Shown here: positions 1 to 59,538 of the stretch, in pieces
Numbering within the stretch: the stretch's first letter is position 1
How the letters are laid out: each line of letters begins with the position of its first letter
Virus record (IMG/VR): IMGVR_UViG_3300021964_000070
Location: 1 to 59,538 of that record
Reading direction: 5' to 3' (one strand)
Origin: a virus
Lineage: Duplodnaviria; Caudoviricetes
DNA length: 59,538 bases
The notes under the pieces: generated by a model
Seen by the model: only the letters and a program-made list of their open reading frames with translations
Told to the model about the DNA's origin: nothing
The model's database searches: none
Program-made: the position numbers and the translations under genes

Positions 1-127
1 CGAACAACCTGCGTCGTATCCCCCGCATCACTACTTGCTACGTCTAACTGAGCCGCAGGGCTAATCAACGGCAACGCATTTGTATTAGCAAGCTCCCACG
101 GCGTTCTATACGAAGTTCCTATGGATG
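1..127. repeat. Terminal overlap: exact copy of 59105-59231 (circular assembly junction)
   Basis: Base-by-base identity up to position 127; first mismatch 128 vs 59232; similarity continues imperfectly to ~250. Confidence 0.95.
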
Positions 128-242
128 AATTAAAACCAAAAATATTTCGTACAGAATGGTACGTTATTTGGCCTCTGGCAATTTGAAGCTCAAACGGCTC
201 CGAAGTCCCTACGCGAGTGATAGAGCTTACTTCTCGTGCCAT
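1..242 (-). CDS. 5' part of virion structural protein, allele of 58609..59346 (truncated by window edge)
   Basis: Reads MAREVSSITRVGTSEPFELQIARGQ..., nearly identical to 58609..59346; GGAGG RBS upstream. Confidence 0.85.
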   Translation of the reverse strand, partial: MAREVSSITRVGTSEPFELQIARGQITYHSVRNIFGFNSSIGTSYRTPWELANTNALPLISPAAQLDVASSDAGDTTQVV

Positions 243-254
243 TTGAGCCTCCGT

Positions 255-527
255 TTAGTTGTAGAAAACAGTCACTGCGGTGCAGGCAGTAAAGGTTGAC
301 ACATAAATGTCTGATACCCGTATGCCCTCCGCTGGAATGTTTACTGAGTGTGAGTCAGACGCAAGAAAGTCCAAATCAAGCACTGTTTCGCCACCATTAC
401 CATCGGTAATAGTTAAACGAGGAGTACCTGTTGTGGTCAAAACCTGTATCTGACGAATACGCGCAGGTCCGACACCGGCAGAGCCAGTGGCAGCTAAACG
501 CTTTGCTTTTACGTCAGAACCGGCCAT
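255..527 (-). CDS. Small beta-rich virion protein (putative capsid decoration)
   Basis: 90 aa ORF, GGAGG RBS, lies downstream of capsid gene; homologous partial ORF at 59359-59538. Confidence 0.65.
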   Translation of the reverse strand: MAGSDVKAKRLAATGSAGVGPARIRQIQVLTTTGTPRLTITDGNGGETVLDLDFLASDSHSVNIPAEGIRVSDIYVSTFTACTAVTVFYN

Positions 528-539
528 AAGTGCCTCCTA

Positions 540-749
540 TTAGCTAAGAGCCGCACCCACAGCAGTTACCCAAGCGGACCCATCGCTAACAACAATGCAA
601 TATTCATCGTCAGCGGCACCGTTATCGCTAATAACGTATATAGTCCCGGCTGGAACGCCAGAGGCTGAAGGGAGGTCTGCGGTTAATACAACGGGCGCAA
701 TAAACCCCGCATCTGATTTTACCGGACCAGAAAAAGTAGAACGAGCCAT
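540..749 (-). CDS. Small putative capsid-associated/head fibre protein
   Basis: MARSTFSGPVKS N-terminus, AGGAG RBS, immediately after the major capsid gene. Confidence 0.6.
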   Translation of the reverse strand: MARSTFSGPVKSDAGFIAPVVLTADLPSASGVPAGTIYVISDNGAADDEYCIVVSDGSAWVTAVGAALS

Positions 750-754
750 GTCAA

Positions 755-800
755 TCTCCTGTCGTGGCTAGTGTCAGCCGCCCCATGCGGCTGTCAGGGA
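755..800 (-). promoter_or_regulatory. Structured 5' leader (hairpin CAGCCGC-ATGGG-GCGGCTG) upstream of 540..749
   Basis: Inverted repeat directly visible; flanking CCTG could pair with the CAGG of the RBS. Confidence 0.4.
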
Positions 801-816
801 TAAGTAATTATACAAT

Positions 817-844
817 AAAAAAGGGCGGCATGGAAGCCGCCCTT
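817..844 (-). terminator. Intrinsic terminator after major capsid gene
   Basis: AAGGGCGGC-TTCCAT-GCCGCCCTT followed by T-tract. Confidence 0.85.
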
Positions 845-865
845 AGTAAAGAAGTTTTTAAAAGC

Positions 866-1774
866 TTATGCGCCCTCTGTACCGAACACACAACGCCAGT
901 CGGAAACACCGAAGCTGTAGCGCTCACGAGCCTTAAAGCGCATATTTCCGGTGTCAAAATCACCTTCCATAGCGGTCTTAATAGGCGCACGGTTGAAATA
1001 TTTGAAACCGTTTGGAGCGTCTGTCTTAATGAAGAACGCATCAGTATCTACCAAGAAGTGGTTTACAACCGCCCCTTCTGGAAGCATACCCATGTTCTTC
1101 ATAGCGTTTGCATCGTTGTCTGCTGTGCCCGGACGTAGGTTTGAGTTAAGCACCCGCTCCGCAATAAATTGCGACTCTTTCGGGATAATCAACTTTGTGC
1201 CACGAACAGCAATCTTCAGACCACGTTCATCTGTCAAGCCAGCAATGTCGATCAGCATCTGTTCGAGAGAAGTCTCGTTCAGGTCTGCGGCAACAGTCAG
1301 CTTGTTACGCTGGTTACCTGACAGTGATGGGTGAGCAGTTGAACAAAGTGCAGCGCCGTCACCAATTGCAGAAGCACCGGCTGTGAACGCATTGTTCAAA
1401 ATAGACGCAGCTTTAATCTGCTTTGTCTGAGCCATTGAACGAGCCAGAGCCTTGGTGTAACGAGATGCCAGACGGTCATACAGGTTATCTTCGATAGCTT
1501 CTTCAGTGATTGAGAAAGCCAGAGCGATTGTTTCATGTGTGTACCGTGCAGTGTATGTCTCTTGAGCATCGTCAAAGTTGATGGCAGTGCCTTCACCTTT
1601 AACAGGAGCTGTTGAGAAGCCACCAAGCATCACCTCTTCTTCAAAGGCTCTATCTGAGCTTTCTTCATCGAAGATTTCAGCGTGTTCATTTTCGTAGCGA
1701 TTGTACTCAAGACCGAACAAAGCATTTAGGCCGGGCTCTAGCTCTTTCGCTAATTGTGCGCGAGAAATAGCCAT
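866..1774 (-). CDS. Major capsid protein (HK97 fold, Mu gpT-like family)
   Basis: 302 aa; MAISRAQLAKELEPGL...KARERYSFGVSDWR motifs typical of this phage group; downstream of scaffold; strong RBS. Confidence 0.9.
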   Translation of the reverse strand: MAISRAQLAKELEPGLNALFGLEYNRYENEHAEIFDEESSDRAFEEEVMLGGFSTAPVKGEGTAINFDDAQETYTARYTHETIALAFSITEEAIEDNLYDRLASRYTKALARSMAQTKQIKAASILNNAFTAGASAIGDGAALCSTAHPSLSGNQRNKLTVAADLNETSLEQMLIDIAGLTDERGLKIAVRGTKLIIPKESQFIAERVLNSNLRPGTADNDANAMKNMGMLPEGAVVNHFLVDTDAFFIKTDAPNGFKYFNRAPIKTAMEGDFDTGNMRFKARERYSFGVSDWRCVFGTEGA

Positions 1775-1788
1775 TGTCTATCCCCTCC

Positions 1789-2436
1789 TTATATGCCAGT
1801 GCTGGCTGCTGTAGTCTGAGAGTCAGAGCTAGAGCAGGGCGCATTGTGGTGGAAATTAAACCGAACTACGTAGTTCACGCCAGCAGCATCATAGTCCAAG
1901 TTTGCTTCGTCGCCAGTTAGGCCAACTACGCGCATGAACAATGTTGCGGTTGTCGCTACGGTTGAAATGTCAAGTTCGGCGGTTGAACGGCCATTAGCCG
2001 TTGAGCCAGAAGTTGCGGTTGCCAAAGATGCGTTAGCGAACAAGTTTGACAGTGCAGTTGCACGGTCGGTTGAACTATCATCAGCAGCTACCATGAACAA
2101 CTGGTTTGGATTGTCAGCTACAAACGCCTTTACAGGGTGGTTTGTATCAACACTTACACTGGCCGAACCGGGCCAGTAGTTTTTCCAAACAGTCTTTCCT
2201 GTAGAACTATCTACGTACTCAATGCCCATTAGGACCCCAAGAGCAGGAACTGTGCCACCATCTGCCGCACCAACAATGTCGATAGTACCAGCCGCCAGAG
2301 GAATTACTGGGGAATACTGGTAAATCGCGTTAGTGTTGTTTGATGCAATCTCATATTGAGTTACACCAGTGGTATTAGCACCCGCGCCATTAAGTCCGAT
2401 AGGGCGAAGACCAAAGGCAGTATCTTGATTTGCCAT
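1789..2436 (-). CDS. Capsid decoration/minor capsid protein
   Basis: MANQDTAFGLRP N-terminus; Gly/Ala/Thr-rich; directly upstream of the capsid gene. Confidence 0.65.
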   Translation of the reverse strand: MANQDTAFGLRPIGLNGAGANTTGVTQYEIASNNTNAIYQYSPVIPLAAGTIDIVGAADGGTVPALGVLMGIEYVDSSTGKTVWKNYWPGSASVSVDTNHPVKAFVADNPNQLFMVAADDSSTDRATALSNLFANASLATATSGSTANGRSTAELDISTVATTATLFMRVVGLTGDEANLDYDAAGVNYVVRFNFHHNAPCSSSDSQTTAASTGI

Positions 2437-2463
2437 TTTTCTTTCTCCTAATCAGGACGGTCC

Positions 2464-2931
2464 TTACTTTTGTGGACCGCCAAAAGTTACACGAGACTGA
2501 CGGTCAGGCTTGCTGATCGTCATAGTTGAATGAGCGTTCTCTCTCATCATATCGTGGTCCACAGCCTGCATTTGGTCAGAATTTCTCTGTGAGAAATACT
2601 CTGCCCGCTCTGCTACTGTTTCTAACGGTATCCGAGCTAGAATAAGTCCACCTACCCCAAACACACCTTCATATTTTCCTGAGTCAACTACCGGGGCCTC
2701 AAAATCAGGATACTCATCCTTACGGACCAGTTCCCAACCTTCGCGCATTTTTGCGCTGATGTTTTTAGTATCGTCAAAACCACGGGTTTCGGCCCGGATC
2801 CAACGATGCTTAAAACCATCCGGTGCAGGAGGTGCATCTAACATTGATGGGGGAGCCCACGGCTTACGTCTTGCCGTCTTTTCCCTTGTTTGTGTTGCGC
2901 GAGAAGCTCGATTAATGGTCTGCTCAGTCAT
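2464..2931 (-). CDS. Conserved head-module protein
   Basis: 155 aa ORF between scaffold and capsid genes, with RBS. Confidence 0.6.
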   Translation of the reverse strand: MTEQTINRASRATQTREKTARRKPWAPPSMLDAPPAPDGFKHRWIRAETRGFDDTKNISAKMREGWELVRKDEYPDFEAPVVDSGKYEGVFGVGGLILARIPLETVAERAEYFSQRNSDQMQAVDHDMMRENAHSTMTISKPDRQSRVTFGGPQK

Positions 2932-2937
2932 TTTTTC

Positions 2938-3810
2938 TTACTCCTTCACGTATTTCGCGTATTCTTCAAGCGGCACACCCAATTTCTTCGCTATCGCGAC
3001 TTGGCTAGGGGTGAGTCTAACCTTTTTCCCACTACTGCGCCCAGAGGTATTGCGGGATACTGAAGCAACCGTCTGAGCGGGTCGTCTGCTTCCACCGTTA
3101 TTTAACTTATGGGGGAACTCTTCTCCCATACGTCTATCCAGTTCAGTATAATACTCATCGCTCGTCGGGTCAAACCCTTCGTTCTCAATAAGTTTTTTAT
3201 GAATACCAAAAGCCGCATACGTCATGGCTTCATCATCGCCAAACCAAGCGTTTCTTTGCGCCCACTGTTCTGCTTTAGGGTCTGGCCTACGCGGCTGTTG
3301 TTGCGGCATAGGTTGTTGAACCTGCTGCTGTTTTTGAGCCTGCGCCTGTTGAGCATACCGCTCTTGCTGAATTTTAGCCTGCTTTGCGCGGTCGTTTTCA
3401 ATAGCTAAACCCGTGATTTTGCGCTGGGCTTCAATGACGCCATTGGTGTCGCCCATTTCAATAGCACGAGCCAGTTCTTGCTCCGCAGTGGTCATTTGCG
3501 TTTCGACACGGTTGCTATATTCATTAACATAGCTGGAGTCCAAAGCATCCATCCGGGCCTTTAGCTGTTGCGCTTCAGATTGAACACCTTGAGCATACCG
3601 CAACGCCTCTTCGCGCTGGCGCTCTGCTTCACGCATTTTCTTTGTTAAGCGGTCAATACGCTTCTGCGTGGCATTTTCCGCTTTATCAAAATTATCATCG
3701 TCAGCGGCGGCCTCTACAGCCTCTTCCGCTTCCGCTTGAGCCTCGACCTCAACTTCGGCCTCTTGCCCATCCTCCAAATCAAATTCGATTTGGTCCTTTT
3801 CTTCTGCCAT
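2938..3810 (-). CDS. Capsid scaffolding protein
   Basis: Acidic coiled-coil; C-terminal LTPSQVAIAKKLGVPLEEYAKY helix-turn-helix-like tail; position upstream of capsid. Confidence 0.75.
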   Translation of the reverse strand: MAEEKDQIEFDLEDGQEAEVEVEAQAEAEEAVEAAADDDNFDKAENATQKRIDRLTKKMREAERQREEALRYAQGVQSEAQQLKARMDALDSSYVNEYSNRVETQMTTAEQELARAIEMGDTNGVIEAQRKITGLAIENDRAKQAKIQQERYAQQAQAQKQQQVQQPMPQQQPRRPDPKAEQWAQRNAWFGDDEAMTYAAFGIHKKLIENEGFDPTSDEYYTELDRRMGEEFPHKLNNGGSRRPAQTVASVSRNTSGRSSGKKVRLTPSQVAIAKKLGVPLEEYAKYVKE

Positions 3811-3819
3811 TATTCTCTC

Positions 3820-4272
3820 CTAGAAATGCAAAATATCTTCAGGTTCCATAATCCGAGCCAAAATTTCGTCATCATTCAAAATTCTGACCTCACCCCCGTC
3901 AATTTTAAAACGAGAGCCAGCATAACGGGCAAACATCACCCAGTTACCCTGTTCACACCACGCCCCATTCGGGAACTTTTCAGTGTCTTTATAGGCAAGA
4001 GGCCCTACTTTAAGGACATAGCCAACCTGTGTGGAAACTGTCTGCTCTTCCACAACCTTATCCGGCAAATATATGCCGCCATCGGTTTTGCCCTTCCCAC
4101 GATAGGGAAGAATAAGCAGACGCCAGCCCGTCGGGTCTGGCATTCTTTCTAAGAGAGAACCCCCAATAGCTTCGGGGTCTAACACTTTATCGGTTACATC
4201 TTTGTATGCTGATGCTAGGTTTGCGACACCCTCAGATGCACCTTCAATATCAAGTTTCTGCGCTTCAGTCAT
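3820..4272 (-). CDS. groES: Co-chaperonin GroES-like protein
   Basis: PTGWRLLI...KTDGGIYLP...GYVLKVGP...FARYAG...ILNDDEILA match the Cpn10 pattern. Confidence 0.9.
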   Translation of the reverse strand: MTEAQKLDIEGASEGVANLASAYKDVTDKVLDPEAIGGSLLERMPDPTGWRLLILPYRGKGKTDGGIYLPDKVVEEQTVSTQVGYVLKVGPLAYKDTEKFPNGAWCEQGNWVMFARYAGSRFKIDGGEVRILNDDEILARIMEPEDILHF

Positions 4273-4462
4273 TGCTTCGCTCCTGTTTATCTAGCAGGCT
4301 CTTGAGTTCCTGTTCCACGTGATCTAGGGCTTTTAAGTTCCCCATGAGCTCACGATACTGCTCCATGCTATTCACGTTGTCGTAAATCAACAGGTCGTAA
4401 ATAGCCTGACGCCGCTCTTTGATAATCCGAAAAACGGCCTCAGTAAAATAAATTTCATCCAC
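4265..4462 (-). CDS. Hypothetical protein
   Basis: 65 aa, GTG start, GGAGG RBS, coupled to groES. Confidence 0.65.
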   Translation of the reverse strand: MDEIYFTEAVFRIIKERRQAIYDLLIYDNVNSMEQYRELMGNLKALDHVEQELKSLLDKQERSND

Positions 4463-4494
4463 TCACATACCTCCGCATTAAGTCTGATATATTT

Positions 4495-5007
4495 TTATAC
4501 CATGTCTAATGCAAAGTCACGAGTTTCTTTTGCTCTTTTTAACCAACCTCGCCCAAATGTGCTGAAAGTTTTTAAACTTCTATAAAATTCCAACCGGGAT
4601 TTAGTGACGGCTTCGATGGTATCTTTAGGACCCTTCAATTGAACCGCAGCTATGGTCTTCGGGCCTATAACCCCATCCGGTGTTGCACCTACCGCTTCTT
4701 GCAAAGCTTTGGCCGCACGGCCCGGCCCGCTGTTCACGGCCCAGTCAAACACACAAAAATCCACGCCACTAGGCAACTCATCACCCTTTACCTTGTCCCA
4801 ATAACGCTTCTTATAAATAAGCTCAACGTGCTCGTCTGGTATGTTTTGGAGTTCACTAACATCTTCAAGTGGTCTTTCCAAAAACTCTGAATAAGTTTTA
4901 TGGGTTATACCCTTGTTAGTAGCCCCGCCGGGGTCTTCAGGGTGGTCTACAAAACCCCCTTCGTGCTCTAAAACTTTATCTAAACTTTTAAAAAAGTTAA
5001 CGTCCAT
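4495..5007 (-). CDS. Endolysin, glycoside hydrolase family 108 with C-terminal peptidoglycan-binding domain
   Basis: HEGG...DPGGATNKGIT, FDWAVNSG, DGVIGPKT, FGRGW motifs. Confidence 0.92.
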   Translation of the reverse strand: MDVNFFKSLDKVLEHEGGFVDHPEDPGGATNKGITHKTYSEFLERPLEDVSELQNIPDEHVELIYKKRYWDKVKGDELPSGVDFCVFDWAVNSGPGRAAKALQEAVGATPDGVIGPKTIAAVQLKGPKDTIEAVTKSRLEFYRSLKTFSTFGRGWLKRAKETRDFALDMV

Positions 5008-5402
5008 TATTTTGTAATACCTTTATACTTTTCGAACGACCTCATGCCGCCCAAGCCTAACATACCCAATAATATAGTCATTAAGCTATCCATATCAAAA
5101 GCAGGGTATGAAACAGGGTCATACCCAAGATAGGCACAAATTACATCCGCTGACGGAAATAAAATAAAATGCGCGAATAACGCAACGCCACACGTCCAGC
5201 CAATAAATGGCCTCCAACCGGCCACAAAAATGTTTCGGTGCTTCGCTTCTTCTGCGTTAATAGCCATTTGGCCTTTTGCCATTTCCAAAGCGTGTTTTTC
5301 TGCCATAGTGGCGATTTCATGCGCCAACTTATTTTTTTGGTCTTTGTCCTCTACAAACTTACCAATAAGCTCGGTAGCTGGACCAATCAGTGCTTGTATC
5401 AT
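5007..5402 (-). CDS. Holin (3TM GTA-holin-like)
   Basis: FVAGWRPFIGW and LLGMLGLGGMRSFEK motifs; adjacent to endolysin. Confidence 0.85.
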   Translation of the reverse strand: MIQALIGPATELIGKFVEDKDQKNKLAHEIATMAEKHALEMAKGQMAINAEEAKHRNIFVAGWRPFIGWTCGVALFAHFILFPSADVICAYLGYDPVSYPAFDMDSLMTILLGMLGLGGMRSFEKYKGITK

Positions 5403-5596
5403 TTTTCACTCGCATCATTGAGAAGTATTAATTCTAATCTTTGGATAGCCATCTTCATATCTTGAATGGCATCTTTATCAGCATGGCTAACTTGCATACC
5501 GTTGACTGCCAACGAAAGGTCATAGGTAGTCTTTAAGTTCCACCCAGCCAAAGCTATGATAAGAGCCATAAGGCCCGTAATAATTTGCTTTTCCAT
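5399..5596 (-). CDS. Small membrane-anchored protein (lysis module)
   Basis: N-terminal hydrophobic helix followed by coiled coil. Confidence 0.55.
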   Translation of the reverse strand: MEKQIITGLMALIIALAGWNLKTTYDLSLAVNGMQVSHADKDAIQDMKMAIQRLELILLNDASEK

Positions 5597-5800
5597 TTAC
5601 TTTTCATGTCCTAACCAGACGGCAAATGCACCGGTCATTGCGCCTGTAACTGTGGCTGTAAGGGCGGTGGCCTGTGAAGTCATGGCCTCTGGGGGAAGTG
5701 AAATAAACCATTCAATGACCCGAATATACATGAAAGTCATGGTAAACATCATAAAACGGGGCAGTATTTTCCAAGCAAAAAATCTTTCGGGTGTTACCAT
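5597..5800 (-). CDS. Two-TM membrane protein (lysis module)
   Basis: Start at MVTPERF coupled to upstream stop; two hydrophobic segments. Confidence 0.6.
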   Translation of the reverse strand: MVTPERFFAWKILPRFMMFTMTFMYIRVIEWFISLPPEAMTSQATALTATVTGAMTGAFAVWLGHEK

Positions 5801-6243
5801 TAGCTTAACCCTTTTAAATAAACTATCCATCGAATTAACGCCGTTGCAGCCCCTGTTACCATAAGCACCCCAACGCCTATTGCTATATACTCAAACATCT
5901 GTTTACGGCGTTGCACCGCCTGTTCCCGCGCCCGCTGACGTGCTACTCGCGCTTCAGCTTGAAATTTCTGCCAGTCCATCCAAAGTCCCGGCCTACCCGC
6001 ATATATCATAAGCTGCTTCAGCTCTTCTTCTTGCTGCTTCAGCTTCTCCAGATGCATGAACTCCTCTAAGTCACCTGAATGAAACGGATTTTTCTTCTTC
6101 TGTTCGCCCTTCCGTCTAAGGTCTTCCGTTGCGTTAACGTAATCTCCGACTTTATGAGCTACGTCAGCAAGTTCCCTACCATTTTGAATAGCGGTTTTAA
6201 TAACCGCAAAAGCCGCATTTGCTGCGGCAATTTCTGCTAACAT
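5800..6243 (-). CDS. Coiled-coil protein with C-terminal TM segment
   Basis: 147 aa ORF; hydrophobic C-terminus. Confidence 0.65.
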   Translation of the reverse strand: MLAEIAAANAAFAVIKTAIQNGRELADVAHKVGDYVNATEDLRRKGEQKKKNPFHSGDLEEFMHLEKLKQQEEELKQLMIYAGRPGLWMDWQKFQAEARVARQRAREQAVQRRKQMFEYIAIGVGVLMVTGAATALIRWIVYLKGLS

Positions 6244-6263
6244 TTAAGCCCCCAAGCTAAAAG

Positions 6264-6422
6264 CTATACGCCCCGTACTACGCCACCTTTCTTCATCTTT
6301 TTTGGTTTACCTGAATTAGACAAAGCAATGGCTATCGCTTGTTTTTGCGGATAGCCCTCACTTACTAATTTACTAATGTTGTCACTAACCGTTTTTTGGC
6401 TAGAGCCCTTTTTTAACGGCAT
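6264..6422 (-). CDS. Small basic protein (not in ORF track)
   Basis: Own translation: [52 protein letters not shown] (52 aa); TAATG-coupled to upstream gene. Confidence 0.8.
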
Positions 6423-6583
6423 TATTCACACCCCATGTAACTTCCGCCTTTTGTCGCGGCCCCCATGCCACGGGCAGTCATCTTTTTCATTTTGGTCGGG
6501 ACTTTCACGTCCTTAATTTTGCCATACTCTTCGGGCTTTGGGGCGGGGCCCGGAGTGTTTGTTACAATCTTTACTGAGCTCAT
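6422..6583 (-). CDS. Small basic protein
   Basis: Likely start MSSVKIVTN just after portal stop, with GAGGAG RBS. Confidence 0.7.
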
Positions 6584-6584
6584 T

Positions 6585-9020
6585 TTAGTCTCCTCGCTGT
6601 TTAAGCATTTCACGTTCCATAGCAGACTGAATACGAGCCGCGGTCTGCCGCTCTTGGCTAGCCAGCCTCTGCTGGAACTGGTCCGCCCGCATCCGTTGGT
6701 TCTGAGCATCAAGGTTAAGCTTGGCCTGCTCCATCTGAGTATCGGCCTGTTCAGCCTGCGCCTTAATCTGTAGCTCCTGCTCTTTAAGCTGAACCAGTGG
6801 GTCAGGGCCTTGACCAGATACCTGCTGTGACATCTGCTTAACCATCTGCATACCTTCAGCGATATACTGCGCGGTTAAGCCCTCAAGCTGTAGCATCTCT
6901 TCCTCAGTAGCCGCCTCGCCGCCCGTGGCCTGACGGTTCTGAATAAACGCAACAGCCGCCTGTTCACGAGCCGCTATCTTAACGTGCTCCATAATGTGCT
7001 TTTGTAGCGCCATTGCTATAGCAGGCATACCGGCTACCATAGGGGTTGAACCAAACACCATGTGCGCCATAATATGCGCTTGGTGCTCCTGACCCTCAAA
7101 AGCTTTTAGCGGTATCATGTCCATAGCGTCGATGTTCTCTTGAGCCGGGTCTTTTGGCTCTGGCTCATCGTCAGGGATGCGCTTCATAATCCGATCCACG
7201 TCCCTTACGCCAAGCGCTTCGTACATATCCTGATACACTTCGTACATATTGTGTAGTTCAGGGGCCGCACCAGCTAGCTGTAATTTAGTCTGTGCCAAAG
7301 CAATGCGCTGGGCCTGACTAAATACATTCGGGTCAGAAATCGGAATCACGTCTACCCGGTCATCAAAGTCACTACGCATGACAGAAGCGTCTGCGCCTTC
7401 CACCGAATACGGATACTCCTGTGGCAGGCTCTCACTCATTACACGAGACAGGATTTTAAACTCCTGACGCATGGCATAGTGCAGGCGCTTATGAACCGCA
7501 CTCATTACACGAGAGCCCTGCTCCAACAACGCTATAGTTGTTCCAACCGCGGCCTGCTGGTTGCCGTCACCGACCTTCATGTCAGTAATCGTGGCAAACC
7601 TCTGGCCTGCATCGACCACGAAACCAAGCAGCGCAAATAGCGTCTGGTCGGGGCCTTTGAAGGGCAGCGGCATTAGGCTGTCACGGATAGCCCCTCCGGG
7701 TGCGTCCACGTCTCTGAACTCTCCGGGCTGAAGCGGGTCGTCATCATCACGGATACGCAATCCACGAGCTTTAAAGCCCGCAGGGAGGTTGGAAAGCGTA
7801 CCAGCATCAATTAACTGCCTCAGTGCCGCTGTGGCGGTCCGTGACAGTCCGCCAATGGTGTGGATTAGACCTAAACCGTAAAAACCAAATCCCGGAAGGA
7901 ACTTGAAATGTACAAAATACTGTATTTTACGCTTTAAATCATCCTCTTCACGATAGTTACGACGAATAGACAGAATTTGACCGTTATCTTGGCTAATTGT
8001 GACCACATAAGGCACCTTAATACCGGTAGGTTCGCCCTCGTCATCCGTATCTTCATAGCCTTCTAGGTCTAAATCAACGTGGCACTCAAGAATTGTGCAG
8101 TCATAATCAATTTGAGAGGGGGAAACACCGTCAATACGGTCAATTTCGCTCTCTACACTATCTAAATCTTCCTGTGCCGGTATAACATCTATGTCTAAAT
8201 AGAACCCTGCAACCTGCTTTTTCCGCAAATCGTTGAGAGACATACGGATAGATTGCGTAATATTAGGGCAAGTATCCAAATCAGACGTTTCATACGGCAC
8301 TACTAAGTTCTCAGCAGGGATGAACTTACTTACTGCACGGCCCATAGTCTCGTCATAGTAGACTTTCTTGAACGTACTACCCGCTAACGGCAAGTAAAAC
8401 AGCATTTGGTCCATATCTGGCGTGTAATCTTCCATCACCGTAGTGATGTAGTAGTTCATAAACTGCCTTACGCGCTGAGACTGAGCTTGTTTTTCAGTGG
8501 TTTCGCTTCCCATAACAGCAGTTCGCACTGGCCCGGTTGCTGGCAACAGCTCATTAAAAGCTTGGGCTTGGAACTGCGTAGCCGCTTCTGCAAGCAAGGG
8601 GTGGGTGACTCCTGACGCTCCGCGGAACGGTTGGGTTCTTTCTTCATAATTGAATCCCAGTAACTCCAAACCGTTAGCATAAGCATCTTCCCAATCCTGT
8701 CTACTTGCCTTATTTGCGTCATACTCCGCCAACAGCTCACCAGCAATGCGACTAAGTTCGCGGTCTGGCATCTCCTCTGCTAAGTTGGCATAAAAATCAT
8801 CGCCCTCACCGCGTTGGTCGGTTGGGTCAAAATCAATGGTTACCCCACCGTCTTCCTCCGGAGTAACCTCAATCTCCATGTTCTCTGCCGTGCCCTCAAA
8901 AGACACAACATTATCCATGCTGCCCGGAACTTCCAATTCTATTTCCGCAGCTAAATCTTCCATGTCGAGCTGAGAAGGGACGTTCTTGTCCACCATCCCA
9001 GCAATAGGTTCACGAGCCAT
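6585..9020 (-). CDS. Portal protein
   Basis: 811 aa; HPLLAEA, GSTFKKVYYD, PGFGFYGLG motifs; coiled-coil C-terminus; downstream of TerL. Confidence 0.9.
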   Translation of the reverse strand: MAREPIAGMVDKNVPSQLDMEDLAAEIELEVPGSMDNVVSFEGTAENMEIEVTPEEDGGVTIDFDPTDQRGEGDDFYANLAEEMPDRELSRIAGELLAEYDANKASRQDWEDAYANGLELLGFNYEERTQPFRGASGVTHPLLAEAATQFQAQAFNELLPATGPVRTAVMGSETTEKQAQSQRVRQFMNYYITTVMEDYTPDMDQMLFYLPLAGSTFKKVYYDETMGRAVSKFIPAENLVVPYETSDLDTCPNITQSIRMSLNDLRKKQVAGFYLDIDVIPAQEDLDSVESEIDRIDGVSPSQIDYDCTILECHVDLDLEGYEDTDDEGEPTGIKVPYVVTISQDNGQILSIRRNYREEDDLKRKIQYFVHFKFLPGFGFYGLGLIHTIGGLSRTATAALRQLIDAGTLSNLPAGFKARGLRIRDDDDPLQPGEFRDVDAPGGAIRDSLMPLPFKGPDQTLFALLGFVVDAGQRFATITDMKVGDGNQQAAVGTTIALLEQGSRVMSAVHKRLHYAMRQEFKILSRVMSESLPQEYPYSVEGADASVMRSDFDDRVDVIPISDPNVFSQAQRIALAQTKLQLAGAAPELHNMYEVYQDMYEALGVRDVDRIMKRIPDDEPEPKDPAQENIDAMDMIPLKAFEGQEHQAHIMAHMVFGSTPMVAGMPAIAMALQKHIMEHVKIAAREQAAVAFIQNRQATGGEAATEEEMLQLEGLTAQYIAEGMQMVKQMSQQVSGQGPDPLVQLKEQELQIKAQAEQADTQMEQAKLNLDAQNQRMRADQFQQRLASQERQTAARIQSAMEREMLKQRGD

Positions 9021-9090
9021 GTATATTCTCCTCTGTACCCTAACTTATCATAGAGCGGTTCATATTCCTAGTTCCGTGGTCCGCGGGCCA

Positions 9091-10119
9091 TCAGTCATAC
9101 CTGTTGATGTCAAAATAACCGTACTTATCACGCGGAAAGAAAATATCTATGCCCGTGTCAGGAGACTTAAACCGCCGCTCACCGGGCTTGCGACCAAGAA
9201 CACGGTCCAACTGCTCAAAAATCGCGCTGTCAACCATCTGGGTAATCTGCTGTGGAGACGCATTGACACCAGCCTTCTTCAATAGCTGGGCCCCAAAAGC
9301 ATTATTCCGCTTGTCCATCACAACGTCCGCATCAGTGGCTGTACCCAAAATGGGCATCCGACGGTCAAAAAACTCAGCTAAACCACCAAACTGCTCCGCA
9401 GTCTCCGGGCCAACCTGCTTGGCAAGTAGTGCAGATTGCAGTACATGAGCACGAGCGTCCTCTAACTCCTGATAAGTAGGCAAGTCATGGCGAGGACGCC
9501 CCGCCCGCATCTGGGCCGTGGTGCTCGTGCCGTAATCTATCTCCCGCTCTACATCAGGGTAGCCATACTCCTCTATCAGAGTAGTCTCAAATGTCGGGGC
9601 CCCTTCAGGATAATACATAGAAGAACCCTCGCTGCCCTCACGGCCAGAATTACGGACGATGTTCTGCTGCCTAGCACTTGGAAGATCAATATTCGGGCTG
9701 AACAGGGCCCCCATAATACCCATCTCTTCAACCTCGCCGCCCTGCTCCATATAACGGTACTTAACATCAGAGCCGCTTAAACGACCCATCATGTTGCCCG
9801 GATTGAGCTCTGGACGAGAAGGAGATGCGTGAGCCGCGTATGGCGACCCGCGGTCCACGGATTGTTCGTAATAGTAACCCTCCATGCCCTCCATGATGGG
9901 CTCATCCATTAAAGTATACCGTGTTCCAGTATTGCCGCGCTCTGCCGGATAAGGGTCACCCTCTCCAGAAAAATAAAAGCCCATGCCCTCTTCATCATAG
10001 GAGGGCCGTGTTGCGCGATAGTAGGCCGCTGGGTCGGTTGCCCCAAACAGCGCCTCATCCATTGACATTCCAGAAAAGTCGTTACCGCCCGCCCCAAGAT
10101 TTACCGCGCTGTCCGCCAT
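9091..10119 (-). CDS. Putative virion cargo protein with DUF6973/serum-amyloid-A-like helical domain
   Basis: EDARAHVLQSALL...MDKRNNAFG resembles the DAxRH...MDxxNNxxG signature; carries MEQGG and GIMGAL motifs. Confidence 0.55.
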   Translation of the reverse strand: MADSAVNLGAGGNDFSGMSMDEALFGATDPAAYYRATRPSYDEEGMGFYFSGEGDPYPAERGNTGTRYTLMDEPIMEGMEGYYYEQSVDRGSPYAAHASPSRPELNPGNMMGRLSGSDVKYRYMEQGGEVEEMGIMGALFSPNIDLPSARQQNIVRNSGREGSEGSSMYYPEGAPTFETTLIEEYGYPDVEREIDYGTSTTAQMRAGRPRHDLPTYQELEDARAHVLQSALLAKQVGPETAEQFGGLAEFFDRRMPILGTATDADVVMDKRNNAFGAQLLKKAGVNASPQQITQMVDSAIFEQLDRVLGRKPGERRFKSPDTGIDIFFPRDKYGYFDINRYD

Positions 10120-11564
10120 TAGTAATATGCCCTTACTTTCACGTATGTTTCTTCATCGTCCCAGTCGTCAGACGGGAGCTGAACAAAGTTTCCTTGACGG
10201 TATCTCATTAAGGCTTGTGTCATGCTGTCCACCAAGTCATCGTATTCGCCGTTAGGAAATGCCGCCACCTCCTCTATCATCTCGTCTGCAAAGGTGGTGT
10301 CGGGGGCCCAAACCATCCCCGCCTCGAAAAGCGGAGATACAGAATGAACACGAGTTATCTTATCATTACCTTTGCTCGGCGTAAAGTTAACAACTGGTAT
10401 TCCCATGTTTCTTAATTCATGTGTGAGCGGTAACCCAGAGGCTTTCGCTTCCACAATCACGGTATCCGGTTCCCAATACTTATACTGGTCCAACGCAACC
10501 TGCTTCAACTCAGGAAAATCCCAGCGGTCTTTCTTACTATCCAAAAGAATTAAACCGGGCGGCCCACCTATCTCCTGTGGCCGGAAAACACCCCACGTGG
10601 TTATGGCTGAGAAGTCGGCTGTCTCGCGTTTAGAAAAAGCGGTATCATAGCTCTGTATAACATATTCGAGATTGGGTATTGCATCTTTCTCCCACCTTTT
10701 CCACCACTGACGAGGGATAATAGCGTTCTCTTCCCCCGTTGGGTTCTGTTGATACTGCGCGTTCCACTTACTGGGTGGAATAGACGCTTTCACTGCTGTT
10801 AAGTCCTCAATAGACCAAAACTCAGGCCAGCAGGGGGACCCGTCATTAAAAATAGCCGGTAGCTCCACAACCTCCCACTGGTCTGCCAAGGGGTCTTTAG
10901 CCATCGCCTTTAATAGCTGCCCCGTCATATCCTTTTCGGACCACCGGGTCTGAACCAAAACAATTGACCCACCCGGCTGGAGACGTTGCCGGGGGCCCCC
11001 AGTGTACCAATCCCACGCATCATCAAAACCACTATTAGACATGGCAGTCTGTTCAGAGTGCGGGTCATCAATAATCACCAAGTCACCACCACGACCGGCC
11101 AGATTGGAGCCAACCCCGACAGCATAATACATCCCGCCAGATGCGGTATCCCAGCGACCAGACGCCTTACTGTCCGCCGCCAGTTTAACACTTGGGAAAA
11201 CTTCCTTGAACTCTTCGCTGTCAATCAGGTTTTTTGTTTTACGGCCAAAGTTAACTGCAAGCTCGGTTGTGTGCGTAGCTTGAATAATCTTCATGCGCGG
11301 GTTCTTGCCCATCATCCAAGCAGGGAACAAGAAAGACGCAAACTCTGATTTCGTATGACGCGGGGCCATGTTGATAATCAGGCGCTTTAGTTCGCCGCTA
11401 GCTACCCGCTCTAACTTTTCAGCAATGATTTTATGATGACGACCAGCAATGAACTCAGGCCACATAGATTTTACAAATGTTAAAAAGTCCGTTTGACAAG
11501 CTTCATTCTTCTCTAATTGAGCTAGCCGCAAACGAAGCTTGGCTTCCTGTTCAGAAACATCCAT
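10119..11564 (-). CDS. terL: Terminase large subunit
   Basis: Walker A APRHTKS, Walker B VIIDDP, QTRW motif, RNase H-like SYDTA and DDLVDS. Confidence 0.95.
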   Translation of the reverse strand: MDVSEQEAKLRLRLAQLEKNEACQTDFLTFVKSMWPEFIAGRHHKIIAEKLERVASGELKRLIINMAPRHTKSEFASFLFPAWMMGKNPRMKIIQATHTTELAVNFGRKTKNLIDSEEFKEVFPSVKLAADSKASGRWDTASGGMYYAVGVGSNLAGRGGDLVIIDDPHSEQTAMSNSGFDDAWDWYTGGPRQRLQPGGSIVLVQTRWSEKDMTGQLLKAMAKDPLADQWEVVELPAIFNDGSPCWPEFWSIEDLTAVKASIPPSKWNAQYQQNPTGEENAIIPRQWWKRWEKDAIPNLEYVIQSYDTAFSKRETADFSAITTWGVFRPQEIGGPPGLILLDSKKDRWDFPELKQVALDQYKYWEPDTVIVEAKASGLPLTHELRNMGIPVVNFTPSKGNDKITRVHSVSPLFEAGMVWAPDTTFADEMIEEVAAFPNGEYDDLVDSMTQALMRYRQGNFVQLPSDDWDDEETYVKVRAYY

Positions 11565-11573
11565 AGGGGGCCC

Positions 11574-11789
11574 CTAAGTTAAAATAACGTCCGCCTCTGT
11601 CTCAATCCAGACCTTTGCGCCACAGGACAGAGGTTTATCCGGACTGTAAACCACCGTGCAATCCCCTTTTATCTGGACCCGGTGAGCGTAAGTATTGCTC
11701 CGACCTTCCTTGACGGTGATGACCGGCTCACGTTCTCCGGTCTTGTGGTTGGACCTAATTTTATGTTGATTAATATGTATGCGTTTCAT
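11574..11789 (-). CDS. Conserved phage hypothetical protein
   Basis: 71 aa; IHINQHKIR...PVITVK...PLSCGAKVWIET pattern recurrent in marine phages. Confidence 0.65.
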   Translation of the reverse strand: MKRIHINQHKIRSNHKTGEREPVITVKEGRSNTYAHRVQIKGDCTVVYSPDKPLSCGAKVWIETEADVILT

Positions 11790-11807
11790 GCCCTAAATAT
11801 GCACATT

Positions 11808-12253
11808 TTTTAATCAGTTAACAACCCCCTCTATTTTGCCTAATAAATAGGCAGTGTTTCACGTGAAACATCCATATCATTTTTCACATGATTATTTGTG
11901 AAAAACATGGCCCTTGCCTGCGTATGCCAGCGCGTGGGCGGCGGTGCGCGGATTGCGGTTTTTGACGGTTTTTTCGCGGTTTTTTGACCCGATAGGGCGG
12001 GGCCCCTTGCCCGATTTTGCCAGCGGGGGCGGGGGATTGCGGCCAGCGGGGCGCGGTTGCCGGTGCTGGGTTGCGGCGGCGGTTGCCGGTGCTGGGCGGT
12101 AGGGCGGCGGCCAGCGGTGCGCGGTGCGCGGATCTCGGTCTGCCGGTCGCGGCTAACTTTCCAGAAAATTAGATTCACGGCCTGCGAATCTCCGGCCGGT
12201 AGGTTTGGGGCGCGGCCTGCGGGGCTAGGGGCGGCATGATTAACTGATTAAAA
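11808..12253. other. Non-coding GC-rich, G-skewed region bounded by 14-bp inverted repeats; candidate genome end/pac region
   Basis: TTTTAATCAGTTAA (11808-21) and TTAACTGATTAAAA (12240-53); internal direct repeats; no credible ORF. Confidence 0.5.
11855..11870. promoter_or_regulatory. parS: parS site (perfect consensus palindrome TGTTTCACGTGAAACA)
   Basis: Exact match to the canonical chromosomal ParB-binding parS sequence. Confidence 0.85.
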
Positions 12254-12281
12254 CGCGACAGGCGGCCAGCTGGCGGGCATT

Positions 12282-12316
12282 AAAAAACCCCCGCGGGTAA
12301 ACTACCGGCGGGGGCT
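12282..12316 (-). terminator. Intrinsic terminator
   Basis: CCCCCGC...GCGGGGG stem followed by T6. Confidence 0.8.
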
Positions 12317-12335
12317 GGGTTGCGTTGTGTGGGCT

Positions 12336-12806
12336 TTAAATGTCGATTGTTAGGGTCGCACCGGCCAGAACTTCCTTAACAATGGACTCGACCGCTTCGC
12401 GCTGGGCGTCTTCCCTGTCTTCGTTATCCGGCAGGCGTTCGTCTATCATGTCTGAAATCTCATATTCGTAATCATGAATAGAGAAATCATTTTCCAGAAC
12501 ATCGCTGGCGGCTTTTTGCGCGGCGCTCTCGGCTATCGCTTCGACACTGTCCCTGATTACTGACATAATACCGGCGGCCAGTCGTTCGTTGTCTTCGCGG
12601 CGGCTGTCAATAATAGCCTGCTTATCCCGCCGCAATTCGTCCAGCTCTTTTTCCTGCTGTTCGATTTTATCGGCGGCCGCCTCAATATCATAAGCGGTGG
12701 AAGATAGCCCAGCCTCGCAGGTATCGGCGGCAAGGCGGCGCAAATATTGCGCGCCGGTTTCTGGGGTAAAGATTTGATTTTGTGTTTGTGTGTTTACGTT
12801 TTCCAT
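12336..12806 (-). CDS. Acidic coiled-coil early protein
   Basis: True start likely MENVNTQ (12806) behind AAACTACGGAG leader; the longer track ORF crosses a promoter and terminator. Confidence 0.65.
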   Translation of the reverse strand: MENVNTQTQNQIFTPETGAQYLRRLAADTCEAGLSSTAYDIEAAADKIEQQEKELDELRRDKQAIIDSRREDNERLAAGIMSVIRDSVEAIAESAAQKAASDVLENDFSIHDYEYEISDMIDERLPDNEDREDAQREAVESIVKEVLAGATLTIDI

Positions 12807-12863
12807 TGGTTCAATTCTCCGTAGTTTAGAACCGGCGGCCAGCCTGTCCGGCCGCCTGATATA

Positions 12864-12892
12864 AATATGCGCTTTATCGCATATAGTGTCAA
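12864..12892 (-). promoter_or_regulatory. Sigma70-type promoter with overlapping palindromic operator
   Basis: TTGACA-17-CATATT; TATGCGCT-TT-ATCGCATA at 12866-83. Confidence 0.7.
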
Positions 12893-12894
12893 AT

Positions 12895-12925
12895 AAAAAA
12901 ACCCCCGCCGGATTAGGGCGGGGGC
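12895..12925 (-). terminator. Intrinsic terminator
   Basis: CCCCCGCC...GGCGGGGG stem plus T-tract. Confidence 0.8.
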
Positions 12926-12930
12926 TGGGG

Positions 12931-13086
12931 CTATTGGTTGGCGTGTAGTTCTGCATCTTCGCGGCTGGTATATATAGACACTGTCGAACTGTCGATTTCT
13001 TCAGAATTAAACCGGCGGCGAAAGTCTTTAAAATTGGTTTCTTCTATCCGCTTGTCTTCTTCCCAAAATAAAAGATAAATTTTCAT
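12931..13086 (-). CDS. Small hypothetical protein (not in ORF track)
   Basis: MKIYLLFWEEDKRIEETNFKDFRRRFNSEEIDSSTVSIYTSREDAELHANQ; AAGGA RBS; ends just before terminator. Confidence 0.6.
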   Translation of the reverse strand: MKIYLLFWEEDKRIEETNFKDFRRRFNSEEIDSSTVSIYTSREDAELHANQ

Positions 13087-13088
13087 TT

Positions 13089-13790
13089 CTATTCCTTCCC
13101 TATGTCACCGGCTACATGATGCCGGAGAATTGAACCGGTCGGCAGGGTTTTGACAAAAGCCCGCAACCGTTCGCCGTCCGTCTGGGCTTGTTCCTGCTTG
13201 GCGGTGTGTTGCCAGTGAATATTTACATTGCCGCCGTCTGCATAACACCCGCCGCGCTGGCCGGTGTTTATTTTGTTCTTGCCCGCGCCATGTGCTGTAA
13301 AGGTGATAATATAGTCGCGGTCGGCTCTGGCGCATAATGGCAGGCCGTCCCCGCAATTATTGCACGTCACCGCGCTGTTATATTCGGCGGGGCATCTGAC
13401 AAACTTAACATCCTGAACGGCCGACCATTTGCCATTCGCGAAAAAGTCCTGCGGAACGGTTGTCACTGTCGGCACGTCATGCACCGCCTGATAAGCGATA
13501 AAGGGACTATCCGCGCTGTAGTTGATTACAGTTTTACCGGCGGCCAGTTTATGCATCCAATAAAACGGTTCAAAATGTGAATATGTAAACGACACGCCGC
13601 GACGCGGTACGGCGTCGGCCAGTATGTCCAGATATTCAAAGTCGATTTGGTCACCGGCGCAACCCCGCCCGCTGGCGTTCAAGTTACAATCGGCGGGGCA
13701 AGTCCCGAACTTGTCACCATTGCCCGCCCTATATGTGACGGCGCAACCGGCCGTCTTATTTGCTTGTGAAATTGCTGTAGTTTTCAACAT
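13089..13790 (-). CDS. Cys-rich early protein (Gp88/DUF7227-like, possibly Fe-S or Zn binding)
   Basis: TCPxxC, FTYSH, CPA...TCxxC...LC, FTAHG, GCYA, RHHVAGD motifs; start MLKTTA behind TACGGGA leader. Confidence 0.6.
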   Translation of the reverse strand: MLKTTAISQANKTAGCAVTYRAGNGDKFGTCPADCNLNASGRGCAGDQIDFEYLDILADAVPRRGVSFTYSHFEPFYWMHKLAAGKTVINYSADSPFIAYQAVHDVPTVTTVPQDFFANGKWSAVQDVKFVRCPAEYNSAVTCNNCGDGLPLCARADRDYIITFTAHGAGKNKINTGQRGGCYADGGNVNIHWQHTAKQEQAQTDGERLRAFVKTLPTGSILRHHVAGDIGKE

Positions 13791-13839
13791 AGTTTTATTT
13801 CCCGTAAAAGTTATGCGATTTGTCTTATATAGCAAAAAC

Positions 13840-13869
13840 AAAAAGCCCCGTCAACATGACAGGGCTTTT
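13840..13869 (-). terminator. Intrinsic terminator
   Basis: AAAAGCCC(T)GTCA...TGACGGGGCTTTT stem. Confidence 0.75.
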
Positions 13870-13891
13870 CTCGGTTTTATGTGCTGGCCGG

Positions 13892-15118
13892 TTATGCGGC
13901 TACCTTGTCCAGCAATGCGCCCGCTTTGCGCTCTAAGTCTATCCGGCTGTCTTGGTGCGGGATATCGCGGGCAAGGGCTGTAATTGCCTGCGCTGCATCC
14001 CATACCGACTGAACGGGCTTCTGTTCTTCCTGAATATGACGGGCGGCGGCGGCCTTTGCCATACGCTGGCTTAATCCTGCCCGCTTGGTTAAGAATTCCA
14101 GCCTGTCTTCATCACTGCGGGCAATGGTGGCATCCTGCGCGGCCTTTACGCCGTCCAGAAAATTAGCGGTTGCGCCATGTGCAAAAGACTGCAAGGCCGG
14201 TGCGGCTTCATAAGCGAACCGGTCGGGTGCGAATTTAGTGTGCCGGATTTTAATTTCCTGAAAGTTTTCTACGCCCCATAGATTGCGGTTCATACATACG
14301 CCGCGCAAATACATTGCGGCAATGCCCGCTGTTTTAGAACCAGTCTCGCTGTTCCATGCATAAAAGCCCCTGAAAACTAAATCTGGGTCACCGTTTGGTA
14401 ATTTGCCGATTTCCAGCGGGTGCGTATCATCAACCAAAAACAGGAAAATATCGCGGTCGCTGGCAAATAGGGTTGTCGTGTCTTTAGTCACCGGAACGAA
14501 CGGGTCATAAATAGCGCGGCCGTCCTGCTTGCCGGTCATCATGCCCGGTACTTTCCAGCGGGCGGGGTCTGCGAATTTCTGCACGGCCTCGATTATTTCA
14601 TAATCAAAAATGCGGCCATAATCTGCACCGGTTGCCGCCCGCAGATCACCGCCTTCGGTTGTATGGCCGTATGCTTTCACCAGTTCACGCGAACGGTTAT
14701 AGCGCAAGCCCCATTGCAGGGCGTCCGCCGCAATAGGGGCGGGCAAGTCTTTAAGGTAACCGGCAGGCGCACCGGCTAACTGAGATAGCTGGCCGAATGA
14801 CCAGTTTGTCGGGGCGTTAAAAGCCTCGTTCCCGTCTTCATCGGTGTATTCAATAAAGATGTCACCCCTGCTGGGGTTGTCTTCATCAAGCTGACCGACA
14901 ATGTTCATCTTATGTGTATTGACGATACGGCTATTCATAGAGCGGGCGTCCTGCTTTTTAAACGCCAGCATATCATCCAGCGACAAAAACTTCTGATCAT
15001 CCGGACGGCTGAACCATTGTGATGAAACCGCGCTGTTACCAATACCATGCTGAAAAGCATTTGTCTGATAAGCTGTGGAAACCGGTGCGGCGTTTGTGTT
15101 TTCGATAATGTTTTGCAT
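13892..15118 (-). CDS. DUF932-family phage/plasmid protein
   Basis: LFASDRDIFLFLVD, RGFYAWNSETG, R-x-VC-x-N, IRHT motifs; start MQNII behind AACTACGGGAG. Confidence 0.8.
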   Translation of the reverse strand: MQNIIENTNAAPVSTAYQTNAFQHGIGNSAVSSQWFSRPDDQKFLSLDDMLAFKKQDARSMNSRIVNTHKMNIVGQLDEDNPSRGDIFIEYTDEDGNEAFNAPTNWSFGQLSQLAGAPAGYLKDLPAPIAADALQWGLRYNRSRELVKAYGHTTEGGDLRAATGADYGRIFDYEIIEAVQKFADPARWKVPGMMTGKQDGRAIYDPFVPVTKDTTTLFASDRDIFLFLVDDTHPLEIGKLPNGDPDLVFRGFYAWNSETGSKTAGIAAMYLRGVCMNRNLWGVENFQEIKIRHTKFAPDRFAYEAAPALQSFAHGATANFLDGVKAAQDATIARSDEDRLEFLTKRAGLSQRMAKAAAARHIQEEQKPVQSVWDAAQAITALARDIPHQDSRIDLERKAGALLDKVAA

Positions 15119-15212
15119 TTTAAATGCTCCCGTAGTTAATCGGACAGGATTGTCCATAAAAGCGGTTGTCTCATAAAATCTGATATAATGCAAGTAATTT
15201 TTTTAAAAAGTT

Positions 15213-15243
15213 AAAAACCCCGCCAGCTGTGACTGACGGGGTT
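15213..15243 (-). terminator. Intrinsic terminator
   Basis: AACCCCGTCAG...CTGGCGGGGTT plus T-tract. Confidence 0.8.
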
Positions 15244-15247
15244 CTGT

Positions 15248-15337
15248 TTATCTTCGCCTGCGGCGGGTTGGTTTGTTTGCGTATTTTTCCCAGTCTTCAC
15301 CATATAGCAGGCGGGCAATAAGACTAAATAATATCAT
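15248..15337 (-). CDS. Micro-protein, 29 aa, hydrophobic N-terminus and Arg-rich tail (not in ORF track)
   Basis: MILFSLIARLLYGEDWEKYANKPTRRRRR; ATGA overlap with upstream stop; GGGAG RBS. Confidence 0.5.
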   Translation of the reverse strand: MILFSLIARLLYGEDWEKYANKPTRRRRR

Positions 15338-15510
15338 GCTGGTTCATTCTCCCTTGTTTCGAGATAATAGTTTAATTCCTGCAACACCCTGAAAACGTGA
15401 TTGGCGGGTTCGCCCTCTTCAAAATAGTGTTGCTGTTCACTGCCCCAGTTATAATCAATCAACTGGCGCAATCCCTTTAGCATCCGCTGTTCGGCTGTTT
15501 CACTCATCAT
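15334..15510 (-). CDS. Hypothetical early protein
   Basis: Start (M)MSETAEQ overlapping upstream stop. Confidence 0.55.
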   Translation of the reverse strand: MMSETAEQRMLKGLRQLIDYNWGSEQQHYFEEGEPANHVFRVLQELNYYLETRENEPA

Positions 15511-15655
15511 TCCACCCATACGCTTTAATATCTTTGGCTAACTGCTTCTGGTCATATTCACCATTGGCTAACTCGGCCAAAATCTCATGGATTTCACTGG
15601 GCAAGGTGTCACTGCCCAGCCATGCTTCAACCTGTTCCGGTGTTATCTTTTTCAT
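15500..15655 (-). CDS. Hypothetical early protein (not in ORF track)
   Basis: MKKITPEQVEAWLGSDTLPSEIHEILAELANGEYDQKQLAKDIKAYGWNDE; ATGA-coupled and fills the gap in the operon. Confidence 0.65.
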   Translation of the reverse strand: MKKITPEQVEAWLGSDTLPSEIHEILAELANGEYDQKQLAKDIKAYGWNDE

Positions 15656-15921
15656 GCCAACACCCATTTTCCGCGCTTTGCATAGACAACCTGTAACAGG
15701 TCACGCATCCGCTCAATTTTATCTGTGTCATATTCATCTAGATAAATTTTGGTTTCATCTGACGAATAATCCATTGGGCTGAGAATACCGACACCATTGA
15801 ACGCACCCTCGCCGGTTTCTTTCATGTCACAAATGCTAAAGATTTCTTGTAAATCTCGGACGGCTTCCATGACATGACAGAGCCTCATCTGGTCAGAGGC
15901 GACTAAGACTTTGTGCTTCAT
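15652..15921 (-). CDS. Hypothetical early protein
   Basis: 89 aa; ATGA-coupled; GAGG RBS. Confidence 0.6.
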   Translation of the reverse strand: MKHKVLVASDQMRLCHVMEAVRDLQEIFSICDMKETGEGAFNGVGILSPMDYSSDETKIYLDEYDTDKIERMRDLLQVVYAKRGKWVLA

Positions 15922-16115
15922 GACTTCACCTCTTCAACATCCTGCGTCCAGAACTCACGGTGAACATGATTCGGGGCATACTGTCTTGGATAATCCGTCC
16001 CGCCCATTTCATCGGCAAGGGCATAAGCCGCCGCCTCTGCCTCTTCGGCGTTAACCGCGTTGACCTCAACAATCACGCCCTCATCTAGGCATATTGCTAC
16101 TCTATATTTTGGCAT
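15918..16115 (-). CDS. Hypothetical early protein
   Basis: 65 aa; preceded by AAACTACGGGAG leader. Confidence 0.65.
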   Translation of the reverse strand: MPKYRVAICLDEGVIVEVNAVNAEEAEAAAYALADEMGGTDYPRQYAPNHVHREFWTQDVEEVKS

Positions 16116-16161
16116 CGTTTTAACTCCCGTAGTTTGTTAACGATGACCCATATATATGGGA

Positions 16162-16626
16162 TTATGTCGGACAGGTCAAGTCAAAAATGGTTTCCCATGC
16201 AAAAGGCTGGATGCATCTAAACAGGGGTTCTACTTCGGCCATGCCCTGCATCTTTAGTTCTATCGCCGCGCTGGCAGGATAAAGCAAACATTCTGCCGGT
16301 TCTGTCGGCTTGGTCTGTTTCTTTATTAAAATCCAACATGACCCATGTTGATGCCTAGTTAACCATGACACCTGAGACGGCAATAAATTTACTCGATTGC
16401 TGGTGGTAAATTTCAATTCAATAAAATGAAAGTCCCCGCGCTCGTCACAAATAAGTAAGTCCGGTATTCCTGCGCCAGCTAAGTTTTCAATCCTCGTCAA
16501 AGTCAGCTTCTTGCGCTTCCTCTGCACCGCTTCCTTTATCTGCTTGTAAAAGCCTGCCTCGCGCTTTGTCGCGATTACCGGCGTTGTCTTTTTCTTCTGG
16601 GGTGATGTCAATGGTGATTGGGGCAT
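16162..16626 (-). CDS. VRR-NUC/Holliday-junction-resolvase-like PD-(D/E)xK nuclease (start uncertain)
   Basis: RIEN...GIPDL...FIELK...SQVSW motifs; overlaps TerS 3' end. Confidence 0.8.
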   Translation of the reverse strand: MPQSPLTSPQKKKTTPVIATKREAGFYKQIKEAVQRKRKKLTLTRIENLAGAGIPDLLICDERGDFHFIELKFTTSNRVNLLPSQVSWLTRHQHGSCWILIKKQTKPTEPAECLLYPASAAIELKMQGMAEVEPLFRCIQPFAWETIFDLTCPT

Positions 16627-17119
16627 AGCTTTGTTTGATTTCCTCTAAAGCTTTCAAGACTTCTTCCTTACTCATGCTGTCAATAGACCCGTGACGGATT
16701 TCGGATTTATTAACATAAATGTCACCTTGCGCTTGGCCGCGCCGGTATTCCGCTTGAACAGCGGCAGAGTAAGCTCCGTTTTGCAGAGCTACGTCTCGAA
16801 TATTCTGTAGATCTCGAATATGCCTCTGGTAAGTAATTCCGTATTTTTGGTCAAGCTCTTTACGATAAGAGTTGATAGCGGCAACAACATGAGGCGACAC
16901 ATGAGGGTTGGTTAGTTCATAAGCCCGTGTGTGGGCAGAACTGGCAGAATAACCCGCATTAATCGCCGCGTCTCTCAAAGTTATCTGCCCGTCCTTGCTG
17001 ACCAGTTCCTTAACAAACAATTCCTGCTTGCGTGTCAGGGGCTGTTCAACACTGGCAGGCGGCCTGCCGCGCCCGTCTCTTGGTTTGCCGGTTACTTTTC
17101 CGGCCGCTTTTCTAGCCAT
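16487..17119 (-). CDS. terS: Terminase small subunit
   Basis: LTRKQELFV...AAINAGYS..SA...AYEL HTH pattern of Terminase_2-type small subunits. Confidence 0.75.
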   Translation of the reverse strand: MARKAAGKVTGKPRDGRGRPPASVEQPLTRKQELFVKELVSKDGQITLRDAAINAGYSASSAHTRAYELTNPHVSPHVVAAINSYRKELDQKYGITYQRHIRDLQNIRDVALQNGAYSAAVQAEYRRGQAQGDIYVNKSEIRHGSIDSMSKEEVLKALEEIKQSYAPITIDITPEEKDNAGNRDKARGRLLQADKGSGAEEAQEADFDED

Positions 17120-17184
17120 GTTTATACCTCAGTTAAAAAGGTCAAGTCTCATAGGCTATTTTATACACAGAACAGTATATAGGT

Positions 17185-17385
17185 TCAAAATTATTTTTTT
17201 TATTTTTTTCATCTCAGGCGCATTAAGGCGATTTTTGATTTTTGCATAAAGGTTACACCTTGTATTTAGGTAGTGTAACCTTTTATGTAACCTGTTTTTT
17301 GAAGCATATAAAGGGATACAGAGGAAAGTTACACGGTTACACTGGTTACACCTATATTTTTCGAAAAAATATTTTTTATTTTTCT
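17185..17385. other. Putative replication origin: GGTTACAC iterons in both orientations flanked by AT-rich tracts
   Basis: GGTTACAC 17251, GTGTAACC 17273, TGTAACC 17286, AGTTACAC 17327, GGTTACAC 17335 and 17344; T-rich flanks. Confidence 0.55.
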
Positions 17386-17400
17386 GGCGTATATAAGTAG

Positions 17401-17425
17401 ACGGGGCAATCCGAAGACTGCCCCG
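17401..17425 (-). terminator. Hairpin after 17432..17809 (weak terminator or processing site)
   Basis: CGGGGCAGTC-TTCG-GATTGCCCCG with a UUCG loop; no long U-tract. Confidence 0.5.
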
Positions 17426-17431
17426 CCAGTT

Positions 17432-17809
17432 TTATTTTTGGGCTTCCTGCCACCGTTGGTGGGACTTTTGGAACTGCGCCATAGAGTCTTTCATAAACTC
17501 TTGATGCGTGAGCCGCGAGTCTTTAGACGGGGACATTGATTTACTGGTCATTTTAAAGAACCCGATAGGTGCTATCTTATCAGCCGTTTCCGGCATCCAA
17601 GACAGGCCGCCCATTTCCGACACATTTGTTGTATCGTCTGGCGCATACCAGACTTGGACAAATTGTGGGTAACTACCGCTTGCCTGCTTGCAGGCGTTTC
17701 GAGCGGCGGTCACTGGGTCGGTGGCCTTTGCCCACCCGCCGTACCAACCGGCGGTAGAGGCAATGAAAGTAAATCCGTTGGGCAGAACCCAATCTTTAGA
17801 ATTAGCCAT
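17432..17809 (-). CDS. Hypothetical early protein
   Basis: Start MANSKDW behind AACTACGGGAG leader. Confidence 0.65.
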   Translation of the reverse strand: MANSKDWVLPNGFTFIASTAGWYGGWAKATDPVTAARNACKQASGSYPQFVQVWYAPDDTTNVSEMGGLSWMPETADKIAPIGFFKMTSKSMSPSKDSRLTHQEFMKDSMAQFQKSHQRWQEAQK

Positions 17810-17892
17810 AGCTAAATCTCCCGTAGTTAACAGTTTCAAACAACGCTACCCAAAATGGGTATTAGGTCACCCTTAACAGATGCCTCTCTTAT

Positions 17893-17921
17893 TATATAAC
17901 ATATTATCGCATACGTGTCAA
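17893..17921 (-). promoter_or_regulatory. Sigma70-type promoter with operator half-sites
   Basis: TTGACA-17-TATATA; ATCGCATA octamer in spacer. Confidence 0.75.
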
Positions 17922-17979
17922 GTTAATTTTTTAGAAAAGTTAACTCAAAACTCCAAATGTATAAGCACAATGGTGTAGA

Positions 17980-18261
17980 TCACCAGACCGACAAGGACTG
18001 TCTTTGCTCCCATTTGACCCATGATTTTTTCCATAACTCTGCATCCTCTTTTAGCTTGCGTTCAATGGCGGGATGGGACACCCAGCTTTTGAGCCCCAGT
18101 TCGACACTTTTGCGGTAATCGTTTTCCTGTTGCCGCCAGTAGGTGCTGTCTTCATCATTCCATTCTGCCTCTTCTGCATAATATCTGCAAATCACCATGC
18201 AGGCGTGGCCGGTTAATGACCCGTCCGGCCAGCGGACAACTTTAGGGGGTTGCATCTTCAT
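17980..18261 (-). CDS. Hypothetical protein
   Basis: 93 aa; GAGGAG RBS; starts MKMQP like the upstream endonuclease. Confidence 0.6.
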   Translation of the reverse strand: MKMQPPKVVRWPDGSLTGHACMVICRYYAEEAEWNDEDSTYWRQQENDYRKSVELGLKSWVSHPAIERKLKEDAELWKKSWVKWEQRQSLSVW

Positions 18262-19271
18262 TAGTTACTCCTCAGTGCGTGGTTATTGCCGTTCACGCAT
18301 TTAATGGTGAGAGCCTCTTCGGCAGACCACTTTAATTTTTTAATACGGCGGTGGGCGGTTTTGTAATCTACTGCGCCAAAATAATTGCAAGCATCTTTTA
18401 GTGTGGGGAAGACCATGCCCCTAACTTTTATGTTAGTCATTTTACGGACAGTGTATTTGGTTAGGCCGTATTCTTTTTTTAGAAGATAGACGGTGTATTT
18501 ACCCATCCCGTATTTTTCTGTTATTTGATTATCTGTTGCTCCCGCCTTGATGTCTTCTACGGCGTTTTTGCGAACGGTGTCATCGTATCGAATAATCATT
18601 TTTGCGCGGGGTTTAGTCGCGCCTGCCCGTTGTAAAATACGGTTTATAGTACCGCGCCCGACACCATATTTTTCGGCCAGCTTTTCGGTGGTAATCCGAT
18701 GGCTAGTATAATCGTCAATAACTGCCTGCGTTTGTGCATTAGAAAGTTTAACGCCGTATCCGCCCATAGGTGCGCCAACAAGGCTGTTTAATTGAACAGC
18801 ATCGGGGAAGGCGGCCTGCACTTTGGCAATGAGACGTGGTTCGTGGTGCGCGATTTCTGTTGCCTTGTATTTTTTACGGAAGATTTTAATTTTACAGCAT
18901 TTTTCATCTTTTAGTAGGGCACGATAGATAAAGCGATCTTTTTTATTGACGCCTTTTTTACCGTCGCGCTTTGCTTTTTGGATGTGTTGCTTGAACCGCA
19001 ATTCGGGGTCTGCGCTTGAACCGATATAGATGCCTTTCCCATCGACAATTAAGGCATAAAGTTGGCAAGGCCTGTCGGCATGACCTGACAGTTCAGCGGG
19101 GGCAAGGGGCATAAGCCCCAGTTTTTTGCCCCAGTTACGGATGATGGCGTAATCGTTATTGGAAAGGCCTTTGTTTCGGCAGGCCTGTAACACGGAGATT
19201 TTTTCCTGCGCCGCGTGTTCATACATATCGCGGATTTGTTTGTCGGAAAACTTACGCGGTTGCATCTTCAT
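18261..19271 (-). CDS. GIY-YIG homing endonuclease-like protein with HTH repeats
   Basis: LYAL...GIYIGSS...RFKQH; several HTH-like segments; NUMOD-like FPTLKDACNYFG; flanked by 15-bp direct repeats. Confidence 0.75.
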   Translation of the reverse strand: MKMQPRKFSDKQIRDMYEHAAQEKISVLQACRNKGLSNNDYAIIRNWGKKLGLMPLAPAELSGHADRPCQLYALIVDGKGIYIGSSADPELRFKQHIQKAKRDGKKGVNKKDRFIYRALLKDEKCCKIKIFRKKYKATEIAHHEPRLIAKVQAAFPDAVQLNSLVGAPMGGYGVKLSNAQTQAVIDDYTSHRITTEKLAEKYGVGRGTINRILQRAGATKPRAKMIIRYDDTVRKNAVEDIKAGATDNQITEKYGMGKYTVYLLKKEYGLTKYTVRKMTNIKVRGMVFPTLKDACNYFGAVDYKTAHRRIKKLKWSAEEALTIKCVNGNNHALRSN

Positions 19272-19438
19272 TTTGTGCGTCTCCTCTGCATCGAGATCCG
19301 TGTGCCGCGTTTCGCGACTTTAGGCTTACGCCATCTGCTATTTACATCATGGCGGTCATTTGCATTAAAGAGTTTTTCGCGCTGTTGTTTTAGGTGCGCG
19401 GCAAATTCTTCAACGGACATATCGACTGCGTTTTTCAT
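19268..19438 (-). CDS. Small basic hypothetical protein (not in ORF track)
   Basis: MKNAVDMSVEEFAAHLKQQREKLFNANDRHDVNSRWRKPKVAKRGTRISMQRRRTK; ACGGGAG RBS; ATGA overlaps at both ends. Confidence 0.65.
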   Translation of the reverse strand: MKNAVDMSVEEFAAHLKQQREKLFNANDRHDVNSRWRKPKVAKRGTRISMQRRRTK

Positions 19439-19833
19439 ATTAACTGCTCCCGTCCAAGTGACATATCGGTGACCCAGTTCTGCATATCTTCGGTGGGTTT
19501 ACATTCATAGACCATGCACACCGGTTCTTTATTTTCATGATATATAGCGAGGTCGAACATACGTTCGCCGATTTGGACGCCAATCCAGAAGGTTTCTTCA
19601 TCGGTGGGGTCGGTGAAGCCTTCCTCGATCATTTTTGGTTTAGCGTGATTATCATAGAAAGCCATCAGGTAGCCGCGCTCATAATCGGAAAGCTCAAGGT
19701 CATCATTGTCTTCATCTACATAAAAGCAGATAACAACCACGCCTTCATCGCGCTGGACTTCATGGTAAGCACCAATCCCGAATGTTTGTTCGAGCGTATC
19801 TAATATTTCGCTAGATGATTTAAACTTTGTCAT
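19435..19833 (-). CDS. Acidic hypothetical early protein
   Basis: 132 aa behind a perfect TCAACTACGGGAG leader. Confidence 0.65.
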   Translation of the reverse strand: MTKFKSSSEILDTLEQTFGIGAYHEVQRDEGVVVICFYVDEDNDDLELSDYERGYLMAFYDNHAKPKMIEEGFTDPTDEETFWIGVQIGERMFDLAIYHENKEPVCMVYECKPTEDMQNWVTDMSLGREQLI

Positions 19834-19834
19834 A

Positions 19835-20086
19835 TCATTCTCCCGTAGTTGATATAAGATTTATCCTATACATATAACACAAGTAAGAACGTGTCAAGCA
19901 AAAAGGGCGACATCTCTGCCGCCCCTTTCTGGAATATATCTTTTTAGACTTTATGACCCGAAGCTTGAACCGCGGGTCGCGGATTTTGATTGGGTTTCTT
20001 TTCTTCATTTTCCGTAACGACAGGGCATTTATATTTCTTATTGCGCCGCCGTCTTTGGCGTGACCAATCGAAATATCTAATGCCAA
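19835..20086 (-). CDS. ArfA-like alternative ribosome-rescue factor candidate, probably made from nonstop mRNA
   Basis: RDPRFKLRVIKSKKIYSRKGR aligns by eye with ArfA [24 protein letters not shown]; intrinsic terminator inside the ORF. Confidence 0.5.
   Translation of the reverse strand: MALDISIGHAKDGGAIRNINALSLRKMKKRNPIKIRDPRFKLRVIKSKKIYSRKGRQRCRPFCLTRSYLCYMYRINLISTTGE
19869..19897 (-). promoter_or_regulatory. Sigma70-type promoter with downstream palindromic operator
   Basis: TTGACA-17-TATGTA; TATAAGAT-TT-ATCCTATA at 19853-70. Confidence 0.75.
19900..19928 (-). terminator. Intrinsic terminator inside the ArfA-like ORF
   Basis: AAGGGGCGGCA-GAGA-TGTCGCCCTTTTT. Confidence 0.75.
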
Positions 20087-20343
20087 GTGCCTTCCTCTGC
20101 TTCATACTCAGCGGCAATCCGCGCTCCTGTTGCCATGCAGGATGATATCATACCAGTTGCGGTAGCGGCATCCGGAGAGGACACAATTAAACGGAAGATA
20201 AGCGCGGTTAGCATACCGCCCAACACGGCTCCCGCATTTAGGTCTTCATCCATCATTTCATCCAACAGATCGTTTATTTCATCGCGGGCTCTGTTGAAAT
20301 CTTCTTCCCCGTCAATAATCATCCGCGTTTTATCCTTTCCCAT
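20077..20343 (-). CDS. Hypothetical protein
   Basis: 88 aa; overlaps neighbouring genes in the operon. Confidence 0.55.
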   Translation of the reverse strand: MGKDKTRMIIDGEEDFNRARDEINDLLDEMMDEDLNAGAVLGGMLTALIFRLIVSSPDAATATGMISSCMATGARIAAEYEAEEGTWH

Positions 20344-20510
20344 GAGGCTAATATTTTTTTAGCCCGCTCAACAGCTTCAGGGCTGTGTTGCCCTTCGGCG
20401 GCTATACGGGATGCATATAACTGTACAGACATATTAACATCCCCCAGAGCTTCAGTCCAATCTATCTTCCTAGACAGGCTGTAGATTTCATCTTTATTGG
20501 ATCTCATCAT
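20319..20510 (-). CDS. Hypothetical protein
   Basis: Likely start (M)MRSNKDE with GGGGGTG RBS. Confidence 0.55.
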   Translation of the reverse strand: MMRSNKDEIYSLSRKIDWTEALGDVNMSVQLYASRIAAEGQHSPEAVERAKKILASWERIKRG

Positions 20511-20646
20511 CACCCCCGTATTCTGGATCATCCGTCCCGAAGGCCAGAAGTATAACCCCTTCTGCGCCGCTTTCAACTTCATCAAAAGGCAAGCCGACTT
20601 GTGCCAGCTTTTCTTTCAATTCTTCAACTGTGAATATGTTTTTCAT
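20494..20646 (-). CDS. Small acidic early protein (not in ORF track)
   Basis: MKNIFTVEELKEKLAQVGLPFDEVESGAEGVILLAFGTDDPEYGGDDEIQ behind AATTACGGGAG leader. Confidence 0.7.
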   Translation of the reverse strand: MKNIFTVEELKEKLAQVGLPFDEVESGAEGVILLAFGTDDPEYGGDDEIQ

Positions 20647-20676
20647 ATTCGTCTCCCGTAATTAGAACTATTATCC

Positions 20677-20705
20677 TACATACTCCCATACATTGGGTAT
20701 GTCAA
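20677..20705 (-). promoter_or_regulatory. Sigma70-type promoter with operator repeats
   Basis: TTGACA-17-TATGTA; TATGGGAG-TA-TGTAGGAT. Confidence 0.75.
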
Positions 20706-20706
20706 C

Positions 20707-20781
20707 AAAAAAAGAAACCCCCAGAAAAACTTCTGAGGGCTTCTCAACTACGGGAAATGTAAAGCTTGGGGGCTCTACGGC
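20707..20781 (-). ncRNA. Candidate trans-acting sRNA antisense to the early-gene RBS motif
   Basis: Promoter TTGTAT-17-TATAAT; 5' hairpin GTAGAGC/GCTTTAC; single-stranded ATTTCCCGTAGTTG; 14-bp terminator stem plus T7. Confidence 0.7.
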
Positions 20782-20785
20782 TCTC

Positions 20786-20814
20786 ATTATATAAGATAGT
20801 GTGGGAATATACAA
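20786..20814 (-). promoter_or_regulatory. Promoter of the sRNA
   Basis: TTGTAT-attcccacactatctta-TATAAT; contains operator octamers. Confidence 0.75.
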
Positions 20815-20881
20815 GTCTTTTTTACAAAAAAGTTTGACATAACATTTTGTAAAAGTTAGCTTTATTGCAGGGGGATATGAT

Positions 20882-21313
20882 TTGTTACCAGCCTTTGAAG
20901 CGGGTAAATTAGGTGAGCACATCTGCATGGTTCGGCTGTTGAAGCTGGGCGTTTCTTGTGAGCTCGTAAACTTAGACACTATCGACATCGTTGCGTCTGT
21001 CGATACTAAAATCATTCGCATCCAAGTCAAGTCCAGCATATTAAAAGGCCACAGACAAAAGCGCAGTCTAGGGTATCAATTTAATACCAGCTATTCCGGC
21101 AAGAAACTTCCACTCAACAAAGAGCATTGCGACATTGTTGCGCTTGTCGCTACAAATTGTGAACGGGTTATCTTCATGCCCGTAGAACATTTAAAGGGGC
21201 AGACGACTAAACGTCTTCCGCCCCAAAAGTTTGATGATGGTGATTTTTTTGAAAAGGGATCTTTAGAAGCCCGCTCATGGGATAAGTGCTTAACTTTCTT
21301 GTTTAGCACATGA
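20882..21313 (+). CDS. PD-(D/E)xK endonuclease (homing-endonuclease-like), opposite strand
   Basis: GKLGE...IDIV...IRIQVKS...CDIVALV motifs. Confidence 0.7.
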   Translation: MLPAFEAGKLGEHICMVRLLKLGVSCELVNLDTIDIVASVDTKIIRIQVKSSILKGHRQKRSLGYQFNTSYSGKKLPLNKEHCDIVALVATNCERVIFMPVEHLKGQTTKRLPPQKFDDGDFFEKGSLEARSWDKCLTFLFST

Positions 21314-21475
21314 GGCGGTTTCGCCTTGACAGCATTCAGATATGTAAAGCTTACAGACAGAGCATTGATAATGACCGTGAACTTCGACAGGCGGAAGGTT
21401 ACATAAACATCGCGGACATTGATTATTGTCCAGAGCCTTTTGTATTTTTCCCGCATCGCCGAAAAATTCATTCAT
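21290..21475 (-). CDS. Cys-rich zinc-finger-like protein
   Basis: CPRC...HGHYQCSVC...ECCQG. Confidence 0.65.
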   Translation of the reverse strand: MNEFFGDAGKIQKALDNNQCPRCLCNLPPVEVHGHYQCSVCKLYISECCQGETASCAKQES

Positions 21476-21623
21476 CTTCTATTTCCCCTGTGCCGTCACA
21501 CTTTTCACACGTCATCACGCGGCCTACTAATTCGCCCCCGCGCCAAGCCATCGGGTCTGGAACGGCGACTTCATACTCACATTCTCCCTCACCGCCACAT
21601 TCTGGACAAGTTTTATTTAACAA
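21468..21623 (-). CDS. DnaJ-type zinc-finger micro-protein (not in ORF track)
   Basis: TTG start; LNKTCPECGGEGECEYEVAVPDPMAWRGGELVGRVMTCEKCDGTGEIEDE contains two CxxCxGxG motifs. Confidence 0.7.
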   Translation of the reverse strand: MLNKTCPECGGEGECEYEVAVPDPMAWRGGELVGRVMTCEKCDGTGEIEDE

Positions 21624-22005
21624 GGGTCAACTGCGCCTTCTGCTTATAATAATGCTTTTTATAATAAGAGCGGGTCTTGTCCCGATTATTTTTTGTCCAG
21701 TTGCGCTTAGAACATAACTTAGAACAGAACATTCGCTTCTGACCCGTGAGCCGCGTTCCGCATTCCTTGCAGTTTTTGCGGCCATTCTTGCGCTTAATTT
21801 CGGGGGTAAACTTTACATTTACACCTTCATCAGGCTCGAACTTTATTTCAGGCTCTGGCTGGGCTTCTTCACGAATGTCCTTTAAGTCCTGCTCAACCAG
21901 AATAGCAAAAGCAACCACCCGCCGGAGGCTAGGGGGTGCGCTTGCCGGATCAAAATCATCGGATAAAACCGCGATTGAAGTCAAAAGTTTATCTAGATAA
22001 TTCAT
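21613..22005 (-). CDS. Hypothetical protein with C-terminal Zn-ribbon
   Basis: CKECG...FCSKLC; ACACGGGAG leader. Confidence 0.65.
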   Translation of the reverse strand: MNYLDKLLTSIAVLSDDFDPASAPPSLRRVVAFAILVEQDLKDIREEAQPEPEIKFEPDEGVNVKFTPEIKRKNGRKNCKECGTRLTGQKRMFCSKLCSKRNWTKNNRDKTRSYYKKHYYKQKAQLTLVK

Positions 22006-22105
22006 TTTTTACTCCCGTGTAAGATTATCTTAGAGTTATCCCATACCATATATAAAAAAATATATCAACCTTTTTTATAGGCTGGGTTTTATGCGAACGC
22101 ATAAA

Positions 22106-22243
22106 TTAACCATGCTTGCGATAGACATCCCACATAATACGGAGTTGACCGCTTATGGTTCTACCTTCAAGTTTGGCTATTCTTTTTATCTCTTCATACA
22201 CCTCAATTGGTACAAGAACAGATTTCCATTTTGTGATATCCAT
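22106..22243 (-). CDS. Ribbon-helix-helix DNA-binding protein, candidate repressor (not in ORF track)
   Basis: MDITKWKSVLVPIEVYEEIKRIAKLEGRTISGQLRIMWDVYRKHG has the beta-strand/helix/G-R-T/helix RHH pattern; AAGGAG RBS; own promoter. Confidence 0.75.
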   Translation of the reverse strand: MDITKWKSVLVPIEVYEEIKRIAKLEGRTISGQLRIMWDVYRKHG

Positions 22244-22264
22244 ATATCTCTCCTTATGTAAAGG

Positions 22265-22293
22265 AATATATAGGACTATACATTAAAATGCAA
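22265..22293 (-). promoter_or_regulatory. Promoter of RHH gene with operator octamers
   Basis: TTGCAT-17-TATATT; TAAAGGAA-TA-TATAGGAC at 22259-76. Confidence 0.6.
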
Positions 22294-22294
22294 T

Positions 22295-22346
22295 AAAAAA
22301 AAGGGCCCCGTGCTTAGACGAGGCCCCAGTTCTGGAGGAACGTAAT
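22295..22346 (-). ncRNA. Second candidate sRNA with anti-SD motif (its terminator also ends polA)
   Basis: TTGTAT-17-TAAGCT at 22351-79; ACGTTCCTCCAG followed by GGGGCCTCGT/ACGGGGCCCT stem and T8. Confidence 0.45.
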
Positions 22347-22380
22347 ATTTAGCTTAATACATTATTTAAAACTATACAAG

Positions 22381-24273
22381 TCATTCTGCTTCGCCCCAGT
22401 TAGGGCCGATTTCAATGTCACATTTACTGGGGATTTCCAGCGGCACGGCTGTCTCCATAATTTGTGAAATGTTCACAGCATCTTCACGGTCTTTCACAGA
22501 CATAGCTATCTCATCATGTATTTGCACAAGAGGGATGCGGCCTTGTTCGTATATGTTCACCATTGCCTGCTTTGTCATATCTGCGGCGGATGCTTGGATG
22601 AGCCGGTTCAGGGCTTTGTAAGTATATGCCCGCTTTAGTCTGGTGGTTTCGCCGTATTCTTTTACGGCATCTTGGTAAGGCAGAGCCTTGTTCATGGCAA
22701 ATGTATCGGGCTCCCAGAGGTCAAACCTACATTTGCGTCCTAAGATAGAGCGGACTGAGCCGCTTGCGCCGCGATCATTGAGCCGGTTTTGAACACCCGT
22801 CATCAAGCCTTTAACAAACGGGACTCGATCATGATACTGATTAACTAGCGATTTGGCTTCATCAACGGCAATGTCTAACTGGTCGGATAATTTGTTCACG
22901 CCCATGCCATACATCATACCTAGATTGATGGTCTTGGCCTGCTTGCGCGGGATGTTAGCCATCTCTGCCACCATTGTATGGAAGTCCATATTTGGGTCAT
23001 TGCGGTAGGCATCCACAAATTCTTCTACACCCGCCATCTGTATGCCTTTAGCCTTACCATATACATACGCATAGTGAACCAAGATGCGTGGTTCCTGTTG
23101 TGAGAAGTCAATTGCGGCCCACTGCTCCCCTTCTTCCGGAAGGAACAGGCTACGGATCATTGGCCCTAATACAGGGTCGCGGGCCGGGATCTGTTGGAGG
23201 TTAGGGTTGTTCATGGATATTCGCCCAGAAACCGTGCCGCCATCATCAGACCTGATTTGGTTGATGTGCGAGTGGATACGGCCGTCACTGTGGCAGTGCT
23301 TCATTATGGTGTTAATAAATGTCCCGCTGGTCTTGTTGAGGTTACGGGCCTTAACAATTAACTGCGCCAATTCATGTGGGTGGTCGATTAAAAAAGATTT
23401 CGTGAAGGACGGCGCATTTTTTTCTGTGCGGGGATAATCAATACTGAGCTTATCAAAAGCTTGAGCTATGGACTTTGCCGCCCAGAGCTCGACATCCATA
23501 CCGGCAACACGTTTAATTTGCTTCTTTATTTCTTTCTCTTCTTTTAGAAGATGATCTCTAGTGCGCTCAACACGGTCTTGATCCACACGGACGCCGCGCC
23601 AAGTCATGTCGATTAGACAGGGCAACAGCTTGAGCTCAAGCTCTGCTATGGGCCAGAGGTCTTCTTTTGTTAGCTGGGTAGATAAGTAACCCCATAGCTG
23701 GAGTGTAATCTCTGCGTCATTCTGGGCATACGGTCCAACAAACATGGCGGGCATCTGCCACATATCCGCTTTTGGGTCGAGGCCAAAGGCGCGGGCAGCT
23801 TCCTGTAATGTTTTCTCTGTTTTGATTTTACCTAAATGGTCGTAACACAGAGTGTTAAGGCTGTAGCTGAAACGGTTTTCGTCAAGCAGAGCGGCGATTA
23901 ACATAGTGTCAATAATGCGGCCGTTGATGGTGAAGCCCATCCGGCGTATCCAGCCCGCGTCATATTGAGCATTATGCATAATTTTATCAGCAGGGCACTC
24001 AAACACTTTCTTGAGCCACTTATTTACAATGCGCTCGTCTAGATTACCGCCGCCCTTATGCCGAACAGGTATATATCCAGCCCAGTCTTCTACGGCAATG
24101 GCGTAGCCTACCACTTCGCCATCACCAGTGGTCCAACCCGGCCCCAATGTTTTGATATTGGGGTCGCGGGTTTCAACATCTATAGCTATTCTTTTTGCAT
24201 CAAAGATGTCGGGCAGTTCAGCCGGTGGAACCCATTCGCTCTTCGGGGCAAACATCGTCATTTGCAGTGACAT
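22381..24273 (-). CDS. polA: DNA polymerase family A with 3'-5' exonuclease
   Basis: AIDVET, HNAQYD exonuclease motifs; SGRISMNNPNLQQIP; DFSQQEPR; KTINLGMMYGMG; QIHDE. Confidence 0.95.
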   Translation of the reverse strand: MSLQMTMFAPKSEWVPPAELPDIFDAKRIAIDVETRDPNIKTLGPGWTTGDGEVVGYAIAVEDWAGYIPVRHKGGGNLDERIVNKWLKKVFECPADKIMHNAQYDAGWIRRMGFTINGRIIDTMLIAALLDENRFSYSLNTLCYDHLGKIKTEKTLQEAARAFGLDPKADMWQMPAMFVGPYAQNDAEITLQLWGYLSTQLTKEDLWPIAELELKLLPCLIDMTWRGVRVDQDRVERTRDHLLKEEKEIKKQIKRVAGMDVELWAAKSIAQAFDKLSIDYPRTEKNAPSFTKSFLIDHPHELAQLIVKARNLNKTSGTFINTIMKHCHSDGRIHSHINQIRSDDGGTVSGRISMNNPNLQQIPARDPVLGPMIRSLFLPEEGEQWAAIDFSQQEPRILVHYAYVYGKAKGIQMAGVEEFVDAYRNDPNMDFHTMVAEMANIPRKQAKTINLGMMYGMGVNKLSDQLDIAVDEAKSLVNQYHDRVPFVKGLMTGVQNRLNDRGASGSVRSILGRKCRFDLWEPDTFAMNKALPYQDAVKEYGETTRLKRAYTYKALNRLIQASAADMTKQAMVNIYEQGRIPLVQIHDEIAMSVKDREDAVNISQIMETAVPLEIPSKCDIEIGPNWGEAE

Positions 24274-24406
24274 TCATATTCTCCATTACAACAGCATATT
24301 TTGCGTGATGACTATTCCCGAAGTCGCTAATTACTTCCCAGCCCATAGACTCATAATCTTCAATTTTGTCATGAGGCACATATCTGATAATTCTAATCTT
24401 CTCCAC
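24218..24406 (-). CDS. Hypothetical protein
   Basis: 62 aa; overlaps both neighbours; GGAG RBS. Confidence 0.5.
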   Translation of the reverse strand: MEKIRIIRYVPHDKIEDYESMGWEVISDFGNSHHAKYAVVMENMNVTANDDVCPEERMGSTG

Positions 24407-24647
24407 CTAAAGCTCCATATCCACAAATGTCAATCCAGCTATCTTCATGTTCTGGTGTAACGATAAGTCTAGCTAACTTTACGGCGATCATGCATTGGTA
24501 TACTTGCGATACGCTAACATCCTTATTTAAGATTACAGACCACATCTCAGCTATACGCTCATGGTTTTCTTGAGCTTCTCCATAAGCTTGGGCCCGTGGG
24601 CCGTTAACTAAGGACTCAGCTTTGGATAATATTTCTGCACGTTTCAT
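24393..24647 (-). CDS. DUF6378-like phage protein
   Basis: R..AYG...NHERIA.MWS...KLAR...HEDSWIDICGY. Confidence 0.75.
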   Translation of the reverse strand: MKRAEILSKAESLVNGPRAQAYGEAQENHERIAEMWSVILNKDVSVSQVYQCMIAVKLARLIVTPEHEDSWIDICGYGALGGED

Positions 24648-24807
24648 TTTCTGCCTCTAAGGTTACCGTTTGTTTTGTTTTCTGTGCCTCATGCCATGCA
24701 ATTGTCATGGCTATCAGCGCAAAGGAAATATAAGCCCCCACCACTATTTGTAGCGGCAACTTAAAAAACCGAAAAACTAAACCAATTAGCCCCCACAACG
24801 CTTTCAT
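24616..24807 (-). CDS. Small membrane protein
   Basis: Hydrophobic N-terminal half; ATGA coupling. Confidence 0.5.
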   Translation of the reverse strand: MKALWGLIGLVFRFFKLPLQIVVGAYISFALIAMTIAWHEAQKTKQTVTLEAENETCRNIIQS

Positions 24808-26327
24808 ATCACATAGCTCCTGTCGTAATTTTCTGGATTAACAATGAATAAGTTGTTCTTTGTCCTAGTTACACCAACGTAGAACACTCTATGTAAGTCG
24901 TCAGGGTTTTGGTCAGCCGTTTTGGACGCGGCTGGTGACAGGTCCGTATATAATACCACATTTTCTGCCTCGCCACCCTTAGATCCGTGTATCGTGGACA
25001 AATTTATTCGGGGCACGGCGTTAAACTTTTCGCCCCTGCGTAGAAGAGCCGTGATGTACGCACGGTCACCGCTGGGCAATCTATCCATAGCCTCATGCCA
25101 AATCATTTCATCAGTAGCTAACAAGCCAAAGTTATCTTGCAATGCTTTCAAGTTAACCATTTCATCATCATCCAACATGGTCAGACGTTTAAACCCACGT
25201 TTTATCCGGTCACCCACTGACATAAAGCTATAAATGGATTTAGCTACTGCGCCAGTTACTTCCCGTCCTTTACGCAGTTGCTCCCAGCCATTTACCGCTT
25301 CGCTCTGCTTTTCTGAGATGGACCGTGAGCCGCGATAGCTGTAGAGATATCCGCGCCCTTTTAAATCATCAATGGCGTTGCGTAGTAGGTAGCCCGCTTG
25401 AGCTAGTATCAGCCAGCTACCTTCAGAGAAATCAATTTGTGTAGTATTATACACACGCTCCACGCGGCCATTATCTTTGCGGGGCAGATAGGATTTAGGC
25501 ACCCGCATTTTAATTTGTTTAGCTATTTTCTGGGCTATAGGGTGCACGTTAGCCGGTACGCGAAAGGATTGCTCTAGCACCTCATATCCGCCGTTCAGCC
25601 CAATAAAGTGTTCTACATCTGCGCCAGCCCAACGGTAGATAGCTTGGTCGTCATCGCCCGCGCAGTAAATACGGTCGGAGTGCTTTTCAATTACGTGAGC
25701 CACGTCCCATTGTAACGGTGACAAGTCTTGCGCTTCATCTATAAAGCTAACCGCGAGGCGCGGACAGAAGGCCGCACCCTCCCTGACGAACACATCTAAC
25801 ATATCTGTAAAGTCAAATAGCTGGTTCCGCTGTTTATACTTTTCTAGCGTCCTTGCCACATAAGACAGCGTGGTCCAATCCACATCAGTGTCTGTCTCGT
25901 TATACTGGTCTTTAAGTGACACCTTTCTGAGACGGGCAAGGTTGATAATGCCGACAATGGGGTTGTCCTGTTTATTAAAATCAAACACGTCGGCGTCTTC
26001 GCTTTGGTTAGATACCTTGAGGTCGATGCCTATATGGTGGCTGATTTCTTTATAATGTTCGGACTGCATAACCTGTTCTTGACGGATACCAGACAGCTTC
26101 AGCGCAAAGCTATGTAGAGTTCTAAACCACGGCAGTTGAGCGGGCTCAAGATTAAACCGCTGACACGCACGTTCCACAGCTTCTTTTGAGGCTTGACGTG
26201 TGAAGGCAAAGTAGCCGATTAGAGACGGGTCTACCCCTGCCGCTAACGCCTCGTCCACTTTGTTCAGAAGCGCGGTGGTTTTCCCTGTTCCCGGAGGGCC
26301 ATATATGCGGAAGATTTTAGTTTCCAT
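24804..26327 (-). CDS. UvrD/Rep-like SF1 helicase
   Basis: GPPGTGKT, TLHS, IDEAQD, GDDDQAIY, STIHGSKGGE, YVGVTR. Confidence 0.92.
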   Translation of the reverse strand: METKIFRIYGPPGTGKTTALLNKVDEALAAGVDPSLIGYFAFTRQASKEAVERACQRFNLEPAQLPWFRTLHSFALKLSGIRQEQVMQSEHYKEISHHIGIDLKVSNQSEDADVFDFNKQDNPIVGIINLARLRKVSLKDQYNETDTDVDWTTLSYVARTLEKYKQRNQLFDFTDMLDVFVREGAAFCPRLAVSFIDEAQDLSPLQWDVAHVIEKHSDRIYCAGDDDQAIYRWAGADVEHFIGLNGGYEVLEQSFRVPANVHPIAQKIAKQIKMRVPKSYLPRKDNGRVERVYNTTQIDFSEGSWLILAQAGYLLRNAIDDLKGRGYLYSYRGSRSISEKQSEAVNGWEQLRKGREVTGAVAKSIYSFMSVGDRIKRGFKRLTMLDDDEMVNLKALQDNFGLLATDEMIWHEAMDRLPSGDRAYITALLRRGEKFNAVPRINLSTIHGSKGGEAENVVLYTDLSPAASKTADQNPDDLHRVFYVGVTRTKNNLFIVNPENYDRSYVI

Positions 26328-26508
26328 TTTCTGGCCTGTATGGTTTTTCCCAGTCTTTTGTGTGGTCAACTATAGCCTGTTGTTCATTTACAATTTGATA
26401 AACACGCTGACGGCTTAAGTTATATTTTTTAGCGATAGCCTGTAAGGTTCTGTTTTCAATAACATGGTCAACGTAGATAGCGCGGTTCCGATCATAGTTC
26501 TTCATCAT
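26317..26508 (-). CDS. Sigma-70 region 4-like HTH protein
   Basis: TLQAIAKKYNLSRQRVYQIV. Confidence 0.7.
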   Translation of the reverse strand: MMKNYDRNRAIYVDHVIENRTLQAIAKKYNLSRQRVYQIVNEQQAIVDHTKDWEKPYRPENGN

Positions 26509-26737
26509 ACAGCTCCTGTATGGTTGACATGAACCGAACAAAGATGGGGGTTTCATCCCCTACCCACGAGCCGACTACATTGAAGTACATGAAGTCGATG
26601 GCGTCATCTAAATTCATGCCATCTCTCTCACACAGTATCGCCACGCATTTATCGAAATCATAGACCGCTATTACAGGCTGACCGGCACGTTCTCCTGTCC
26701 CCACAAAAGCGTCATTAAAACCGTCTGCTATCATCAT
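26492..26737 (-). CDS. Conserved phage hypothetical protein
   Basis: ADGFNDAFVG...AVYD...FNVVGSWVGDETP. Confidence 0.65.
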   Translation of the reverse strand: MMIADGFNDAFVGTGERAGQPVIAVYDFDKCVAILCERDGMNLDDAIDFMYFNVVGSWVGDETPIFVRFMSTIQELYDEEL

Positions 26738-28272
26738 CAGAAAGGCACCTCATGTTGGTTGAAGTTAGGTTCGTCTATCTCGACGTTGACGATATCATAG
26801 GAAGGTATTTGCCAGACCCGAACTGGTCGGTTCTTTATTTTTATCACCTTACTATCCCCGCCAATATCCCGTAGCCTTTGTGCAATTTTGTGAGACTTAT
26901 ACTCAAAGAAGCGGTTGCGCTTTAAGAAGGACTCAAAGTCTTTGAGCCTGAACAACGTCACGCCGCTATCTTCATCCGTCCACGGTCGCTTCAGCAGTAT
27001 CTCTTCTTTATCTTGTGCCTGCTGTAGGTGGACACAGAACTCCTGTAAATAATCATAGAACTGGCCGCTGATGCTGGCGTCTTCTGCCACGCTGATAATC
27101 GCGCTCTCATTGTCGCGCATTTCTGTCATCAGGGCTGATATACGGTTTTCCCAAATCTGCTTGCTAACAGAGCGCGGCATGAAGCTTAACTGCTCCATAC
27201 ACATCTTCTGGAATTGTGTCTGGTTTTGTAGGGCTTCTGTATCTAGCTCTAACGGCTCCCCGTTCACGTCAATAAACCAGACTGGTGGGATAGAGTCATA
27301 CTTACGCAAATTGGCTATGGCCGCTCCCTGAACGGCTGCCCCGACACCATGCTTCCGGTTCATGCACAGTTCTTTATTGCAGTATGCGTTGATGGGCGCA
27401 TCGTTACATTTGTAGGCGTAATCCTTTTTCTCAAGCTGTTTGGCTACAATGGTCACCTCGCTCAATGGCAGAGGGGGCTCTAAATATTTTAAATTGTAAG
27501 TCAGTATCTCAGACTCCCAGCTATCTGGGTAAGCCTTGCGTAAATACACACCAATATTAAACAGGGCATTATTTCTTCCGCCCTCAGATATCTTGTCCTT
27601 GCCCAGTATTTGCAGGCACGGTGGCCCGTCTTTGAAGCCACCATCAGAAGCTTCTTCTGTTACCTGTAAAGCCTGCACCTGTTCAGGCGTCTGCTTGTAT
27701 TTTTCATACAGGCCAAAAAACTCTTCTATTGTCGCGCTTGTGCCGTCATCTTTAATGGCATAGCGCAGACCGTCTTCTGCGTCATAATATGGCAGGTTTA
27801 GGAAGTTGCCGACATCGTTTCGGTCAAGGTGCAGTTTGACCTGCTTCGGGAAGATCTCACTACCGCCATACCCCAGAGCCGCAGACACTTCCTGTAGTAC
27901 AGTCTGCATCTCTTTCGCTTCAATCCAATCAGTGGTAAATAAGAAGCAGTGCGCTCCGCCAGATTTGGAGCGGCAAACAACTAGAGGCAGTTTTAAATTG
28001 CGGATTTTTTCTATTAATACTTTGTGGTCGAGCGGATACTGGTCAACGTCAATGCACCCCCAGACGCATTTATTATCCTCATTGATCGGGATGATACCAA
28101 TAGCTTGACCCTTACCAGACAGGTGACCTTCCCACAGTTCCGTGGTCCGCGGTTCGCGCACGATGGCGGCCCGTCCGGTGTTCTTACCATTCTGGTTTTG
28201 TTTTTCTATTTTATATGTGCCATACGCCAGCTGTAAGCCGTTAAATATGGTCGAAAATTGTTCAATAGACAT
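26737..28272 (-). CDS. Archaeo-eukaryotic-type primase with PriCT-like domain
   Basis: CIDVD, SKSGGAH, EIFPKQ, GNFLNLPY, EGGRNNALF; start MSIEQF. Confidence 0.8.
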   Translation of the reverse strand: MSIEQFSTIFNGLQLAYGTYKIEKQNQNGKNTGRAAIVREPRTTELWEGHLSGKGQAIGIIPINEDNKCVWGCIDVDQYPLDHKVLIEKIRNLKLPLVVCRSKSGGAHCFLFTTDWIEAKEMQTVLQEVSAALGYGGSEIFPKQVKLHLDRNDVGNFLNLPYYDAEDGLRYAIKDDGTSATIEEFFGLYEKYKQTPEQVQALQVTEEASDGGFKDGPPCLQILGKDKISEGGRNNALFNIGVYLRKAYPDSWESEILTYNLKYLEPPLPLSEVTIVAKQLEKKDYAYKCNDAPINAYCNKELCMNRKHGVGAAVQGAAIANLRKYDSIPPVWFIDVNGEPLELDTEALQNQTQFQKMCMEQLSFMPRSVSKQIWENRISALMTEMRDNESAIISVAEDASISGQFYDYLQEFCVHLQQAQDKEEILLKRPWTDEDSGVTLFRLKDFESFLKRNRFFEYKSHKIAQRLRDIGGDSKVIKIKNRPVRVWQIPSYDIVNVEIDEPNFNQHEVPF

Positions 28273-28279
28273 GATGCCC

Positions 28280-28328
28280 CCAAAAGCAAGGAAGGAGCGG
28301 TGAAGTAGCATACTACCCCACCGCCCCA
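28280..28328 (-). terminator. Long hairpin between ssDNA-binding and primase genes (attenuator-like)
   Basis: GGGGCGGTGGGGTAG-TATG-CTACTTCACCGCTCC followed by pyrimidine tract. Confidence 0.55.
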
Positions 28329-28333
28329 ACTAT

Positions 28334-29128
28334 TTAGAATGGAATGTCGTCATTCGGCACATTGCCGCCGCCACTCTCATCCTGATGCTTCACAACCACA
28401 TCACCTGACGTGATGCTTTCAGCGAACTCTTTCGCCCGCTGGTAGGTTGCCATGTCTTCTACAGGGCCTACACGGCTCATTTCCCAACCATGCCAGCTAC
28501 CCTTACTATTTTCCTCAAGCACAGTCTTGAGTAAGTAAACGTGGCTAAAACGTGGCGGGGTGAACGGCCCGTTCTTACCCTGCATAGTTAAAGATGAAAT
28601 CATGCTGTTCCACTTACGTGACTTTTTAAGTTGAGTTGATTTCATAGCCAGAAGAGCAGTCTCAGCGGCCCCATCATCGTGAAGCACGATAACAAAGTGC
28701 TGATGCGTCTCTTCAATGTAATGACCAGAACCGTCCTGAACATATTCTTTCTGATCTTCAGAAGAGCGTTCAGTTTTTGGCATGGCCTCACCCGGAGCGT
28801 AAATAGCCACAGGAGCACCCGTGCCTTCGCCCAGAGGAGCCCATTGTATGAACCTGCGCTGGTAGGCTACCGGAATAACTTTTACGCCATCCTTGCCCTT
28901 TATAACCTGCCCAGTGACAGTGTTATAAATGTCGCCCTTACGCGCATCCTCAAGGGTGTCGAGTTCCTTACTCATGCCGCCCAAAATCTTGAGGAACGGC
29001 AGGGCAAGGTCATCTTGACCCATATTGTTAACACCAGATCCCGCATCTGCTTCAAACATAGAAGGGTCGAACGGGATTACTTCAGCAGATTTTTTGGTTT
29101 CTGCAACCTCAGTTTTCTTTTCAGCCAT
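28334..29128 (-). CDS. Putative ssDNA-binding protein
   Basis: Start MAEKKTE; acidic C-terminal DDIPF tail typical of SSBs; replication module. Confidence 0.7.
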   Translation of the reverse strand: MAEKKTEVAETKKSAEVIPFDPSMFEADAGSGVNNMGQDDLALPFLKILGGMSKELDTLEDARKGDIYNTVTGQVIKGKDGVKVIPVAYQRRFIQWAPLGEGTGAPVAIYAPGEAMPKTERSSEDQKEYVQDGSGHYIEETHQHFVIVLHDDGAAETALLAMKSTQLKKSRKWNSMISSLTMQGKNGPFTPPRFSHVYLLKTVLEENSKGSWHGWEMSRVGPVEDMATYQRAKEFAESITSGDVVVKHQDESGGGNVPNDDIPF

Positions 29129-29129
29129 T

Positions 29130-29708
29130 TTATTTACTCCTCTTAACAACGGCTCGTTGACCAACATAGGCTCCGAATAACTCCATTGGGAAGTCGTCAC
29201 CATTTTCAACACGTTCCTTGACAAAGGCACGAAGCGTCTGCGGATGGATTTCCTCCTTCTGCTCTGCAAGGTAGCCTTCTTTTTCGGCAAAGGCTTTGAA
29301 GGCCGACGCTTTGTCGTCTTCGCCCCTGCCAAATTGACACGCAACGGTATTTTTAATGATGTCATCGTATCCCTGCTCTCTTAGCCATTCGTAGGCCGCT
29401 GGCCGATTATCGACGAGGATGGATGCCCCGTAGGTTGGTTTGACGGTGACCTCAGAGCCATCGTCAAGTTTCATGCTAGACAGACCAATCTCTGCAAGCA
29501 TGGTTGGCAGTTCCTCATCCGTGAGTTTGAGCAAAGATTTCTTTTCGTCCTTAAGCTTCTGCTCAAGGGCGGCTACTTCTTTCTCTTTGTCACGGATTGC
29601 TCTTGCCACTCCGGCAACTGTGGTTAAGTCGCCTTGGTTCAGTTTTTCAACTGAAGAAGCTAAATTCTGTTCGAAGTCAGCTTCCATTTGGTCAAATATA
29701 TCGCTCAT
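29130..29708 (-). CDS. Coiled-coil replication/recombination accessory protein
   Basis: LPTML...WLREQGYDDIIK...IHPQTLRAFVKE pattern. Confidence 0.65.
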   Translation of the reverse strand: MSDIFDQMEADFEQNLASSVEKLNQGDLTTVAGVARAIRDKEKEVAALEQKLKDEKKSLLKLTDEELPTMLAEIGLSSMKLDDGSEVTVKPTYGASILVDNRPAAYEWLREQGYDDIIKNTVACQFGRGEDDKASAFKAFAEKEGYLAEQKEEIHPQTLRAFVKERVENGDDFPMELFGAYVGQRAVVKRSK

Positions 29709-29743
29709 GGCGTTTCTCCTGTTTTAAAGACTCCGTTAGGGCC

Positions 29744-29784
29744 TTGACATAACCCTATATATGCTTATATACTCTCAATGTCAA
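29744..29784. promoter_or_regulatory. Overlapping divergent sigma70 promoters
   Basis: + strand TTGACA(29744)-18-TATACT; - strand TTGACA(29784)-17-TATATA; octamers phased at 10 bp. Confidence 0.75.
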
Positions 29785-29795
29785 GGAGAAATGTT

Positions 29796-31244
29796 ATGCG
29801 GGATTATATTTTTAAAACAAAGCCTTTTAAACACCAGCAGAAAGCTTGGGAAGACTCGTGGGCCGCGGACTATTATGCGCTGTTCATGGAGATGGGTACG
29901 GGCAAATCTAAGGTGGCTATTGATACAATTGGCGCATTATATAAAGCCAAGAAAGTAACAGCGGCATTAATCCTAGCCCCTAAAGGTGTGTATGACAACT
30001 GGGTAAAGGGAGAAATTCCAACTCACTTACCAGATGATATTGAACGGACTGTTGTGCGCTGGTCACCCTCTAACGCTAAAAAGTTTCAGGAAGAAATGAA
30101 AGAGCTGGTATATGACAAGTTCGAGGGCTTGAAGGTGTTTGTCATGAACATTGAAGCGCTGTCCACGCCACGCGGCACAAAAGCCGCTTATATGTTTCTT
30201 ACTAAAAACCCTGCTAATATTATGGTGGTTGATGAAAGCACCACTATTAAGAATAGGAAAGCTACGCGCACTAAGAACGTGATGATCTTAGCTAAAGACG
30301 CTAAATATAAACGCATACTTACCGGCTCCCCCGTAACTAAAAGCCCAATGGATTTATACAGCCAGTGCTTTTTTCTGGACGAGAGAGCTCTGGGTTTTAA
30401 TAGTTACTATGCCTTTCAAAATAGGTACGCCCTTGTTCAAAAACGGAAGATGGGGACTAGAGCGTTTCAGGAAATTGTCGGCTACAGACGGCTAGATGAA
30501 TTAAATGTCAAGCTTGACAAGTTCAGTAATCGTATTCTGAAAGAAGAATGTTTGGACCTGCCGGATAAAATGTATATACGGCGGGACGTTGCGCTCACGG
30601 ACGAGCAGAAAAAAATGTATATACAAATGAAAAAGCTGGCGCTTGCCCAATTAGAAAACGGGGAATTAGCTACCACTGCCAGCGTATTGACGCAAATAAT
30701 GCGTCTTCAGCAAATTTGTTGCGGCTTTCTTCAACCAGATGACGGGGAAATCCAGACTTTGGATAATAACCGGATGAAGGAACTACTGGAGATAACCGAC
30801 GAGCTTCAGGGAAAGGCTATCATTTGGGCGTCATATACTCATGACATCCAACAGATATCTGATGCCCTGCGCGACCGCTTTGGGCCCGATGCGGTCGCAA
30901 CTTATTATGGGGCTACGCCTCAAGATGAACGGCAGGAAATAGTAAACCGCTTTCAAGATAAAGAAAGCCCGTTACGGTTTTTTGTCGGTCAGCCACGGAC
31001 AGGGGGCTACGGGATCACCCTGACCGCGGCTAACACGGTGATATATTACTCTAATAGTTATGATTTGGAAATACGTTTGCAGTCAGAAGATAGAGCGCAT
31101 CGTATCGGGCAGGCTAACAAGGTGACATATATTGACCTAGTATCCCCCGACACGATTGATGAGAAAATACTCAAAGCCTTACGCGGTAAGATTGACCTTG
31201 CCGGTAAGGTGTTAGGGGAAGAGGTTAAGGACTGGTTAGTTTAG
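29796..31244 (+). CDS. SNF2-family (SF2) helicase
   Basis: MEMGTGKS, VVDES, LTGSP, GGYGITL, QSEDRAHRIGQ; AAGGAG RBS before MRDY. Confidence 0.92.
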   Translation: MRDYIFKTKPFKHQQKAWEDSWAADYYALFMEMGTGKSKVAIDTIGALYKAKKVTAALILAPKGVYDNWVKGEIPTHLPDDIERTVVRWSPSNAKKFQEEMKELVYDKFEGLKVFVMNIEALSTPRGTKAAYMFLTKNPANIMVVDESTTIKNRKATRTKNVMILAKDAKYKRILTGSPVTKSPMDLYSQCFFLDERALGFNSYYAFQNRYALVQKRKMGTRAFQEIVGYRRLDELNVKLDKFSNRILKEECLDLPDKMYIRRDVALTDEQKKMYIQMKKLALAQLENGELATTASVLTQIMRLQQICCGFLQPDDGEIQTLDNNRMKELLEITDELQGKAIIWASYTHDIQQISDALRDRFGPDAVATYYGATPQDERQEIVNRFQDKESPLRFFVGQPRTGGYGITLTAANTVIYYSNSYDLEIRLQSEDRAHRIGQANKVTYIDLVSPDTIDEKILKALRGKIDLAGKVLGEEVKDWLV

Positions 31245-32248
31245 TCGTATAAACTAGCTATACCCATCATGTCCGCAAATGATTTACCGGTTTTTGCTAT
31301 CTGGTCATAGATAGAAGGCTGTTGTCTGGTGCTAGTTATGCCACCTCTTGATGCCGATGTATAAGTATTACCCTTCTTAGCTAGGTTCCCTTGATACGTG
31401 GTTTCGCCGGGTAAGTTTCCAAAAACATTAGTAAACGTATCTAGAAACGCGGTTGAAGTTGGGTTATTTAAACCTGTTTGAGTAGGCTGGTAGTTATTCA
31501 TGCCTTGTGTCAAAGCAGACATGATACCGCTGCTGGTTATAGGTGAGCTGTTGAACGATACCCGGCCATTTCCGCTAAATAAGTCAGTAGGCGCTGTATA
31601 TTCAAACCCAATACTACCGCTTCCAACATTTGGGGTAAGTGTCCCGCCCTGCCCAAACGGGTTTTCGAGGCCAAAATTAACGCCGCTCCCCTGATTAACA
31701 TTAGGGGTAGAATAACCGCCACCTTTTGTGGGCTCGTTTAAACCTAATGTTGGGATGTCGTAAGCTGGGATGTCGTAAGACGGCTTGTTTACATCGCCAA
31801 ATGCTTCGCCCAATCGCCCTGAAATATCTGTTGTGGGGCGGTCCATAAAACCAGCAGAAGAAGATAGGTCCCCCAAGCTAGGGCCGTCAGCCGCGCCCTG
31901 TCTACCCTGAAACCCAGAGTCCAATATAGCTTGCGACACTCTCCCTTGGATGCTGTCCGCCAGCGCATCTTTACGGGCTTGGTCTGCGTTAAAAGAGCCG
32001 CCCATCCTGCCTCTAGGGTCCATAACGTCCGCACGGCCCATTCCGCTACCGCCGCCCGGTGAGCGGTCATTCCTGTCGTCATAGCTGGGTTTGCTGGTAC
32101 CGCCGCCACCGCCACCGCCGCCGCCACCGCCGCCGCCACCGCCGCCGCCGTCGCCGCCGTCGCCGCCGAAGCAGTAGAACTTGCTTTCAAAACTCCCGTC
32201 ATCGAAGCTTTGGTCTAAGCCATCTGACCATCTCTTTTTATACAGCAC
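31241..32248 (-). CDS. Gly-rich putative ejection/internal virion protein, candidate acylation substrate
   Basis: Leader...KFYCFGG followed by poly-Gly; C-terminal GIASL; overlaps HlyC-like gene. Confidence 0.55.
   Translation of the reverse strand: MLYKKRWSDGLDQSFDDGSFESKFYCFGGDGGDGGGGGGGGGGGGGGGGGTSKPSYDDRNDRSPGGGSGMGRADVMDPRGRMGGSFNADQARKDALADSIQGRVSQAILDSGFQGRQGAADGPSLGDLSSSAGFMDRPTTDISGRLGEAFGDVNKPSYDIPAYDIPTLGLNEPTKGGGYSTPNVNQGSGVNFGLENPFGQGGTLTPNVGSGSIGFEYTAPTDLFSGNGRVSFNSSPITSSGIMSALTQGMNNYQPTQTGLNNPTSTAFLDTFTNVFGNLPGETTYQGNLAKKGNTYTSASRGGITSTRQQPSIYDQIAKTGKSFADMMGIASLYD
32099..32167 (-). repeat. GGC/GGT trinucleotide tract encoding GGDGGD plus poly-Gly
   Basis: (CCG/CCA)n run visible on + strand. 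Confidence 0.9.
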
Positions 32249-32687
32249 AGCAATATCTCCTTACTTCTAATTCTGACTGTACGCCAGTAGCATAGCCAAG
32301 CCTCTTACCTTGAGCTTGACGAATAAAGTTAGCACCATCAAATTGATAGGTTTCAATGTAGCGCTTCGTCAGAACCTTTTGTGCAAATCTACTTAGTTTG
32401 AGTGCGTTCTTGTACGGCGCTATGAAATCTATCACATACAGCATACCATCATCTGGCCCGTTGCTCCAGATGTCCGCTGGTAATTTTTTCGAACCGTCCT
32501 TATACCCCTCTTCTACCTCTTTAGGCAAAAAAGCGTAGGAGAAAAGGCCCGCGGGCCGCGTTTCGTCATACATGACCAGCATCTTTTTGTTTTCCAAAGC
32601 TGGAATAACTAGACGCTTCATATCTTCGATGTACCATTTGCGGTGCATCTCCGATTCCATCATCAATTTCAAAACGTCGTGTATCAT
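32238..32687 (-). CDS. hlyC: HlyC/CyaC-family toxin-activating acyltransferase
   Basis: LMMESEMHRKW (catalytic S/H), LVIPAL, PAGLFSYAFL...EEGY, IWSNG...LYVIDFIAPY (catalytic D). Confidence 0.85.
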   Translation of the reverse strand: MIHDVLKLMMESEMHRKWYIEDMKRLVIPALENKKMLVMYDETRPAGLFSYAFLPKEVEEGYKDGSKKLPADIWSNGPDDGMLYVIDFIAPYKNALKLSRFAQKVLTKRYIETYQFDGANFIRQAQGKRLGYATGVQSELEVRRYCCAV

Positions 32688-32690
32688 AAA

Positions 32691-35600
32691 TCAACCCATA
32701 AGGCTTCCAATGCCCTGTTGACGGATCATGCTAGAAGCTATGTCGTTAGGGAACATAGCGGCGTAACCCGCCCGGTTCACCGGACCAGTTTGAGGCGCGG
32801 GAGGCGCGGGCCGCGGTGCGGGAGGAGGGGATACCGACGCAAGAGCGGTTGTGGGAGGAGGTGCCGCTGGTTGCGCCGGAATTAGTTGTGACGTTTGCTG
32901 TGGCTGTTCTGGCGGTAGCTCTGTTTCGAGTATCTCGTCCCCAGTTTCGCGGAGCATGAATGGAACGGCGCGTCTAACTGGACGGAAGCCTAAGTCAATT
33001 AAAGTGTCACCAATTACTTTGCCGATCTGTAGCCTTTCGCGCTCAGACCGCGGCTTACGCATCATCTTAGCCAAAAGCTCTGGGTTTTTCATTAGCTCAG
33101 ACATAACATCCATCTTCATGGATTCTGGTACATCTTCGAAGATTTGACGCATCATACGCGAACCTGCGGAACGAGCAATTAGAGACTGTGTGTCCCCCGT
33201 TACGCCAGCTATCTTGCCACCAAGCGCAGAACCGGTGATACGTAAGTAAAAGTCAAGCATAGGCCCAGCATCTTTTGCAATCTCAGCAAGGCTACCGTCT
33301 ACATCTGCCACCTCAATCCGGACCATCTCGGTTAAGACTTTTTTGATCTGGTTGATTTCAGTTTCCGTTGCTAGGTTTTTACCCAGCATATAATCTGCCA
33401 GCGACATACGTGTATTTACGTTTTTCATCTGGCTAAACAGTTCATCATACATAGCACGGGGGCTAAAGCTACGGCCAGTTCCGCCAGCCGCGGTCATAGC
33501 AGACTCAAGTAGCGTAGCCTTGAACCCGTCTCTAGCACTTTGACGCATACCCTCTGGGGCGTTTTCTGTAAGCTTTAAAATATTGTTTAGAGATTTCAAC
33601 GGAACCTTGCCGTTAATAGCCTGCCTCACAACCAAAGTGGGGTTATCGACATTGTTTGGCAGCAAATTCTGGAAGTTAACTTCATCCTTCAACTGAGTTG
33701 CGCGGCGTTTATTATCTAACCGGGTATCACTCAGTAAAACTTGGGCAGTAGAGGCGTTCTCAAGGTCAGCTTTAAGCGCAGGAAAACCATCCGGCCCAAG
33801 AAGAGCTTCATTATCTTGAATCCATTTATTCAAAGCGCGGAAATCTATCTCACGGGTGATTTCACCTGTCTCTGGGTTGCGGACTTCTTTAAAAGAGGCG
33901 GCTCTGGCATTGCGTAACAAGCTTTCAATCGTGCCATTGATTGTTTTAGCGGTTTGTTCTGCGCCTTCTAGACCTTGCGTTTGAGCGAAGTCAATTACGC
34001 CCTGAAGTTGCTGTATTCTGAGCGCGGTTGGCTCACTGCCGCCTTGAAATAATCGTTGCGCTAACAATTCTGGCGCTAACCTTTCCGCTCCAGTCTTCGT
34101 GGTAGACAGAATATCCCCAGCAAAAGCACGGGTAAAGGTGTCATTAAGTGACCGGGAGTATGCACGAGCTATGTCGTAAGCTACGTCATCCCCTTGCCGG
34201 ATGCTTTCTAGATCGTTAAGCAGGGAGTCCGCAAAAGAGAACGCGATACGGGCGGCATTCGTATTGCCTTGCGCCTGCATTTGGCGGCCAAGATTTAAAG
34301 CCACAGAACGCATATCCTGTATCTCTGACATCATAATTCCACCGGTTGCGGGGGTTTCGGCCGTCGCCGCGGCGGGCTTTTGAATTGGGTTTTCTAAATC
34401 GTCCGCTCTGGCTCTAAGTAAAGCAGCCTCCTGCCGCACCTGCTCCGCCATATCCGCAAACTGCTGGCCGCTGGCCGGGTCTTGGCGATAAATTGCTTCG
34501 TTTTGAACAGCAACCTGATCATTAGTATCTGCCATTTTACGCAAGGCGTCTGGGTCCATCATGTCCTGTTCTGGAAGAACTTGACGGCCCTCAGTAGAAC
34601 GTGTCTTGGCGTCTCTAGCTAACCGTTGATTAAAGGAATCTAAAGCGCTCTGATTTATATTTGGAATAAGCTCATCTACCCGGCTAACCGCTTCGGGAGC
34701 AGCTTTCGGGCCAACTGGTATAATTTCTGCTTGCGCGTCTAGTAGGTTTGCATAGTCCTTACTGCGCTTACTAGAAAACTTACCCCGGTTTCTGGACGCT
34801 TCTTCCCTCAACCGCTTTATCTGCTGATCAGCGGGCAAATCTGACATTTGAGACATTAAGTTACTAAACTTGTCCTCAAAAGCTGTCCCGGTGATTTTAG
34901 AAAAAGCCGTATCTACTTTCCGCCTAGCTGGAGAAGTGGTAGCTGTGGAGGGGGCGGCAGTAGCCGTCATCCCTAATTCAGTCAGCTTGCGGTCAACGAA
35001 AGAAGCTAGGGGCCGCAAATCGTTGTTTATGATTGCCGCTGCTTCTGGCGTTTTTGGCATAATAGATTGCCAAGTTGTTATAAAGTTAGGAGCGTCCAGA
35101 GCGTTTCCTTCTGCATCTACAAACTCTGTTATCTCCCTGTCCGGAATATCCTTCCAGAGCTTGCGTTCTTGTCTACGGGCAAGCTCAAGTTGGTTTTGAA
35201 CTGTATCGTATAACCTTTGAGACAACAATGCGTTCTTCTCCGGGGCTTCGCCTTGCACCCGGCTAAACGCAGAAAGCACGTTGTCGGTGGCCTGCTGTAA
35301 TCTAGCTGTTTGACCAGCAACAAAAGCGTCTTGGGCCAGCCCTGCCGCCAGTTTAATAGCTTCTGGATTGCCGGAACCTTCCGGGCCGCGAGATGTCATT
35401 ATGATACTTGAGATTACGTTACGCAGAGCGTCGGCCGCTCTTTTGTTCTGTAGCTTTCGCTCACGGCCTAATCCGGGGCTACTTGTAGAAAGCGCCATTT
35501 CAATAGCCATCAACGCGGGGCTTTCTGATTTCATACCCGCAGTTAGCTTAATGGGCTGACCAGCTTCATCAAAAAGCTCTTTAGTTAAATCTTCTGAAGC

Positions 35601-36851
35601 CAAGCGCTCTATAATTGTATCAACATCTTCCCCTTGCGATTCGAGAATATCCATAATCCGCTGTACGCCTGCGGCCTGTCGAGATGTTTTTAATACGCTT
35701 AAACCTTCTTTTAGGCCGCCGCTTTTAAACTTAGACAGGGCCTCTCCCAAAACGCTTTTAATAACAGGCGCTTTTTCTATTAGCGTAGAGCCTACTATGC
35801 CGGGAGCAAAACCAAAACCAACTTCCATTGCAAGACGTGTTCCGCCCTGACCCGGATAAGCGGTTTCAGCCGTATAAGCCCCAGCCGCGGACCCCGCCCC
35901 TGCAAGAAGTTCTGTAGCACCAGTAGGAATTGGGTACTTACGAGCGGTTTCGCCAGTACGGCCCAAAAGGCGCTCTATGGCAGAAATAAACCGCGTAGAA
36001 CCCGGAGTGGTGCCTTTCTGTGCGCCAGCCGGGGCTTTTAGGTATGGGACAAAAACGCCGTCCTGCATACGCACCCCGTATTTAGATGGTCCCAAACCAC
36101 CTATAGCCTGTTTTACACCGGGAGTTGCCAGCGCTTCCGCTGTAAGCGGACCCGGCTGTTTAGCTAGGTTCATTACATTGTCTAGGTATTGTGTGGCCCC
36201 AAAAGAAACAGTTTTTGGGATTACATACGGTAACGGCAACCAGCCCACCGCGCCACCGGCGGTTTTACCGGCTTCATAAGCGGCTCTTGTTCCCGGAGTT
36301 ACCGCCTTTTCTTTTCCTAAGAATAAGTCAGTCGCCGCTTCCCCTGCCTCATAACCAGTAAGCGCCCCGATTACACCGGTTACCAGAGGCGTCCCAAATT
36401 TCAGCGCTATCGTAGGAGGGGTTACGGGGGGAACACCTGACACGGCAGCGGCACCAAGTTTTGCACCGGCATAAAAACCGGCCAAGCTAGAAGCAGAAGG
36501 ACCAACTTCACGCTTCAGTCCACCAAAAAACGTGCCCTCTTCAAAAGGCAGACCTTCCTCGTCCCGCGCAAAGATGTTAATTAGCTCAACATCCGACATA
36601 GGCTGTTCGTATTTAAGGCCCTGACCAGCCAACGCCTTATAGAGCGGGTGCTCCATGAAGGTGTCCGGGTTTTTTAGCGCACTATAACCCCCGGATAAAA
36701 TATTAGGCTCCGCAGTAGCGAACTCATCAACAAGCGTTTTTGCCAGAAAAGCGTCAGGCCCTTCTGGAGCATCATTAAAAGCCTCGTAAAAGTCATCTAT
36801 CTGACTTTTGGTCAACCTAACCGGCTCAGATTTAATAATTGGCTCTGCCAT
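32691..36851 (-). CDS. Large internal virion/DNA ejection protein
   Basis: 1386 aa; Ala-rich helical; N-terminal Gly-rich hydrophobic segments; C-terminal AAMFPND...GIGSL. Confidence 0.7.
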   Translation of the reverse strand: MAEPIIKSEPVRLTKSQIDDFYEAFNDAPEGPDAFLAKTLVDEFATAEPNILSGGYSALKNPDTFMEHPLYKALAGQGLKYEQPMSDVELINIFARDEEGLPFEEGTFFGGLKREVGPSASSLAGFYAGAKLGAAAVSGVPPVTPPTIALKFGTPLVTGVIGALTGYEAGEAATDLFLGKEKAVTPGTRAAYEAGKTAGGAVGWLPLPYVIPKTVSFGATQYLDNVMNLAKQPGPLTAEALATPGVKQAIGGLGPSKYGVRMQDGVFVPYLKAPAGAQKGTTPGSTRFISAIERLLGRTGETARKYPIPTGATELLAGAGSAAGAYTAETAYPGQGGTRLAMEVGFGFAPGIVGSTLIEKAPVIKSVLGEALSKFKSGGLKEGLSVLKTSRQAAGVQRIMDILESQGEDVDTIIERLASEDLTKELFDEAGQPIKLTAGMKSESPALMAIEMALSTSSPGLGRERKLQNKRAADALRNVISSIIMTSRGPEGSGNPEAIKLAAGLAQDAFVAGQTARLQQATDNVLSAFSRVQGEAPEKNALLSQRLYDTVQNQLELARRQERKLWKDIPDREITEFVDAEGNALDAPNFITTWQSIMPKTPEAAAIINNDLRPLASFVDRKLTELGMTATAAPSTATTSPARRKVDTAFSKITGTAFEDKFSNLMSQMSDLPADQQIKRLREEASRNRGKFSSKRSKDYANLLDAQAEIIPVGPKAAPEAVSRVDELIPNINQSALDSFNQRLARDAKTRSTEGRQVLPEQDMMDPDALRKMADTNDQVAVQNEAIYRQDPASGQQFADMAEQVRQEAALLRARADDLENPIQKPAAATAETPATGGIMMSEIQDMRSVALNLGRQMQAQGNTNAARIAFSFADSLLNDLESIRQGDDVAYDIARAYSRSLNDTFTRAFAGDILSTTKTGAERLAPELLAQRLFQGGSEPTALRIQQLQGVIDFAQTQGLEGAEQTAKTINGTIESLLRNARAASFKEVRNPETGEITREIDFRALNKWIQDNEALLGPDGFPALKADLENASTAQVLLSDTRLDNKRRATQLKDEVNFQNLLPNNVDNPTLVVRQAINGKVPLKSLNNILKLTENAPEGMRQSARDGFKATLLESAMTAAGGTGRSFSPRAMYDELFSQMKNVNTRMSLADYMLGKNLATETEINQIKKVLTEMVRIEVADVDGSLAEIAKDAGPMLDFYLRITGSALGGKIAGVTGDTQSLIARSAGSRMMRQIFEDVPESMKMDVMSELMKNPELLAKMMRKPRSERERLQIGKVIGDTLIDLGFRPVRRAVPFMLRETGDEILETELPPEQPQQTSQLIPAQPAAPPPTTALASVSPPPAPRPAPPAPQTGPVNRAGYAAMFPNDIASSMIRQQGIGSLMG

Positions 36852-36854
36852 GCG

Positions 36855-39203
36855 TTATTTCCCAAATATCATCTTACGAGCCGCGGAGGTATTGTCGCTA
36901 TCAAACCCCTGCTGTTTTGCATTGTAAGCGTTTAAGAAAACGCCATAACCGTCTTTTAGCTGGTTCATCTGCATGATATACGTTTTGGCGTCTTTATACT
37001 CTTTACTATCTAAGGGAAGCGAATCCAGCTTATTCTGCAATACGGCGGTCGCATTATCAATCATGCCAACAATTTTATTGATTTTATCCGCGGAAGCTTC
37101 TGGCCCTGTGAAAAGCGCTGTCGGCGACGGGGTAAGCTCTTGAAGAAGTTTAGCTTGGAAAACGCTCTCCCGAAGTTCTGCTGACTTTTGAAAAACCTGC
37201 AAGAAGTTCTGGTTTAAAGTTTTTGCCGCATTGATCGCTGACTTTTCCGGTTTATACGGTGCAGAAGCCGTCACAAATTCAAACAAATTATTTATTAGGT
37301 TTTTACCGGCAGCTATTGAACCAAAAGCCGTCATAGGTTCAGTAAGCCCTTTAGTTACCTGATTTTCAAAGCTTGCTTGTGCAGGAGACTGAGCTACAGT
37401 CTCGTCCGATTTCCTACCTTCAAACTTGATGTTAGGGATGGTAAGACCATTATCTTGACGCATCTGAATAGAGCTTAGTAGTTCGTTAGATAGCGGGTTG
37501 CCCGGTACAATAACAAAATCTTTCTTCTCTTCGCTCCACGCAGTCTTAGGCGCGTTGTAGTAAGCAATGGCTTGGTTCATTTCTAGAGTTTCATCCTTGT
37601 CCAAGGTGCCCGCAGCATACTTAGCTAGCCGCTCTGTATCAGAAAGGAGGGTCGTGATCCGCGCATTGGTGTTCGAGCCCAGCCGTGTAAGTCTCGCCGC
37701 CGCCTCTTCAAGAGCCAGTTTGCTGTTCTTGTAGCCTTTTTCAAACTCATTCATGTCGGCTTCCATAGCCAGAGCCTGTTCTTGCAGATCAATCTTGCGC
37801 TGACCTTGTGCTCGATCAACCTCGGCCTTAATTGTATCGAGTTTGAGGCGGCGCTCATCTAGCTCTCTATCCAGACCGGACAGCTTTTCTTTCAGAGCGT
37901 TGTTTGTGTTGTTAAGCTCTGTTGCCTGCTCATGGGCCTTGTCCATCTTGGCAAGGTCATACTCGTTAGCTACGCCCATCTTACCCAAGTCAATGTTCGC
38001 TTGGATTTCCATGTTTTCTTTCTTGAGCTTGTCGGCCAAGACAATATCCGCGGTGCTACCAGACTGCTCAAGCTTCTCAATAGCTACCCGATTTTCTTGC
38101 TGGACACCTTCCAAAGCTACCCGACCGGCCTGCTTCTGAGTTTCCAGATCAGAGGCCCCTTGTTGTTTTAAGGTTTCTATAGCCCTCTGACGCGCAGTGT
38201 CTAGTTTAGACCCTAGTTCAAGTTTAGCTAAATCTTGAGCCCCAATTAGCTCTTGTTTTTTCAATTCTGATGCGGCTTTCGCTTCCGCCGCCAAACCAGT
38301 TTCTGCGGCACCAAGAGCAGACAGCTTGAGCTGCTGCCGCTGTGCTTTAGCCGCGGCCTCTTTATCTAGCTGTGCTTGTGCACGAGCACCAATAGTCTGG
38401 GGAAGTTGCGTGGTCCGTGCGGCGTAGGCCAAGCGCTCTGCTGGGCTCATGCCACGGCGCTCTCCTTCCATTGGCGCAGCAAACGTCAACGCGGTGTTGG
38501 CGATATCAAACAGCATTTGCGCTTGAGTTAGGTTTTTCTGCTTTTCAAGATCAGCGGTAGGGTCGCCAAGGATGCTGGTATAAAGACCCTCTCTCTGCTT
38601 ATATAGCTCACCTAGACGGCCAGCTTGAGCAAACGGGTCCCCACCTTCCTGCATCATTTTGACTGGCTGGTTGTCTCCGCGGCGGACCAGCCCGCCCTTG
38701 TTAAAATTTACAGGGGGCGGCCCCTCCATAGGCATGGGCGCAGGTTCTGGTTGTGGTATGGTAGACATAATGCCCCCGGCCATATCCCCTTCAACGGGCT
38801 CGGCCATTTCGGCTTGAGCCAGCTCACCAATACCTTGATCAACGGCGTTCAGCATCATAACAGGCTGAATTAAGGCCAGAACGGACTCAGGTGTTTGGGC
38901 CGCGTCCTCTGGGCCAACTACCGCGGCTAACTCATCATAACGGGCTTCTATAGAGGCTTCATCTCCACGAATGGAGTTCATCATACCCTCAAAGTCTTCC
39001 GCAGAGTCGATGGTCTGTAATCCTTCACTCGCGGTGGCTAGCATCTGCTGAACCACATCAGGGTTAGCCACTTGACCAGCTTGTTCCAAAGCAGAATCCA
39101 CCATAGGGGCTTGCGCCGCACCAGCGGCGGCTATTGCCGGAGCGGCTTGGGCAACTCCACCATTGGCAAACATCTGCCGTTGTAAGACGTTTCTATTCAT
39201 CAT
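36855..39203 (-). CDS. Internal virion/ejection protein, long coiled coil
   Basis: 782 aa; three [FM]xxGG motifs; coiled-coil repeats. Confidence 0.7.
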   Translation of the reverse strand: MMNRNVLQRQMFANGGVAQAAPAIAAAGAAQAPMVDSALEQAGQVANPDVVQQMLATASEGLQTIDSAEDFEGMMNSIRGDEASIEARYDELAAVVGPEDAAQTPESVLALIQPVMMLNAVDQGIGELAQAEMAEPVEGDMAGGIMSTIPQPEPAPMPMEGPPPVNFNKGGLVRRGDNQPVKMMQEGGDPFAQAGRLGELYKQREGLYTSILGDPTADLEKQKNLTQAQMLFDIANTALTFAAPMEGERRGMSPAERLAYAARTTQLPQTIGARAQAQLDKEAAAKAQRQQLKLSALGAAETGLAAEAKAASELKKQELIGAQDLAKLELGSKLDTARQRAIETLKQQGASDLETQKQAGRVALEGVQQENRVAIEKLEQSGSTADIVLADKLKKENMEIQANIDLGKMGVANEYDLAKMDKAHEQATELNNTNNALKEKLSGLDRELDERRLKLDTIKAEVDRAQGQRKIDLQEQALAMEADMNEFEKGYKNSKLALEEAAARLTRLGSNTNARITTLLSDTERLAKYAAGTLDKDETLEMNQAIAYYNAPKTAWSEEKKDFVIVPGNPLSNELLSSIQMRQDNGLTIPNIKFEGRKSDETVAQSPAQASFENQVTKGLTEPMTAFGSIAAGKNLINNLFEFVTASAPYKPEKSAINAAKTLNQNFLQVFQKSAELRESVFQAKLLQELTPSPTALFTGPEASADKINKIVGMIDNATAVLQNKLDSLPLDSKEYKDAKTYIMQMNQLKDGYGVFLNAYNAKQQGFDSDNTSAARKMIFGK

Positions 39204-39982
39204 CCGAATAACCCCGCTTTCTGTGCGCCTGCCGCCGCGGACAAGCCTGATATACCTAAACCTAGAAATTGTTGAGCTGGCGAAACATTAGGAGAAGTCG
39301 AGGAAGCAATTGTTTGCTGTGAAGACGGTATCCCCTTATAAATGTCTGACAAGAAGCTGTAGCGCTGATAGGGCTCATACAATTGAGCCAAGTCGCTCTG
39401 GCGTTTTGCCTCAAGCTCGGCCTGCTGTTGTGACTGCTGGCGCTGTCCCATGTCAAATATATAGGACGCTTCTTTTTGTCCCAGACCTTGCCCCAATTCT
39501 GCCATAGTACCATACGAGGCGGCAGCTTTGCGTTGAGCGTCTTGAGCCTGTAAATATGCCTGCGCTTCCGCCTGTGCCAATGCCTGCGCCCTGTTTCTAC
39601 CGATTTCTGCGCGTTGTATTGCGTCCCGGCCACCGCCAAAAGCGCCCGCGCCAACCGCGCTAGCGCCTGCACCGGGGGTCTGCATATCAAAAGAACGGTT
39701 TATTTCATCACGAACAGCTTGCTGATAAGGGTTCATGTATTGACCAATGTTAGATGGGTCTAAAGCGGCACCGGCCTTCTGCAAGTAGGGCAAATATGAC
39801 CCCAACCCCTGCCCAGCATAATCCAAAGCGGCCTTCTGTAGCCCAGACATTTCCGCTATCTGCTGAATTGGCAGAGTTATATCTTGGGCAATTAAGTCTT
39901 TAGCGTCGGCTAATAGTCCTAGTCGATAGGCTTCTACCGCGGGATCTTCGCGGATAATTTGAATTTCGGTATTGGTAGCCAT
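39200..39982 (-). CDS. Internal virion/DNA pilot protein
   Basis: YMNPYQ, AVGAGAFGGGR, Gln/Ala-rich, hydrophobic Gly-rich C-terminus. Confidence 0.7.
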   Translation of the reverse strand: MATNTEIQIIREDPAVEAYRLGLLADAKDLIAQDITLPIQQIAEMSGLQKAALDYAGQGLGSYLPYLQKAGAALDPSNIGQYMNPYQQAVRDEINRSFDMQTPGAGASAVGAGAFGGGRDAIQRAEIGRNRAQALAQAEAQAYLQAQDAQRKAAASYGTMAELGQGLGQKEASYIFDMGQRQQSQQQAELEAKRQSDLAQLYEPYQRYSFLSDIYKGIPSSQQTIASSTSPNVSPAQQFLGLGISGLSAAAGAQKAGLFG

Positions 39983-41616
39983 TATGCCATCGCCTTTCCA
40001 CGAGCTTCAAGACCGCGCATCATGTCGTACATACGATTTATGCCGACTTGATTATTACCGTTGCCTAAACCCCGTACAGCATCCGTGGTCATCACAAACT
40101 CACCCGGCATTAACATGGCGCGAACGCTGTCTTTTCCCGGAAGGCCCTCATTAGGCATGATGCCACCTACCCGACGTGGGAAGACGCTACCACCATCAGC
40201 GTATAACGGAATAGGAATAACTCTGTTATACCCATATTGGGTGTCTACCACGTAGTCGCCTTGCGAACCGCGGATCACGGGGCCGCTAGTGCTCCCGCTT
40301 GGACGATAGAACTCCTCATTCTCACGGAACACGTCCATGCCGCTTGGCCCAGCTATTTCATCAATGTCTGGCTGGTCGTCGGGTTCAGGCTTGTCAAAGA
40401 AGCCGCCTGCTAGAGCCGCCCCGCCTGCTAACGCGGCGCCCGGAGCAAAGGTACGCATAAAGCCGGGGGCAGAGCTTTCTGCAAGAGCAGTAGCATCAGC
40501 TACCGACATTCCGGGGTTAGCCTCGAAAATTTCAGAAGCACTTTGCCCACTAGGGAAGAACATATCTTTAGTGCTCTCAAGGAAGCCCTTTCCTCCGGGG
40601 GTTACTGCATCTTTTGCGCTCTCAAAGAAGCCGGGGGCTTCTCTAAACACCGGTCTGCGTGAGCCTCCTGCGCTATCCCCTAAGAAGCGCCCTGCCTCTG
40701 ACCCTGTTTCTACCGGGGCACCTGTTTGCAAAGTGGTGCTGGCGTCGGTCATAGTCCCCTGATCCAGACCCGCATACTTGCCGGTTGGGTCTAAGGTATC
40801 TACAGGGGCAACATCTGCGGTAGTTACCGTATCCGGCTGGAACCCACCAGTGATGGTATCAAAGCCCTTGCCGCTAATTACGTCAGAAATGCCGCTACCA
40901 GTTTGAGATAACCTAGCCATTGGGTTAGCCAGCTCAGACTGGATGTTTTTCATAAAGCCGCCCTTGCCTAATCCGGAAAAGCCTTTAAACAGAGCACCTG
41001 TACCACCAGCTATCAAAGCGCTCTTAAAGGCGTCCTTCAAGCTACCGCCCTGAATAAGAGTACCAATACCTGAACCTAAAGCGGCACCATAAATTGCGCC
41101 TAGTGGGGTGAAGGCAAGAGCTATAGGAAGAATAGTCGGAGCTACCTTCTTCAGCACTTTACCCACGCTACTAACAGCTTTTTTAACGCCTTTAGCTACG
41201 CCAGATACCGCCCGTTTAATGCCCCTAAAAATCTTCTTCAAAAAGAACTCAGGCATCCCTGTTTCAGGGTTGATTGAGTTTGCCCCCGAACCAACCACAT
41301 ACCGCTCTGGGTCGTCTATGCCCAAATCACGTAGGTGATTAAAGATGGACTCTTTTAATCTAGGGTTTTGGTCTATGAGTGCTTTAGGTACAATAAGCTC
41401 ACCTGTTTCCACGTGAGCTACCGTGTCATCACCATAGCGTCCGTAAGAGGCCATGCGGCGCGCAACTGGCTCAAAGTTAGCAATACCAGAAGAACCAAAT
41501 TCCTGTTCCGCCTCTTCTCTTTCAAGGGCTTCAATCTCGTGGTCTTCCATGTAAAAGTCAGCAATTCCTCCGGAGGGGATGCTGAACTCTTCCTTTTTTG
41601 CGGCGGCTGTAGACAT
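39982..41616 (-). CDS. Internal virion protein with amphipathic cationic helix and two GD-AxL-GEFV-like domains
   Basis: GRYGDDTVAHVETGE...NPETGMPEFFLKKIF...; Gly-zipper; DSVRAMLMPGEFVMT. Confidence 0.7.
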   Translation of the reverse strand: MSTAAAKKEEFSIPSGGIADFYMEDHEIEALEREEAEQEFGSSGIANFEPVARRMASYGRYGDDTVAHVETGELIVPKALIDQNPRLKESIFNHLRDLGIDDPERYVVGSGANSINPETGMPEFFLKKIFRGIKRAVSGVAKGVKKAVSSVGKVLKKVAPTILPIALAFTPLGAIYGAALGSGIGTLIQGGSLKDAFKSALIAGGTGALFKGFSGLGKGGFMKNIQSELANPMARLSQTGSGISDVISGKGFDTITGGFQPDTVTTADVAPVDTLDPTGKYAGLDQGTMTDASTTLQTGAPVETGSEAGRFLGDSAGGSRRPVFREAPGFFESAKDAVTPGGKGFLESTKDMFFPSGQSASEIFEANPGMSVADATALAESSAPGFMRTFAPGAALAGGAALAGGFFDKPEPDDQPDIDEIAGPSGMDVFRENEEFYRPSGSTSGPVIRGSQGDYVVDTQYGYNRVIPIPLYADGGSVFPRRVGGIMPNEGLPGKDSVRAMLMPGEFVMTTDAVRGLGNGNNQVGINRMYDMMRGLEARGKAMA

Positions 41617-41676
41617 TTTAAATACCCATCTTTTCCTTTACACTCGTAATATACAATGTTTTTTACCGTTCGTCCA

Positions 41677-41907
41677 TTAAGTCACTATCTTTACGGTGCC
41701 ATTATCATTATATAAAGAGCCCGTTTCTAAATTTGTTGGAGAGGTGGGCAAATCAGTAAGAGTTATTTTTGTACCACGCATCTCTCCGGGGTTGCGCTCC
41801 TGTTCAATGAAGACCTGTAAAGACCTAACTAAATCAGTCATATAAGACTGAGAATATTCCTGAGTGGGCTCCGGAAGTCTTGGTGGGGCTACCTGATTAC
41901 TAGACAT
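41677..41907 (-). CDS. Small tail-associated protein
   Basis: PPRLP...LPTSPTNLETGSLYNDNGTVKIV; follows the nozzle gene. Confidence 0.6.
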   Translation of the reverse strand: MSSNQVAPPRLPEPTQEYSQSYMTDLVRSLQVFIEQERNPGEMRGTKITLTDLPTSPTNLETGSLYNDNGTVKIVT

Positions 41908-44900
41908 TATCGCCTACCATCTTCTCTTGCATCTACTCTAGGGCTACCCAATTTCCACTTAGATCCTAATGCATCCGATTCTACACGAATTGCAAAAGAA
42001 CGTCCACGAACTCTTAAATCTAATTCATTCGTATATTTTTCTACAGGAGTAGATTGTGTCCTAGCTACTGCCCCGCTGTCGGTGTTATCAAAACTAGCGC
42101 CCGGATAGTTTCTAGCCTTTAAGGTAAAGGTGGCCTGCGGAGAACTGGTACTGCCAGACCCCTCAAACGTAATATCCGGGATTAAGCGCTTGATATATGT
42201 GAACTTATCCCCATCCCCAATATCAATGGGTGAGGACTCAATAAACGAGTCCATAGTTGCCCCGTCATCATCATACCCAAACTCGTGATTATAAATATAC
42301 CCAGAGCTAGCCGCCACCGGGAAGGTCCGTGTGCCGCGGTCCAACCACGCTGTTCTTTCAATCGTGCCAAAATACCATACTTTTTCGAGGTAATTATATG
42401 TTACATACCGGTCGTTTTCCGTCGCATTAGCCGACGGATAGAACCATATCACTTCGCTAAACTCAGAATTTACCCCGCAAACTACTTTATCGCGTTGCTC
42501 TAAGTTAAAATCTAAAAACACTTTATCCTTAACGGTGCAGGGTAGGGTCTGTGTACGCCCGTCATATATGTAGAACGTATCTATACCCATCCAGAAAACA
42601 AAGTCCTCTGTGGATAACGCCGCATTAGGGCTCATAATAGTTATGTTAGATGAGAGCTGCTGAAGACCAAACGTAAAGGGCGGCCCGATAAAACGCATCG
42701 AAGTCAGCGCTGTGTCAGTCCAAATTAGGATTTCACGCTTTGTCTCTACCGCTTGAACAAACGTGGACCCCGCCCCTAAACGCAAAGTCCCGGCGGTATT
42801 TGTGGCAGTTGGGAACCACTGTAGAGCGTCTTCCTGATTAGAAAACCGGATTAATAGGGGGTCCTGCAAGCCGTTGCCGTCCACCGCAGTGGCGCTAGTG
42901 TTAACGTCATCTGCACCAAATGCGATTACGTGCCTGTCTCTATCAGAAACTAAAACCTGCTTACAGCTTGTAGGGACACTGGTTTTTGTCCCAGAGCGGG
43001 TGTTTAGGTTAACCGCTCTCGCATTTAAGGTGGTGGTCTTATCCCAGTAATAGATGCCCGCGTCCCGCGGATTGATAAGCAGGTCTTCCCCAAAATTGTC
43101 GTGCGACCAGAGCCTAATCTGGCTGGTTACAGATACCCCGCCTGCCGCCGCATCGCCCCATCCAGTAAAGTCTGATGCTGGGTCAGAGTTACCTACGGCA
43201 AGATACACGGTTGTGCCATCTGTATGCGAAGCCGCGGTTGTGCCTGAATGCCCTCTTGTGCACCCTGTCAAAGTGTTTGTGGACACGGCCCCGACAAGGA
43301 TAAGCTCACTATCTATTAGGATAACGTCGCTAGCTGAAATACCACTGGCGCTAGTGACGGTGATATCTGTGTCAATAGGGGTTAAGGTGCCCCCTTCGTT
43401 TAGGGTGGTCTGCAAAGCGGTCGTAGTTGTGCCGCCCCATAAACCAGAGCCCCAACCTGTTCCGCCAACGCCGCTATCCAAACCCACATTTAGCTGATAG
43501 TTTGCTATTGTAGGGTGGCTAAGTGTTGCTACAGTCAGGGTTAAGTCATTGGCTGGAGTTGTTCCACCTAAATTGTCACCGTCAATGGTTATAGTATCGC
43601 TGATCGCGTATCCCGAACCAATAGCTCCAACACTTGACACAGTGTAGTTCCCTGAACCGTCTCTTACTACAGTAAAGGTAGCCCCTGTACCGGAGCCGCT
43701 GGTGCTATCTTGCGGCACGTTAGTATATGCAACGGAAACCAGAGCGGTGATTGTCAAAACTAAATCGTTTGCCGGGGTGCTACCGCCTACGCTTGTCCCC
43801 GCTATGGTAATAGTGTCACTGACCGTGTAGCCCGACCCGATAGCCGTCGCTACGGCGGTGTAACCCCCAAGACCGTCTGTAACTACGGTAAACTCGGCAC
43901 CGGTTCCGGAACCGCTTGTACTCGTCTGAGTTACGCCAGTGTAAGTAGCTTGCCCGATAGATGAGCCAGAAAGCTGAGTTACGGTTAGAACTAAATCGTT
44001 TGCGGGGGTTGCGCCACCTATGCTTGTCCCCGCTATGGTAATAGTGTCACTTACAGCATAACCCGAACCCACCGTAGTGATAACCGCGCTGTATCCCCCA
44101 TCGCCGTCAGTAGTGATACTAAACTGAGCGCCGGTACCAGAACCGCTTGTGCTGGTTTGGGTAACGCCGGTATGGGTCGTAGAACCAACAGAAGAACCCG
44201 CTAAAGCCGTTATGGTCAGGGTCAAGTCGTTGGTGCCTTGTGCGCCACCAATATTCTGACCTTCTATTAGAATAGTGTCGCCAACAGCGTAGCCAGAACC
44301 AACAGTAGTTACGCTAACGGAATACCCCCCAGCCCCGTCTGTGACTACGGTAAACTCTGCGCTTGTGCCAGAACCACTTGTACTCGTCTGCACTATGCCT
44401 GTGTGCGTAGCGGTTCCGGCGCTAACCCCGGAAAGAGTAAAGTTTCCTACCCCAGTGCTGCTGGGAACCGTAAAAAATAAAAGCCCTACCCCCGTGCCAC
44501 TTGTTCCAACGGTTACCGTATCAACGCCTGAAGCACCCACCGCTGTTCCAGAAACCGTTACGGTGCCTACGCCATTACCGCCATTACCGGTATCACTCGC
44601 AGTAGATGTAACACTAACTGTGATTTCGTAAGTGTCCGCATCTACAATTCTAGTAATCTGGTGTTCAGCGTTTAATATCGCCGCTGTTACCGCACCACCC
44701 AAACTTTCTGCCCCAGAGAAGGTAACAAAGTCATTCTGTTGAGCGCCGTGGTCGGGGTCTGTAACTGTCACAATGTTGCTGAATGGGGAAGAAGTAACCG
44801 CCGCAAAAGTAACTTCCCCTAAAGCGGTTGTGTTGCGGACAGGCGTAATGTCGCTGACCGCTGTGCCCTCTTCTATGTAGTATTTTAAATGAGTGCCTAT

Positions 44901-45116
44901 CCCTAAATAATCAGAGCCGTCCAGAGCGATCCAATTGTGCAGAGCACGGGCCGATCCTAAATATGCCGCTCCCGTATATTTTTGCCAACCGCCCATCTTT
45001 TCGGGGAATCCGAAACGAAAACGTACCTTATCACAATCGCGCCAGCCACCCTCGTTAGAGTAAGAGGTTATTTCTCTATTAATGCCCGGTTTGAACTGGA
45101 GTTTTGTCAACGGCAT
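41907..45116 (-). CDS. Tail nozzle/stabilisation protein (P22 gp10-like beta-propeller) with inserted beta-repeat domains
   Basis: FKPGINRE, PEKMGGW, WSHDNFGEDL, IRFSNQE, IWTD, FWMG, ends DGRR; four ~73-aa internal repeats. Confidence 0.75.
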   Translation of the reverse strand: MPLTKLQFKPGINREITSYSNEGGWRDCDKVRFRFGFPEKMGGWQKYTGAAYLGSARALHNWIALDGSDYLGIGTHLKYYIEEGTAVSDITPVRNTTALGEVTFAAVTSSPFSNIVTVTDPDHGAQQNDFVTFSGAESLGGAVTAAILNAEHQITRIVDADTYEITVSVTSTASDTGNGGNGVGTVTVSGTAVGASGVDTVTVGTSGTGVGLLFFTVPSSTGVGNFTLSGVSAGTATHTGIVQTSTSGSGTSAEFTVVTDGAGGYSVSVTTVGSGYAVGDTILIEGQNIGGAQGTNDLTLTITALAGSSVGSTTHTGVTQTSTSGSGTGAQFSITTDGDGGYSAVITTVGSGYAVSDTITIAGTSIGGATPANDLVLTVTQLSGSSIGQATYTGVTQTSTSGSGTGAEFTVVTDGLGGYTAVATAIGSGYTVSDTITIAGTSVGGSTPANDLVLTITALVSVAYTNVPQDSTSGSGTGATFTVVRDGSGNYTVSSVGAIGSGYAISDTITIDGDNLGGTTPANDLTLTVATLSHPTIANYQLNVGLDSGVGGTGWGSGLWGGTTTTALQTTLNEGGTLTPIDTDITVTSASGISASDVILIDSELILVGAVSTNTLTGCTRGHSGTTAASHTDGTTVYLAVGNSDPASDFTGWGDAAAGGVSVTSQIRLWSHDNFGEDLLINPRDAGIYYWDKTTTLNARAVNLNTRSGTKTSVPTSCKQVLVSDRDRHVIAFGADDVNTSATAVDGNGLQDPLLIRFSNQEDALQWFPTATNTAGTLRLGAGSTFVQAVETKREILIWTDTALTSMRFIGPPFTFGLQQLSSNITIMSPNAALSTEDFVFWMGIDTFYIYDGRTQTLPCTVKDKVFLDFNLEQRDKVVCGVNSEFSEVIWFYPSANATENDRYVTYNYLEKVWYFGTIERTAWLDRGTRTFPVAASSGYIYNHEFGYDDDGATMDSFIESSPIDIGDGDKFTYIKRLIPDITFEGSGSTSSPQATFTLKARNYPGASFDNTDSGAVARTQSTPVEKYTNELDLRVRGRSFAIRVESDALGSKWKLGSPRVDAREDGRR
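43515..44415 (-). repeat. Four tandem ~73-aa repeats (TSTSGSGTGAxFxV...GSGYxVxDTITIxG..GG.TPANDLxLT)
   Basis: Visible in both protein and DNA. Confidence 0.85.
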
Positions 45117-45128
45117 GACGGCTCACCC

Positions 45129-46805
45129 TTAAATTCCAGCAGCATCAAGTCTAGCTTTTAGCGCCTCGTTTTCAGCTTTTAATTCTAATATGGCGTTATG
45201 CAAAACAGGTATAAGCTTGTCACTTGTCATTTTTAAATGCTCTGAGTCAGACGCATCAACAATAACTGATTCACTGCCTTCAGCCGCCAAAATGTCTTGT
45301 GCGCTGTATCCATAAATAACTTTCCCCACAGCCTCATCAGAATCTCTTGATTCTTTAAACTGATAAGATATGGGGTTTACTTGAGACAAAAACTCTAAAC
45401 CAAGCGGAACTTCACCAACATTTGTTTTGTCTCTAATGTCTGAAGCAACAGTCCATGACACTTGAATATGGGCATCTGTTATACTGCTATTACCTATACA
45501 AACAGTATTATTGTCTGTTGTCAGTGAGCCTGATGGTGAAGAGCTTGTGCCAGCTTGGTAGCCGATACAAACATTGTTGTCACCAGTAGTTACATCCTCT
45601 AAAGCTTCTGCTCCAACCGCTGTGTTGTTACTGGAAAAGTTTTCTATAGAATAGCCCGATCTAGGACCAACAAAGACATTATTGCTGCCATTTAACCCTT
45701 GCGTCCCACCAAGACCAGCTTGGTAGCCAATGGCGATATTGTCGTCACCCTGAAATATTTTACCGAAAGCTTGGTAGCCAATGGCGATATTCCCAGACTG
45801 GCTTACTACAGAACCTAGGGTGGTGGATACGCCACCAAAACTTTGAACACCAATTCCAATATTGTGCTGATAGCTAGAAGCGCTACCTCCGTAGCAGAAG
45901 TTAGCTTTATAACCTATCCCAATATTATTATCGGCTTCGTTTTTCTTTAGAGCTTGTTCACCTACGGCAACGCAATAATCAACGGCGTTCGTTGTGTCAG
46001 ACAAAGCGTTTTTACCCAAAGAAATATTGCTTGTTGAGTTCGTTGTTATATTTTGAGCGCTGTTTTGCCCCATGATTATGTTGTCGGTACCAGTTGTTAG
46101 GTTCTGACCAGAGTTGTAGCCAAGAGCTATGTTGTAATCGCCATCAGTCAGGTCAGTTAACGCACCAGAGCCTAAAGCTATATTATATTCTGCTCCAGAG
46201 ATTATGGCGTCTAAAGCGGTTGCACCCCAAGCGATATTAGAGGTTCCTGTTGGGTGATATCCATCTATGGTGATGTCGCCAGATACAGTAAGAGCACCTG
46301 ATATGGTGGTTGCGCCTGATAAAGTGTTTGCACCCGCCAAAGTAGCCGCACCGGATACATTTAAGCTGGTGAGAATGCCAAAACTTATTTGAGACACTTG
46401 AGCGCCAGTTCCTGCGCCATCGCTATATATTATAGCGGAACTACCGTCTGCCACACTACTCGTACCGCCTGTACCGTCCCCCTGTTGGAAGGTCACTGTT
46501 TGACCGCAACTGTTTGCCACAAAAAATATTTTCTGCTGGCCGTCTGGGTCTATGTCTATTGTTACCGCGCCTGAAGGGGAACCTTCTAAAGACAACAAGG
46601 CATACTGACCCTCTGAAAGAGCGCCATCCGTTGTGGTTAAGGTATAGGTAGAGCCCCCATAGCTAGATAAGTCTAAGCTTAGTTGCTGATTGATGTTACG
46701 ATCAATAATTTTGAGGTTATTGTTAGTTGTATCCCCCCAAGTTCCAGATTTCTCGCCTTGGGTTATCAGCTCAATACCAGAGTTAGCTGTATATGTACTA
46801 GCCAT
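45129..46805 (-). CDS. Tail fibre with C-terminal intramolecular chaperone (peptidase S74)
   Basis: NxAxGxxA repeats; SDIRDKTNV cleavage motif; YGYSAQD; C-terminal coiled coil. Confidence 0.85.
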   Translation of the reverse strand: MASTYTANSGIELITQGEKSGTWGDTTNNNLKIIDRNINQQLSLDLSSYGGSTYTLTTTDGALSEGQYALLSLEGSPSGAVTIDIDPDGQQKIFFVANSCGQTVTFQQGDGTGGTSSVADGSSAIIYSDGAGTGAQVSQISFGILTSLNVSGAATLAGANTLSGATTISGALTVSGDITIDGYHPTGTSNIAWGATALDAIISGAEYNIALGSGALTDLTDGDYNIALGYNSGQNLTTGTDNIIMGQNSAQNITTNSTSNISLGKNALSDTTNAVDYCVAVGEQALKKNEADNNIGIGYKANFCYGGSASSYQHNIGIGVQSFGGVSTTLGSVVSQSGNIAIGYQAFGKIFQGDDNIAIGYQAGLGGTQGLNGSNNVFVGPRSGYSIENFSSNNTAVGAEALEDVTTGDNNVCIGYQAGTSSSPSGSLTTDNNTVCIGNSSITDAHIQVSWTVASDIRDKTNVGEVPLGLEFLSQVNPISYQFKESRDSDEAVGKVIYGYSAQDILAAEGSESVIVDASDSEHLKMTSDKLIPVLHNAILELKAENEALKARLDAAGI

Positions 46806-47588
46806 TTAAACCACCTTATTTGTCCACGTGTTTACTATACCACCTGCGTTGATTTCTGTCCACGAATCCCCGCTATGCGTAATTTCTGTCCACGAATCCC
46901 CGCTATGCGTCATGACGGCCCATGTATCGCCGGTATGAGTAATCGGCGTCCAAGACTCAATTGTGCCTGAGTTCGGGTCAATTTTTACCCATAATAACTC
47001 ACCAAACGTGCTTTGTACAAATAAAGATACAATCTCTGTTTGCCCAGAAATAAGTACGGCGCTTGAGGTTATGTCAGCTATAAAGGAGAAATTTAACTCA
47101 CTAGCACCGTCAATCAATATCGAGCCTAGAGCCGATTGTATAAACTCAAAGCTTTGTTCAGATACGCCTGCACGAATAGCGTTAGCTAAAGCGGATTGGA
47201 TTGTGTCAAAATCCATCTGCGAAACACCGCTTATTAGTATGGCAGCGGCTGTAGATTGCGTGAAATTAAAGTCCTGCTCTGACACACCAGAGAAAACATT
47301 GTTTGCAGTTGTGCTTTGTGTGGTGCTTATTACTTGAGCTGATATGCCTGTTGCGAACCGTGTTAGCTCAGAACTTAGAGTAAAGTTTGCAGAAGCCTCG
47401 ATTAGGCCAACCAAAACATTAACGCCAACATTCAGCTTAATCGCAATAGCGGACATTTCTGCGGCGGTTATGCCTATAAATGTACCCGCCTGCGAAGCGG
47501 TAAAGCTACTAATAAGCGAAGATGACGGAAGTAAAAGAACCCCGTCATCCGCTAAAGCTTTTTCCGATATGGCGTTCTGGCCTAACAT
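46806..47588 (-). CDS. Tail/fibre structural protein with internal repeats
   Basis: ~19-aa GxSEQxF repeats; Trp-periodic C-terminal repeats. Confidence 0.6.
   Translation of the reverse strand: MLGQNAISEKALADDGVLLLPSSSLISSFTASQAGTFIGITAAEMSAIAIKLNVGVNVLVGLIEASANFTLSSELTRFATGISAQVISTTQSTTANNVFSGVSEQDFNFTQSTAAAILISGVSQMDFDTIQSALANAIRAGVSEQSFEFIQSALGSILIDGASELNFSFIADITSSAVLISGQTEIVSLFVQSTFGELLWVKIDPNSGTIESWTPITHTGDTWAVMTHSGDSWTEITHSGDSWTEINAGGIVNTWTNKVV
46852..46910. repeat. 30-bp tandem repeat
   Basis: ATTTCTGTCCACGAATCCCCGCTATGCGT occurs twice, encoding THSGDSWTEI. Confidence 0.9.
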
Positions 47589-48076
47589 CAGCCTGCAATT
47601 TCCATAACAGTAATTCTGCTATAAAAAAAGCCACCTTGATTTGTGCGAAAATCGCCAGAGTGTTCAATACCTTGCGTTTTGTAAGTGATTGCAGATGTAG
47701 TGCTTGGACTATCCAAATATTGCATATTATGAAACAGACGATTACTCGCTTCATTCCCAAAACATTGATAGACTTGGCTATCTTGAAAAACAGCGGTTGA
47801 ATCTCTCATAATTCTCAAAGCTCCACCACCAGACCCAGTTCTGTAGCAACTTTGATTAATCAGAATTAATATATCGCTCGATGTCGATATAGGCGTGATG
47901 CTCACAGAAAGGTTCGTATCAGCCCATGTTCCCGTAGTGTGTAGAACCTCAGTGTTATCTTCGCCTTGTTTGACCTGAAGAATAGTTCCAGTAGGCAAAC
48001 TTGCCGACACAACTTTACCAGATGGAATTGTGGTGCTTGTGCCTAACAGATTAGCAAGATTACGGGCGTTACTCAT
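47588..48076 (-). CDS. Short fibre/receptor-binding module
   Basis: MSNARNLANL; GTILQVKQ...LDSPSTTSAITYK...ITVMEIAG. Confidence 0.65.
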   Translation of the reverse strand: MSNARNLANLLGTSTTIPSGKVVSASLPTGTILQVKQGEDNTEVLHTTGTWADTNLSVSITPISTSSDILILINQSCYRTGSGGGALRIMRDSTAVFQDSQVYQCFGNEASNRLFHNMQYLDSPSTTSAITYKTQGIEHSGDFRTNQGGFFYSRITVMEIAG

Positions 48077-48079
48077 AGA

Positions 48080-48364
48080 CTACTCCTGCGGTTTTGTAGG
48101 CCACACCACATCATCAAGAGAGGTGTATGTGTTGGTAATGTCACGCAATGCCTGACGATATGACGCCATAGCGTCTGTCATAGTATTGTCAGACAATGCT
48201 AAATAGTCTGTTTCAGCAAGTAGCTGGTCACGCTCTGCACGAAGCATAGCAAGGTCATTGCTAGGCTTTTCCGCAAGCCATGTGGCTTTTCTCTGGTCAA
48301 GAAGAGCCTGCTCTTGTTCTGTAAGCGCTCTTTTTACACCATTTACAACTTTATAGTTAGGCAT
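48080..48364 (-). CDS. Tail fibre assembly chaperone-like protein
   Basis: LRAERDQLLAETDY...YRQALRDIT...WPTKP. Confidence 0.8.
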   Translation of the reverse strand: MPNYKVVNGVKRALTEQEQALLDQRKATWLAEKPSNDLAMLRAERDQLLAETDYLALSDNTMTDAMASYRQALRDITNTYTSLDDVVWPTKPQE

Positions 48365-48366
48365 CT

Positions 48367-48966
48367 TTATGTCCACGCTGAATTAGAGTATGCGTAAAGC
48401 GCAACTTGCGCGTTGCCAAAGTTTCCGTTGTCCCAATATAAACTTATTCCTTCAGGTTGAGTTTTATCAAAAGCTGGATGTTTGTGCGAAAAAGTATCGC
48501 TGTCAGAGGCTGAACCAGCAACATTAACATAGCCAAAGGCTGAATGAACGCTAGGGGCTATGTCTGTGTTAGAGTCGCTTGTTTTGGTGCTTATATAACA
48601 GGTGCAGTACAATCCTATTTCATCTGTTCCCACCGCACCAACACTGGCATTTGTTATTCTGCCATAAGAGTATAGTGAGCTACCATACTGGTAGTAATTA
48701 GTTCCTGTAATTGCTGACCCAGCATCATCCAAGAAATAATAATACAAAAACCCCGAATCTACGGCAGGCAAACCTCTAAACTTTAGCAAATAGTTAGTGT
48801 AAAGTGTTGAGTCCATATTTGTAAAATCAATGGACGATGCCGCATCTGAGGAGGTCACAGTAGTTGTGCCGAGATGTATAAGACTGCCTGCGCCAGTTAT
48901 ATCCCCTGTGAAGGCATAATTGTCTGCAAGATTCATGCTTTCGGATTGTATTTTTGACACTGCCAT
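48367..48966 (-). CDS. Short fibre/receptor-binding module
   Basis: Start MAVSKIQ; beta-sandwich-like C-terminal domain. Confidence 0.6.
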   Translation of the reverse strand: MAVSKIQSESMNLADNYAFTGDITGAGSLIHLGTTTVTSSDAASSIDFTNMDSTLYTNYLLKFRGLPAVDSGFLYYYFLDDAGSAITGTNYYQYGSSLYSYGRITNASVGAVGTDEIGLYCTCYISTKTSDSNTDIAPSVHSAFGYVNVAGSASDSDTFSHKHPAFDKTQPEGISLYWDNGNFGNAQVALYAYSNSAWT

Positions 48967-48970
48967 AATC

Positions 48971-49366
48971 TTACTCCGAAGGTTTTGTAGGCCAGACAAC
49001 ATCATCAAGGGACGTATAGCTGTCTGTAATATCCCGCAGCGCCTGACGATAAGCAGTTTGCTCTGCGGTCATAGTTAAATCTGCCGAAGCCCACCAATCT
49101 GTTTCAGCAATGCGGCGATTACGCTCTTCGCGCAGTAGCTTTAACGGCTCTGCCGCTCTAATCTCCGCTAATTTTTCTTCAACCGCGTTCCATGTAATCC
49201 CTTGCCAATCGCTAACCTCTCTGGACTCAACGGCAGAGCCATGCTCATCTGCACCAACAATAGCAGAAAACATATTGTTGAACTCAACGGCATTGGTTGG
49301 CTCCCCGCGAAGAACCCAACTAAGGCTTGGATTTAATGCTGTAATTGCGTCTGATACTGATGCCAT
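48971..49366 (-). CDS. Tail fibre assembly chaperone-like protein (paralogue)
   Basis: LREERNRRIAETDWW...YRQALRDIT...WPTKP. Confidence 0.8.
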   Translation of the reverse strand: MASVSDAITALNPSLSWVLRGEPTNAVEFNNMFSAIVGADEHGSAVESREVSDWQGITWNAVEEKLAEIRAAEPLKLLREERNRRIAETDWWASADLTMTAEQTAYRQALRDITDSYTSLDDVVWPTKPSE

Positions 49367-49370
49367 TTTC

Positions 49371-49850
49371 TTAACCTATTAAAGCGTAACTTCCCCAAGA
49401 ATACCTAGAGTCTCCAGTGCCCTGATAGTAAGCTAATGCGCTATAGCTCACCCAATATAATTCGTCTCCCGCAGAGCAGGGAACTACATCTGTGTTTGCA
49501 TTACCCCTACCTGATTGGAAACCTAGATTAATCCGAGTGCTATTTTTATACAAAGAAATCGCATAATCTGTTGCGCTTGCAACAATAACTTGATAGGTAG
49601 CTAAATAAATACCGTCCACAGGACAGGTAAACTTATATGTTGTGGTATTGTATAAAGTTGCATCTCCGCTGTATACTGCGCTAAACTTTATAGCATCGCC
49701 AGCAGCATGAGATAGATACCCAAGCGTTCCGTCCATTTGAACAGAAACAAAAGGCTTTTGGGGGTTGTACACCACTCCATCGCTATCAATCTTTAGCGCG
49801 GTTGTCCCTGCGGCGTTGTTAATCTGGTCTACATTTAATATCGAAGCCAT
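49371..49850 (-). CDS. C1q-like domain fibre module
   Basis: YNTTTYKFTCPVDGIY motif; ends YALIG. Confidence 0.75.
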   Translation of the reverse strand: MASILNVDQINNAAGTTALKIDSDGVVYNPQKPFVSVQMDGTLGYLSHAAGDAIKFSAVYSGDATLYNTTTYKFTCPVDGIYLATYQVIVASATDYAISLYKNSTRINLGFQSGRGNANTDVVPCSAGDELYWVSYSALAYYQGTGDSRYSWGSYALIG

Positions 49851-49857
49851 GCCTGCC

Positions 49858-50586
49858 TCACAATATAGTCAAATTACCGTCAACGGTAATGGTGGTAGTC
49901 GTGTCAATAGTCAACGGGCCAATAGCCAGCGCATTTTTAGTTGAGGCAATAGTCGTGTCCTCATCTACTGTCTGCCCATTTGTGCGAAACACCGCTGTAT
50001 CAACGGTAGTGTTGGTGGTCTGAAACTGCGGCGCAGTAATCTCGGCAGCAAACGCTCCGCCAGAGGCTTTGCTCACTGTATCAGTTACACTAAAAGCGCG
50101 AAAGGCTCTGATGACTAATTCATCATTTAAAGCCGCGCCTGTCGCTAAAGTAATTGTGTCGCCGTTAGTCGGAGTATAGTCTGTTCTATCAAGATGCACT
50201 CCGTTTAAATAGATATCTATATCATTACCAGAAAACGCCAAGATAGCGCCGTTATTGTCTGCGCCAGTAAACACGGTCTGGCTGGCAGTCGCTACATACT
50301 TAAATAACTGCATTCCATAAGACAGAGGCTGGTCAATAGCGCGACCAAAATAGCGAACAGTTATTATGTCACCACTAGCAGGGGCGGTTCCAAATTGTAG
50401 TGTAGTGGCGTATGCAACGTAAGAGGCAGAGGCACCCGGCTCCTGAACCACGTTACCAATAGTGACAAGAATGGCCTCTCCACCAGCAACAGATTGAGCT
50501 AGTGTAAAATCTGTAGTGCTTCCATCTCCGGTAAAGGTCTGGAAGGTTATGTCGCCTACATTTGGGTCAATTCCTATATATGCCAT
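49858..50586 (-). CDS. Fibre adaptor/branching module
   Basis: MAYIG; FTGDGSTTDFTL; VVQEP; VYLNGV-type repeats. Confidence 0.65.
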   Translation of the reverse strand: MAYIGIDPNVGDITFQTFTGDGSTTDFTLAQSVAGGEAILVTIGNVVQEPGASASYVAYATTLQFGTAPASGDIITVRYFGRAIDQPLSYGMQLFKYVATASQTVFTGADNNGAILAFSGNDIDIYLNGVHLDRTDYTPTNGDTITLATGAALNDELVIRAFRAFSVTDTVSKASGGAFAAEITAPQFQTTNTTVDTAVFRTNGQTVDEDTTIASTKNALAIGPLTIDTTTTITVDGNLTIL

Positions 50587-50590
50587 TTTC

Positions 50591-51097
50591 TTAACCTACT
50601 AAATGAATATCCATCCAAGTCTGTCCTCCGCCAATAGCAACTGCGGCTAATAAAGAGTCCTGACATAAAATGCTGTAATCTGTACCCGCAGTTAAGGGGA
50701 GTAAACAACTCCCTATTGGGGTAGTAAGCCCTGCACTAGCTTCACCAGTAGCAAGAATTAGTTTAGCATCTTGAACATAAGTAGTAGTAGCATCTTCTAC
50801 TACACCCCAATATGCAAAAAGCCGGTCTGCATTAAACCTAACTGCCCCAGAAAAATTGTAAAGACCAGTTATAGGAACGGTAAATGTATAATTAGTTGTG
50901 TTCCAAACTATGCCGTTAGAACCTAGCACGGTATCAAAAGGCACAGTTGCAGGCGGAGTAACTGTTGTCGCTGTATTCACATTAACCCGTGCGTATGGGA
51001 TGTTAGGCAAAGCAACTTGTCCACTGCTGTCAATAGACAAAGCGGTATTCGAGTTTGTCGGGTCTTGGATTGCGGAGACTTTTAATATACTGGTCAT
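50591..51097 (-). CDS. C1q-like domain fibre module
   Basis: VPFD...WNTTNYTFTVPITGLYNF motif. Confidence 0.75.
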   Translation of the reverse strand: MTSILKVSAIQDPTNSNTALSIDSSGQVALPNIPYARVNVNTATTVTPPATVPFDTVLGSNGIVWNTTNYTFTVPITGLYNFSGAVRFNADRLFAYWGVVEDATTTYVQDAKLILATGEASAGLTTPIGSCLLPLTAGTDYSILCQDSLLAAVAIGGGQTWMDIHLVG

Positions 51098-51645
51098 GCA
51101 CCTATCTCCATTAATGTAACAACAGACAAGGGAATTGAGTCATAACCTTGCGTTCCACCGTCTTGAAAAGTCGGGCTTCTATTTAAATACCAAGTTATAC
51201 CGTTATATGCGGCAACTTGTATTTTGTAAGTAATCTGACTTGTAGTAGCAGGCTCGTCTAAAAAAGATATTCCCTGCTGCGACATGTGATAAGTCCCAAA
51301 GGTTGAATCATAGGTGTTTACTGTAGCTGAAGCAACGCCTCTAGTGCCTTCTTGAGTTCCCAATCCTACGGGAGTGGAGTCTCTCACAATTCTTGATTTT
51401 GCATTATAAGCCGAACCACTAGTACCCATGAAAACCTGATAGTTTATCAAAATTTTTGAAGAGGTGCTTGAGGGCGTAATGTTTGCCTGTAGCCCGCTGT
51501 CAGCAAAAATATTAGTTCCAAGACCCGTAGCGCCTGAAGTAGTTGAGCCAACAGTGCCTTGAACCACCTGTAATACATGGTCTGGAATATACACCCCGTT
51601 ATTTACGGTCTTCTCATTTATTGTATCTACATATAATGTTGACAT
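51094..51645 (-). CDS. Short fibre/receptor-binding module
   Basis: MSTLYVDTI; HVLQVVQ...LDEPATTSQITYKIQ...TLMEIGA; paralogue of 47588..48076. Confidence 0.65.
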   Translation of the reverse strand: MSTLYVDTINEKTVNNGVYIPDHVLQVVQGTVGSTTSGATGLGTNIFADSGLQANITPSSTSSKILINYQVFMGTSGSAYNAKSRIVRDSTPVGLGTQEGTRGVASATVNTYDSTFGTYHMSQQGISFLDEPATTSQITYKIQVAAYNGITWYLNRSPTFQDGGTQGYDSIPLSVVTLMEIGA

Positions 51646-51649
51646 TTTA

Positions 51650-52504
51650 TTAACCTACTAAAAAGCCGCTAAATCTTGGATTGTATCCTGAAGCAGCTGT
51701 GCCTGCATAAACATAACTGATTTCTACAAACAGTCGTACATAGTCACCAGAATTTAATGTAACACTACAAGCAGAAGAAACATTTGGGTAATGGACAGAA
51801 CTTGCTACATACCCGTAACCATGTGAAATTTCAGACCAGCTACTACCACTGTCTGTAGATTTTTCTATATTAACCTTACCAGACACATTGGCCGCTATCC
51901 CGCCTCCCGTTGAATTACACCCAAGTCCAGAAAACGCAAAATGATAGAAACCGTTTACAGGAGCTTCAAATCTATTATTTGAAGTGCTCCAATATGAGCC
52001 AACATTAGTGTCAACAGTATTAAAAGTATGTTGACCAGTTTGAGCCGCAATAACACTCGCTTCAACTTGTGCAACAGAAAATGCTGGTCTAGCTGGTGTA
52101 AAAATACGACCAGTGCTATCAATAGTCATCGCATTATTCGTGCCGCTACTGTCCTTAATTGTCGCTGTATTTAAAGAAGAAGTAATATTAGCCGTGCTTG
52201 CAGTAAAAGAAGAAGTATTATCCAGTTCAATTCTAACCGTGCGCTCGGCATACCCACGATAAATTACATACACGTTACCTGTTCCAGAGGAAGGCGCAGA
52301 AGAAAACGTCAGAGTTGTACCGCTGGCGGTATAAGCCTTTCCAGAGCCGGGCTCCTGCTGGACGTTGTTTACGAACACCTCTAGCTCTTCACTAACATCT
52401 ACAGACTTATTTAAGGTAAATACAGTTGTAGAGCCGTCACCATTGAAGCTCTGGCTGGTGGGTACTGCTGGTGATGTGGCAGGAGAAGAGCCTATGTATG
52501 ACAT
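51650..52504 (-). CDS. Fibre module with C1q-like C-terminal domain
   Basis: MSYIG; FNGDGSTTVFTL; RPAF...RFEAPVNGFYHF...FSGFLVG. Confidence 0.75.
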   Translation of the reverse strand: MSYIGSSPATSPAVPTSQSFNGDGSTTVFTLNKSVDVSEELEVFVNNVQQEPGSGKAYTASGTTLTFSSAPSSGTGNVYVIYRGYAERTVRIELDNTSSFTASTANITSSLNTATIKDSSGTNNAMTIDSTGRIFTPARPAFSVAQVEASVIAAQTGQHTFNTVDTNVGSYWSTSNNRFEAPVNGFYHFAFSGLGCNSTGGGIAANVSGKVNIEKSTDSGSSWSEISHGYGYVASSVHYPNVSSACSVTLNSGDYVRLFVEISYVYAGTAASGYNPRFSGFLVG

Positions 52505-52515
52505 CCTAAAACCCC

Positions 52516-53070
52516 TTATGCATCATCTGTTTGGTAAGTTATGTGTAAAATGGTCGTTGCGGTGCCATTTGTTACGACCGCATTAGTAGTAGCGACATTA
52601 AAAGTTCCAGCAACTGGAAAACCCATATTAATTATTTTTGTGTTATAAGCAGCATATCCCATAGGAGTGTAACCAGCAGCCCAAGCAGAATAGTTAGTAA
52701 AATAACTAACCGTAGCAGATGCATTGTAATCTGTAAGATTTTTTACTGTAAACGGTAATCCAACTATGGTCAGGTTTTGTCCTGATGCTCCGCCATTTGT
52801 ATAACTTGCAGTGCCAGTAGGTGAAGTTATTGTAATATCAGCGTGTACTAAATTACCTATTCTAACATATTCACCTATTTGATTTACATAAGTCCCACTT
52901 AAAATTCCTACGGTAGGGTCGGTTGCCGTAGTTGAGGAATATTCAGGAGTGAATGTACCTGTTCTTACTATACCTGTCAAAGCAGAGCCATCAATAGCTG
53001 GCAATGCACCAGTTAATTTAGATGCGGCAACACTACTAATCTGGTTGTTGCCTACTTCACTCTCAGCCAT
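52516..53070 (-). CDS. Fibre tip-like protein
   Basis: GTFTP...GEYVRIGNLV...VGLPF. Confidence 0.65.
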   Translation of the reverse strand: MAESEVGNNQISSVAASKLTGALPAIDGSALTGIVRTGTFTPEYSSTTATDPTVGILSGTYVNQIGEYVRIGNLVHADITITSPTGTASYTNGGASGQNLTIVGLPFTVKNLTDYNASATVSYFTNYSAWAAGYTPMGYAAYNTKIINMGFPVAGTFNVATTNAVVTNGTATTILHITYQTDDA

Positions 53071-53408
53071 CAGGTAATCTCCAGTACAGATAAGACCGCA
53101 TCACAGGAATTGTCCTGAGAAGCATATACTTTCAGGATGTCTGTCGCGTTCATAACAATCTTTTGGTCGCCACCAGCAACCACGAGAGAAGAGCCAACGG
53201 GCACAATAGCATCCTTAACAAGGTGCGTTATAGTGGTCCCTCCGTCTACAAATTCGACAGTGACAGTAATTGAGCTCGTTAGAATGTTGGCAATGTTCAA
53301 ACCAATAATGGTTGTTTCTGTCGATGCTGGGCAAGTGTATATAGTTGTTTTGCCTGTACTCGATGTATCTATGTTTTGAGCGGTAAATGTTTTAAATGCG
53401 TTTGCCAT
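53070..53408 (-). CDS. Small virion structural protein
   Basis: MANAFK...IYTCP...IIGLNIAN...SVLEIT. Confidence 0.65.
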   Translation of the reverse strand: MANAFKTFTAQNIDTSSTGKTTIYTCPASTETTIIGLNIANILTSSITVTVEFVDGGTTITHLVKDAIVPVGSSLVVAGGDQKIVMNATDILKVYASQDNSCDAVLSVLEIT

Positions 53409-53412
53409 ATCT

Positions 53413-53988
53413 TCATCCTAACGCTATAGCGAAAGCCAAACTGTTATCTGTAAAGTTTACAGGTGTGCCTGACGCATCGTTATAAATCATCTTTTCTCCG
53501 GGCATTGTACAAAATATTGTACGAGTACCCGCAGGCCAATCAATCTTGCTGTCACCAAAAGTAAGCGCTGTGTCATCTGCTAATGTCACGGCCTCACTTA
53601 ACACAATGTTATTCTGGTCTGTAACAGTGGCAATAGTAACAACCCCTGATATACCCGTTCCACGCACCCTTTGACCCGCTACAAGCGTACCCACATTACC
53701 ATCTACGGCTACGCTGGTAGATCCTGACACCGCGCCGTTTACGTCCGCCGTAGCGGTATCGCTAGTGCTCTCAAATATGGTGTCTCTGGACAGGGTTGTA
53801 CCAGACGCAGTGTATGTTCCTATGCCAACCTCAAAGTCCGTGCCGTCAGTGCAGGAATAATATGTTGTATTCCCATCACCTATTTCCGTAAAAGCATCAA
53901 AACCACCAACGGCACCAGCAAGAGTTAACGTGCCAGTGCCTGTCGTGGATGTTGTTTCTTTAACACGGTCTTTGATGACTAAAGCCAT
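53413..53988 (-). CDS. Tail structural protein with inserted beta domain
   Basis: DRVKETTSTTGTGTLTL...FEVGIGTY; ends AFAIALG. Confidence 0.7.
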   Translation of the reverse strand: MALVIKDRVKETTSTTGTGTLTLAGAVGGFDAFTEIGDGNTTYYSCTDGTDFEVGIGTYTASGTTLSRDTIFESTSDTATADVNGAVSGSTSVAVDGNVGTLVAGQRVRGTGISGVVTIATVTDQNNIVLSEAVTLADDTALTFGDSKIDWPAGTRTIFCTMPGEKMIYNDASGTPVNFTDNSLAFAIALG

Positions 53989-55037
53989 TACTTCAACTCA
54001 ATACTCAGGTTAGTTGCGTTGATACGGAAAATATCGCCAGAAGCGATTGTCTTGCTTGCATCAAGCTCACCAATAAACATTGTATTACCGCCGTCAAACC
54101 AGAGCTTTGTATCATCCGCTATGGTGACAGTAGTATCCAATGTTATAGATGCCTGTGATGTCACACCAGCTACCCTAACAACAGTAGAGGCACCAGTGTT
54201 ATAAACAATGTCACCAACAGAGATTGTCGCGCCAGTATTACCGTCCAAAGCTACGCTGGTAGAGCCAGACACAGCTCCATTCACCACTGCTACCCCAATA
54301 GCCGCATCTGAAACAAAGGCGTGGGTTACAGTATAGCTTGCAATGCCGCTAGAAGCTGACCACTCAACATTTCCATCATTGATGACTTGCTGTTGGTCAG
54401 AAATAACTGTGTCCCCAGCCGTATGCGCCGCAGCAGTTGTGCTAGATGTGCCACGAGTACACCCTGTTAAAATGCTGGTGCCATCAAAGGTAAGGGCAAC
54501 GTCATCTGACAAGGTTACAGCGGTGTCTACGGTAACAGTAGGGGAGCTAAAAGCAGTTACACGAACTGTGCCAGAAATACCTGTTCCTGTTACCACCATG
54601 CCCACAGCAATTGTGCCAGAAACACCGTCTACAGCAATGGATGTAGAGCTTGAAACCGCGCCATTTACGTTAGCCGTTGCCGTTGTGTCTTTGCCGGTAT
54701 AGGTGATGATTTCATCATTTATAGAAACAGTCCCGGATGTTGGGAAAGCTTCGGCATCTGTTAGAGCTAAAGAAGTCTGAGAAGCGTCAGCGTTTTGACC
54801 CAATGTAGTCACAGATTGCTTCCAGTTAGCCGCAGTTATCTGCTGACGAACATAGTTTGCATCTTCTGATGCTACACTTACCTCGGTTAAATTACCCTTT
54901 TCAGCATTTGATACTGCGGTAGCCAAACCAACATATATACTGTCGCCGGGCGAAGCGAAGGAAAGAGAGTCATTCTTGAACAGATAGTCCAAGATGCGTC
55001 TTTCCAGATACGTGGTTGCCGCGTTACTTGTTGCCAT
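53988..55037 (-). CDS. Tail structural protein with nested inserted domains
   Basis: YLE..ILD...IYVGLAT...YVRQ...THAFV...KTIASGDIFRI core. Confidence 0.7.
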   Translation of the reverse strand: MATSNAATTYLERRILDYLFKNDSLSFASPGDSIYVGLATAVSNAEKGNLTEVSVASEDANYVRQQITAANWKQSVTTLGQNADASQTSLALTDAEAFPTSGTVSINDEIITYTGKDTTATANVNGAVSSSTSIAVDGVSGTIAVGMVVTGTGISGTVRVTAFSSPTVTVDTAVTLSDDVALTFDGTSILTGCTRGTSSTTAAAHTAGDTVISDQQQVINDGNVEWSASSGIASYTVTHAFVSDAAIGVAVVNGAVSGSTSVALDGNTGATISVGDIVYNTGASTVVRVAGVTSQASITLDTTVTIADDTKLWFDGGNTMFIGELDASKTIASGDIFRINATNLSIELK

Positions 55038-55048
55038 TTCACAAACTC

Positions 55049-55696
55049 CTACGTTCTTGGCCTATCTGGTAAGCCCCGTCTATATGCATCACTGTTTTCT
55101 CTGGCCTCTGCCAAATCTTTCAGTCGTTGAATTTCCTGCGCGAACCGCTGTTCGTACAGTTGCATCATATCAGCTTCACCCTTCATGTAAGTATATGCTT
55201 CCACGAGTGAACCGTAAAGAAGAGCGTTTGGGGCGTTTTCGCTCAACCATGATGTGCCGCCATCCGCGCCAGCAGTCAAGCTGGCTGGACGATAATAATA
55301 ATGAAGTTCTACTGTATACGCAGAATCCGGAGTGGGTCCTAATAAGAAATTATCCACATCAAAAATGGCATAATATTTTGGAAGCCCTGTTGAGCCTTTA
55401 TCATTTGTAAACTGCTGTACGTAGTTTACGTCTTTAATTAATAAAAACTCTTTGTTGCCTGCTGTTGTTATCTGTAAAGAAAAAGGAGACAAATAATCGC
55501 TAGGCACACTTAAATAAGGGTCACTCGCCGTTAGGGTCGAAGTAGCGTTTTTACGGAAAAGCTCTAGATCAACCAGAGTAAAAACACGGTCTTCCGCGCC
55601 ACGAATGAATACAGGCAGGTTGGTTACAAAAGATGTCTCAGTATTTTCTGTAAAATCCTGTATAGCAGTTTTTAATTGGCCGTATGTAAAAGACAT
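55049..55696 (-). CDS. Tail adaptor/tubular protein
   Basis: YGQLKTAIQDFTEN...GLPKYYA...GPTPD...LLYGSL. Confidence 0.75.
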   Translation of the reverse strand: MSFTYGQLKTAIQDFTENTETSFVTNLPVFIRGAEDRVFTLVDLELFRKNATSTLTASDPYLSVPSDYLSPFSLQITTAGNKEFLLIKDVNYVQQFTNDKGSTGLPKYYAIFDVDNFLLGPTPDSAYTVELHYYYRPASLTAGADGGTSWLSENAPNALLYGSLVEAYTYMKGEADMMQLYEQRFAQEIQRLKDLAEARENSDAYRRGLPDRPRT

Positions 55697-55706
55697 CCGT
55701 TATCTC

Positions 55707-56210
55707 CTATGCAGAAAGCGTAACGGGGCCAGCGGTCGCATTTTCACCGCCGCCTCGTGTATTACCTGTTGTTGCGGTTCCGCTGGAGGCTGTGAACGTA
55801 TATGTGTCAGAAGTGACCACAGTGATTGTATAACCCGACGCATTTTCTATTACCGCCTTTGTAAAACCATCAAAACCCTCTACTGTCCGAAACCGCACCA
55901 CATCAGACGTGCTTCGTCCGTGGGCGGCCTCTATAACAGTTATAACGCTGGAACCGGAAGAACCAGACTGAAAGGAGTTTACTCCCAGCAAACGAGCCAC
56001 TTCCGGCTCTGTTCTGTCTGGTCTAGCGTCCTTTAAAGCCTGCGGCTCCATAGGCGGCTTTCTAGGCTCAAGCTGCGGGTGTTTTGGTTCATATTCGTCT
56101 TTTCCTACAATCAGCCCGTTCCACTCTTTACGCATATCTTCATACCGATAGCGCATCCCCGAACGGTCTGACGTAAAAAAAGCGTTTTTACCAACAGCGA
56201 ACTTAGACAT
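55707..56210 (-). CDS. Head-tail region protein with FCCH-like domain
   Basis: SDRSG.RY...EWNG...EPKHPQL; C-terminal HGRSTSDVVRF domain. Confidence 0.65.
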   Translation of the reverse strand: MSKFAVGKNAFFTSDRSGMRYRYEDMRKEWNGLIVGKDEYEPKHPQLEPRKPPMEPQALKDARPDRTEPEVARLLGVNSFQSGSSGSSVITVIEAAHGRSTSDVVRFRTVEGFDGFTKAVIENASGYTITVVTSDTYTFTASSGTATTGNTRGGGENATAGPVTLSA

Positions 56211-56878
56211 CAACCGACCCTAAAATAATCAAATTGAGGAACAACATTGAAAGACGCACGATCCCGGTCTTCCGCCATTGCTCTTTCAAACTCCTCTTCA
56301 TACATAGCTTTTAAAAGTTGTACCCTGTTAGGCGCTCTTTTAATAGAAATATAATAAGCAAGGCCAGCAGCTAAACACGGATAAAGCCTAAACGGCACTT
56401 CCATAGTATTTAGGGCGCTATCCGCGTCATCCATTCTAACCAGCGCGTCGTAGTAAACTACGTCTGTGCTATTGTCCGGAACAGGCCACAGTTTTAAAGA
56501 AGGTGTTATTTGACGGTCTAAAAAGAACTGGCTGGGGCGACCAGAAGTTGTTTTATTAGGGATAGACAAATGCGTGTCCCTACTAATCCTGTCTAAGCTA
56601 TAATCCGTGCCGCTTCTTTGAATTACTACCGATAAAATATCAATAACATCGTCACTCACAGAATAAGCCGACGTGCCGGAAACCATGGTTTCCGACCGTC
56701 TTTTTATTGTCCACTGGTTAAGCCCGCGGTTAGCCCACTCTGCCAACATAAGGTTTAAAGAGCGCTTTGCGGTTTTGAGGTCATACCCTGTACGAACCTC
56801 TAGCCCACAGCGTTCAAAAGCCTCTTCTATATAATCAGAGACATCCAGTTCAAAATTTTTGCTACCGGAAGTAGTCAT
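56210..56878 (-). CDS. Head-to-tail connector/adaptor protein
   Basis: IEEAFERCG...AKRSLNL...WANRGLNQW...GRPSQ...WPVP. Confidence 0.75.
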   Translation of the reverse strand: MTTSGSKNFELDVSDYIEEAFERCGLEVRTGYDLKTAKRSLNLMLAEWANRGLNQWTIKRRSETMVSGTSAYSVSDDVIDILSVVIQRSGTDYSLDRISRDTHLSIPNKTTSGRPSQFFLDRQITPSLKLWPVPDNSTDVVYYDALVRMDDADSALNTMEVPFRLYPCLAAGLAYYISIKRAPNRVQLLKAMYEEEFERAMAEDRDRASFNVVPQFDYFRVG

Positions 56879-56879
56879 C

Positions 56880-57017
56880 TTACTTCTTCTTTACCATTCC
56901 GCCGCCGCGCATCTTCTTTACCATTCCGCCGCCGCGCATCTTCTTTACCATGCCACCACCGCGCATCTTCTTTACGGCACCGCCCTTTTTCATCATTTTA
57001 CGTGGTTTCATCGCCAT
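56880..57017 (-). CDS. Small basic repeat protein (not in ORF track)
   Basis: MAMKPRKMMKKGGAV(KKMRGGGMV)3KKK; AGGAG RBS; 27-bp tandem repeat. Confidence 0.8.
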   Translation of the reverse strand: MAMKPRKMMKKGGAVKKMRGGGMVKKMRGGGMVKKMRGGGMVKKK

Positions 57018-57585
57018 TTTTTAATCTCCTGTAAAGCTCGGCACGTTTTTCAAAAAGTTCTTCCGCGTCATATTCCGCTAGATAGTTGTCATAATATCCT
57101 TTTTTAGCCAATTTGTCTGCTGATTCTTGTACTTTACTTAAGCGCTGAACAAAAATTAGAGCATACTCGTCTTCTACCAATTGCATAAAGCTGCTATCAT
57201 CAATAAAATCATTTTGCTCATCGTGGGGATGAAAGCCCATTAGCCAAATGTCTTTATCAATAAAAACTCCCCCAGATATAGCCTCATTCATCTGGTCTAA
57301 GTAGTCGTGGAAATCATCGGGATTTTCTTTAAAAGCTTTGTCCACGATGATAACTAAATCAAATTGGTCCTCCCACTGCGAAATTGTGCTGTATAAAACC
57401 TGAAAATTTTTGTCATACTTAAATAGAATTATAACCTTGTCGTCTTCCCACGCTTTTTGAGCAAACGGGCATGGGGGCAATCCGTTATAATACGGATTGG
57501 GCTTTTGTAATGTATAAGCTGACCAAGCTATTATTTCCTTACAGATCTCTTGCTCATTATCTACGTAAAACCGCATATTATTCAT
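56998..57585 (-). CDS. DUF1415-like acidic protein
   Basis: LPPCPFA...MGFHP...IFVQRL pattern. Confidence 0.55.
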   Translation of the reverse strand: MNNMRFYVDNEQEICKEIIAWSAYTLQKPNPYYNGLPPCPFAQKAWEDDKVIILFKYDKNFQVLYSTISQWEDQFDLVIIVDKAFKENPDDFHDYLDQMNEAISGGVFIDKDIWLMGFHPHDEQNDFIDDSSFMQLVEDEYALIFVQRLSKVQESADKLAKKGYYDNYLAEYDAEELFEKRAELYRRLKNGDETT

Positions 57586-57968
57586 GCTTGCGACACCGAT
57601 CCTTTAGTTCTTTTACGGCGATTTTCCATAACTCTTCCGCATCCCCGCGCAACTGCTGTCCCCCTTACTTTTGGCCCCGTAAATGGTCTTTTAGCCGACG
57701 TATTATACCCGGCAACTCCTCCGTTAGCCATTTTAGTAACTTTTGCAGCCTTAGTGTTTGCCACAACTTGCTTTCCTTTAGCTCCCTCACGCTTCTTTTT
57801 ACGCGCTGTTGCAGCGCGTTCCGCCTTACTAAGGCGTTGAGCCTTACGTCTAGGCAGGCAACGGTCAGGGTTACGCTTATTTTTTGACGTGCCACACGGG
57901 CCCGCGATATTGCCGCTGCTATCAATTCTGACCCACTCTTCATCTACCCACTCCTGTAACTTACCCAT
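57582..57968 (-). CDS. Basic protein (DUF5872-like) with MANGG motif
   Basis: LQEWVDEEWVRI...CG...RCLP...TARKK...GKQVVANT. Confidence 0.65.
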   Translation of the reverse strand: MGKLQEWVDEEWVRIDSSGNIAGPCGTSKNKRNPDRCLPRRKAQRLSKAERAATARKKKREGAKGKQVVANTKAAKVTKMANGGVAGYNTSAKRPFTGPKVRGTAVARGCGRVMENRRKRTKGSVSQA

Positions 57969-58162
57969 TATTTGCCCTTTCTTTCGCCGCCTTTGGCTTT
58001 TTTAGCATAATTAGGGTCTTTACAATATTTTGAAGCCGCCAAGTTTGCATAAGCTGACGGGTATGTATCAAAGGTGCGCTGTGCCCAAGCCTTACCTTCC
58101 GGGCAAATTTTGCTACCTTTTGATTTCGAGGAAGCGCTTTTTGACTTTCTGGAATAGGCCAT
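57968..58162 (-). CDS. Small basic protein
   Basis: FDTYPSAYAN...KYCK; TAATG coupling. Confidence 0.7.
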   Translation of the reverse strand: MAYSRKSKSASSKSKGSKICPEGKAWAQRTFDTYPSAYANLAASKYCKDPNYAKKAKGGERKGK

Positions 58163-58320
58163 TATATAAACCTTTCAGCAACCGCCGCTGCAATTATTAA
58201 AGCAGCAATACCCCAAAGCCGTAAATCCAGCTTGTCTAATTGATTTTGAATATGCGCGTAACGGCGGTTACACTCTTCTTCATGCTTTTCTAAAAGTTTT
58301 AGCACATCATCAGCTTGCAT
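58162..58320 (-). CDS. Small coiled-coil plus TM protein (not in ORF track)
   Basis: MQADDVLKLLEKHEEECNRRYAHIQNQLDKLDLRLWGIAALIIAAAVAERFI. Confidence 0.7.
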   Translation of the reverse strand: MQADDVLKLLEKHEEECNRRYAHIQNQLDKLDLRLWGIAALIIAAAVAERFI

Positions 58321-58321
58321 T

Positions 58322-58609
58322 TTAACATTTCCATCTTCTACGAGCTTGTCTTAAACGGCTATTGGGATTTTTTGCCGCTTTGGGGAACTTTTTCATTTGA
58401 CCCGCGCTACGAGCGCAGAACGACTTACGACGCTTTGCGTCCTTACTACCTTTTTTGACCTTACCAGTTACAGCGGTCTTTAACTTTGAGCCGGGATTTG
58501 CGCGTCTATACGCAGCCACTCCGGCCTTAGTCATTCCCGCGCCACTAGCTGTGGACCGGAAATTCTTTTTGTTCCGAGCAGGCATTTTGGCTTTTCTGCG
58601 TTCAGCCAT
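58322..58609 (-). CDS. Highly basic protein (DUF6321-like)
   Basis: GMTKAGVAAYRRANPGSKL...RRKSFCARS...RRRWKC. Confidence 0.75.
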   Translation of the reverse strand: MAERRKAKMPARNKKNFRSTASGAGMTKAGVAAYRRANPGSKLKTAVTGKVKKGSKDAKRRKSFCARSAGQMKKFPKAAKNPNSRLRQARRRWKC

Positions 58610-59346
58610 TATGGGATCTCCTGAACTAAATAACCCTCGCCAAAAATACCTACTTCCGCTGTAGTGCTATTAACTTTGGCTTGAAATTCCAAAGTTGTTT
58701 TTTCCGAAACTTTAAACGGGAGAACTCTTTGTATGTCCATTCGTTGAGCAAACGTAGTTTCTGCCACATTAAAAATGCGCCCATCACTGAAGGTGTTTTT
58801 ATTTAGGAAAGTTATATACTTACTTGCGCCGGTGGCTGTCGCAGAAAAAGCGTCAATACGCGCTAAGTAAAAAGAGTAACCCGCGGGTACGGTAAATATA
58901 GCCGCTTGATTTCTGCCTGTTCCAGCGTTTATTTGTGCATACACTACTGTGGAAATTTTAGCGGTCACATTACCCGCACAATTACCTGATAGTGTAATAA
59001 AATCGTTAATAGCCTTAAAACTGTTTGTGGTTGTAACTGTGGTTGTACCATTTAAGCTGATATTTTCAGCTATGATGTTATAATCTGCATCAAGCCCAAT
59101 TAAACGAACAACCTGCGTCGTATCCCCCGCATCACTACTTGCTACGTCTAACTGAGCCGCAGGGCTAATCAACGGCAACGCATTTGTATTAGCAAGCTCC
59201 CACGGCGTTCTATACGAAGTTCCTATGGATGCATTAAAACCAAAAATATTTCGTACAGAATGGTACGTTATTTGGCCTCGGGCAATTTGAAGCTCAAACG
59301 GCTCCGAAGTCCCTACTCTTGATATGGAACTAACTTCACGAGCCAT
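58609..59346 (-). CDS. Virion structural protein
   Basis: 245 aa; FELQIARGQ...IFGFN...GLDADY...FTVPAG; GGAGG RBS. Confidence 0.7.
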   Translation of the reverse strand: MAREVSSISRVGTSEPFELQIARGQITYHSVRNIFGFNASIGTSYRTPWELANTNALPLISPAAQLDVASSDAGDTTQVVRLIGLDADYNIIAENISLNGTTTVTTTNSFKAINDFITLSGNCAGNVTAKISTVVYAQINAGTGRNQAAIFTVPAGYSFYLARIDAFSATATGASKYITFLNKNTFSDGRIFNVAETTFAQRMDIQRVLPFKVSEKTTLEFQAKVNSTTAEVGIFGEGYLVQEIP

Positions 59347-59358
59347 TCGAGCCTCCTG

Positions 59359-59538
59359 TTATGACAAGAAGACAGTCACGCTATCCAAAGCGGTTTCGTC
59401 TATATACAGGTCTGTATCGAAACGAATGCCGTCATCTGGAATGTTGACTGAAAAAGTGTCACTTGTTTGAAGGTCAAGTTGTAGCCTGACCGTGCCACTG
59501 GCTCCGCCATCCTTTAAAACGATGGCAGGCGTACCCGC
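59359..59538 (-). CDS. 3' part of a divergent allele of 255..527 (truncated)
   Basis: AGTPAIVLKDGGASGTVRLQLDLQTSDTFSVNIPDDGIRFDTDLYIDETALDSVTVFLS aligns with GTPRLTITDGNGG...SVNIPAEGIR...VTVFYN. Confidence 0.75.
   Translation of the reverse strand, partial: AGTPAIVLKDGGASGTVRLQLDLQTSDTFSVNIPDDGIRFDTDLYIDETALDSVTVFLS

Follow-up and report, generated by a model that had tools for sequence, protein, structure and literature searches.

The locus at 20814-20705 (minus strand) raises the question of what a short and apparently non-coding transcription unit does in a phage, and whether the small RNA that it is predicted to encode could pair with ribosome-binding sites in that same phage. The window, by which we mean the whole stretch of DNA analysed, is a complete IMG/VR virus record of 59,538 bp with a completeness rating of 100%. 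Its family-A DNA polymerase gene (24273..22381, minus strand) encodes a protein that is 48-55% identical to the polymerases of phage 023Pt_psg01, phage DSL-LC04 and the pelagiphages HTVC023P and HTVC027P. Judging from this similarity, the window phage is distantly related to HTVC023P-type pelagiphages. The order of genes is as in those phages: the polymerase is followed by small genes, the small terminase subunit (17119..16487, within the cassette region discussed below), more small genes and the large terminase subunit.

HTVC023P-type phages are reported to be lytic (PMC12753301 and PMC11066056, excerpts). HTVC027P is described as having no RNA polymerase of its own and as needing the host polymerase throughout infection, and its temporal classes are said to form a mosaic in which the early genes have no known function (PMC12753301, excerpts). 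We found no integrase, repressor or phage RNA polymerase among the 28 window proteins scanned. A lytic phage that does not encode an RNA polymerase still has to express its genes in order, a problem that the abundant marine HTVC023P-like podoviruses would face.

The original prediction described a unit made up of a promoter, a 5′ hairpin, an open linker and a U7 terminator, and this anatomy is borne out by the sequence, by RNAfold and by a terminator scan. All of its features are on the minus strand. The putative promoter (20786..20814), recognized by its sequence, consists of TTGTAT (20814-20809), a 17-nt spacer and TATAAT (20791-20786), and TTG...-10 elements occur at the same spacing in the units of relatives. 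TTGTAT-17-TATAAT is missing from the output of our promoter scan, since only 3 of 6 positions in its -35 element fit the consensus. The predicted transcript is ~70-75 nt long (20705..20779), with its 5′ end placed from the -10 element and its 3′ end from the U-tract. No sequencing run listed as RNA contains the region; four runs of one study contain 0.42-0.44 of its words in the form of contigs, from which the ends of an RNA cannot be read.

According to RNAfold, the transcript opens with the hairpin GUAGAGC-CCCCAA-GCUUUAC (20778-20759), which starts 7 nt past the -10 element. The hairpin is followed by a single-stranded linker, AUUUCCCGUAGUU, that is, ATTTCCCGTAGTT(G), at 20758-20746. This linker is the putative seed, and the seed core CCCGUAGU lies within it (20754-20747). 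It is unpaired in both the MFE and centroid structures, with a mean P(unpaired) of 0.97. A Rho-independent terminator (20745-20707), predicted by RNAfold as well as by the terminator scan, ends the unit; its hairpin (20745-20712) has a 15-bp stem and a 4-nt loop, and a run of seven T residues (20713-20707) supplies the U7 tail. The unit as a whole folds into hairpin, open linker and terminator with an MFE of -30.4 kcal/mol (z = -4.67), and none of 200 shuffles folds as well. One nucleotide past the U-tract is TTGACA (20700..20705), the -35 element of the next promoter. This abutting layout is kept in relatives of classes 1, B, C and D.

It had also been claimed that the unit contains no ORF. 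Taken literally, this is incorrect, as a 122-aa ORF (21039..20671, minus strand) formally passes through it. However, the point behind the claim stands: across 50 units examined there is no frame of constant length or phase, and two loci have no open frame on either strand. A test for stop-free frames over 85 nt was dropped, because such frames are frequent by chance, and ORF length and phase were used instead. Among known RNA families, the sole Rfam match in the whole window at gathering scores is Mu-gpT-DE at 747-799, and there is none at the unit. With E-values up to 10, the region 20600-20900 gives no C4 match and just sub-threshold attenuator-like or microRNA-like scores; these matches (PyrR, His leader, microRNAs) were set aside as terminator-like noise.

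The complement of the linker recurs in front of genes in the window. The 10-mer ACTACGGGAG, which is part of the reverse complement of the linker, has four exact copies versus 0.07 expected, a number that none of 100 shuffles reaches. All four are on the minus strand, and each is 6-8 nt 5′ of an ATG. Variant leaders occur ahead of a further four first cistrons in the interval from the DNA polymerase gene to the terminase genes. The eight leader copies named in the original prediction were all found where it had placed them.

These eight leaders, all on the minus strand, differ in how well they match the linker. The leader TCAACTACGGGAG (19840..19852), located 6 nt before the ATG at 19833, is a 12-nt perfect complement to UCCCGUAGUUGA, and its predicted duplex with the seed (-23.2 kcal/mol) is the best among 85 translation initiation regions. 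The leader TAACTACGGGAG occurs twice, each time 8 nt before an ATG: at 17818..17829 it precedes a gene for a 125-aa protein (ATG 17809), and at 15127..15138 a gene for a 408-aa DUF932 protein (phrog_1362; ATG 15118). The former copy belongs to an internal cistron, as there is no promoter nearby. At 16124..16135, AAACTACGGGAG also lies 8 nt before an ATG (16115, 65 aa). The leader AATTACGGGAG (20653..20663) is 6 nt before the ATG at 20646 of a 50-aa ORF, and its pairing with the seed includes one G-U pair.

The leader TTTACGGGAAAT (13797..13808), 6 nt before the ATG at 13790 of a gene for a 233-aa DUF7227 protein, pairs with the 5′ part of the linker, AUUUCCCGUA. A variant that is one G shorter, AAACTACGGAG (12817..12827), occurs 10 nt before the ATG at 12806 (156 aa). 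The remaining leader, ACACGGGAG (22012..22020), is weak, with a contiguous complement of only 6 nt; it is 6 nt before the ATG at 22005 of a gene whose 130-aa product has a weak HNH-like match. On reading the sequence, the leaders look short and unstructured, e.g., AAAUCUUAUAUCAACUACGGGAGAAUGAUAUG. Several of the leader sites are 20-40 bp downstream of -10 elements.

Enrichment of the leaders near particular start codons had been proposed as a check, and it was observed. A contiguous complement to the linker of at least 8 nt, at most 25 nt upstream of the start codon, occurs for 6 of the 19 genes at 12.3-22.3 kb versus 0 of 65 elsewhere (Fisher p = 6.7e-5, with counts that rest on crude gene calls). 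The six best seed duplexes among the 85 translation initiation regions are all at 12.3-19.9 kb, with energies of -23.2 to -14.7 kcal/mol versus a median of -8.9. At a loose threshold of -12 kcal/mol, a shuffled-seed control provides no discrimination (10 observed; shuffled seeds, 7.7 on average and at most 24). Other genes in the window have AGGAG/GGAGG-type sites. The original prediction referred to the tagged genes as early or host take-over cassettes. This label is interpretive, given that the region also has genes for the small terminase subunit and for DUF932 and DUF7227 proteins, which are not obviously early.

A polymerase search of IMG/VR yielded 80 loci at 76-91% identity, so that 81 sequences including the window could be compared. 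The unit is present in 18 loci according to blastn with the intergenic region, and in 50 of the 81 sequences, window included, according to a detector for seed, hairpin and T-run. The locus L072 has a variant unit beyond these 50. A covariance model, R1, which was built from 13 class-1 variants and scores 76.8 bits at the window's unit, matches the window and 37 loci on the sense strand (E ≤ 0.012) and adds L057, L058 and L065. Thus, the search for the sRNA in related phages that was originally recommended finds the unit in at least 54 of the 81 sequences. In L060, L062 and L066 the core is present in other architectures. Most loci without the unit end less than 2.3 kb past the polymerase. The unit is always downstream of the polymerase gene, at a distance of 0.4-2.3 kb where both coordinates were compared.

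The scaffold of the RNA varies among these phages. Three unrelated kinds of 5′ hairpin occur, and some units have none, which places the seed at the very 5′ end of the RNA; the terminator stems and loops differ as well. All 36 distinct variants share an unchanged CCGTA, and the CCGUAG-type core never falls outside the transcribed part of the unit, where its usual place is immediately 5′ of the terminator. This core is fully unpaired in the MFE structures of 22 of the 36 variants and partly paired in 14, where the 5′ ends used for folding were chosen arbitrarily. The latter include five class-B variants whose 5′ ACUGAGGGA segment pairs with the seed. A core that stays fixed and seemingly exposed while its scaffold varies is the usual signature of a base-pairing sRNA.

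Within class 1, the secondary structure is conserved. In the 13 class-1 variants, 96.5% of the cells are paired and five pairs have changed on both sides, while sliding the partners by 1-3 columns reduces the paired fraction to 28-60%. Helix 1, the 5′ hairpin, is paired in 93.4% of cells with two pairs changed on both sides, and helix 2, the terminator, in 98.2% with three such pairs. When all 36 variants were aligned with MAFFT and passed to RNAalifold, the result was a 4-pair structure that is meaningless because the scaffolds are not alignable, and so the class-1 alignment was used with a stated structure.

Class 2 units have an interrupted U-tract and are directly followed by an SD and ATG. 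As there is no promoter between the terminator and this SD-ATG, the class 2 RNA may derive from a 5′ UTR, or double as one.

In more distant phages the unit was not detected. A blastn search in distant mode with 20300-21400 found no match in GenBank phages, and neither the first 20.9 kb of HTVC023P nor the 29.9 kb of DSL-LC04 has a leader or seed motif in context. The first 20.9 kb of HTVC023P do contain one CCGTAGT, outside any unit context. R1 also matches HTVC023P (23.3 bits, E 0.013), and this match is a plain terminator ahead of the large terminase gene that lacks the seed.

If the RNA pairs with the leaders, then the two should change together in evolution. A test of this kind had been suggested, and seeds and leaders do covary, including at three orthologous genes. 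Across clades, UUCCCGUAGU seeds occur with ACUACGGGAG leaders, CUCCGUAGU with ACUACGGAG and CUCCGUGUAGU with ACACGGAGA, and the first two of these pairings hold at the three orthologous genes. As strict leaders we counted copies of A[CT]TACGG(G)AG with an ORF whose start codon is 3-13 nt further downstream. Sequences with CCC seeds have 29 strict leaders of the GGGAG type and 3 of the GGAG type, versus 0 and 13, respectively, in those with CUCC seeds. The sole locus with the seed CCCGUAAU, L011, has the leader ATTACGGGAG, and L072, whose seed is CUCCGUGUAGU, has the matching leaders ACACGGAGA and ACGGAGAAC.

The DUF932, DUF7227 and 125-aa proteins have orthologues in both clades, with 48-77% amino acid identity. 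Given that each orthologue carries its own clade's type of leader, the covariation does not merely reflect different genes in different phages. Orthologues of the 125-aa protein have ACTACGGGAG in L024 and ACTACGGAG in L054. The leader ACTACGGAG is also found with the DUF932 orthologues in L054 and L061 (77% amino acid identity), and with the DUF7227 orthologues in the same two loci. In a seed-swap matrix, all seven class-1 sequences fit CCC-type seeds better. L054, L061 and L072 favor their own seed type by ~3 kcal/mol, but L050 and L081 do not. Because two major clades of the polymerase tree correspond to the CCC and the CUCC seeds, the number of independent covariation events is small.

The two orientations of the motif have distinct contexts. 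Over 874 kb in total, 41 of 45 sense 9-mers are directly before a start codon with an ORF, and 49 of 53 antisense 9-mers are inside the sRNA unit. Relatives that keep the leaders without the antisense unit, which the original prediction had named as evidence against it, are absent among all loci with adequate sequence: the four loci that have at least 3.3 kb downstream and no unit (L063, L064, L079 and L080) have no strict leader. In 10 of the 22 sequences with at least 3 kb downstream, the top-3 duplex energy is equalled by none of 200 shuffled seeds; in the others the signal is marginal or there is none.

Some lineages fit this pattern poorly. The large class-B subclade (82% polymerase identity), whose seed is (C/A)UCCCGUAGUUA, comprises 13 core loci, or 15 with L074 and L077. 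Its members keep the sRNA and have only degenerate leaders, namely AACTACAGGAGA, AACTATAGGAGA and AACTATGGGAGT, in the 7-10 kb downstream of the sRNA. Therefore, phage leaders cannot be the whole story. Among 10 sequences grouped as class B (core loci plus L053 and L077), L077 alone prefers its own seed. The fraction of shuffled seeds (n=200) that reach the observed top-3 energy in these 10 sequences ranges from 0 (L053) to 0.155 (L042), and is 0.065 for L033. For L081, which is in class 2, this fraction is 0.37, which is not significant. L060, L062, L066, L065, L057 and L058 have no significant complementary translation initiation region in the sequence examined.

We lean slightly towards the view that the unit encodes a trans-acting antisense sRNA that occludes the Shine-Dalgarno site of several phage operons. 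The unit has the properties expected of a trans-encoded base-pairing sRNA: it is a small unit with a promoter and terminator and without a conserved ORF, its seed is accessible and better conserved than its scaffold, the seed is complementary beyond chance to several initiation regions, and seed and targets covary. The initial idea of one sRNA antisense to a shared RBS leader of several operons is thus strengthened by comparative data (the conserved unit, the leaders, covariation and the strand logic), while the production of the sRNA, its pairing in vivo, repression and any timing role are what we infer from these data.

Under the antisense reading, the host sigma-70 RNA polymerase would probably transcribe a stable RNA of ~70-75 nt from the unit's own promoter, and the unit's own terminator would end the transcript. 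The exposed linker (core CCCGUAGU) could then pair with ACUACGGGAG, which is 5′ of the SD and overlaps it, in at least six to eight cistrons. The target on phage messages would be ACUACGGGA(G), in cistrons of the interval from the DNA polymerase gene to that of the large terminase subunit. Such a duplex would sequester the SD from its first base to its third or fourth, and in class 2 the entire GGAG, so that 30S subunits would most likely be prevented from loading and the mRNA possibly degraded thereafter. Several phage operons could in this way be dampened or shut off together, and one RNA would probably control many phage genes at once. The fact that the leaders are short and unstructured argues against activation by the opening of an inhibitory fold. 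It is conceivable that a stable sRNA accumulates against unstable mRNAs and acts as a timer, although nothing in the sequence shows one. Since both the sRNA and the cassettes have promoters of the sigma-70 type, the sequence offers no explanation for a delay.

The same pairing could serve another role, in which the RNA is an immunity or exclusion factor that silences the leader-tagged operons of co- or superinfecting relatives of the same seed class, with the seed and leader classes as specificity groups. Seeds and leaders have diversified jointly into three or more classes, each better matched to its own partners than to those of other classes, which agrees with this idea and mirrors c4, whose complementarity between RNA and target underlies the heteroimmunity of P1 and P7 (PMC12197685, excerpts). 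However, the phage's own leaders would be struck equally, there is no integrase or repressor among the 28 proteins scanned, and the lytic lifestyle reported for HTVC023P-type phages (PMC12753301 and PMC11066056, excerpts) also speaks against exclusion, which we regard as unlikely. A related possibility is that the main conserved target is a host RNA, either mRNA or rRNA, and that the phage leaders are secondary targets or sponges. Such a target could explain why the CCGUAG core is kept in subclades in which no strong phage leaders were found, but leaders in class B were sought in only the 7-10 kb downstream of the sRNA.

A candidate for a host target exists. The leader tag CUACGGGAG (9-mer CTACGGGAG) is identical to nt 342-350 of the E. 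coli K-12 16S rRNA, and the seeds of class 1, class B and L060 are antisense to this segment, which is their best partner in the 16S rRNA. We take nt 342-350 to be the 3′ half of helix 14 and the universal EUB338 probe site, almost universal in bacteria. By contrast, class 2 and class 3 seeds depart from the 16S complement and track their own leaders, and we consider it unlikely that a host RNA is the main target. The more specific idea that the seed is an anti-rRNA sequence, which pairs with nascent or mature host 16S rRNA and adds to the loss of ribosomes during infection, is highly improbable. In that case the leaders of the phage would mimic rRNA and serve to buffer this activity or set its timing. 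For the distantly related pelagiphage HTVC027P, “zombie” cells deprived of ribosomes have been reported (PMC11066056, excerpts). Aside from the behavior of class 2 and class 3 seeds, there is no such unit in the first 20.9 kb of HTVC023P, and the match is a post-hoc coincidence of a 9-mer that amounts to roughly 1 in 100.

Two further explanations dispense with pairing in trans. The unit could be a cis-acting 5′ leader or attenuator of the next operon, a reading that we judge quite improbable. It would suit class 2, with its interrupted U-tract and its lack of a promoter between terminator and SD-ATG, and there is a weak, sub-threshold likeness in Rfam to the PyrR attenuator (27 bits versus a threshold of 54) and to the His leader (23.1 versus 49). 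However, a TTGACA promoter comes right after the terminator not only in the window but also in the relatives of classes 1, B, C and D. Moreover, no alternative antiterminator pairing is evident and a single dominant fold is predicted, so that with scores below the gathering threshold the unit does not qualify as either of these attenuators. A cis-acting leader would also leave unexplained the covarying complementary leaders that are kilobases away.

Alternatively, the motif could be a double-stranded DNA site that is bound in either orientation by a phage or host protein, and the complementarity of the sRNA would be a by-product. A change in the protein's specificity would also cause all sites to covary, and the position of several sites 20-40 bp downstream of -10 elements is compatible with such binding. 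We nevertheless find a DNA site very improbable. Of the 45 sense copies, 41 have a fixed location at a distance of 3-13 nt from a start codon, on its 5′ side, and this includes the copy at 17829-17818 with no promoter nearby. Inverted copies are nearly all between the variable 5′ part and the terminator of a promoter-bearing unit (49 of 53), and there are variants that are compatible with G-U pairing, e.g., ATTACGGGAG with CCCGUAGU. We also considered whether ACTACGGGAG and the nucleotides preceding it could be a T7-type promoter. This reading was rejected, since the position of the motif is fixed relative to start codons and not to transcription units, no phage RNA polymerase is among the 28 proteins, and HTVC027P is reported to have none (PMC12753301, excerpts).

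If the antisense reading is true, these phages have a layer of post-transcriptional control of a kind known mainly from single-target immunity RNAs of temperate phages. Natural classes of seeds and leaders would be ready-made, orthogonal pairs of RNA repressors and tags. Because seeds and leaders covary, reporters in E. coli offer a direct test of the hypothesis that does not require a culture of the host. We found no description of such a system in the literature on HTVC023P, on phage-encoded sRNAs or on marine phage small RNAs, and the main text of PMC9599517 does not mention promoters, terminators or small RNAs.

The proposed regulation can be compared to several known systems. RybB and OmrA/B are trans-encoded sRNAs of the enterobacterial type that have a conserved seed and a multi-gene regulon. 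The candidate RNA resembles them in being a short primary transcript with a single-stranded seed that is more conserved than its scaffold, in its U-tailed Rho-independent terminator and in its complementarity to several mRNAs near the SD. However, it is encoded by a phage of lytic type and aimed at that phage's own operons, and its targets share a near-identical 10-nt tag, rather than loosely similar sites. The candidate would thus behave like a seed-type sRNA whose regulon is the phage's own and is defined by the tag.

In T4, early mRNAs are shut off post-transcriptionally by the endoribonuclease RegB and the translational repressor RegA. The resemblance would be in the outcome, in that many early messages are marked through the SD region (GGAG) and inactivated together, but the effectors in T4 are proteins, whereas the effector proposed here is an RNA. 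The OOP RNA of lambda and sar of P22 are cis-antisense phage RNAs (listed in PMC12197685, excerpts), and they are small phage RNAs that repress phage genes by pairing, as is proposed for the candidate. Unlike the candidate RNA, which is on the same strand as its targets and 0.1-8 kb from them, they overlap a single target on the opposite strand.

Of the systems described so far, the c4 RNA of P1 and P7 (immI region; Rfam family C4) comes closest. It is excised from a transcript that it shares with its target, and a single operon of a temperate phage is under its control. By contrast, the window's candidate RNA has its own promoter and terminator, its putative targets are six to eight cistrons or more that are in separate units, and its phage belongs to a group reported to be lytic (PMC12753301, excerpts). 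What the two would share is that a phage sRNA acts in trans, pairs around the RBS and blocks translation, as described for c4 (PMC12197685, excerpts, citing Citron and Schuster 1990) and as proposed here. In addition, a few specificity bases covary with the target in both cases (PMC12197685, excerpts). The unit is not itself a c4 RNA, as there is no match to the family model, and in the window there is neither co-transcription with a single target nor a temperate context. The layout of the class 2 units is nearer to the co-transcription of c4 with its target.

The leaders, which are tags complementary to the sRNA seed at the ribosome-binding sites of several phage cistrons, are parts of repeated promoter-leader modules, given that three cassette promoters have in common a longer module reaching from the -10 element to the SD, TAT(A/G)GGATAA.TCT.A.AT...ACGGGAG (window positions 22050-22012, 20685-20653 and 19880-19840, all on the minus strand). 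These repeated modules could also serve cassette exchange. At positions 7333-7365 of the related locus L065, AUUACGGAGG occurs in the initiation region of the DNA polymerase gene itself, where the window has GUAAUGGAGAAU instead.

The leader 9-mer of the window, CTACGGGAG, is identical to nt 342-350 of 16S rRNA (E. coli K-12 rrsH, our reference L084). The seeds of class 1, to which the window's sRNA unit belongs, of class B and of L060 are antisense to this rRNA segment; in the same comparison, the class 2 and class 3 seeds do not show this antisense match.

In the class 2 loci L047, L048, L054, L061 and L071 (for example, L054:12377-12480), the U-tract of the sRNA terminator is interrupted, and the SD and ATG of a conserved gene follow the terminator within ~10 nt, with no promoter in between. 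This arrangement suggests either read-through or an sRNA derived from a 5′ UTR.

Five class B units (L032, L035, L038, L041 and L043) have a 5′ segment, ACUGAGGGA, that itself resembles a leader; in the predicted fold, it base-pairs with the seed (mean P(unpaired), 0.20-0.21). If transcribed, this segment could mask the seed of its own RNA. Another relative, L072, has two separate sRNA-like units in one phage, at positions 8686 and 16618, with the core CCGUGUAGU. A C-rich loop recurs among the units at differing places: class 1 has it in the 5′ hairpin (CCCCAA, window 20766-20771), whereas class 2 and L074/L077 have it in the terminator loop (GGUU(U)GCCCCCG). This recurrent loop may be a second pairing element or a protein-binding element.

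Two plus-strand genes, encoding 128 and 135 amino acids (window 20927-21717), lie in reversed orientation between an HNH-like gene and the sRNA promoter. The first matches phrog_5018 (function unknown; 8e-10). The pair looks like an inserted module.

The window also contains the Rfam Mu-gpT-DE RNA motif (747-799, minus strand; 76.2 bits, E 5e-16), directly downstream of a 302-amino-acid ORF (1774..866) that we take, because of its position, as the putative major capsid gene.

Follow-up and report, generated by a model that had tools for sequence, protein, structure and literature searches.

A toxin-activating-type acyltransferase coupled to an oligoglycine protein in a marine podophage, and the recurrence of the pair in viral contigs

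Introduction

In the accounts given in PMC8510554 and PMC8953716, every characterised toxin-activating acyltransferase (TAAT) acylates the ε-amine of an internal lysine. In RTX and CDI systems the protein that the TAAT lipidates is described as being encoded in the same gene cluster. In class IV CDI the TAAT is CdiC, which lipidates a non-RTX protein, a secreted bacterial filament that receives 3-hydroxydecanoate on the internal Lys1467, and promotes binding to the outer membrane of the target cell (PMC8510554). The phage locus described here resembles those of HlyC, CyaC and ApxC in having an enzyme of the same family and of about 150 aa, with the His/Asp dyad, clustered with its presumed substrate. 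It differs in belonging to a lytic podophage without RTX repeats, in a presumed substrate that is Gly-rich and has no similarity to RTX acylation segments, and in the likely acceptor, where an N-terminal glycine would take the place of the internal lysine. In contrast to an hlyCABD-type operon there is no GGxGxD nonapeptide array, the lone GGDGGD of the partner protein amounting to one unit. The likeness to CdiC would lie in the co-option of a TAAT for a non-RTX delivery protein, and loci without the enzyme also lack the acceptor feature, as described for CdiC (PMC8510554). The phage system differs from CdiC in being viral, in having an N-terminal oligoglycine as the putative acceptor region and in being known here from sequence alone.

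Acylation of an N-terminal glycine is known from AatD of Escherichia coli, an enzyme that presumably does not belong to the TAAT family. As reported in PMC7943197, a conserved N-terminal glycine of CexE/Aap is acylated after leader removal, which provides a bacterial precedent for acylation of a leader-exposed N-terminal glycine; the Aat system is described there as similar to type I secretion and the Lol pathway, with AatD acting during secretion. The leader in that system is a Sec signal peptide, whereas the leaders in the phages do not have the character of hydrophobic signal peptides. In picornaviruses, myristoylated VP4 has a role in membrane penetration. VP4 is a capsid-internal protein with an N-terminal glycine-linked fatty acid, a likeness by analogy only, and is myristoylated by host NMT (PMC6089459). 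NMT is thus borrowed from the host and is of a different GNAT-type family, whereas the phage would bring its own toxin-activating-type enzyme.

Little is understood so far of how podophage ejection proteins cross and span the Gram-negative envelope. If a phage-encoded enzyme does add a lipid tag, this would introduce a new principle into phage entry. The tagged protein would be the first virion protein to be lipidated by an enzyme of the tailed phage itself, and it would parallel, in prokaryotes, the myristoylated penetration proteins known from animal viruses. The reach of the TAAT family would then go beyond RTX toxins and CdiA to proteins of viruses, and an N-terminal glycine might be a new acceptor. 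Carriers of the module include relatives of abundant ocean phages (HMO-2011-type and HTVC023P-like), and an enzyme of about 150 aa with an MGGGGG or leader tag is a compact pair that might serve protein lipidation. The question is directly testable because the cultured Roseobacter phage CRP-235 has a pair of the second type described below (group B).

Genome and locus

The analysed stretch, referred to as the window, is the whole of a virus record (59.5 kb), a podophage genome estimated as 100% complete by CheckV. The phage is a lytic marine podophage of the HTVC023P-like group. The window ORFs that were run through PHROGs or Pfam had phage-type matches or none in every case, and megablast of positions 30000–37000 against isolated phages returned nothing. 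The RTX repeat PF00353 had zero matches in the complete 59.5-kb genome, with the same search positive in 2 of 14 control genomes, consistent with the original prediction that no RTX toxin is encoded. The features of the locus are given in Table 1.

Table 1. Features of the acyltransferase locus and related genes in the window
Feature	Position	Strand	Basis or remark
HlyC/TAAT-family acyltransferase, 149 aa	32238..32687	-	His15 and Asp87 at catalytic dyad positions
Coupled downstream gene, 335 aa, candidate acyl acceptor	31241..32248	-	ORF list
Shine-Dalgarno AAGGAG, within the end of the acyltransferase gene, 8 nt before the downstream GTG	32257..32262	-	Sequence
Leader, codons 1-27, MLYKKRWSDGL..F.E.KF.CF	32168..32248	-	24 aligned N-termini
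Glycine run GGDGGD(G)17, codons 28-50, mixed GGC/GGT codons	32099..32167	-	Sequence
C-terminal motif GIASLYD of the 335-aa protein	31244..31264	-	Translations
Giant protein, 1386 aa, directly upstream, probable DNA-transfer/ejection protein	32691..36851	-	DSL-LC04 similarity
260-aa protein, same operon, DNA ejection protein PHROG match	39200..39982	-	phrog_4287, E 8.4e-6
544-aa protein, Lys-rich helix then hydrophobic segment (residues about 125-180), alternative lysine acceptor	39982..41616	-	Translation
Endolysin	4495..5007		
Holin	5007..5402		

Family assignment of the enzyme

The 149-aa ORF scored 63 bits with the Pfam family HlyC (PF02794), for which the cut-off is 25; the match (E 3.3e-17) covers positions 4–111 of the 127 in the profile. 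The search repeated on the whole virus record gave 62.8 bits. The strings ESEMHRKW, IWSNGP and VIDFIAPY are present. The best solved relative by sequence was ApxC (4WHN, E 2.1e-7); in the alignment H15 lies on the histidine of HRKW and D87 on the aspartate of IDWIAP, which we take to be Asp93 of ApxC. This dyad is the catalytic pair described for TAATs (His24 in ApxC; His37/Asp107 in CdiC; PMC8510554). Both residues were invariant in 16 enzyme sequences of the window type (group A). Among 15 enzymes of groups A and B the histidine was invariant and the aspartate was kept in 14, with one Glu, and the dyad was retained in all three sampled groups (A, B and C).

The AF2 model of the window enzyme was of low confidence (pLDDT only 60.2); a Foldseek search with it returned 4WHN chains as the top three matches (E 4.4e-6 to 2.5e-5; TM 0.52–0.53), followed by GNAT acetyltransferases. 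By profile, ApxC similarity and predicted fold, the window enzyme is a member of the HlyC/TAAT family. The original prediction had assigned it to this family from its motifs and named a Pfam HlyC search as a check, which gave the match above the cut-off. Acyl-ACP would be the donor by analogy with the family.

We came across no publication that addresses what a phage TAAT does. With either the window enzyme or CRP-235 gp30 as tblastn query, CRP-235 was the sole match among 50,697 phage records. A scan of genome contigs with the enzyme alignment used one narrow pattern and returned two bacterial loci, of which the one inspected was an ordinary RTX locus; because of this single narrow pattern the scan is uninformative on bacterial relatives of the pair.

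The coupled downstream protein

The acyltransferase gene overlaps the downstream gene by 11 nt (TAA stop at 32240–32238, GTG start at 32248), and the latter has its own Shine-Dalgarno sequence. Its translation is MLYKKRWSDGLDQSFDDGSFESKFYCF-GGDGGD-(G)17-T..., with a low-complexity body rich in Gly, Ser, Thr, Asn and Pro and with MMGIASLYD at the C-terminus. Both the coupling and the CFGG/poly-Gly reading of the original prediction were confirmed. The protein had zero family matches in Pfam and PHROGs, and its matches in the protein atlas were to unnamed viral clusters only. Across 24 aligned group A N-termini, K4, K5, R6, W7, D9, G10, L11, F20, K23 and F27 of the leader were nearly invariant (K23 being present in 23), and E21 of the leader and G29, D30 and G32 were invariant.

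A C-terminal GIASL motif had been proposed as common to this protein and the ejection proteins, and it recurred on closer comparison. The 1386-aa protein encoded upstream ends in QQGIGSLMG, a form similar to GIASLYD. Group A partners end in G[IL][GA]S[LIV].., and relatives of the giant protein have ..GIGSL.. at the C-terminus in 28 of 32 loci, the rest having GIESL, GIASL, GIGSM and, in one case, RMRGTA. Judged by the operon position and this common motif, the partner would most likely be an ejection protein carried inside the virion. Partners in group B had weak matches to the Apolipoprotein domain (48 bits against a cut-off of 90), which are probably compositional. Complex prediction for the enzyme and the first 50 residues of the window partner gave a score of 0.12 against a mark of 0.32 and counts neither way.

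Several other assignments were considered and rejected. A lysis protein was discounted, as holin and endolysin are encoded elsewhere and the partner is without signal peptide or lipobox. GGDGGD is not an RTX calcium-binding repeat, being a single unit without an array in a genome with no PF00353 match. The class of double-glycine bacteriocin or microcin precursors was weighed because of the leader-GG layout; no peptidase or exporter match was found for 32 window ORFs through PHROGs/Pfam, and the partners, at 199–1194 aa, are not small peptides like such precursors. A prohead protease would be a candidate for leader removal; the portal-to-capsid genes of the window had no match to a protease.

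Recurrence of the pair in viral contigs

The module was counted in at least 221 IMG/VR contigs (35 + 35 + 151 relatives). Pairing of the enzyme with a downstream protein was found in 149 evaluable viral contigs, spanning two deep enzyme lineages. This recurrence is new here, and the conserved pairing that the original prediction had anticipated is broader than it could have known. A Gly-rich patch within the first 45 residues was present in 137/149 downstream proteins compared with 40/457 other ORFs of ≥150 aa, which served as background, and GGGG occurred in 103/149 and 3/457 respectively. The remaining 12 partners lacked such a patch, and two of them (L101 and L102) had SALAALAAS instead of the run.

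All 35 group A loci had an ORF starting −29 to +9 nt from the acyltransferase stop, and 31 of these partners had the Gly-rich patch. The group B (CRP-235 type) enzyme is 26.5% identical to that of the window; in 34/34 evaluable loci an ORF lay 1–2 nt downstream and started with MG or MS followed by glycines, with the patch present in 32. For group C, such a downstream ORF was found in 80/80 loci and the patch in 74. In group B the upstream neighbour was variable and the downstream Gly-protein constant.

The glycine patch was found either after one of several leaders or straight after the initiator Met (MGGGGGD...). The leaders are unrelated among groups (KKRWxDGL...KFxCF, YNPFMP... and KWKNPGITYF). 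For 107 distinct N-termini, the residue preceding the run was F in 61, the initiator M in 20, Y in 7 and W in 1. Forms with and without a leader occur in each deep lineage (L032 versus L033–36; group C versus group B).

The difference in leaders among enzyme groups, as in leader-guided peptide maturation, would fit a re-purposed TAAT fold acting as a chaperone, as a leader-recognition or leader-processing factor or in the transfer of a group other than a fatty acyl chain. The same could be said of P0128, a representative protein of 988 aa in which the TAAT domain is fused to the C-terminus of a large phage-like protein. Such a role is nevertheless very unlikely: enzymes of all three sampled groups retain the His/Asp dyad, and leaderless partners, 34/34 in group B, are still paired with the enzyme, so leader handling is not its only role. 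We know of no GNAT-fold enzyme that is a protease.

Gain and loss of the pair and genomic context

Relatives of the giant protein were present in 32 contigs; 3 of these had both the enzyme and the leader-Gly protein, and the other 29 had neither. Phage DSL-LC04, whose ‘DNA transfer protein’ is 31% identical to the giant protein over residues 844–1375 of the latter, has the giant protein and lacks both members of the pair. The enzyme-less isolates CRP-2, HMO-2011, CRP-603, CRP-207 and CHOED have homologues of the group C partner that lack the leader-Gly N-terminus, and so do HTVC103P (gp59) and HTVC115P (gp47), two phages whose HlyC homologues are located elsewhere in the genome. Of the partner, only the N-terminal Gly module tracks the presence of the enzyme.

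Both in the window and in CRP-235, the enzyme gene is within or next to the ejection-protein module (phrog_4287 matches); in one group C contig it comes just after tail-fibre genes. In the pelagiphage HTVC103P, the HlyC homologue is in the early/replication module and is followed by a 107-aa coiled-coil protein without a glycine run. This position, away from structural genes, would be consistent with a target in the host (an envelope protein, lipid or other amine), the enzyme then serving in envelope remodelling, superinfection block or counter-defence and its neighbour being co-inherited and functionally separate. We consider a host target highly doubtful: co-occurrence with the leader-Gly protein is all-or-none (3/3 and 29/29 above), translational coupling is tight in 149/149 evaluable loci, and within the partner it is the Gly module that tracks the enzyme.

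Proposed mechanism and candidate acceptors

This constant coupling suggests that the phages attach a fatty acid to a protein of their own, probably one injected with the DNA. Lipidation of a phage’s own protein is the best-supported reading because the conserved pairing exists, and does so broadly. We regard it as on balance probable that the downstream protein, itself probably an ejection protein, is lipidated by the enzyme at the oligoglycine N-terminus, with host acyl-ACP as the donor. We infer the following sequence of events. A catalytically competent TAAT would be expressed late in infection from its gene at the end of the tail/ejection-protein operon, and would take a fatty acyl chain from host acyl-ACP. 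The overlapping gene encodes a protein made up of a leader, a glycine run, a probably disordered body and a C-terminal GIASL motif, and the chain would be attached in the N-terminal part of this protein, the acceptor most likely being the α-amine of the oligoglycine N-terminus, exposed by removal of the 27-residue leader in the window or of Met in the MGGGGG relatives. An unbranched glycine chain ending in an amine would resemble a lysine side chain. The lipid would assist the ejection protein in entering the host envelope, or in anchoring there, while the DNA is delivered. The more specific proposal, that widespread marine podophages of the HTVC023P-like and HMO-2011-type groups use their own TAAT to fatty-acylate the oligoglycine α-amine of an injected virion protein, is put forward tentatively, as a possibility rather than an expectation.

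The original prediction had listed Lys, Cys and Gly near the CFGG junction as candidate acceptors. The glycine run held up, the N-terminal glycine amine being the only candidate acceptor common to all groups; the lysine (K23) applies only to the window’s own group. S-acylation of the Cys of KFYCF was rejected as a general mechanism, with Leu at this position in L010, L012 and L031 of the 24 and also in L013, and no equivalent in groups B and C.

An α-amine acceptor would be new chemistry, unprecedented in the TAAT family. The orthodox expectation is a lysine, since all characterised TAATs as described in PMC8510554 acylate lysines, those of HlyA lying in Gly-Lys motifs. The enzyme could then modify Lys23, which as a nearly invariant residue is a possible acceptor in the group A leader, the 1386-aa giant protein or the Lys-rich, amphipathic helix of the 544-aa protein, the last also named in the original prediction and a weaker alternative, with the glycine run as no more than a flexible linker or a packaging or processing signal. 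We find a lysine target rather unlikely. Many group B and C partners have no lysine in their first 40–50 residues, the constant neighbour in group B is the Gly-protein and not the upstream protein, and for the giant protein in particular 29/32 relatives occur without the enzyme.

The 544-aa protein bears a weak resemblance to a protein of pelagiphage HTVC115P, a Lys-rich membrane protein encoded immediately after the HlyC homologue, an arrangement that favours a lysine target; this HlyC homologue, however, has Tyr at the catalytic His position, and the Lys-rich protein also occurs in HTVC103P without an adjacent enzyme. In HTVC115P the Lys-rich protein is gp45, in which an N-terminal segment rich in Lys and containing several G-K pairs leads into a hydrophobic stretch, and residues 126–163 of the window’s 544-aa protein resemble its N-terminus (BLASTP E 3e-5 over 38 aa, a weak match).

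Genomic context of the acyltransferase gene

The window, a whole IMG/VR virus record of 59,538 bases, had a completeness of 100%, and almost all of its genes were located on the minus strand. Its portal shared about 50% identity with the portals of pelagiphages HTVC023P and HTVC027P, phage DSL-LC04 and 023Pt_psg01, so that by sequence comparison it is an HTVC023P-like podophage. The tail-fibre-like genes were followed by a series of large proteins of 544, 260, 782 and 1386 aa (the last termed the giant protein), and the late operon closed with a 149-aa enzyme and its 335-aa downstream partner, convergent with the SNF2-type helicase gene. The GroES-like gene sits between the lysis and capsid genes, as in HTVC023P, in which gp36 is annotated as co-chaperone GroES.

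Annotated features of the window
Feature	Position	Strand	Evidence or detail
Major capsid protein	866-1774		PHROG/Pfam match
GroES-like co-chaperonin	3820-4272	-	phrog_3188, E 7.9e-17
Endolysin	4495-5007		PHROG/Pfam match
Holin	5007-5402		PHROG/Pfam match
Portal	6585-9020		PHROG/Pfam match
Large terminase	10119-11564		PHROG/Pfam match
Family A DNA polymerase	22381-24273		PHROG/Pfam match
SNF2-type helicase	29778-31244	+
Partner	31241-32248	-	Overlaps enzyme gene by 11 nt; GTG start 8 nt past AAGGAG
Enzyme, 149 aa	32238-32687	-	Strings ESEMHRKW, IWSNGP, VIDFIAPY
260-aa protein			phrog_4287 'DNA ejection protein', E 8.4e-6
Tail-fibre-like proteins	about 41.9-55 kb		PHROG/Pfam matches

The partner begins with MLYKKRWSDGLDQSFDDGSFESKFYCF, followed by GGDGGD(G)17 (encoded by mixed GGC/GGT codons), a low-complexity body and the C-terminus MMGIASLYD; the giant protein ends in QQGIGSLMG. 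The original prediction had described an acyltransferase signature, a gene overlap, a leader and glycine run in the next product, and a GIASL-type end in common with the ejection proteins. These observations were correct in every detail checked, and their interpretation was partly supported.

Family assignment and catalytic residues

The enzyme scored 63 bits against Pfam HlyC (PF02794; curated cut-off 25) and also matched phrog_20210, a family of unknown function. The solved toxin-activating acyltransferase (TAAT) ApxC (4WHN) was matched in sequence (E 2.1e-7), with enzyme His15 aligned opposite the His of HRKW and Asp87 opposite the Asp of IDWIAP. The ApxC His corresponds to native His24 provided that a tag accounts for the 11 extra residues in the 183-residue chain, and its Asp partner in the dyad is presumably Asp93. 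A conserved His/Asp dyad underlies TAAT catalysis, with His24 named for ApxC (PMC8510554, Discussion). Both His15 and Asp87 were invariant in an alignment of window-group enzymes (16 of the 63 at hand); with the distant CRP-235 group added (15 sequences), the His was invariant and the Asp was present in 14 of 15, with Glu in the other. The AF2 model was poor (pLDDT 60.2), having been built from a shallow alignment; Foldseek with this low-confidence model nevertheless returned the three 4WHN chains as the best matches (E 4.4e-6, TM 0.53), followed by GNAT acetyltransferases. As the original prediction had noted, the RTX repeat PF00353 was not found anywhere in the window genome, in a search for which the control matched in 2 of 14 genomes.

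Enzymes of the window type also share a conserved C-terminus, RRY[CS]C(A)V (32238-32258 in the window), part of which is conserved because it overlaps the SD and the start of the downstream gene.

Conservation of the enzyme-partner pairing

In the window, the dyad of the TAAT is intact, and its gene is translationally coupled to that of a conserved partner, marked by a glycine run at or near its N-terminus. The predicted pairing was recovered across three groups of viral loci. In group A (window type, 35 loci, enzymes 40-72% identical), an ORF started -29 to +9 nt from the enzyme stop in 35/35 loci. Group B centred on the enzyme of Roseobacter phage CRP-235, which is of the HMO-2011 type (PMC9038755, Table 1), and had 35 loci; CRP-235 was the only isolate found by tblastn with the window enzyme (26.5% identity). 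Here the next ORF began 1-2 nt past the enzyme stop, behind AAGGAG, in all 34 evaluable loci (L079 being incomplete); the upstream neighbour was variable and the downstream neighbour constant. When a profile of groups A and B was run against 1.84 billion representatives, 1310 proteins matched (E up to 0.001), and twelve distant matches yielded 151 further viral loci, the best 80 of which were taken as group C. An ORF began -11 to +3 nt from the enzyme stop in 80/80 of these best 80 loci. Enzyme identity makes groups B and C sisters (35-58%), with group A distant from the two of them (about 24%).

The N-termini of the partners differed between groups. A KKRWxDGL...ExKFx[CL]F leader followed by x-G-D-G-G was present in 30/35 group A partners. 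The L032 partner had another leader, ending IFCF-GGDPGNGGGGGG, and four loci (L033-36) had a homologous partner without a leader, beginning directly M[AS]GDKSG; the stretch DSRGNTVNFNTKP was common to the bodies of these five. Among 24 aligned group A N-termini, E21, G29, D30 and G32 were invariant, K4, K5, R6, W7, D9, G10, L11, F20, K23, F27 and G31 were nearly invariant, and the leader Cys was replaced by Leu in three. Group B partners had glycines immediately after the Met, as MGGGGG(G)(G)D/T in most, with the variants MSGGGG (four), MGGSKK (two), MGGGGKK (one) and MGGGSGE (one). For group C, 76 of the best 80 of 151 loci had other leaders plus a glycine run at residues about 15-30, the leader being M[IL]YNPFMP...x[FRYW] in most and MMMMKWKNPGITYF or MLNNMKWQNSGITYF in four; the partners of L138 and L159 were leaderless (MSGGGG, MGGSS).

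A glycine-rich patch (at least 3 Gly in 5 residues, inside the first 45 residues) was found in 31/35 group A, 32/34 group B and 74/80 group C partners (best 80 of 151 loci), a total of 137/149, and in 40/457 other ORFs of the same loci (at least 150 aa, distinct N-termini). For GGGG, the values were 103/149 partners (group C again as the best 80 of 151) versus 3/457. The residue preceding the GG run in 107 distinct partner N-termini was Phe in 61, initiator Met in 20, Arg in 8, Tyr in 7, Ser in 6, Asp in 3, and Glu and Trp in one each.

In two group C loci, L101 and L102, an Ala/Leu-rich SALAALAASLL stands after the YNPFMP leader where the glycine run is due. A simple frame-shifted glycine run was rejected as its origin; it might be a lipid-independent hydrophobic substitute.

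Joint gain and loss

The C-terminal 400 residues of the giant protein, used as a query, recovered 32 viral contigs, on which its relatives mostly end ...FPND...GIGSL... Six-frame searches located the enzyme in 3/32 contigs and the KKRW-leader/GGDGG protein in the same three; both were absent from the other 29. In DSL-LC04, the operon closes with the giant protein (annotated 'DNA transfer protein'; 31% identity), and both the enzyme gene and the partner gene are absent; the enzyme was likewise not found in isolates HTVC023P, HTVC027P, 023Pt_psg01, CRP-902 and MinM2.

The group C partner body had homologues in 26 phage records, of which seven homologues were inspected. Those of CRP-2, HMO-2011, CRP-603, CRP-207 and CHOED, from which PF02794 was absent, had ordinary N-termini without the YNPFMP...GGGG module (CRP-2 has a short FPGGGQ at residues 20-24). 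HTVC103P gp59 and HTVC115P gp47 also had ordinary N-termini, and the HlyC homologue of these phages sits elsewhere in the genome. On these patterns, the enzyme tracks the N-terminal leader/oligoglycine module rather than the remainder of the partner. The same logic was applied to CdiC and Lys1467 of CdiA by the authors of PMC8510554.

Proposed substrate and acceptor

With the coupling and pairing confirmed, the earlier proposal that the phage lipidates its own protein could be sharpened, and we lean slightly towards the downstream partner as the protein lipidated. The partner would be the substrate; the TAATs of RTX and CDI systems lipidate a protein encoded in their own gene cluster. The acyl donor would be host acyl-ACP, as in the rest of the family.

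Of the candidate acceptors first placed near KFYCFGG, the glycine run recurred across groups, but the Cys and Lys of the window leader were group-specific. Lysine was missing from many group B and C partner N-terminal regions (group C as the best 80 of 151 loci), and the leaders were unrelated between groups and dispensable in both deep lineages. These patterns point to the alpha-amine of a glycine N-terminus, the sole nucleophile that every partner form could offer. We put this forward tentatively, as a reading that may well prove wrong: an alpha-amine acceptor is without precedent for TAATs, and in group A the orthodox Lys23 of the leader is a possible acceptor instead, being nearly invariant there.

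With a glycine acceptor, methionine aminopeptidase, which cuts off Met ahead of Gly, would free the amine of MGGGGG partners, and leader forms would have to be cleaved after the aromatic residue preceding the glycine run (in the window, Phe27|Gly28). The window ORFs searched with PHROGs/Pfam included no protease that could take off the leader. An amine-ended glycine chain without side chains is sterically similar to a lysine side chain, so that a lysine acyltransferase could accept a glycine run, and glycine would be required. The lipid tag, joined to a disordered protein through a flexible glycine linker, may help this partner to enter the host envelope or remain there as ejection proceeds. 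Myristoylated VP4, which is thought to act on animal-cell membranes, offers an analogy for such a lipid-tagged partner. A similar mode of action, with the lipid entering the outer leaflet, has been proposed for CdiC-lipidated CdiA (PMC8510554).

Two alternatives to the glycine acceptor, a lysine-rich helix and a host molecule as the target, are kept alive by the arrangements in two pelagiphages, in both of which the HlyC homologue is annotated only 'toxin-activating lysine-acyltransferase'. HTVC103P gp34 (L175:2959-3408; 61.7 bits) lies in the early/replication module and precedes a 107-aa coiled-coil protein without a glycine run. HTVC115P gp46 (L169:4994-5443; 57.9 bits) lies in the structural module, has Tyr in place of the catalytic His and Ala in place of the conserved Ser, and is directly upstream of a 417-aa protein with the start MGAISRVFKG, a Lys-rich segment and a hydrophobic stretch; the HTVC103P equivalent of that protein (MGSVFKR...) has no enzyme beside it.

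Comparison with known systems

The enzyme, a TAAT carried by a phage, has a partner of a new and conserved class. HlyC, CyaC and ApxC belong to the same family, but their acceptors are lysines and their substrates RTX proteins; CdiC, also of this family, has a non-RTX substrate targeted to the outer membrane. Viral penetration proteins myristoylated by host NMT are an analogy to the partner only. AatD acylates the N-terminal glycine of CexE after leader removal (PMC7943197), as in the model for the partner, but is a different enzyme. In the literature covered, mostly main texts outside subscription journals, no publication describing what a phage TAAT does, or reporting a lipidated virion protein in a tailed phage, was found. 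Apart from GenBank product names, phage HlyC was found mentioned only as an abbreviation in a figure legend (preprint 'Novel pelagiphages prevail in the ocean', 10.1101/2019.12.14.876532). The pair is found widely among marine podophages, and cultured phage CRP-235 allows it to be tested directly.

Setting of the pair and recurring motifs

In the window, the pair comes after four large proteins, one with an ejection-protein PHROG match. In CRP-235, it lies between tail fibres and lysozyme, and next comes an 844-aa protein that matches ejection proteins and transglycosylase; in one group C contig it follows tail-fibre genes, ahead of a protein with tape-measure-like matches. Together with a fusion protein (P0128) and a shared motif, these settings suggest that the pair probably belongs among the internal virion or ejection proteins. 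In P0128 (988 aa), a TAAT/HlyC domain (residues about 858-958) is fused to the C-terminus of a large phage-like protein, right after DFAKGGRV, a hint that the acyltransferase of some phages may form part of a virion protein and be packaged.

The motif [FY]A.GG.V also occurs as MFANGGV at the N-terminus of the 782-aa protein (39146-39166), as YADGGSV in the 544-aa protein (YADGGSVFPRRVGGIMP, near its C-terminus, about 40060-40110), and as FAKGGVV ahead of the GIGGL end in group A partners; G[IL][GA]SL closes both the 335-aa and 1386-aa proteins (31244-31264, 32694-32714). Such recurring short motifs in ejection-operon proteins could be a packaging, docking or processing signal.

A 923-aa ORF downstream of the giant protein in L189 has an internal poly-glycine run of more than 25 Gly after a stretch that ends in ..YVCEGILSHN and resembles the C-terminal end of a Hint/intein-type domain. 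Two long group B partners (L050:2043-4613 and L067:1447-4617) matched the Apolipoprotein A1/A4/E domain at 48 and 37 bits, below the cut-off of 90, and RHS repeats at 26.2 and 32.3 bits (cut-off 22), with no single stretch passing alone; these matches suggest amphipathic helical repeats, and the apolipoprotein match may be compositional.
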